Below, piece by piece: positions 1 to 32,000 of a stretch of 32,000 nucleotides of DNA. How positions within the stretch are numbered: position 1 is the stretch's first letter; each line of letters starts with the position of its first letter. The stretch lies in assembly GCF_000474215.1 (NCBI RefSeq), contig NZ_BAUC01000010.1, positions 89,382-121,381 on the forward strand, given 5' to 3'. The notes under the pieces were generated by a model. The model saw only the letters and a program-made list of their open reading frames with translations. It was not told where the DNA came from and searched no databases. The position numbers and the translations under genes were made by a program. This DNA is from Edwardsiella hoshinae NBRC 105699 = ATCC 33379. GTDB taxonomy: Bacteria; Pseudomonadota; Gammaproteobacteria; Enterobacterales; Enterobacteriaceae.

Positions 1-1317
1 CCAGGATCTACCTGCTGAGCACGCAGGAAAGGCAGTAAAAATAGGGCGGACAGACAGGCTGCCACGGAAATAACCACGAAAAAGCCATTCCAATGCCACA
101 CTTCCATTACCCGGGCGATCGGATAACCGGAGAGCGCGGCACCGAGGTAGGCGAACAGGCCGACGAATCCGGTAGCGGCTCCGGCGGCATCCTTGTGAGA
201 ACACTCGGCCGCCGCCATGCCGATCAACATCTGCGGTCCAAAGATAAAGAAACCGATGGCGAAGAAGCAGGCGGCTTGTAAGGCATAACTACCGCCCGGC
301 ATCAACCATAGCGCGGCCACAGAAAGGAAGATACCGATGGCAAAAATCAGGTTCATCGGGCCACGATTACCCCGGAACAGCTTGTCTGACCCCCATCCTG
401 CAACCAACGAACCGATAAAACCGCCGACCTCAAACAGCGATAGCGCCGAGTTGGCAGTCATCAGTGAGTAGCCTTTGGTCTGGGTCAAATACAGGTTACC
501 CCAGTCGTTGATCGCCGTACGCACGATGTAAACCAGTACATAGGAGACGGCCAACAACCAGATATACTTGTTGGTCAGCACATAGCGTTTAATGATTTCT
601 TTATTGGACAGTCCTTTACCTTCAGACTCTTGTACCAACTCCAGGGCATCGTCACGCCACTTACCCACACTCGGCAACCCCAGGGTGACCGGCTTGTCAC
701 GCAGGCGCCAGCACATCAGCAATCCCAACACAATCCCGATAATCCCCGGGATGATCATGCCGTAACGCCAGCTGAAATGCAGCGAGATGAACCCCACTAG
801 CAACGGGATCAGCGCACCGCCGACGTTATGCGAAGTATTCCAGATGGCCCACCAGCTGCCACGCTCAGCGCGCGAGTACCAGCTTGTCAGGATCTTGGAG
901 CAGGGCGGCCAGCCCCAGCCTTGGAAGAACGCATTCACCATCCACAGCGCACCCAGCACCAGCAGCGAGGAGCTCATGCCAAAGACGATATTGATAATCC
1001 CGGTCATGATCAGTCCTAACCCCATAAAATAACGTGGGTTGGAACGGTCACTGATCATCCCAGAGATGAATTTAGAGCAGCCATAGGTGATGTAGAACAG
1101 TGTCCCCATGATGCCGATATCGGACATGCTCAATCCCAGATCGCTGATCATCTCCGGCATGATGAAGTTGAAGCTTTTGCGCGTAAAGTAGAAGGCTGCA
1201 TAGCCAACATACATCACCCACATCAGTTGGATACGCCAATATTTATAGGTGGCGTCAACCTTGGCGCGATCCTGGATCTCGGGCGCGTCGGGGCGGCTTT
1301 TCAGGAAAAACCACATG
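1..1317 (-). CDS. uhpC: UhpC-like MFS sensor/transporter, with the 3' end just off the window
   Basis: Not in the ORF track because no stop lies inside the window. My translation from the ATG at 1317 gives MWFFLKSRPDAPEIQ..FYFTRKSFN..GPQMLIGMAAAECSHKDAAGAATGFVGLFAYLGA..LLPFLRAQ. This is collinear with E. coli UhpC as I recall it and matches UhpC better than UhpT. It lies downstream of uhpA-uhpB, as in the uhpABC order. Confidence 0.85.
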
Positions 1318-1421
1318 GGAAAATACCTCGTGCGTGGAAACTCATCGTTGTAGCCACTATGGTGCGATGTCAGCGCGCGGGATAACTAATACAAATCTCC
1401 TGACCTCACTAGGAAAAACTC

Positions 1422-2957
1422 TTAGTTCGTACGCTCTGCGGGTAAAACTGCGGGCAAGATCACAGCCAGTCGCGTCCCTTGGCCGCTCTCTAACTGGAGT
1501 TCACCACCCATAGCACAGATACGCTCACGCAGGCCACGTAATCCATACCCCGGCGTCAGCGTCGCCAAATCGATGCCGCAACCATCATCGCGAATGGTGA
1601 TATGCAGCAACCCCGCAGCATCTTGCCAACCATGTAGCGCGACATGGCTGGGACGGGCGTGACGACAAGCATTAGTCACCCCCTCCTGGCATAGGCGGTA
1701 CAAGGTGATCTTCAGGGTATCATCCAGTACGGACTCATCGATGCGCCAATCCAGCTGCGCCGTGATCCCCTGATCGGGCGGCAATAGGTCGCGTAGCAAC
1801 GCCGCCAACGCCGCCGCCAGCGGTAAAGTGCTCAGTGACGCTGGCCACAGTTGCGCCAACAGCTCATGCACCCCGTCGTAGACCCGCAGGGCATAATTCT
1901 CTATCGCCTCTGCACTGGCCAACAGGCGCGGCTCATGACTCAAACGACGAATGATCCCCGCCTGAGTACGGATCACCGTGATGGTCTGACCGACTTCATC
2001 GTGCAACTCACGGGCGATCTCTCGCCGGGTAGTTTCCTGCGCCATCACCAGCGAACGCGCCAGTGAACGATTCTCCTCCAGACGCTGCCTCAACTGGCGG
2101 TTGAGATCGCGTTGGCGTTCGATCCCCGCGCCCAACAACATACCGGTCAGACTCTGAACCAACAGCGAGAGCAACAGATCGCGATGCGGCGCCGCTCCCT
2201 GCGGCTCTGTTGCGATCAACACCACACCGTTGAGCAGGGTCGCCAATAACGCCCCCTGCCACCCGTAACGGTAAGACATAAAGACGATAGGGATCGCCAA
2301 ACAGAAAGGGACAAAACGACGCAGATCGGCATGCTGTGCCAGGTGCTGTAGCCATAAGCTCAAGGCGAACAACAGTAAGTAAGCGCCAATATGACGCAAG
2401 CGTAGATTAACCGGGCGGTGCAAGATCCCCGGCATCAGCGGCAACCAGCTCTGTTGTGCCAGATAATGCCAAATCAACAGACAGGTCGGTGCCACTGTCA
2501 AGCCGCCGCATAGCCCCAATAGCAACGCCGGTCCTGGCATGGCGCCGTCCAGCAAGGCCCAGAGCAACGCCTGCAATAGCGCCGCCAACGCCACCACGCC
2601 ACCTTGCTGCAACGGCCAGCGCCACTCGGTGCCCGGAGATTGCTGACGGCGTAACCATGCACCGAGCCCCCAGGACAAAATCAGGCACGACAACAGTGCA
2701 AGCAGTGTGGCACCCAGCCACGCGCCCACACCGAATTGATTCGCTAAGAAGCATTGGATAGCCACATCGCCGGCTACGATCCCCGGCCAGTAACGCGGCG
2801 CAGTCTGTAATAAGATGCCCATCCGCAGGCCAAAGGGGAATAGCAGCAAAGCCTCGACAGGCGAGGCCACCAGTGCCGCACCGATGGCCCACAGACAAAA
2901 GCCGGCGATGGTATAACAAAAGAAGATAGCCAGGGCAGAGATCAGGTGTTGCATCAC
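1422..2957 (-). CDS. uhpB: Sensor histidine kinase UhpB
   Basis: 511-aa ORF with a polytopic N-terminus. It has an H-box (ELHDEVGQ) and a C-terminal ATPase region typical of NarX/UhpB-class kinases. It overlaps uhpA by 4 nt (ATGA-type coupling). Confidence 0.85.
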
Positions 2958-3550
2958 TGCCCCAACAGGCGGCGCGCCAGCTCGACGTTGTTATTCACCC
3001 CGAGTTTGACGAACAGATTAGCGCGATGGACATGAACGGTCTTCGGCGATAAACCGAGACGCTCAGCGACCTCGCGCACCTCAAGCCCTTGAGCCAGCAT
3101 CATCGCCACCTCACGCTCGCGGCGTGTCAGCGGATCGATACGGGTACGCGCCAGCTGTTGCGCGATCTCTGGCATCAGATAAACACCGCCCTGGGCGACA
3201 GTACGTACCGCACTGGCTAAATCCTCGGGGCGACAACGTTTCGAGAGAAAACCGCGCGCCCCACGATCGAGCGCCAGCTCGACCAACGCCGCGCTATCAT
3301 GCATCGACAACATGATCACCGCCAGCCCGGAGGGCAGATCGGCCAAAAGATCTAGGCCACTTTCATCCGGCATCGAAATATCGCAGATACAGACATGTAC
3401 ATCCAATCCCGGTAGACCGGCCCGCGCCTCTGCCGCCGAGCTAAACTCGCCGACGACCGCCATATCCTCCTCCAGCGACAGCAACTGGACGAAGCCGGAA
3501 CGCACGATATAGTGATCGTCAATAAAGGCAATACGATAGGTCATGGTCAA
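2954..3550 (-). CDS. uhpA: Response regulator UhpA (NarL/FixJ family)
   Basis: 198 aa. It has a receiver domain ([19 protein letters not shown]) and a LuxR-type HTH ([19 protein letters not shown]). It is nearly collinear with E. coli UhpA as recalled. Confidence 0.9.
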
Positions 3551-3628
3551 CTCCGGCGGGCAACAACAGTGCGCGAATTATACACATATTCGGCCACATC
3601 CCGTAACTGTGGCCCACCGAGCGCCCTC

Positions 3629-5188
3629 TTACGCCAGCTTGAAGCTCTCCATGCTCTGCATCAATTGCTCACTCTGCGTCTCCAGCGAGGCGGTCGCCGC
3701 AGTAGACTCCTCCACTAGCGCCGCATTCTGCTGCGCCACCTGATCCATCTGTGCAATGGCCTGATTGACCTGCTCGATGCCACGGCTCTGCTCCTGAGAG
3801 GCACAGGAGATCTCCGACATCAAAGCGGTAACGCGCACCACCTCATCGGAGATCTTCGCCATGGTATCCGCAGCAGCACTGACGCGCCGCTCGCCTTCAC
3901 CCACCTGACGTACTGAATCTTCAATTAACAATTTAATCTCTTTCGCCGACTGGGCGCTGCGTTGCGCCAGATTGCGCACCTCGCCAGCGACCACCGCGAA
4001 CCCCCGCCCCTGCTCGCCGGCACGCGCCGCTTCGACCGCAGCATTCAACGCCAGGATATTGGTCTGGAAGGCGATTCCGTCGATCACGCTGATAATATCG
4101 GCGATCTTCTGCGAGCTTTGGGAAATACTGCGCATCCCAACGATCGCCTCGTTGACGATGGCCGCCCCTTGATTGGCACTATGAGACACCCCATCCGCGA
4201 GCAGATTCGCCTGCTCGGCATTGGCTGCGTTCTGACGCACAGTGGCTGTCAGCTGCTCCATACTGGCCGCCGTTTCTTCAAGTGAAGCCGCCAACTCCTC
4301 AGTACGTTGCGAGAGATCGCTGTTGCCGGCGCGTAACTCGCGAGCTCCCACATCAACGTGCTCACTGGCATCGCGTACGCGACGCACAGTACCAGCCAAC
4401 GCCTGCTGCATCTGTGTCAATTTCTGCCCGAGTAGGGCTATCTCGGAGCGACCGCGTAACGTCAACGACTGCGCCAGATCCCCATTAGCGATCTGCCCAA
4501 CGTGCTCATCCAATTGCATCAATGGTTGCAAGATGATGCGGCGTAACGCATACCAACAGAAGCCCCCTACGCCCAGCAACAACAGGCAAGCCGATATGAT
4601 CAGCGTCATCGCGCGCTGATAATCCCGAGCGGCCTTTTGCAATGCCTCTCGCCCCAAGGCATCGGCAAACTGGCGGAACTCGCGTAAATCGCGATCATAT
4701 TCAGTGGAATGATGACTGACCTGATTCTCCAGCAGACTGTAATAAGCATCCAAATTCTGCTGTGCTAATGCCTGCACCATCGGCAGTAAACCATCATGAA
4801 TGTAAGACTGGTAGCTCTGTTCCAGACGTGAACTCAGGCGTTGACCTTCGACGGTGACCTTCTTCAACGCGGAGAACTGCGCCATGATTTGATCGGACTC
4901 GGCGATCAACCTCTCCGCCGTCTGGCGACTGGCGTCGGCATCGGCCATGTGCGCTAACGTCAACTGCCGAGCCGCAACGGCAGCGGCGGAGCGCGCACGC
5001 AGCGTGGCACTAAACCCCGTTGAGAGCGGCCCTAACTCATCCGCCTGCAACTGATTAACGACCGCCAGAGAGTGATTACTCTGACGCAAAAAATAAATTC
5101 CCATGCTGCTGATAAAAAGCAGTAATAAGGTATAAGTACAGATTATGACTAATAATCCGCCACGAACTGTTATACGTTGATTCATCAA
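3629..5188 (-). CDS. Methyl-accepting chemotaxis protein (two TM segments, periplasmic 4-helix-bundle-type sensor, HAMP, MA domain)
   Basis: 519 aa. It carries the conserved signalling hairpin [44 protein letters not shown]. No C-terminal NWETF pentapeptide is present. Confidence 0.9.
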
Positions 5189-5384
5189 TTATTCCCTGTA
5201 AATAACGCTTCGGCATGGGATCATCCCTCAGCCGGTCGATCGCGAGGCCGACGTTGACGTTATCGGTCATCCAGGGAAAAACTTGAAGCAGATCACATAA
5301 TATCGCTGGGCGTAGAAGGGAATAGGTGACGACAGGAACTACCAGCGCCGCCGGATTCGACGCTGGATGAGAGACGTCGCCCCT

Positions 5385-6194
5385 TTAACGGCGACTCATC
5401 GCCTCTGATTTCGCAATACAACGGCCGATCGCTTCAATCACCGCGGCTCGCATTCCTCTCTCTTCCAACGCAGCAACCGCCTCAATCGTAGTACCGCCGG
5501 GCGAGCAGACCATGTCTTTCAATTCAGCAGGATGTGTGCCAGTCTCCAACACCATCTTAGCCGCGCCCATCACCGCCTGAGCGGCGAACTGATATGCCTG
5601 AGCACGCGGCATCCCCGCCTGTACCGCCGCATCCGCCATCGCCTCAATAAACATGAAGACATAGGCCGGTGCCGAACCGCTCACCCCGACTACAGCGTGG
5701 ATCAGCCCCTCTGGCACGACCTCCGCACGCCCGAAGCTCCGGAACAGGGCGACGATACGCGCACACTCCTCGGCACTGACGCGACTGTTAGGCGTCACCG
5801 AAGACATGCCGGCATTGACTAATGAAGGGGTATTCGGCATCACTCGCACCACTTTCTGCTGTGCCGCTAACCCTTCCTGTAGGGTGGCTAACGTCACGCC
5901 CGCCGCAATAGAGACCACGATAGTTTCGGGACGCAACGCTGACTTAATCTCACCCAATAGGGCTCCCATACCATTGGGCTTCACCCCCAGAACCACGATA
6001 TCCACCTCGGCTACCAGCGCCTGAGCATTCTCCGCCGCCTTTACGCCATATTCATCGACGATGGCTCTGACGCTATCCGCAGTACGGTTATACACCCAAA
6101 TATCTTGCGCCCGTGCACATTGGCTGGTGAGCAGCCCTCCGAGGATAGCCCGGCCCATGTTGCCACAGCCGATAAAACCGATTTTTTGCTCCAT
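5385..6194 (-). CDS. proC: Pyrroline-5-carboxylate reductase
   Basis: 269 aa, the same length as E. coli ProC. It starts MEQKIGFIGCGNMG and contains MPNTP, SGSAPAYVFMFIEAMADA and CSPGGTTIEA. Confidence 0.9.
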   Translation of the reverse strand: MEQKIGFIGCGNMGRAILGGLLTSQCARAQDIWVYNRTADSVRAIVDEYGVKAAENAQALVAEVDIVVLGVKPNGMGALLGEIKSALRPETIVVSIAAGVTLATLQEGLAAQQKVVRVMPNTPSLVNAGMSSVTPNSRVSAEECARIVALFRSFGRAEVVPEGLIHAVVGVSGSAPAYVFMFIEAMADAAVQAGMPRAQAYQFAAQAVMGAAKMVLETGTHPAELKDMVCSPGGTTIEAVAALEERGMRAAVIEAIGRCIAKSEAMSRR

Positions 6195-6564
6195 ACATCC
6201 TCCAACCCAGGCTTTCAGTATTAAGACGGGGGGTCGGCTTCAGACCCACCCTACTCGCGCCAGACTACCACCAAGCGCCAGGGAAAAATATGCCGTTCAC
6301 ACAAGGGCACGGAACGACCACATCGTCACTAAAATAGCCGGTTACGGCGGAGTAAGAACAGCGAAGGAACATGACGGGCAGAGAATGACAACAGCATACG
6401 CCACGGCAACTCTCCACATCACGCTGGAGCAGCGGCACTAACCTCCTTGACGAAGCGAGCGCCTTCACGCGCGCTAAAGGGAGAGGCCGGATAACGCTTA
6501 TCGTGGTACTCCGCGGCCATCTCGGCATCAAGTATGGATAGCACAGCATGCACCGCCTCACCCA

Positions 6565-6591
6565 CCCACGTGACCCACGTGACCCACGTGA
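6565..6591. repeat. Three perfect tandem copies of a 9-bp unit CCCACGTGA, each with a CACGTG palindrome
   Basis: Read directly from the sequence. The repeat lies immediately downstream of the idi stop codon. Confidence 0.9.
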
Positions 6592-6592
6592 C

Positions 6593-7141
6593 TCAGCCTG
6601 GATGAGCGGCGAGATGCTGCAAGACTTGTGGCAGACAGAGACGGAACCATGGCGTGTAGTCATTCGGCTGCTGGGCCATATGCTGTAGGATCTGCTCGGG
6701 AGTACGCCAGACAAATGCATCGACTTCTGCCAGATTCATCTGTGGATTCTGCTCGCTACGGCCAACGAAAACACGAGTGAGCTCATGTTCGGTCAACCCT
6801 TGGCCAACATCCACTCGGTAATACAGCGTCATGAGCGGATCTAACGCACACTGCATCCCCATCTCTTCTTGCAAACGACGCGTCGCCGCCTGCTCGATCG
6901 CCTCCCCTGGCAACGGATGGCTACAGCACGTATTACTCCACTGCCCACCCGCGTGGTATTTACCGGCCGCACGCCGTTGCAACAACAACTCACCCCGCGC
7001 ATTAAAGAGATAAACAGACAGGGCTCGGTGCAAGCATCCTTCACGGTGCGCCGCTAACTTCTCCATCCGTCCTAACGGTTTATCCTGCCGATCAACCAGA
7101 ACAACCTCAATCACCCGACTCCCCTCCCACCGATGCAACAT
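6593..7141 (-). CDS. idi: Isopentenyl-diphosphate delta-isomerase, type 1 (Nudix fold)
   Basis: 182 aa. The motifs LHRALSVYLFN, WSNTCCSHP and TEHE fit type-1 IDI. Confidence 0.8.
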   Translation of the reverse strand: MLHRWEGSRVIEVVLVDRQDKPLGRMEKLAAHREGCLHRALSVYLFNARGELLLQRRAAGKYHAGGQWSNTCCSHPLPGEAIEQAATRRLQEEMGMQCALDPLMTLYYRVDVGQGLTEHELTRVFVGRSEQNPQMNLAEVDAFVWRTPEQILQHMAQQPNDYTPWFRLCLPQVLQHLAAHPG

Positions 7142-7417
7142 GGAACGCTACCGTGTCATCGCGGATACACGGTACAAGAGTCGGCTACCATACCTTATCC
7201 CTGCCCACCTTTTTAGTATTGAACGGCTTTTCTTGTGAAAAATCTGACAATAGCACACCTTACGCTCTATCACGCATGGGAGATAAACAGGAGAGAAATG
7301 CATTAACGACGCCCGCAAATCGCGGATCACAACGCATCTGCCACCAGGTGTAAGACGGAGAAAACGCAGCGACATCCTTGTCAAACCACACCCGCCAGCA
7401 AAAGGGAAAGCACAGAA

Positions 7418-8182
7418 CTAGGGCAACATCACCCCATCACGATAACGATGCACATAATTCAACGGCGTCATGCCGTAATACTCCTTAAATACCGAAATAA
7501 AGTAAGAGGTGCTGCTATAACCACACAGTGCCGAAACCTGTGAAATGTTCTTATTGAAGACTAATAGCTGCTCTACCGCGTAGCGCATGCGGCAATCGGT
7601 GACAATTTTACTGTAGCTGGTCTGCTCATTTTTTAGTTTTTTCTTTAATGAGCTCGGACTCAGACACAGGCAACTGGCCACCGTCGTTAGACTCCAGGTC
7701 TTGTTGATATCGCTTTGAATAATGTTATAGACATTTGCACTGATGTTATTCCGCACCATCCGCATCAAGAAAGGAATAAAATTCTTATTGTTAAGAAAAA
7801 TGGATAGCGCGGCAAACGTCAGCGAACGCTTGCGTTCATACTCGATTTCATCGATATCCCGCATCACCGAGTGGCGCGCAGCCTCTTTGAAGACATATGG
7901 CGTTCGACAAGGCTCTATCATATAGACTGGAAAATTACGCGCTATCGGGGCATAGTTAGTAAGATCTTTTTTCAGAAAGTGCAGATAGTCTTTTATCAAA
8001 TCACGATTGATATACAGCACATAAGACGGCTCTAATGCCGAAAAGTCTATTGCATCACTTTCCACAGAAATCAACATCAAATGATTTGCATTAAACTTAA
8101 CCGGCTCGCCTTCGCTAAATCTGACATTTACATCACTTTCTGTTAAAACTATCGCACAACATTCATCACAGCAAAGTTTCAT
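7418..8182 (-). CDS. AraC/XylS-family transcriptional regulator (GadX/AppY-like architecture)
   Basis: 254 aa. It has a C-terminal double HTH (WSLTTVASCLCLSPSSLKKKLK..; ISQVSALCGYSSTSYFISVFKEYYGMTP). The gene is AT-rich relative to its neighbours. Confidence 0.8.
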   Translation of the reverse strand: MKLCCDECCAIVLTESDVNVRFSEGEPVKFNANHLMLISVESDAIDFSALEPSYVLYINRDLIKDYLHFLKKDLTNYAPIARNFPVYMIEPCRTPYVFKEAARHSVMRDIDEIEYERKRSLTFAALSIFLNNKNFIPFLMRMVRNNISANVYNIIQSDINKTWSLTTVASCLCLSPSSLKKKLKNEQTSYSKIVTDCRMRYAVEQLLVFNKNISQVSALCGYSSTSYFISVFKEYYGMTPLNYVHRYRDGVMLP

Positions 8183-8445
8183 AGCAGAACATCCTACAAA
8201 AAATGAACAAAATGCCTTATCTCACTACCACATCGTGGTGCTAGCGCATAGCATAAAAGAGAAGCCCAAAATTGGCCCCAATAATAAAATAACATACCGA
8301 ATAATATTATTATTTCAATGCCAGTCGCAAATTTCAACTGTAGCGTTATCTTTACACAAAAGATTGTTCAAATCTCACCTATAAATCCATCTTACTTTTG
8401 TACTAAACAGACCTAACATTAATAACTATCGATTATATCCAAATG

Positions 8446-8471
8446 AAAAAAGCGCGGAGTATTCTCCGCGC
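8446..8471 (-). terminator. Orphan rho-independent terminator
   Basis: The minus strand reads GCGCGGAG-AATA-CTCCGCGC followed by TTTTTT. No annotated gene ends near it. Confidence 0.5.
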
Positions 8472-9042
8472 AATGATTACCTAGTTATTATAATGCTACG
8501 ATCTCTTTGCTACATTATCGTCAGTAGAGTACCGACAATAATTCTACCTGACGTAGGACTTATTACCGCTATCCTAGCCACATGCAGAAAAATCCGCACG
8601 CCATCCGCACCTAACGTCAATAATCCTGCATAATACCCTAGCAAATCTGCCTACAATAAAATTCTAGGCACACCACATGATGACCTTTATTATCATGCTA
8701 CGCTTACCGCGATGCAAATGGTAAAAAGCAGAGGACGGGAAACAAGAATCAATGGATAATCAAAACGTTAAATAAATAAATTAGCCAAATAGCACCATGA
8801 GTATTTACTCCGAAGGCGTATTTTTTTGTCTCATCGTTGTATCGGATCGTCGCCGCTCCCAGGCAAAATCTCACATATCACCGATAAGAAAAAAGCACCG
8901 CCTAGACACGCTCAATGACGCTAGCCAATCACCTGTTACCCGCTACCATAAAGGTTAGCGCTAACGACATGGGGCTGCGCCCGTACCCCCCACGCAGCCC
9001 ACCAGGCAAACACCTCAAGCCATCAAGAAACCGCGCTCCACT

Positions 9043-9471
9043 TTAGCGGATCACCAACACATTGGTCTTGGCATGACGGACAATAGCTGCCGCATTCGAT
9101 CCCAGCAGATACGTCTTCACACTGGGACGATGTGAACCCACCACGATCAAATCGGCGCCCATCTCTTCTGCCTGCAACAATGCCTCATCACGCGGAGTAC
9201 CGAAGCGAATGGTGTAAGACATTCGCTCACGAGGCAGATCGATACGATCGATCAACGTCAGTAACTTCTCCTCTGCGTTCGCCACTGCTTTATTTTCAAA
9301 CTCTTTGATTCCAAAGGAGTATGCTGTGACGAATGCCTGGGCATCAGGCAACACATACAGGAAATGCACCTCGGCATCCGTCAGTTTAGCCATGTAAATC
9401 ACATGCTCTAGCGCATTTTGCGTCAGCAGGTCCTCTTCGATATCGACAGGTACTAAAATGTTCTTATACAT
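9043..9471 (-). CDS. Universal stress protein, UspG/UspF-like
   Basis: The ORF spans 9043..9510. The preferred start is MYKNILVPVD at 9471, preceded by GGAAGAGGGAG. This gives 142 aa ending GSNAAAIVRHAKTNVLVIR, as in UspG/UspF. Confidence 0.85.
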   Translation of the reverse strand: MYKNILVPVDIEEDLLTQNALEHVIYMAKLTDAEVHFLYVLPDAQAFVTAYSFGIKEFENKAVANAEEKLLTLIDRIDLPRERMSYTIRFGTPRDEALLQAEEMGADLIVVGSHRPSVKTYLLGSNAAAIVRHAKTNVLVIR

Positions 9472-10101
9472 CGTCACTCCCTCTTCCTGACTCACCGTAA
9501 AACAGCACAATTCCCGCGTAGCTCAGCACACCGAGCCTCCGTCACGACTCCCCCAGGCGCTCTGGCCTAACACGCTAAGCATACTGCCTGATAAGAATAG
9601 ACAACATTGTGTTACCACGCTTTTGTGAGATACCACAGGGTATGACCTCCACTCCCCATCCTACACCCTGATGAAAACGCGCACCGGCACTTCGTCATCC
9701 ACTAGCGCAGTGTAAGCTAGTGCACAAGCGTAACCCGACACTTTTCATTTCACGTCAAATGATAACGCATCGCTAAGCTCAGCGCGAAAATCAACAATCA
9801 AACGAAAACACGATAATTTTTTTATTCTCCATTATTTCTTCATTTTTTATCGTACTCAGCGACAATGTGAAGGAATTATAAATAAGCCCAAATACAGAAC
9901 GCTTTTTTGTTTTTACCGCACCCCTTTTGCATATTATCACATTGTATTCAACAGCACTTTACGTTAAATACGCAAGCAGACAGCATAAAAATCCCACGCT
10001 ATAATCGTCGATAAATAGCACAGAGAATTTAAATACTCACGATGAGTAGGGCATGACATGCACCTAATTCTTAACAGAAGAACCCTTACCCGGAGTCCAT
10101 T

Positions 10102-10248
10102 ATGAGATATATCGTCTTATTGCTCGCCGCCCTAGCACTAAGTGGCTGCGCCCATACCCCTCCAGTCCACAACAATAATTTCGGCAATCTCGCCGATTGT
10201 GGCATGTGTAGCTACAACGATACCTTCTTTGCCAGCTTCGACGAGTAA
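10102..10248 (+). CDS. Small putative lipoprotein (48 aa)
   Basis: It falls below the ORF-track size cut-off. GGAG lies 6 nt upstream of the ATG. The sequence MRYIVLLLAALALSGC has a signal peptide and a lipobox (L-S-G-C). Confidence 0.55.
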   Translation: MRYIVLLLAALALSGCAHTPPVHNNNFGNLADCGMCSYNDTFFASFDE

Positions 10249-10602
10249 TCGTGGGCAACGAAGCCTCCCCGTTGCCCCAGCATCTGCGGCTCGCCCCGCA
10301 AGCCTCCACTAAGCGAGCCGCCCGATGACGCTTGGCGCATCTCACCGCCTCATCAGCCCGTAACCACACCCACACAGGTAATGCCGCAGAAGCCATGGGA
10401 CAACCTGCTCACGCATCCAGCCACAGCAGTGGCATTTACCACTCAGCGTGTAGGCTTGCCCCATCGCGACGAAAAAAACGAAACGCTCTCAACACGCGCC
10501 GCCAAGAGAATGGCTCAGGCCCCCACCTCGCACAACCGCACCATACACCGTCGGCGACTCGACGAAAACGACACCGTCACGCTTTATCATAGCCACGTGC
10601 AC

Positions 10603-10947
10603 TCAATCGACCAGATGTGTTGCTGCGAGCGCGTTGACAAACTCACGCTTAAGCAAAATATCGGAGATAAAAATCACCGTAATATGCTGCTCCTCTTGAA
10701 TATAGGCGGCACGAAAACAGTGTGGTTTCAGCACGATTTTATATTCTAGAATAGTTTTTCCCCGATGCTTTAACCCCCAAGCTGCCTTAATCTTATGGGG
10801 GCGCTGACGGATAATCTGCGCTAATTCATGGTAGAGATTTGCTTTGACCGCCGCCTCGTCACGCGCAAATTTTTTAAAAAATGCGCGTATCGCCGTATTG
10901 TCATCAATAGTCACCGTTAATGCCGCTGCAAAGAGATCCCCACTCAT
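10603..10947 (-). CDS. Possible RelE/ParE-fold toxin-like protein (tentative)
   Basis: 114 aa, taken from the ATG preceded by a strong AAGGAGG. The C-terminal pattern LEYKIVLKPHCFRAAYIQEEQHITVIFISDILLKREF resembles the RelE/ParE beta-sheet core. The assignment rests on pattern only. Confidence 0.35.
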   Translation of the reverse strand: MSGDLFAAALTVTIDDNTAIRAFFKKFARDEAAVKANLYHELAQIIRQRPHKIKAAWGLKHRGKTILEYKIVLKPHCFRAAYIQEEQHITVIFISDILLKREFVNALAATHLVD

Positions 10948-11042
10948 GCCATCCTCCTTCATCACCCAGCTCCCCCAAAACGGTGAGTGTTCAAGTGAAA
11001 TAGGGTAGCGCGCCAGCGCTGCACACGACATCTCAAATCTAC

Positions 11043-11381
11043 TCAGCTACCTGCGAGGGAGACAATGACTAAAACCACCCGTCGCAGACCCATGGCATGC
11101 AGCATCGCGTCAATTTTCGTCTGTACCGCCGTGCCCCGCCCCCGGCTCTCCTCCACCTGCGCCCCCTGTCCAGAGGAAACACCACATTCGTCCGCCATCT
11201 TGTCCCACAGCAACGCTCCAACCTCCTGAATGATGAGAGCGCTGATACAGTGTTCTCTTTCCTCAACGCCAGTTGAATCGACGAAACTCGGAGCCCCTCA
11301 TTCCGGTATCATAACCCGCGGGCAAGAGCCCCACAGGAGCCATTCATCGCACCTCGGCCAAACTGCCTTCCCTCGATACAC
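11043..11381 (-). pseudogene. XRE/HigA-like HTH antitoxin, apparently interrupted by an in-frame TGA
   Basis: My own translation of one minus-strand frame gives ..ISALIIQEVGALLWDKMADECGVSSGQGAQVEESRGRGTAVQTKIDAMLHAMGL.. , which is HTH-like. The same frame has a TGA at 11298-11300. The first ATG after it is at 11198. Confidence 0.35.
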
Positions 11382-11404
11382 ATACGCGAATTATCGCCTG
11401 CACG

Positions 11405-11794
11405 TTAGGCATCGGCCTGAAATAAGGGAAGCAAATCTACGCCTGCATTTAAGGTTGCCAATTGGCGTATGGCGATCGCCGCCTCTTTCGGCGGTGTCTT
11501 GCGTGTTCTTTTCAAAAAGGCATGCAATACCACCAGATCGTTCGTACGGTTTAGCGTAAACAACACCCGCGCAGACTGCGCGCCGCAATCCACCCGTAGT
11601 TTATAAATGGTACCTTTGTACCCCCATATCGCGGGCTTGAGGATCTTCAGACCGGAAGCAGCATAGATCGTATTCTGTGCACTGAAGGCCGCCAACTTCT
11701 TGTTGATCGCCTCGGCTAATTTCCCAGATGCCTGCGCAAAAAAATACGCGAGCGGTGCCCCCGCCTCCTCAGCCGAAAGACAAAGAATTTTCAT
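11405..11794 (-). CDS. HigB/Gp49-like (DUF891, RelE superfamily) toxin
   Basis: The sequence ..IYKLRVDCGAQSARVLFTLNRTNDLVVLHAFLKRTRKTPPKEAAIAIRQL.. matches the Gp49-family signature (LHAF-KKTqKTP) as recalled. The start is at 11794 (MKIL) or 11809. Confidence 0.7.
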   Translation of the reverse strand: MKILCLSAEEAGAPLAYFFAQASGKLAEAINKKLAAFSAQNTIYAASGLKILKPAIWGYKGTIYKLRVDCGAQSARVLFTLNRTNDLVVLHAFLKRTRKTPPKEAAIAIRQLATLNAGVDLLPLFQADA

Positions 11795-12131
11795 ACTGTG
11801 CTTACCCATAATTGTTCTTGGGGACCCAACAGGTATTGAGCGACCATCCCACGCAATGCCCCACGTCGTAACGGATAATACGTGATTGCTTAATACACAG
11901 ACCCTCCCGCGCGTTACTATTAGATAATCGGCGCATCAGCCAGTTGACAGATGCACACCCTTGGCGCAAAACAGCATGGCATGATGTGCAAGTAACCTAA
12001 GCGTACTGGACTGCCCCCAGAAACCACTTGATGCCGGTTGAAGCTGGTTGATCTCAGGATACAAAGAGGGATTGATATATAAGGGATTACAAGGGGTTTT
12101 ATTGACGTCGGGAGAGTTCGGTAGAGGCTAA

Positions 12132-12152
12132 TTGGCGGAAGATCACAGGAGT
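12132..12152. repeat. attL, a duplicated 3' end of tRNA-Sec
   Basis: TTGGCGGAAGATCACAGGAGT is identical to 21972-21992. Confidence 0.85.
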
Positions 12153-12210
12153 GCAAAACGATGCACAACACAATGAAATATAATGATATTACTAAAACTC
12201 AACAGTGAGG

Positions 12211-12234
12211 ATATACACTTTCATATACACTTTC
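12211..12234. repeat. Perfect tandem duplication of ATATACACTTTC (2 x 12 bp)
   Basis: Read directly from the sequence. The TATACAC core recurs next to int at 21812-21818 (complement) and 21843-21849. Confidence 0.8.
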
Positions 12235-12275
12235 AAAGCGCCAACCAGTTTCACTTATTGCGACTAATAATTAAA

Positions 12276-12440
12276 CAGCAAAAAAACTTTTTTTAGGAAA
12301 AACCGTTCACACTGTTCACTGTGCATTTTTATCGTTTAAATTCATTGCATTACACCGTGAATGGTTGGTGAACAGTGAACACTTTACTGTTCATTTTTAC
12401 GGGTTTTCAGGCAAAAAAAGACCGGCTGCGGCTGGTCTGG
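12276..12440. repeat. Copy 1 of a ~165-bp block (TGTTCAC-type iterons plus a terminator-like hairpin)
   Basis: It aligns with 12607-12770, with about a dozen mismatches by eye. It contains about six direct or inverted (C/T)GTTCAC motifs. Confidence 0.8.
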
Positions 12441-12580
12441 ATACAGATACAGGCGCCGCTGACGCGAGATGATGTTGGCATGATCAACATACACCCCCAT
12501 CCGACTCCGGCAGCGCTTCATTGGAGTTCTGGTGTGACTGGAGCAGCGCGCAGGCACTCATCGGGTCACTGAGCTGCTAC
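12441..12580 (-). pseudogene. Relic fragment of a second alpha (primase-helicase) 3' region
   Basis: 12441-12516 aligns with 12985-13060 of the intact alpha gene. After a ~57-bp deletion, 12520-12578 aligns with about 13122-13180. Confidence 0.65.
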
Positions 12581-12606
12581 ACCACCAGAATATAAGCATG
12601 TCATCC

Positions 12607-12770
12607 ACAGAAAAAACTTTTTTTAGGGAAAACCGTTCACACTGTTCACTGTGCGTTTTTATCGTTTAAATTCATTGAATTACACCGTGAACGGTTGGTG
12701 AACAGTGAACACTTTACTGTTCATTTTTGAGGGTTTTCAGATAAAAAAAGACCGGCGGCTGCCGGTCTGG
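12607..12770. repeat. Copy 2 of the iteron block (crr/ori-like alpha-binding iterons)
   Basis: Same block as 12276-12440. The P4 ori and crr are known to consist of TGTTCACC-type iterons. Confidence 0.75.
12743..12768 (-). terminator. Rho-independent terminator of alpha
   Basis: The minus strand reads AGACCGGC-AGCC-GCCGGTCT followed by TTTTTTT, 13 nt after the alpha stop codon. Confidence 0.75.
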
Positions 12771-12780
12771 TTCGGTGGTA

Positions 12781-15108
12781 TTACTCTGGCGCGTCACACT
12801 TTGGTAGCCAATCGGCGTTACTCTCCTCCCTCAGCGCAAGATTGGTCTGTATGCCCTGATTTTTACGGCGCTTCTCATAATTCACCCCGTACTCTTTCAG
12901 CATCGCGGGCAACCCCTTGCCGAACATGGTGAGGCTGAGCGTGTTCTTGTAGCCGTGTGCCTCCATATACGCCAGGTAGGCATGATACAAATACAGGCGC
13001 GGCTGACGCGGGATGATGTTGGCATTGCCAATATACATGCCATCCGGCTCTGGCAGCGCCTCAAGGTAGCCACAAAAATCAAATGCCGGATCGGCATCGC
13101 GTTTGATGCAGAGTGCCTCATCGGAGTTCTGCTGTGCCTGGAGCAGTGTGCGGGCCGTCATCGGGTCGCTGAACTGCTGCATCAACTGGCGCACAATCAC
13201 CGCCAACTCGCAGGCGATTTTCTCCTTAAGCTGTGGGTCGCGCTCCTCCGGGGCAATCTGCTCCGGGAAATGCAGAATTACCCGGCGGCGGGAAACGCCG
13301 CCGCTGCGATCGGTAAAGCGCATCGGGTTATTGTTCACCGCCAGGATCACCGCCGGAATATGGGTGGAGTACGGGTTCTGGTATTTCGGATCAACAGAGA
13401 CGGCATCCCCGCCGGTAATGGCCTTAAGTCCCGCGCCGTCACCGCTCCACTTCTCCTGATCAGGTAGACGTATCAGCGAGAAACCAATCAGGGATGCGCG
13501 CTTGCGCGGATCTTCCAGTGTGTCGATGTCAGCCGAGGTGGCGTTATCCGCCCCGGCCAGCAAGGTGGCAATCTCGGCCAGAATGCTTTTTCCGCTGCCG
13601 CCCGGCCCGGTCACTTCGAGAAAAAGCTGCCAGTCGTAACGGTTCGCCAGCACCATAAACAGGGCGGCCAGTATCACATCGCGTTTATCGGCACGACCAC
13701 CGGCGGCACGGTCAAGCCAGCGCCAAAAATTCGGTGCATGGGTTTCCAACGTTTCACCCGCCACGGGTGGGGTGAAATCCACGTCGCACAGCGTGCGCAA
13801 CCAGTGTGATTTACAGTGTGGGCTAAAGATCCCGATGCTGGTATCGAGTACCCCGTTACGAAAGCCAATCAGACGACGCGCCGGTATATCCTGCTGCGGA
13901 ATAATCAGTTTCAGGGTATCAATGACCGAGGCAATTTTCCCCGACGAGAACGGCGCGCGCAGGCGCTGAAACAGCCCGGCCACATCACGGGCAAAATCGG
14001 ATGATGGAATGATTTTCCATATCCCGGCCTCATAGCGTGACAATAGCTGGCCGTTAGCATCGACGGCCAACGCTTCGCCGTAATGCTCATGCACCCGCAT
14101 CGCCTTTTCACTGGTGCTCATGGCGGTAAACTCCGCCTCGCTCATGGTGTTAAACGGGCTCTCCGCTACGGGGCGGATAGCGTCATAAATCGCTTTCCGC
14201 GTGGCCGCCTCGCCTTTCTGCATAAAGGCATCATTCCAGTCACCGAACACCGGCGGCTGGGCAACCATGCCCTCACAGGCTTCTGCGGCCGCGGCGGCTT
14301 TGGTCTGACCGTCGCCGTTGAGGTCACGGTCGGCTGCCAGGACAATCTGACAGGCCGGGTATTTCTGACGGGCAAGGCTAACCAGAGAAAGGAGGTTCAC
14401 GGACGACAGCGCCACCATCACCGTTTCATCAGTCAGATGATGTACGGTGAGGGCCGTGGCATAGCCCTCCACAATCCACAGACGTTTCCCGGCCTGTTTC
14501 TGGCCATCAATGGTATGGCAGGTGCCTTTTACCTGTCCGCCTTTCAGCGTGCGTTTCAGGCCGTCTGTGTTGATAAGCTGGAGATTCACCAGCGATCCGC
14601 CCTCGTCATACAGCGGCACCACCAGATCCCCGGCCCGATAAATGACCCCGCCGGTTTTGTGCGTGGCTGTCAGCACTGCGCACGCATGAGCGGGGAACCC
14701 CTTGCGGATCAGGTAGGCATTCGCGGAGGCCGTGCGGGTTTTGGCCATCAGTTTTACGGCCAGCGCGGCTGCCGCTTTGCGGTCGGCATCGGTTTTAGCC
14801 TCTGCGGCCGCAATCACCTCCGGGGCAACCGGCGGCAGGGTGCCGATCACCGCGTTCACCTTATCGGCCGCGACTGATGCCGTAACACCCAATACCTTTT
14901 CGACCAGCGTCAACCCATCCCCGGCACCGCACTGGTTACAGAGCCAGGTGCCTCGCCCCTCCTTGTCATCAAAGCGAAAGCGATCTGTACCGCCGCATAC
15001 CGGGCAGGGCTGATGGCGGTTTTTCACTATCCTCATCCCCAGCGCTGGCAGAATGTGTAACCAGTGGCCGCGCGCCAGATTAACGGTGTCCGTGACGTTC
15101 ATGTTCAT
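12781..15108 (-). CDS. P4 alpha-like primase-helicase (zinc-binding, Toprim and D5-type helicase regions)
   Basis: 775 aa. The N-terminus has CPVCGGTDRFRFDD..WLCNQCG. A Walker A motif (GPGGSGKS) is present. GGGAG lies upstream of the ATG. Confidence 0.9.
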   Translation of the reverse strand: MNMNVTDTVNLARGHWLHILPALGMRIVKNRHQPCPVCGGTDRFRFDDKEGRGTWLCNQCGAGDGLTLVEKVLGVTASVAADKVNAVIGTLPPVAPEVIAAAEAKTDADRKAAAALAVKLMAKTRTASANAYLIRKGFPAHACAVLTATHKTGGVIYRAGDLVVPLYDEGGSLVNLQLINTDGLKRTLKGGQVKGTCHTIDGQKQAGKRLWIVEGYATALTVHHLTDETVMVALSSVNLLSLVSLARQKYPACQIVLAADRDLNGDGQTKAAAAAEACEGMVAQPPVFGDWNDAFMQKGEAATRKAIYDAIRPVAESPFNTMSEAEFTAMSTSEKAMRVHEHYGEALAVDANGQLLSRYEAGIWKIIPSSDFARDVAGLFQRLRAPFSSGKIASVIDTLKLIIPQQDIPARRLIGFRNGVLDTSIGIFSPHCKSHWLRTLCDVDFTPPVAGETLETHAPNFWRWLDRAAGGRADKRDVILAALFMVLANRYDWQLFLEVTGPGGSGKSILAEIATLLAGADNATSADIDTLEDPRKRASLIGFSLIRLPDQEKWSGDGAGLKAITGGDAVSVDPKYQNPYSTHIPAVILAVNNNPMRFTDRSGGVSRRRVILHFPEQIAPEERDPQLKEKIACELAVIVRQLMQQFSDPMTARTLLQAQQNSDEALCIKRDADPAFDFCGYLEALPEPDGMYIGNANIIPRQPRLYLYHAYLAYMEAHGYKNTLSLTMFGKGLPAMLKEYGVNYEKRRKNQGIQTNLALREESNADWLPKCDAPE

Positions 15109-15122
15109 TGTTGTTTTCTCCC

Positions 15123-15443
15123 TCAGTGCAATACCGGCGCGTTAATGTGACGGGCGCAGAGTTCATCCATCACGATAATGCCGAGAAAGGACAGTGACGG
15201 GGCGGCCTTGAGTGGTCCGGCTTCCATTAAGTCTTCCAGTAACGCACAGGCAATCTGGCGGCCCTTCTCCTCACCGTGCTGGCGCAGGTAAAAGCCCTCC
15301 AGCTCGGTGGCAATGGCATTTTCCAACGTATCAAGGGTGAGTGCCGGATAGCGGTGCTGACGTACGCACAGGGTCAGCCAGGCGCAGGCAACGGCACGAC
15401 GGTACAACGCGGCACGCAGGACAGGCGGTAATGGCGTAGTCAT
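15123..15443 (-). CDS. P4-family small protein of unknown function (106 aa)
   Basis: The start MTTPLPP overlaps the upstream stop as ATGA. Position and size resemble P4 orf106, from memory. Confidence 0.55.
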
Positions 15444-15667
15444 ACATTGTCCTCCCCGGCAAGCCAATGCTGGTTACAGCGCTCGACCACGCCATCGAGC
15501 TGGGCAGTCATCAGGTAAATCAGGGAGGTAAGCTGGAGCTTTTGATCCGGGTTACGTTGAACGGTGACACACGCCTGTTCCTGCATCAGTTCACCGACCA
15601 GTTGACCAACATTGCGCAGGTGATCGAGGCATTCGAGGTCTTGCAAGGCGATAGCGGTATGTTTCAT
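15440..15667 (-). CDS. P4-family small protein of unknown function (75 aa), in the epsilon-region position
   Basis: The ATG at 15667 overlaps the Icd-like stop as ATGA. No family was recognised. Confidence 0.45.
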
Positions 15668-15858
15668 GCGCACACCCCCGCCACCGGCAGGCGACCGGCA
15701 AAGGACAGGACATACTCACGGGCAAGGGAACGGCGGGCACTGCGTTCGTTATCAGCTACGGTGCGCAGCATACAGATAGGGGAATGACGATCAGCGCGGC
15801 GGACAGCGGCGAAGACAAAGACAAACTGCGAGTGTGACGGGGTGAGGATCGTAGCCAT
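15664..15858 (-). CDS. Icd-like (host cell division inhibitor family) small protein, 64 aa
   Basis: [59 protein letters not shown] matches the Icd-like pattern as recalled. GGAGG lies upstream. The long 183-aa N-terminal extension in the ORF track was rejected. Confidence 0.6.
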
Positions 15859-15895
15859 GATGGCAACCTCCAATAAGTAGCGGTAAATGCCACCA

Positions 15896-15910
15896 CCGGA
15901 GTTCCTACGC
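15896..15910 (-). promoter_or_regulatory. seqC-like target box of the immunity RNA, just upstream of the Icd-like RBS
   Basis: The minus strand reads GCGUAGGAACUCCGG, followed by UACUUAUUGGAGG (the SD). Confidence 0.45.
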
Positions 15911-15914
15911 TCAT

Positions 15915-15995
15915 GGGTGGTGACCCGGACGGGGGTAGGAATACCGGCCTTATTGGAAACCGGCCAGCCCGAAGGCTGCCCCGCCCGGGCCACCA
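15915..15995 (-). ncRNA. CI/C4-type antisense immunity RNA (candidate)
   Basis: The minus strand reads GGUGGCCCGG..CAGCC-UUCG-GGCUG..CCGGUAUUCCUACCCCC..CCGGGUCACCACC. A closing stem joins the 5' and 3' ends. The exposed CCGGUAUUCCUAC is complementary (11 of 13 positions) to the boxes at 15896-15910 and 16103-16117. Confidence 0.5.
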
Positions 15996-16061
15996 TTATC
16001 TGACAGGGGCCATGGTGTAAGCACCACAGCCCAGAAAATGGGTATGCCTGGACAACGACGC

Positions 16062-16084
16062 AAAAAAAGACGCCTGGCGCGTCT
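16062..16084 (-). terminator. Rho-independent terminator inside the immunity leader
   Basis: The minus strand reads AGACGC-GCCAG-GCGUCU followed by UUUUUUU. It lies between the seqA-like box and the CI-like RNA. Confidence 0.55.
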
Positions 16085-16102
16085 GGTGTCGCCAATAAGT
16101 AA

Positions 16103-16117
16103 CTCGGGTTCCTACGC
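16103..16117 (-). promoter_or_regulatory. seqA-like target box of the immunity RNA
   Basis: The minus strand reads GCGUAGGAACCCGAG, followed by UUACUUAUUGG. This is the same flank as at the seqC-like box. Confidence 0.45.
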
Positions 16118-16146
16118 CCGGCTGCCGATTTTGCGACAGCGGAAAA

Positions 16147-16176
16147 ACTATACCCAGAAACAGCCAACAGAAGCAA
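16147..16176 (-). promoter_or_regulatory. Candidate PLE-like leftward promoter
   Basis: The minus strand has TTGCTT, an 18-nt spacer, then TATAGT, upstream of the seqA-like box. Confidence 0.35.
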
Positions 16177-16211
16177 GCCAGAAAAAGGGGGGGTTTGCGG
16201 TGCGGGGATCA

Positions 16212-16478
16212 TCATGCGTCGTAGCCCCGGTTACGGTCGGCGATACGATCGGCCATCCACGCGGTGATTTCTGACTGTACCCAGGCCACATTTTTTCCGC
16301 CGAGGGAGATTTGTTTCGGAAAGGCTTCCCGGCTGATGAGGTCGTAAATGGTCGAGCGGGATAGGCCGCACAGATGCATCACTTCGGGCAGGCGAATAAA
16401 GCGCTCGTAAACGGTATCAGAAACCGGCATCAGCGGCGCGGCAGGAGCAGAAGATGGGGAAGAAAAAGCGGTGTACAT
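16212..16478 (-). CDS. Vis/AlpA-family DNA-binding protein (88 aa)
   Basis: [48 protein letters not shown] is an AlpA-type HTH. The length equals P4 Vis (orf88), from memory. GAGG lies 7 nt upstream of the ATG. Confidence 0.8.
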
Positions 16479-16747
16479 CAGGCTACCTCACAAAGTCCAT
16501 ACAGTGCCGGTCGTGTCCGTCCGGCTTCGGGTAGCTCTCTATTTTGTGAATATTTTCCCTCAGGGCAACAAGTCATTTTGTAGTGCTCCACCATACAACA
16601 GAGCGATTTTTATACAGTGGCAAACGTTGGCCGTTTTTTGGTAAACGTTGGCAAACCGGTGGCCCATTCATGATTACTTTTATTTCTATATTTTCTTTTT
16701 TTAATCGTTAAAAAATCTAAATAACAGGCAGACTGAAAAAACAGAGA

Positions 16748-16850
16748 GTGAACAGTAGTGAACAGTCGGTGAATAGTTTTATCTCAACTGTTCACCATTT
16801 ATCTTACTGTATTACTTATCTTTTTATTTCAAGTGAACAGTAGTGAATAG
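16748..16850. repeat. Second cluster of TGTTCAC-type iterons (ori/crr-like)
   Basis: GTGAACAGTAGTGAACAGTCGGTGAATAG, CTGTTCACC and GTGAACAGTAGTGAATAG sit in an AT-rich context between vis and sid. Confidence 0.6.
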
Positions 16851-16936
16851 TTATTTATAGAAAAACAAACAGAGAGACGTTTACCCACCCCTTTCTCTGG
16901 CTAGCCCCCCTGATTGCCGTTCTGCCCGATTCTGTT

Positions 16937-16954
16937 TGTGCCATCCCTGCGACA
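16937..16954 (+). promoter_or_regulatory. Ogr/Delta-type activator box (TGT-N12-ACA) of a Psid-like late promoter
   Basis: TGTGCCATCCCTGCGACA fits the dyad known upstream of P2/P4 late promoters. It lies about 75-90 nt upstream of the sid-like ATG. Confidence 0.45.
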
Positions 16955-17027
16955 ACCGTGATCGCTCGTGTGGTTGTGTGGTGCGTTGCAGAATGATTTC
17001 ACCTTGATCACGCAGCAGGAGAAGACC

Positions 17028-17780
17028 ATGAAACCAACCACTCACCCCCAACAAGAGACGGCGATCCCCGCCGTGCTGGATAAGGCATTCCAAGTGCTGG
17101 AGAGCGCCAAAACTCATCATCTGAATAACGTGCACCGGATGGATGAAATCCAGCATGCCATCGAGCAGGCCCAACAGCAGAAAACCCGTCTGGAACAAAC
17201 GGGCCTCGATGATACGCAAGCCTGGCGCGAGCAATTCCTGCGCAATGGTGCCGTGCTCACCGATGAGCTCAAGCAACAGCATATGGAGCGTGTCGCCCGC
17301 CGGGAGCTGATGCAAGAGTGTGAGAACGCTGCCGAGGTATTGGCTTATGAACTCGAGCAGGGAAAGGGCACATGTTGCAGCTCAGCAAAAGCCTACCGTG
17401 ATGCACACTTTTCGCTGTTAAACGACTACGTGCAGCGCGAGTTTGAGACCACCCTGTCACAGGGAGCCCCTGCACTCATCCGGGCAATCAAGCTCAAAAT
17501 TTTCGCCTTGCAACAACAACGCTATCGCGCTGGCCATCATGACATTGAATCGGCCGAAAAAGAGGTTCTGGCAGAAATCAGTCGATGGCTGAAAGCGCAA
17601 GTAGACCAATATGAGATCCGTTTAAACGATGAGCCGGTACTGTACAAAATAGGGTTATCGCCCAGCCCACTCCCCCATATGGACTATGAGCTCGCCGCAA
17701 CACCGGCACAGAGCATGCGTTTTTACGAAGAAATGCAGCAGCGTAAAGCCCAGCTTCAGGCGCGGGGGCTGATCGCATGA
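17028..17780 (+). CDS. sid: Sid-like capsid size determination protein
   Basis: 250 aa, taken from MKPTTHP (the ORF opens at 16968). The segments LTDELKQQHMERVARRELMQE, LPHMDYELAATPAQ and LQARGLIA match P4 Sid as I recall it. Confidence 0.7.
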   Translation: MKPTTHPQQETAIPAVLDKAFQVLESAKTHHLNNVHRMDEIQHAIEQAQQQKTRLEQTGLDDTQAWREQFLRNGAVLTDELKQQHMERVARRELMQECENAAEVLAYELEQGKGTCCSSAKAYRDAHFSLLNDYVQREFETTLSQGAPALIRAIKLKIFALQQQRYRAGHHDIESAEKEVLAEISRWLKAQVDQYEIRLNDEPVLYKIGLSPSPLPHMDYELAATPAQSMRFYEEMQQRKAQLQARGLIA

Positions 17781-18019
17781 TGCATTGCCCTTTTTGCGGT
17801 AAATCCGCCCATACCCGCAGCAGCCGATACTTATCGGATAACGTCAAGCAACGCTATCACCAGTGCACCAATGTTCACTGCTCGGCGACGTTCCGCACGC
17901 TGGAATCCATCGATGAAATTATCCATCAGCCAGCCAAGCCGGTAACGGCAGAACGGCCAACACCACAGGCGGAGCCGCGCCGGGTATCCGGTTGCTATCG
18001 ATCTCCCTTTTCACATTAA
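17777..18019 (+). CDS. Ogr/Delta-family zinc-finger late transcription activator (single-domain, phiR73-like)
   Basis: 80 aa. It has CPFCG..(22 aa)..CTNVHC, a CxxC...CxxxxC pattern. There is an ATGA overlap with sid. Confidence 0.85.
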   Translation: MMHCPFCGKSAHTRSSRYLSDNVKQRYHQCTNVHCSATFRTLESIDEIIHQPAKPVTAERPTPQAEPRRVSGCYRSPFSH

Positions 18020-18033
18020 CCGAGAACACCAAC

Positions 18034-18609
18034 ATGACGACAACCCCATTACAAAAAGCGGCAATGGCGTGCCAAGCGGCCAAAACACGTTGGCAGGATA
18101 GCCGTCAGGCATGGACCAAGGCGACGCTAGAGATGGCTAGCCTACAGGCCGATAGCAGCGGCAAGTCTGGCGATCGCCTGGCCTATCTGCGTGAATTGAT
18201 CGCCGTGAAACAGTGGGAGATGAATCAACACGCTGATCGATACCTACATGCCCATGATGAACTGTTGCGTGTCAGTGTGCGTACGGAGCTGCGCAGCTTC
18301 ATGCAACGTCACGGCACCGAGCTGCTCAGTGCGCTGGCCCCGGAGTTAATGGGGCTGAATCATCAGCCGGAACTGTTACGCACACGGGCCGCCGATCGGG
18401 CACTGGAATACCTGCGGGAGGCGCTGGCCGTCAGTATGACCATCAGCCCGGCCATTGAGTACGCCGAGGCCAGTCGGGATATTTTAAACAGTGCGGGACT
18501 ACGGCCAGAAACAGCGGCCCGGCAGGATGCCATCAGCCGCACGACGCCTGCCGAAAACCTGAAATTTATGCACCGAAAAATCGCACTGGAACAGCAGCGC
18601 CCGGCATAA
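18034..18609 (+). CDS. psu: Psu-like polarity suppression / capsid decoration protein
   Basis: Starting at MTTTPLQ gives 191 aa, close to the ~190 aa I recall for P4 Psu. The segments QWEMNQHADRY and FMQRHGTELLSALAPELMG resemble Psu. Confidence 0.7.
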   Translation: MTTTPLQKAAMACQAAKTRWQDSRQAWTKATLEMASLQADSSGKSGDRLAYLRELIAVKQWEMNQHADRYLHAHDELLRVSVRTELRSFMQRHGTELLSALAPELMGLNHQPELLRTRAADRALEYLREALAVSMTISPAIEYAEASRDILNSAGLRPETAARQDAISRTTPAENLKFMHRKIALEQQRPA

Positions 18610-18775
18610 AAAAATCGCCGTAAATCCCCGCATTTTTTCTCTAAAAAGCCATGCATGCATAGCGTGCATGGCTTTGCATGCGCCTTACGATATTTTCTAA
18701 CCCTCGCCGTGCCAGTCCTGGCGCGCCCTGCGCCGTCTCATGCACCTGCATTAAAAGCACCCCATGAAGCGGACA

Positions 18776-18794
18776 GGCGAGGCGGGGAAAGCAT
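18776..18794. other. cos cohesive-end sequence of P2/P4 type
   Basis: GGCGAGGCGGGGAAAGCAT matches 18 of 19 positions of the P2/P4 cohesive end GGCGAGGCGGGGAAAGCAC, recalled from memory. Confidence 0.7.
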
Positions 18795-18900
18795 TGCGCG
18801 CTAGGCGCTTAGCTAAAGTAATTGATTCAGAGGATAAAAACGCGTAGAAAAAGGTGTGAAACTTCCCCTATCAGTGCTCCACTTAAAGGATAAATAGAAA

Positions 18901-20586
18901 ATGAGCATTATTCACGTAAATCAAATTGGCAGCAAAGTTCAGGCGTTATTCGCTGATAAAATTGATAGCAGTGATCTCAATCCTAACGATAAAGAAATAC
19001 AAACTAAAAGATTGACTCGTTGTCTTTCTGCTTACGCTGTGTTTTGTATTGGAGATACCTCGATAGATGAGGCCGCGTCAGCAGTTGTTGATGGCGCCGA
19101 TGATAATGGTATTGATGCAATTCATTATTCTCCTTCAAGTAAAAGAATGATTATTGTTCAATCCAAATGGAAAAAGGATGGAACAGGAGAGCCTGATAAT
19201 GGTGATTTAAGAAAGTTTAAAGATGGTGTATTGGACCTCATTAATCTTGAGCTTGATAAATTTAATAACAAAATCAATCTAAAAAAACAGATGATTGAAA
19301 CTGCTTTAGGTGAGTTTGATACAAAATTTGATCTTGTTTTAATTCACACGGGTTCAAATACTCTAAGCAAACATAACCAACAAGTAATGGATTCAATTCT
19401 TAATGAATTAAACGATGCCGGTGATGGAACCAGTGAGGATGTTGTTAGTTTCCATCATCTAAATCAAGCGATAATTCATAGTGGACTTGCTTCGGGTATG
19501 GATGGGGAACCAATCGATCTGGAAATCGGTCTTTCACAATGGGGAAAAATTGAAGAGCCACATCAAGGTTTTTTCGGGATTGTAGCTGGCGAAGAAGTTG
19601 CAAATTGGTGGATAAAAAAGGGGAAAAGACTATTTGCCAAAAATATTAGACAAATGTTAGGTGCCACTGAAGTAAATGATGAAGTTAAGAGAACAATTGA
19701 AGAACAACCTGAGAAATTTTGGTATTACAATAACGGTATAACTATTGTTGCTGAATCTATAAAAAAATCGATGGTTGGTGGAAATAGTAGAGAGATTGGT
19801 TCGTTTAAAGCGAGCAATATCAGCATTGTTAATGGAGCCCAGACTGTAAGCGTAATTGGTAAATATGCGCAAGAAGGAGGGGAAAATCTTGCTAAATTGC
19901 GTTTACCTATCCGATTAATTTCACTAGAAGGTGCGCCAGAAGGCTTTGGTGCAACTGTGACAAAAACTAATAACCGTCAAAATAAAATCGAAAGCAGAGA
20001 CTTTGTTTCCTTAGATGATGAGCAAATACGGTTGAAAAGAGAACTGTCACTGGAAGGAATTGAGTATAATATAGTAAGAAGTGAGAACGTTAAAACATCT
20101 ACTAGCATAATCGATTTATCTGAGGCGACCATTGCATTGGCTTGTGCGTCTACGCAGGTTGGCCTAGCAGTTCAGGCGAAAAGAGAAATCGGTCGTTTCT
20201 ATGACAATCTTAATAAAGCACCATATAAAACAATTTTCAACCCGCAAACCAATGGCATTTATTTGCGAAATACTGTTTTCGCGTTACGCAGAATAGATGA
20301 AATAATCAGCTCAATGATTTCGAATATACCTAAAAAATCTGGCAAAGAATATGGTGTTCTTGTTCATGGGAATAGGATGTTGGCATTTTTGGTTTTTAGG
20401 AAGTTGGTAATACATAAAATCGCAAATAACTTTGATTTTGATATTTCTTCTATTGATTGGTATGAAACCACATCAGATATGCTTGGGAAATTAATATTTG
20501 AAATTGAAGAAAATTATAAGGATAAATTTCTTGCTAGTTTATTTAAGAATGCAAGTATTTGTAAGGCCATATCCGAGAAAATTTAA
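18901..20586 (+). CDS. Stand-alone AIPR-family (abortive infection phage resistance, PF10592-like) protein with an N-terminal PD-(D/E)xK-like motif
   Basis: 561 aa and strongly AT-rich. It has VVDGADDNGIDAIHY..MIIVQSKW near the N-terminus. The central segments NIRQMLG..FWYYNNGITIVA..ISIVNGAQT match the AIPR signature as recalled. It occupies the cos-int cargo slot. Confidence 0.75.
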   Translation: MSIIHVNQIGSKVQALFADKIDSSDLNPNDKEIQTKRLTRCLSAYAVFCIGDTSIDEAASAVVDGADDNGIDAIHYSPSSKRMIIVQSKWKKDGTGEPDNGDLRKFKDGVLDLINLELDKFNNKINLKKQMIETALGEFDTKFDLVLIHTGSNTLSKHNQQVMDSILNELNDAGDGTSEDVVSFHHLNQAIIHSGLASGMDGEPIDLEIGLSQWGKIEEPHQGFFGIVAGEEVANWWIKKGKRLFAKNIRQMLGATEVNDEVKRTIEEQPEKFWYYNNGITIVAESIKKSMVGGNSREIGSFKASNISIVNGAQTVSVIGKYAQEGGENLAKLRLPIRLISLEGAPEGFGATVTKTNNRQNKIESRDFVSLDDEQIRLKRELSLEGIEYNIVRSENVKTSTSIIDLSEATIALACASTQVGLAVQAKREIGRFYDNLNKAPYKTIFNPQTNGIYLRNTVFALRRIDEIISSMISNIPKKSGKEYGVLVHGNRMLAFLVFRKLVIHKIANNFDFDISSIDWYETTSDMLGKLIFEIEENYKDKFLASLFKNASICKAISEKI

Positions 20587-20610
20587 TCTAACCTCTCCGC
20601 TATATTAAGA

Positions 20611-20628
20611 ATGCCGCTTATGCGGCAT
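20611..20628. terminator. Bidirectional hairpin between the AIPR gene and int
   Basis: ATGCCGC-TTAT-GCGGCAT, with T-rich sequence after it on the plus strand. Confidence 0.55.
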
Positions 20629-20638
20629 TTGTCTATTA

Positions 20639-21811
20639 TCAGAAAACTGAATAGATATAATTACTGTACCATTGCATCATAGAGCGCCTTTTCTCTAAAT
20701 ACTGAGCATGGTTATATGTTCCACGAATACTATTTTTATCAACATGTGCCAATTGTATTTCAATCCATGAGCTATCAAACCCTTGTTCGTGCAATATTGT
20801 TGACATGGTATGTCGAAAACCGTGACCTGTAGCACGGCCTTTGTAGCCAATCAACTCAATTACCTGTGAAACACTTTCTTTTGAGATCGGCTTGCTACGG
20901 TTGCTCCTTCCAATAAAAATGTATGGGTAATGTCCTGTAATAGGATTGAGTTGCTCAAATAAGGTAATTACTTGTGTAGATAAGGGAACAATGTGTGGTC
21001 TACGCATTTTCATTCGTTCTGCCGGTATTTCCCATATACCCCTTTCAAGGTCTACTTCATCCCACGTAGCAAAGCGCATTTCCTGCGTTCTTACACCCGT
21101 TAACATGACTATCTTAGTCGCATTTTTAGTGATGATACTGCCGGTATAGGCTTCAAGATCTCTGATAAAATGAGGCAATTCTTCGGCGGATAAGAAAGGA
21201 TGATGTTTTTGCTTCGGTATGGCCAATGCGATAGCTAGATCAGGTGCAGGGTTATACTCAGCACGGCCAGTAATAATCGCGTATCTAAATACCTCTCCGC
21301 ACCGCTGGCGTACTTTACGTGTTTTCTCCAGTGCTCCACGTTTCTCAATTCGTCGCAACACTTCAAGTAATTCTAACGGTTTGATCTCACCGACAGGACG
21401 TTTGCCGATGAACGGGAAAACATCTTGCTCAAAGGTCTTAATGATTTCGTCGCGATATGCCACTGTCCAGCGGTCAGCTTTGTTTGCATGCCATTCGCGG
21501 CTTATGGCTTCGAATGAGTTTTCTGTTGAAAGCTGCTGTGCCAGTTTTTGCGCCTTCCGTTCCTCAACCGGGTCGATTCCATTAGCAACTTGCTTACGGG
21601 CGACCTCGCGCTTTTCACGGGCTTCTGCAAGGCTCACCAAATCGTGGCTACCAAATGACATTAACCGCGCTTTCCCGGCAAAGCGGAAACGGAAACGCCA
21701 GCCCTTCGAGCCATCGGGATTGATAAGCAATGACAGACCTTGCCCATCGTTCAATGTGTATGGCTTGTCTTGGGGCTTTGCTCGTTTGATTTGTATATCT
21801 GTAAGTGCCAT
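20639..21811 (-). CDS. int: P4-type tyrosine integrase
   Basis: 390 aa. The N-terminus (MALTDIQIKRAKPQDKPYTLNDGQGLSLLINPDGSKGWRFRF) is DUF4102-type. The catalytic region includes HGFRHT and an LAHVDKNSIRGTYNHAQY-type tyrosine motif. It lies adjacent to the tRNA 3' end. Confidence 0.9.
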   Translation of the reverse strand: MALTDIQIKRAKPQDKPYTLNDGQGLSLLINPDGSKGWRFRFRFAGKARLMSFGSHDLVSLAEAREKREVARKQVANGIDPVEERKAQKLAQQLSTENSFEAISREWHANKADRWTVAYRDEIIKTFEQDVFPFIGKRPVGEIKPLELLEVLRRIEKRGALEKTRKVRQRCGEVFRYAIITGRAEYNPAPDLAIALAIPKQKHHPFLSAEELPHFIRDLEAYTGSIITKNATKIVMLTGVRTQEMRFATWDEVDLERGIWEIPAERMKMRRPHIVPLSTQVITLFEQLNPITGHYPYIFIGRSNRSKPISKESVSQVIELIGYKGRATGHGFRHTMSTILHEQGFDSSWIEIQLAHVDKNSIRGTYNHAQYLEKRRSMMQWYSNYIYSVF

Positions 21812-21971
21812 GTGTATAAGCCCAAAATGGGTATAAAAAATCTATACACATCACTATACATATTTTTCATGGATTCAGGGAGAACTTGTCGGACGGTCAC
21901 GGATGAATGATTTACTATCTTATTTGAAAATAAAGGTTTTTTAGATGTTCTCGGATGAGTGCGGAGGAGGT

Positions 21972-21992
21972 TTGGCGGAAGATCACAGGAGT
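21972..21992. repeat. attR core, within the selC 3' end
   Basis: Identical to 12132-12152. Confidence 0.85.
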
Positions 21993-22067
21993 CGAACCTG
22001 CCCGGGACCGCTGGCGGCCCCAACTGGATTTGAAGTCCAGCCGCCTCACCGGAGACGACGATCTTCC
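21973..22067 (-). tRNA. selC: tRNA-Sec (anticodon UCA)
   Basis: The reverse complement is GGAAGATCGTCGTCTCCGGTGAGGCGGCTGGACTTCAAATCCAGTTGGGGCCGCCAGCGGTCCCGGGCAGGTTCGACTCCTGTGATCTTCCGCCA. It is 95 nt with a long extra arm and matches E. coli selC as recalled. Confidence 0.9.
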
Positions 22068-22117
22068 ATGCGGGCGGGAGTATACCCTAAAACCAAGAGC
22101 AACGCACAAGAGGATAT

Positions 22118-22141
22118 CCCTACCCGGCGCGCCGGGTAGGG
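22118..22141 (-). terminator. 24-nt perfect GC-rich palindrome after metL (probable terminator, weak U-tract)
   Basis: CCCTACCCGGCG/CGCCGGGTAGGG lies 8 nt beyond the metL stop codon. Confidence 0.45.
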
Positions 22142-22148
22142 TGAGACG

Positions 22149-24587
22149 TTATAACAGACGCGACAGATGGTTAAGATCTGATTGAATGGCACCCGCGGTA
22201 ACGTCCCGTCCGGCCCCAGGGCCCCGGATCACCAATGGATTATCACGATACCAGCGACTTTCGATGGCGAAGACGTTATCGCAAGGCAGCAACGCCGCCA
22301 GCGGATGGTCGGGCCGTACCGCTTCGACGCCAACGCGCGCCTTGCCATTGGCATCGAAACGAGCCACATAGCGCAGCACCAGCCCCATCTCATTGGCCGC
22401 CTCCAGGCGCTGGAGCATTTGCTCATCCAAAGCCTCGCTGTTTTCGAAGAAATGATCGATAGATCCCTGCTCTCCCCCGGTAGGGACCAACGACTCGACG
22501 CGTACCTGTGAGGGCTCGATGTCATAACCCGCCTCACGCGCCAAGATCACTAACTTACGCATCACATCCTGGCCAGAGAGATCGACCCGCGGATCTGGCT
22601 CGGTCAATCCCTGCTGCCAAGCCTGATCCACTAGGGCGCTGAAAGGGACCGTACCGTCAAATTGTAGGAACAGCCAAGAGAGCGTACCGGAAAAAATCCC
22701 GCTAATAGACAGGATGGTATCGCCGCTGTCCCGAAGGTCGCGCACAGTGTAATTGACTGGCAAGCCAGCACCGACGGTGGCGTTATACAACCAGTGACGC
22801 CCCGTCTTCTCGAACGCATCGCGGATCTGGCGGTATTCCTGACTCGCGGCGGCACCGGCCAACTTATTGGCACTAACCACATGAAAGCCATAGCTGGCGA
22901 AGTCACGGTACTGCTGCGCCAGCGACACACTGGCGGTCACGTCCAGCACGACCAAGTCGTCATAGGGATGGGCGCGCATCCACAAAAATAGTGCCTCCTC
23001 ATCCATCGTTTGGGCCTCTTCGTCGAAGAAAGCCAATGCCCGACTGGCATCTAACCCTTCGTAATTCAATAGGCTACGATTACTGTCGACCACCCCGGCC
23101 AAGATAAACTCGAAACCACTACGCGCAGAGAGGTTGCCCTGCTCGCGGGCGAACAGTTCCAGCCAGCGCGAACCGATATTCCCCTTACCGAACAGCACCA
23201 GACCGACGCGTTTTTCCGCCCGGAACAGCGAACTATGCAGACCTTGTACCAAAGCTTCGGTCGGTCCGCAGCGCAACACCGCCACCAGGCTGATACTCTC
23301 CTCCGACTGCCAGATAAACTCGACCGGTTGCTCTTTCAGCTGTTGATAAAAACGGTGCGCATGCAGCGGATTGCGGCTTACGCCGGCACCGACCATTGCC
23401 ACCAGTGCCAGACCATCGCGTAATTGCAGCAACCCAGGGATCGCCGACTCCTCCAACAACTTGAAGACGCTACCCACTACCTCGGCGGTATAGCACAACT
23501 GGATCAACCGGCGGTCGCGGTGAATACCGCGCGCCAATGGGCGCAGCTGCATACGCGTCAGGATGCGCTCCACTTCCTGCTGTACATGGTTAAACTCGTG
23601 GTCCGCCGGAACATGTAATTCAATCAGGCACACGTCGTCATGACTGGTGACAATCTTGGCGCCATTACCGCTGGCCAGTACCCGTTCAATGCGGGTCGAG
23701 CCTTGTTGTGGCTGATAGCTGCAACGCAGCTGTAAGTCGATATCGCTCGCAGAAACCGGCTGAAGCGTACGGGCATGCAATACCGGTGCCGCTAAGCGGG
23801 CCAGCTCGCTGGCCTCATCCAGGCGTAACAACGGCAGCAGACAGGCATCCTTTACCTTGCGCGGATCGGCACTGTAGACCCCAGCAACGTCGCTCCAGAT
23901 GGTCACCTTACGCACACCAGCCAAGGCACCGATCTGGGTGGCAGAGTAGTCGGAACCATTGCGCCCCAGTAGCACGCTCTCACCCGCAGCGTTGCGACTG
24001 ATAAAACCAGTCACCACTAGGCGCTTTGCAGGATGCTCGGCCAACAGTTTCTGCAATAAGGGGTGCGAACGCGCTTCATCGACCTGTGGCTGTGCGGCGC
24101 GCTCGGCGCAGAGAAAATCCCGTGCATCCAACCAGGCGGCTTCCATTCCCTGTTTCTGCAATACCGCCGCCATCAAACGGGCAGACCAAATCTCGCCGTG
24201 TCCTACCACCTCGGCATACACCGCGTCATCGACCGTACCGTCGAGTAGAACGGCCAGGCGCTCAAGATCTCGGATGAAACGCGCTACGAGTGGCTCTGCC
24301 ATTTCTGCTGGCAATAGCCCCGTGATTAGCTCACTCTGATAACGGCGCAGGGCCTGCTGTACCTGGTGGGCAGAGATCCGATCGCTCTGGCTGAGCTTCA
24401 ACCAGCTAATCAGTTGGTTAGTGGTACTGCCCGCCGCTGAAACGACCATCATGTCACCGGGTTGGCTATACTCCGCCATGATCCCTGCCACACGCAAATA
24501 ACACTTCACATCTGCCAGACTGCTGCCACCAAACTTATGCAGCTGGCGCTCTGCCGCTTGCTGCCCCGTTACCGCTTGTGCACTCAT
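22149..24587 (-). CDS. metL: Bifunctional aspartokinase II / homoserine dehydrogenase II
   Basis: 812 aa, against about 810 aa for E. coli MetL. It starts ..[11 protein letters not shown], lies immediately downstream of metB, and has an HDH C-terminal half. Confidence 0.9.
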
Positions 24588-24590
24588 CGC

Positions 24591-25751
24591 TTACCTCGTT
24601 GCTGCTGCCTGAAATGCCTGTTCCAGATCAGCGATTAAATCATCACCGTCCTCAATTCCCACGGATATCCGCAGCAGGCTGTCACTAATACCTGCCGCCC
24701 TGCGCGCTTCCGACGTTATGCCGGCGTGAGTCATGGTGGCGGCATGGGAGATCAGGCTCTCCACCCCCCCCAGGGACTCTGCCAGTGTAAACAGTTGCAG
24801 CGCTTTTAGGAAACGCCGTAAATAAGCCTCGCCACCCGCCAATTCAAAACTGAGCATGGCACCGAAACCACGCTGCTGGCGGCTAGCGATGGCGTGGCCA
24901 GGATGGTGTGCTAGCGAGGGATGATACAGACGCACGACCTGTGGTTGCTGTTGCAACCAGTCGACAATGCGTAAGGCATTGACCTGCTGTAAGGCGATAC
25001 GTGGTGCCAAGGTACGCAAACCACGCAATAACAGGTAGCTGTCGAAAGCCGCGCCAGTTACCCCAATGTTGTTACCCCACCAAGCCAACTCCTGGGCCAA
25101 CTCAGCCGTGCGCGCAATCACCGCCCCGGCCACCACGTCGGAATGACCATTCAGGTACTTCGTGCAGGAATGTAAGACCAGATCCGCCCCCAGGGAAAAA
25201 GGCTGTTGTAATATTGGAGTGAGAAAGGTGTTATCCACTGCTGCCAATGCGCCTGCCTGATGGGCGGCCGAACAAAGTGCGGCGATATCGACCACCCGCA
25301 GCAGCGGGTTGCTCGGCGTCTCGATCAGCAGCAGTTTCGGCCGTTGCGCCAGCGCCTGAGCCAGCGCCTGGGCATCGCTCTGATCGATGAAGATGACGCG
25401 AAAGGCGCCGCGCCGCGCTAAGCTATCGAATAACCGATAGCTGCCACCGTAACAATCATGCGGGGCCACCAACAGATCGCCGGGGGAGAGCAATGCCGTA
25501 CACATCAGATGGATCGCGCCCATACCGCTGGCGGTGATCACCGCGCCGGCCCCGCCCTCCAGCTCGGCCAGCGCGCGCTCGGCAACATCGCGCGTCGGGT
25601 TACCGCGCCGGGCATAGTCATGAGCGCGTGGCTGGTTGAAGTCGGTGAAGTTGTAAGTCGTCGAAAGATGGATCGGGGGAACCACGCTGCCATACTGCTC
25701 ATCGTCGTTCAATCCACAGCGCACTGCCTGAGTTGCCAGTTGATAGCCCAC
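24591..25751 (-). CDS. metB: Cystathionine gamma-synthase
   Basis: The ORF opens at 25808. A GTG at 25751, preceded by GGGAGGG, gives 386 aa collinear with E. coli MetB (..AVRCGLNDDEQYG..). The PLP lysine context is HSCTKYLNGHSD. Confidence 0.9.
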   Translation of the reverse strand: MGYQLATQAVRCGLNDDEQYGSVVPPIHLSTTYNFTDFNQPRAHDYARRGNPTRDVAERALAELEGGAGAVITASGMGAIHLMCTALLSPGDLLVAPHDCYGGSYRLFDSLARRGAFRVIFIDQSDAQALAQALAQRPKLLLIETPSNPLLRVVDIAALCSAAHQAGALAAVDNTFLTPILQQPFSLGADLVLHSCTKYLNGHSDVVAGAVIARTAELAQELAWWGNNIGVTGAAFDSYLLLRGLRTLAPRIALQQVNALRIVDWLQQQPQVVRLYHPSLAHHPGHAIASRQQRGFGAMLSFELAGGEAYLRRFLKALQLFTLAESLGGVESLISHAATMTHAGITSEARRAAGISDSLLRISVGIEDGDDLIADLEQAFQAAATR

Positions 25752-25812
25752 CTGGTTACACCCTCCCTGAGATAGTCGCAAGCAATGGATAGAGCGTAAC
25801 CGCTGCAAAATT

Positions 25813-25844
25813 GGACGTCAATACGTCCAGACATCTAAAAGTCT
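25813..25844. promoter_or_regulatory. Four tandem MetJ boxes (metB/metJ operator)
   Basis: The boxes GGACGTCA ATACGTCC AGACATCT AAAAGTCT are compared with the consensus AGACGTCT. They score 6, 6, 7 and 6 of 8 matches. Confidence 0.75.
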
Positions 25845-26047
25845 TTGCGTATGGATTGTGGTAGCGGAGATTAGTCGCTAAAATTGACTCAATCTCATCA
25901 TGGGTATCCATCGTCAGCACCGACGCATGAAACGCGATCTGCCGCTCGGATCCCCTCGAGTATCCCGCTTTGTGTTAGGGATACGGGATACAATCGGGCA
26001 TAATAGCGCGTTGGTTTCGGAATAATTTTTTGTGAAGGTATCTCCTC

Positions 26048-26368
26048 ATGGCAGCAGAATGGAACGGCGAATACATTAGCCCATACGCTGAACACGGCAA
26101 AAAAAGTGAACAGGTTAAAAAGATTACGGTATCCATTCCACTCAAGGTATTAAAAATCCTCACGGATGAACGTACCCGCCGTCAGGTGAATAACTTGCGC
26201 CATGCCACCAATAGCGAATTGCTGTGTGAAGCCTTCCTACATGCATTTACCGGCCAACCTCTGCCAGATGATGACGATCTGCGCAAGGACCGCAGCAACG
26301 AGATCCCCGAGGCCGCTAAAGAGTTAATGCGCCAGCTGGGGATCGACCCGGAAAGCTGGGAGTACTAA
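26048..26368 (+). CDS. metJ: Methionine repressor MetJ
   Basis: [73 protein letters not shown] is nearly identical to E. coli MetJ as recalled. Confidence 0.95.
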
Positions 26369-27107
26369 CTCACTGGGCCGGCGGATACGGCGCCCCCTTG
26401 ACGCGCTTACCTACGACACCCGGCCCTGCCGCATTTTCACCCACTCACCGTATCGCCTCTCCGCTCGCGGAATGAACGCGTCATATGCTTATCTCGCTCA
26501 CACCTTTTTCCTGCTTGCCCCTCTCCCAGAAGACGCATCATCGCAGGACAAATCAATAATAGGTGATTTAGGTATTTATATTTTCAGCATTTTTTATTTT
26601 TAACGCATCATTTTTTAGAGTGTTTAGTATTTTAGATCAAATGCATTATTTTTAATAACATCATTCAAAATTTTTATTTTCATATTTTTAGATTAAAACT
26701 AAATAATTATGCAATGATAAATAAGCTAATTTTATCGAATTCGGTCAATTTCCATTATTTTTATATTATTGTTTTATAAGAATCGCAGCCTTTACAGCTA
26801 AAAATAACTTTCTTTATAGCTGATAAACCCAATTAATAGTGAAGTAATGGTGTTTGATTTTATAATTTCAACTTTGTACAGGAAAAGAGATCACATATAA
26901 TGCATCAAGCAATATAAAACACTATATTTTACGGGGAATAACAACCACGCCCATAAGAGGCAGTCGCGAATGTAGATTATTGCTAGCGATAACCGATAGC
27001 TCATTACAGCGTATATGACATGCCTGATCTCGGCGAGTTTGGCCAGACCCCATGGGGGGAAAGTAATCATGAGAGTGCCTCTTTCACATCAACGACGATA
27101 TCGATGT

Positions 27108-27127
27108 ACACCATATCGATATGGTGT
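27108..27127. promoter_or_regulatory. Perfect 20-bp palindrome ACACCATATCGATATGGTGT (candidate operator)
   Basis: Read directly from the sequence. It is one of five ATCGAT-centred sites in 27100-27212, upstream of the PapB-like gene. Confidence 0.4.
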
Positions 27128-27365
27128 CACCGCTTCCATACTGATTCATCAGAATGATATGTAAGAATAAGACACATTATTATCATCTATCGATAATCGA
27201 TGACATATCGATATTTTATTTAGTTAGTTAAAGAGTATTTTTTTATTGTCTCCCAACCTGATTGATCCGCCTTACTAGGGCGAGGCTACCACCCTTACCT
27301 GAAATTCATCAGACTAGGTAATAGAGGGGGGATGACGTTACTACTTAATTTACCGGTGGAATATT

Positions 27366-27629
27366 ATGAAAAAAATAGAATTCATTCATCCTGGTTATGC
27401 TTTGCAGCCTGGGGAAGTAACCGAAGAGCAATTTCGCCTGCTGGTCGATATCTCGTCCGTGCGTAGCGCAAAGGTCATCATGGCATTACGCGATTATTTT
27501 GTTCTGGGACACAGCAGGAAATTGGTCTGCGAACGCAATCAAGTCAATCCTGGTTATCTTTCCATTAAAATAAGGGAAATACAGGCGCTATGTAAGCGTA
27601 TCTTAGAACTTTACCCCCATCTCAACTAA
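27366..27629 (+). CDS. PapB/FaeB-family fimbrial-type transcriptional regulator (orphan)
   Basis: 87 aa. PGEVTEEQFRLLVDISSVRSAKVIMALRDYFVLGHSRKLVCERNQVNPGYLS parallels PapB (..SEMHFFLLIGISSIHSDRVILAMKDYLVGGHSRKEVCEKYQMNNGYFS..) as recalled. Confidence 0.75.
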   Translation: MKKIEFIHPGYALQPGEVTEEQFRLLVDISSVRSAKVIMALRDYFVLGHSRKLVCERNQVNPGYLSIKIREIQALCKRILELYPHLN

Positions 27630-27912
27630 GCGCGGTAAAGAACCCATCCCAGTAGGCACCATTATTGTATCCAGGCGAATGCTAGCGTGTCCGGGCAGAG
27701 AATGGAGCAGACACCACACGGAGCGATACGGTGGGAAGGCAGCACGTAAAATAGCCTAATGGGATAGGTTCTCCCCTCCGGCGAGATTTTGCTCTCGTAC
27801 GGCGGTAGCTCTGAGCGTCGTGGCTCCCCCTGCGCATGCAGGCCGCCACAGCACAGAAGAACGTGTGGGATCGCCTACCTCGCCAAGGGGTGCCGCGCTG
27901 AATGCGGCCCAA

Positions 27913-27942
27913 TAAAAAAGGCACCCTATGGGTGCCTTTTTC
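27913..27942. terminator. Bidirectional rho-independent terminator (rpmE, and any plus-strand transcript)
   Basis: AAAAAA-GGCACCC-TAT-GGGTGCC-TTTTT. Confidence 0.75.
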
Positions 27943-27954
27943 GCCGGATCCAAA

Positions 27955-28167
27955 TTACTTGGAGCCAACCATGTTGAAACGCTTGTTGAAGCGGTCAACG
28001 CGGCCGCCGGTAGCGACGTCACGCTGCTTACCGGTGTAGAACGGGTGGCACTTGTCGCACACGTCCAGGTTCAGATCGTGACCAACGGTAGAGCGGGTCT
28101 TGATCACGTTGCCGCAAGAGCAGGTTGCCGTGATAGCAACATAGTTCGGGTGGATACCTTCTTTCAT
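27955..28167 (-). CDS. rpmE: 50S ribosomal protein L31 (zinc-binding type)
   Basis: 70 aa. It reads [25 protein letters not shown]. Confidence 0.95.
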
Positions 28168-28248
28168 GGGAAAACCTCTGTTAAGGCCGCGTCGCTATCC
28201 GGCCCTCTTCCGCCAGACACCACGCGTGGTTGATAAAATCGGGTTTGA

Positions 28249-30564
<2,316 letters not shown>

Positions 30565-30843
30565 CACGTCCCTCTGACGCGAATGAAGTGCGATCAGGAT
30601 CGAAAAAATCTATTTACATCACACTTTTCCTGCAAATTAAGTAACAGTCCTCCCCACTGTTCCGTTTAATATGTGATCGTATACCCATCGGCTGCCCGCT
30701 CAGGGCAGCCATTCCCGGTAATGGAGCAACACGCCGCCGGGTATGGCAGTGTTATCGCTGGCGCAATCGTTACCTTCGCCGCGGGATAATGATCGGGAAG
30801 TCATGTCATCGCGCCAGCATGGACTGACGCAAGGAGAAACGCG

Positions 30844-31863
30844 TTGGAAGAGAAATCAATGAACGCCACCATGAAAGATGTGGCGGAGTATGCCGGCGTA
30901 TCTACCGCAACGGTATCGCGGGCCTTAATGAACCCAGAGAAAGTCTCCGCCACCACTCGGCAAAAAGTGGAACAGGCCGTCTTGGCCGTCGGCTATGCCC
31001 CGCACACCTTGGCGCGTAGCAACAAACGTGGCGAATCGCGCACCATCCTGGTGATCGTCCCAGACATCTGCGATCCCTTCTTTGCCGAAGTGATCCAGGG
31101 GATCGAACGCACCGCCGCCGAGCATGGCTACCTGGTGTTGCTCGGTGACTGCGCCCAGCAGATGCAACAAGAGAAAACTTTCGTTAACTTGATCATCACC
31201 AAGCAGATCGACGGCATGTTGTTACTCGGCTCCAACATCCCTTTCGATGCCAGCAAAGAGGAGCAGCGCAATCTGCCACCAATGGTGATGGCAAACGAAT
31301 TCGCGCCAGAGTTAGAACTGCCGACGGTACACATCGATAACCTGACCGCCGCTTTCAAGGCGGTACTTTACCTGCACGATCTCGGCCACCAGCGCATCGG
31401 TTGCCTGGCTGGCCCGGAACATATGCCGTTGAGTCAATATCGTCTACAAGGTTACATCCAAGCACTACGCCGCTGCGGACTCAGCGAGGCAGGCTATGTG
31501 GCACACGGTGACTTCACCTTCGAAGCTGGCGCCAAGGCGTTAGCTCAGCTAATGAGCTTGCCACAGCCGCCCACCGCTCTTTTCTGTCATAGTGATGTGA
31601 TGGCAATCGGAGCGCTGTCCCAAGCGAAGAAAATGGGGATCCGCGTGCCCGACGATCTCTCGATCATCGGCTTCGACGACATTCGCCTCGCGCAGTATGT
31701 CGATCCGCCGCTGACTACCGTGGCCCAGCCCCGCTACCAGATCGGGCGCGAGGCCATGCTCTTACTACTGGAGCAGTTGCATCATCACCGCATCCCCAGC
31801 GGCTCACGCCTGTTGGAGAGTGAGCTGATTATCCGTGGCAGCACGGCGGTGGCGAAACGCTAG
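30844..31863 (+). CDS. cytR: LacI-family repressor CytR
   Basis: A TTG start lies 6 nt after AGGAG; an alternative ATG is at 30859. ATMKDVAEYAGVSTATVSRALMNP..SRTILVIVPDICDPFF..NLPPMVMANEFAPELELPTVHIDNLTAAF is almost collinear with E. coli CytR as recalled. Confidence 0.9.
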   Translation: MEEKSMNATMKDVAEYAGVSTATVSRALMNPEKVSATTRQKVEQAVLAVGYAPHTLARSNKRGESRTILVIVPDICDPFFAEVIQGIERTAAEHGYLVLLGDCAQQMQQEKTFVNLIITKQIDGMLLLGSNIPFDASKEEQRNLPPMVMANEFAPELELPTVHIDNLTAAFKAVLYLHDLGHQRIGCLAGPEHMPLSQYRLQGYIQALRRCGLSEAGYVAHGDFTFEAGAKALAQLMSLPQPPTALFCHSDVMAIGALSQAKKMGIRVPDDLSIIGFDDIRLAQYVDPPLTTVAQPRYQIGREAMLLLLEQLHHHRIPSGSRLLESELIIRGSTAVAKR

Positions 31864-31929
31864 TGAATTGCACCTGAGTTCAGTAACATGGCGTCTTGAT
31901 ATTGACTATTGAGTTGTAGCGAAACGACA

Positions 31930-32000
31930 GTGGCACAAAGAGACTATGTGAGTCGCGGGCGCGCTTCGGGCGCCAAACGCAAAAGCAACGGCCGGGGAAA
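31930..32000 (+). CDS. ftsN: Cell division protein FtsN, N-terminal fragment (runs off the window)
   Basis: From a GTG start it reads (M)AQRDYVSRGRASGAKRKSNGRG, compared with E. coli MAQRDYVRRSQPAPSRRKK. It follows cytR as in E. coli. Confidence 0.65.
   Translation, partial: MAQRDYVSRGRASGAKRKSNGRG

Follow-up and report, generated by a model that had tools for sequence, protein, structure and literature searches.

The 561-aa ORF that occupies the cargo slot of a P4-like satellite in Edwardsiella hoshinae is probably an AbiU-type (AIPR-family) single-gene anti-phage cassette sitting in the known psu-cos/int hotspot, and its product is most likely a phage-triggered nuclease acting via abortive infection. 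A cassette of this kind is already known: it has been catalogued, cloned and phage-tested at the same position in E. coli satellites, which makes the present gene ordinary apart from its mechanism. The analysis covered a window of 32,000 nucleotides, that is, the whole stretch of DNA in which the satellite was found, and all positions below refer to it. NCBI contig UFXZ01000001.1 of assembly GCA_900447315.1 carries an identical sequence.

The satellite and its cargo slot

The element is a 9.86-kb P4-like satellite integrated at tRNA-Sec (selC), its integration target, which ARAGORN and Rfam RF01852 place at 21973..22067 on the minus strand. Both of its ends are marked by 21-nt att repeats, copies of the direct repeat TTGGCGGAAGATCACAGGAGT at 12132-12152 and 21972-21992; the distal one (12132..12152) is a perfect 21-nt copy of the 3′ end of the tRNA-Sec. 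The minus strand carries the P4 alpha-type primase-helicase (12781..15108; phrog_2249 DNA primase, E 4e-227), with the Pfam domains Zn_Ribbon_Prim, Toprim_3, D5_N, DUF5906 and Pox_D5, and two RNAs of the P4 immunity region: the C4 antisense RNA, or P4-type CI immunity RNA (15913..16000; Rfam RF01695, 87 bits against a gathering score of 45), and an isrK-type sRNA (16063..16140; Rfam RF01394, 71.5 bits against a gathering score of 50). On the plus strand lie a Sid-like (Psu-related) capsid-size gene (16968..17780; phrog_6165, E 2e-66), for which the NCBI gene call is a 250-aa form starting at 17028 and the Pfam Psu match on the called gene is weak, and a short Ogr/Delta transactivator of 80 aa (17777..18019; Pfam Ogr_Delta, E 4e-21), which we take to be the phiR73-like half-size form. 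The left border of the hotspot is formed by the polarity suppression protein Psu (17992..18609, plus strand; Pfam Psu, E 3e-79; phrog_6366, E 1e-50) and the right border by a P4-type tyrosine integrase (20639..21811, minus strand; Pfam Arm-DNA-bind_3, Phage_int_M and Phage_integrase) that is 94% identical to that of an E. coli selC satellite. A cos-like 19-mer, GGCGAGGCGGGGAAAGCAT, was read directly at 18776..18794; it aligns with the conserved cos region of E. coli P4-like elements and is one base apart from the GGCGAGGCGGGGAAAGCAC of the E. coli P4-like sequences in the tables of Rousset et al. With alpha, a sid-like gene, delta, psu, int, cos, an immunity RNA and att repeats at a tRNA all in place, the first-pass annotation was right to describe a P4/phiR73-like satellite at selC, the C4 RNA and isrK being found along with the core genes.

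The cargo is the AIPR ORF (18901..20586, plus strand), identified by PADLOC AbiU, Pfam AIPR and phrog_1841. No other gene lies between cos (18776-18794) and the integrase (20639-21811), and the ORF fills the hotspot slot as had been proposed, with no methyltransferase, ATPase or other partner beside it. PADLOC called no further defence gene within the satellite, and across about 80 related loci there was no conserved partner or defence-island neighbour, no neighbour family recurring in more than four of them, in keeping with the earlier description of a stand-alone gene. The ORF begins with an ATG, with AAGGA 11 nt upstream. Its GC content is 35.4% (GC3 26.7%) as compared with 54.9% for the satellite backbone and 57-58% for the host flanks, which bears out the single 561-aa AT-rich ORF of the first reading.

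The cassette also has candidate signals of its own. A possible weak promoter (18822..18850, plus strand) consists of TTGATT at 18822-18827 and TAGAAA at 18845-18850, separated by 17 nt. The proposal that the gene has such a promoter stands as far as the element is present, kept in 4 orthologous cassettes and conserved in the E. coli and Phytobacter copies; it is not backed by a sigma-70 consensus scan, in which the element fell outside the criteria and was not called, the scan giving 2 promoter-like sites in the region versus 7.7 expected by chance. The terminator hairpin reported earlier was seen as a 9-bp stem with 5 G-C pairs at the end of the cassette (20609..20630, plus strand).

Family and domains of the 561-aa protein

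The protein is a member of the AbiU/AIPR family. The PADLOC AbiU model PDLC02357 matches it at E 4.7e-33 over nearly its whole length (protein residues 50-559, model positions 36-532 of 537), and the same model is matched by the E. coli orthologue P0003 (E 2.6e-31) and by distant members. This full-length match came from a search that the first-pass annotation itself had proposed, and it puts the protein in an already characterised defence family, so that the claim to novelty is lost. The assignment to AIPR made at that stage was correct: Pfam AIPR (PF10592) matches residues 245-390 at E 1.5e-32, with 114 bits against a cut-off of 25. In addition, phrog_1841, “Abi alpha-like abortive infection”, matches at E 1e-111, and the RefSeq label of the gene is “AIPR family protein”. 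Of the named homologues, that of Edwardsiella piscicida is nearest, and in a Vibrio orthologue, 63% identical, residues 245-536 align to positions 1-305 of 308 of Pfam AIPR. At 50% identity the family falls into at least 5,257 clusters, drawn from many phyla, and 610 clusters at this level reach E<=1e-30. P4 markers adjoin homologues only in the case of orthologues of >=89% identity; the family is therefore not satellite-specific. Membership in MzaE was considered and rejected, as the NCBIfam MzaE model gives 55 bits against a cut-off of 1050 and the neighbours are psu and int, without MzaA-D. MzaE, which belongs to the five-gene MZA system, shares the AIPR core (residues ~226-378) with our protein and differs from it in the N- and C-terminal regions, and its MzaABCD neighbours are absent here.

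The motifs listed in the first-pass annotation, D64-G-A-D-D-N-G-I-D72, Q87-S-K89, NIRQMLG (248-254), FWYYNNGITIVA (273-284) and ISIVNGAQT (307-315), are all present as numbered there. Among 44 homologues of 50-95% identity the residues D64, G65, D68, G70, D72, Q87, S88 and K89 are invariant, as are N277-N278-G279, V310-N-G-A-Q-T-V316 and H489-G-N-R492; D64, G65, D68 and D72 are retained even at ~20% identity. The protein can be divided into three parts, all encoded on the plus strand. The N-terminal alpha/beta domain (residues 1 to ~200; 18901..19500) contains the acidic cluster D64-D72 (19090-19116) and Q87-S-K89 (19159-19167), and is predicted to be an Mrr/FokI-like PD-(D/E)xK nuclease on the basis of AF2, Foldseek and BFVD results together with the invariant motifs. 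It is followed by the AIPR core (residues ~226-413; 19576..20139), which holds NGAQT (19831-19845) and the best Pfam AIPR stretch, 245-390. In alignments the core is common to all AIPR subfamilies including MzaE, and it is the sole part that aligns with divergent AIPR proteins and MzaE. The C-terminal domain (residues ~414-561; 20140..20583), with the invariant H489-G-N-R492, is helical in the AF2 model with a pLDDT of 85-95.

The pTM of the full-length AF2 model is 0.42, which leaves the domain packing uncertain, and its best match to the PDB in Foldseek had an E of only 0.18; a domain-level model replaced it for the fold searches. The model of the N-terminal domain, with a pTM of 0.79, is an alpha/beta fold with 4-5 strands. 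Its top PDB match in Foldseek is FokI, with a probability of 0.94, followed by HamA, Bse634I and DdmD, all of them weak matches; the BFVD search gave Mrr-like and PD-(D/E)XK matches, and Mrr_cat was the sole recurrent weak Pfam match, found in 5 of 19 members. In the model D72 opens the strand 73-77 and Q87-S-K89 closes the strand 82-89, with Gln in the place of the middle acid, a variant of the PD-(D/E)xK motif. The PD-(D/E)xK N-terminus proposed earlier is therefore supported, moderately, by the FokI/Mrr-like fold matches and the invariant D72, Q87 and K89, while Gln in place of Asp or Glu speaks against it. Taken together, the domain looks with moderate confidence like a nuclease of the Mrr/FokI type (D72, Q87-x-K89). 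A HEPN domain at this end was ruled out, since the N-terminus is alpha/beta with 4-5 strands and the Pfam scans gave no HEPN family.

Several single-protein defence nucleases of the PD-(D/E)xK type, such as Upx, HamA of Hachiman and the Mrr/FokI-type enzymes, resemble the protein in having a D...(D/E/Q)xK domain, here a predicted one, and in their defence context. The differences are that the AIPR core is found only here and that the structural matches are weak; no sequence relation to Upx or to PDB chains was seen, as PDB searches with the full profile, the N-terminal profile and the single sequence returned nothing relevant and no link to Upx. Upx has nevertheless been published as a “close relation” of AbiU-1, and as it is reportedly activated by a phage protein, it makes a plausible analogue.

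Precedents in E. coli, Lactococcus and Vibrio

The closest precedent is found in the work of Rousset et al. 2022 (PMC9122126), where the AIPR cassette is numbered 21 among the systems in the P4 hotspot of E. coli, with 71 occurrences among 5,251 P4 loci. In that study the AIPR cassette of E. coli E1167 (WP_000022311 / WP_032211572) was cloned with its native promoter as pFR77. The two cassettes have the same slot, psu-cos-[gene]-int-tRNA-Sec, and the same single 561-aa gene, with the same promoter-like element upstream and the same terminator; the proteins are 96% identical across the 399 residues that the table gives, and the DNA is 93% identical over the whole slot. Even the pFR77 reverse primer site, CGGCATTTGTCTATTATCAG, has an identical copy at 20624-20643 of the window. 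What differs is the host, Edwardsiella, and the last base of the cos 19-mer, T here and C in E. coli; delta has 80 aa in this satellite versus 166 aa in the E. coli elppa6 copy. The same gene is carried in the same slot by 21 of 5,426 complete E. coli genomes, and by Phytobacter too. Promoter-like element and terminator included, the 35%-GC cassette is swapped as a unit among P4-like satellites of several enterobacterial genera.

The phage panel used with pFR77 consisted of lambda, T4, P1, 186cIts, CLB_P2, LF82_P8, AL505_P2 and T7, and pFR77 appears only under “additional tested systems”, outside the validated list. The cloning and phage-panel experiment suggested in the first-pass annotation had thus been done already on a 96%-identical cassette, provisionally with no protection at native expression. 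However, PARIS-1 in the same study was negative with its native promoter and active once induced, so a negative result with a native promoter is weak evidence.

Positive phenotypes come from further relatives. The name AIPR is short for “abortive infection phage resistance”, and the family has been equated with AbiU1 (PMC3506569). AbiU(i) of Lactococcus is a validated single-gene system (Dai 2001) which, according to a review (PMC13064643), gives resistance by itself and delays phage transcription. The lactococcal AbiU (L. lactis LL51-1, Dai et al. 2001; PDLC02357, DefenseFinder “AbiU”) is similar to our protein in being a single protein of ~540-590 aa with an AIPR core and in the full-length match to the AbiU model. 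The similarity is at the profile level only (E 4.7e-33), the carrier there is a plasmid in another phylum rather than an enterobacterial satellite, and in Lactococcus the locus also encodes AbiUii, a HEPN protein which reduces the resistance and for which this slot has no counterpart. The phenotype of reduced plating and delayed transcription comes from the lactococcal protein only. Among the top plasmid matches listed there was no Lactococcus record, and an Enterococcus plasmid AIPR protein was used as the Firmicute proxy for lactococcal AbiUi.

For Vibrio, a 2024 study validated an AbiU expressed from its native promoter and identified the phage protein Surt as its inhibitor (bioRxiv 10.1101/2024.06.14.598830). 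This protein, DS34 of Vibrio breoganii, is likewise a single gammaproteobacterial gene classed as AbiU, and it is active under its native promoter. Its C-terminal 132 residues, deduced from the 399 nt printed, have no similarity to the 561-aa protein and no Pfam match, which suggests that DS34 is probably of another AIPR subfamily and that its validation may concern that one. Two Vibrio orthologues (P0041 and P0042) are 63% identical to the 561-aa protein. AbiU has also been found in both the P4 and P2 hotspots (NAR 2026, PMC13586616). The view that AIPR proteins are not a validated stand-alone defence has to be given up, since AIPR is the AbiU1 family and AbiU was validated alone in Lactococcus and Vibrio; the accompanying remark that their mechanism is undescribed agrees with the literature searched, which gives no molecular mechanism for any AIPR protein.

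Possible modes of action and their significance

In the explanation we prefer, the resident satellite would make the AIPR protein constitutively, and the AIPR core and the C-terminal helical domain would restrain the N-terminal Mrr/FokI-like nuclease (D72, Q87-x-K89 and D64/D68). A phage-derived cue would free the nuclease, and cleavage of nucleic acid would then delay or block phage gene expression, as in the phenotype reported for lactococcal AbiU. The outcome would be a modest, phage-specific protection of the abortive-infection type. Trigger, substrate and outcome of the putative nuclease are given here as we infer them. Three observations weigh against this explanation: the 96%-identical pFR77, under its native promoter and with eight coliphages, did not enter the list of validated systems; Gln, neither Asp nor Glu, stands in the place of the second catalytic acid; and the validated DS34 of Vibrio, with its dissimilar C-terminal 132 residues, may be of another subfamily. 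A more specific version can be offered only tentatively, as somewhat doubtful. It holds that the P4-borne enterobacterial AbiU is an active phage-triggered Mrr/FokI-like nuclease whose gate is a ParB/DndB-like AIPR core that may respond to the binding of nucleotide or DNA, and that pFR77 was negative only because its range of triggers is narrow or because its native expression is low. If this were true, the trigger and substrate would provide the first mechanism for AbiU/AIPR, a family of at least 5,257 clusters at 50% identity.

The Mrr/FokI-like features could also be read in another way, as signs of a direct type IV-like restriction in which a DndB/DGQHR ParB-like AIPR core recognises modified or foreign DNA, the N-terminal nuclease cuts it and the host survives; we consider this unlikely. 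The analogue would be GmrSD, in which DUF262 and a nuclease domain are combined in the opposite order. Restriction by Mrr depends on DNA modification, and Mrr_cat as the sole recurrent weak Pfam match fits this reading, as do the Mrr-like and FokI matches in the fold searches. Were the enzyme narrowly specific for modified DNA, this would account for a negative outcome with so few phages; the panel on which pFR77 was negative did, however, contain T4, whose DNA is modified. A relationship of AIPR to the DndB N-terminal domain has been asserted (PMC3506569), the literature also links AIPR to RM operons, and in the AF2 model N311-G-A-Q-T315 lies at a strand-to-helix junction, as a motif of the DGQ(Q/H)R type would be expected to. 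The likeness of NGAQT to DGQQR/DGQHR drawn in the first-pass annotation accordingly stands as a published relationship, but not as a literal motif, since NGAQT has Asn for Asp and Thr for Arg. Furthermore, DUF262, DndB and ParBc were absent at E<=1 in the Pfam scan of the protein, the top 50 Foldseek matches of the full-length model contained no ParB-like chain, and the founder of the family is described as acting by abortive infection with delayed transcription.

It is rather improbable that the cassette is ineffective against phages in Enterobacteria, and that it either stays in the hotspot as a passenger, selfish or in decay, or serves the biology of the satellite itself, for instance by interfering with helper phages or with competing satellites or plasmids. 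The pFR77 cassette was not validated on a panel that included the P2-like 186cIts, the gene is rare (21/5,426 complete E. coli genomes, 71/5,251 P4 loci), and Gln stands at the (D/E)xK position. On the other hand, the ORF is intact and full length, the protein is strongly conserved across many genera and phyla, and its motifs are invariant at 50-95% identity; with the 610 clusters (E<=1e-30), this points to an active protein kept under purifying selection. Relatives were validated in Lactococcus and Vibrio, and the PARIS-1 case, negative natively and active when induced, makes the native negative weak.

The central claim of the first-pass annotation, a new and unrecognised one-gene antiphage system on a never-validated AIPR family, could appeal to the lack of a published molecular mechanism for AIPR proteins in the literature searched and of a positive phenotype on record for the P4-borne subfamily, but it is highly improbable and refuted by the full-length PADLOC AbiU match, by the fact that AIPR is the same family as AbiU, for which defence by a single gene has been validated and which PADLOC and DefenseFinder already call for this very gene, and by the pFR77 precedent, in which the same cassette was catalogued (P4-hotspot system #21), cloned and tested.

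As a discovery, the AbiU-type cassette carries little weight: defence-finding tools call AbiU, RefSeq annotates the gene, the cargo of the P4 hotspot is catalogued and a near-identical form was tested. It does provide an instance of the same 35%-GC unit moving among the P4-like satellites of Escherichia, Phytobacter and Edwardsiella. The main interest is mechanistic, as AbiU/AIPR is a large and widespread family of single proteins first described 25 years ago, and the invariant nuclease-like site D72/Q87/K89, together with the NNG and NGAQT of the core, offers clear targets for mutagenesis.

The P4-like satellite and its cargo gene

The element at tRNA-Sec (21973-22067, minus strand) is a P4-like satellite. 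Its tyrosine integrase gene (int, 20639..21811, minus strand) adjoins the tRNA gene, whose 3' end is duplicated as a perfect 21-nt direct repeat at 12132-12152 and 21972-21992, spanning 9.86 kb. The element carries the alpha primase-helicase gene (12781-15108), the P4-type immunity RNAs C4 (15913-16000) and isrK (16063-16140) found with Rfam, Ash-family, AlpA-like and sid-like genes, psu, and a gene for an 80-aa Ogr/Delta protein. Over 21.7 kb the window has 0 mismatches to contig UFXZ01000001.1 (assembly GCA_900447315.1). Two repeats, a direct one of 160 nt (93% identical, 12281-12440 and 12611-12770) and one of 54 nt (87% identical, 12440-12493 and 12984-13037), are placed from the distal att site to the 3' end of alpha, which they overlap in part; they may be alpha-protein binding regions akin to ori and crr of P4.

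Between a cos-like 19-mer, GGCGAGGCGGGGAAAGCAT (18776-18794), and the integrase lies a single ORF of 561 aa (18901..20586, plus strand). The first-pass annotation had described this AT-rich ORF correctly: its GC content is 35.4% (GC3 26.7%) versus 54.9% for the remaining element, with host flanks at 57-58%. Its terminator hairpin is likewise upheld, at 20609-20630. The weak promoter proposed at 18822-18850 (TTGATT-17-TAGAAA) fared less evenly. The elements are present, and the sole support for them is that the E. coli and Phytobacter orthologues of the cassette have kept them; they did not meet standard sigma-70 scan criteria, and in that scan the cassette region held fewer promoter-like sites than shuffled controls.

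Just beyond the distal att repeat there is a second segment of lower GC (47.6%, 7150-12131), possibly what is left of a further island that had inserted at selC. Its minus strand encodes a regulator of the AraC family (7418-8182), a universal stress protein (9043-9510) and, as a weak PADLOC NsnC match, a Gp49/HigB-like toxin (11405-11809). The host flank includes a 29%-GC stretch (26501-27000) upstream of a PapB-family regulator gene (about 27366-27629), and an L31 ribosomal-protein leader (Rfam RF03157, 61 bits; 28174-28226, minus strand) upstream of rpmE.

A known cassette in a known hotspot

The family and cargo-slot assignments made at first pass are borne out by profile searches and gene neighbourhood. 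Pfam AIPR (114 bits, cut-off 25), PADLOC AbiU (E 4.7e-33; residues 50-559 on model positions 36-532 of 537) and PHROG 1841, "Abi alpha-like abortive infection mechanism" (E 1e-111, whole ORF), are concordant. A PADLOC scan of the satellite returned no other defence gene. The ORF matches MzaE, the AIPR component of the MZA system, through the shared core only and far under the MzaE cut-off, and this identity was rejected. The closest named homologue, at 99%, is from Edwardsiella piscicida.

The claim of a novel, unvalidated one-gene system, on the other hand, fails. AIPR itself abbreviates "abortive infection phage resistance", and "AbiU1/AIPR" was written as one family by Makarova et al. 2012 (PMC3506569). 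The P4 hotspot cargos of Rousset et al. 2022 (PMC9122126) include "AIPR" (WP_000022311, WP_032211572) as system #21, with 71 occurrences, and the cassette of E. coli E1167 was cloned there with its native upstream region as plasmid pFR77. The window ORF is 96% identical to the pFR77 protein over 399 printed residues, the DNA upstream of the two genes can be aligned, and window 20624-20643 matches the site of the pFR77 reverse primer exactly. The ORF is thus a known AbiU/AIPR cassette, in a known P4 hotspot, in a further enterobacterial host.

The phage panel used in MG1655 comprised lambda, T4, P1, 186cIts, CLB_P2, LF82_P8, AL505_P2 and T7, and pFR77 is listed solely in Table S2B, "additional tested systems", being absent from Table S2A, "validated defense systems" (PMC9122126). 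This sole test of the subfamily, negative under the native promoter, is not decisive, because PARIS-1 was negative too in the same study until induced. In a Vibrio host, the AbiU of Vibrio breoganii gave defence from its native promoter; the phage protein "Surt" neutralises it (bioRxiv 10.1101/2024.06.14.598830). The visible C-terminal 132 residues of this validated AbiU have no match to the window ORF, and the two may, by sequence, belong to different subfamilies. AbiU has also been found in P4 and P2 hotspots alike (2026 NAR study, PMC13586616).

Domain anatomy and the predicted nuclease fold

AlphaFold models the protein (pLDDT 81.6, pTM 0.42 at full length; pTM 0.79 for residues 1-232) in three parts: an N-terminal alpha/beta domain (1 to about 200), the AIPR core (about 226-413), which is the sole part common to divergent AIPR proteins and MzaE, and a C-terminal helical domain. 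The description of AIPR proteins as having an "N-terminal HEPN" is not applicable to an N-terminus modelled as alpha/beta. The motifs listed at first pass were found at the residue numbers claimed. Across 44 homologues of 50-95% identity, D64, G65, D68, G70, D72 and Q87-S88-K89 are invariant, as are N277-N278-G279 and V310-N-G-A-Q-T-V316; D64, G65, D68 and D72 are retained even at about 20% identity, in plasmid-borne AIPR proteins of Enterococcus and Klebsiella.

In the model, D72 begins strand 73-77 and Q87-S-K89 ends strand 82-89, a layout that lends moderate support to the PD-(D/E)xK-like site called at first pass, with Gln in the middle position. Several lines of evidence point to such a fold. 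A Foldseek search of the PDB with the single-domain model gave FokI as best match (E 0.014, probability 0.94), followed by HamA of Hachiman, Bse634I and DdmD, and Mrr-like, "endonuclease" and "PD-(D/E)XK" proteins recur among matches in the viral structure library BFVD. Mrr_cat, the sole Pfam family weakly matched by several members, was hit in 5 of 19 (best E 0.0088). AbiU-1 was assigned to the PD-(D/E)XK superfamily in a 2026 paper (PMC13099982). An uncharacterised 223-aa BFVD protein, A0A8S5R4D7 of Podoviridae sp. ct8nN1 (E 1e-9, TM 0.63-0.65, 20% identity), matches the N-terminal domain alone (residues 1-232). The putative nuclease module is therefore also encoded singly in a phage, where it might serve as a decoy or inhibitor or act as a nuclease in its own right.

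The likeness of the core motif NGAQT to ParB/DGQHR proteins is unsupported at the sequence level: Pfam gave no DUF262, DndB or ParBc match at E<=1, and no ParB-like protein was among the top 50 Foldseek matches of the full-length model. A link between the DndB N-terminal domain and AbiU1/AIPR was already drawn by Makarova et al. 2012 (PMC3506569).

Distribution and a proposed mechanism

A word-indexed search gave more than 3,139 matches to the ORF, and at least 5,257 clusters at 50% identity were found with E<=1e-3 (610 with E<=1e-30), nearly all of 550-590 aa and aligning end to end. Judged from these sequences, the family is large and has retained its architecture. It ranges over Proteobacteria, Bacteroidota, Verrucomicrobiota, Acidobacteriota, Cyanobacteria and Bacillota, and includes members in temperate phages (Aggregatibacter phage S1249, 53% identity; Salmonella phage RE2010; Klebsiella prophages) and on many plasmids. 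Of 5,426 complete E. coli genomes, 21 have a 93%-identical cassette, annotated "AIPR family protein", in the psu-[gene]-int-tRNA-Sec slot. P4 markers accompany only orthologues of at least 89% identity, in E. coli and Phytobacter and, at a greater distance, in Dickeya; members of 68% identity or less are located outside such contexts. At about 80 loci no neighbouring gene family recurred in more than 4, and the family is therefore a true single-gene module.

The satellite delta gene (17777-18019) encodes 80 aa only, with one Ogr_Delta zinc finger, and that of an E. coli selC satellite with the same AIPR cassette encodes 166 aa; the cargo is therefore common to backbones that differ in delta. 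In Dickeya oryzae ZYY5, an AIPR gene 89% identical to the window ORF (6001-7683 of locus L003) adjoins an integrase and a primase only 37% and 36% identical to their window counterparts, and thus the cassette is also found in another type of integrative element.

On the favoured reading, the protein is a constitutively expressed sensor-nuclease, in which a phage cue, received through the core and C-terminal domains, would release the N-terminal nuclease, and the freed nuclease would block or delay phage gene expression. AbiU and single-protein nucleases such as Upx are the analogues from which we infer the trigger, the substrate and the fate of the cell. The remaining value of the case in this window lies in the mechanism of the large AbiU/AIPR family.
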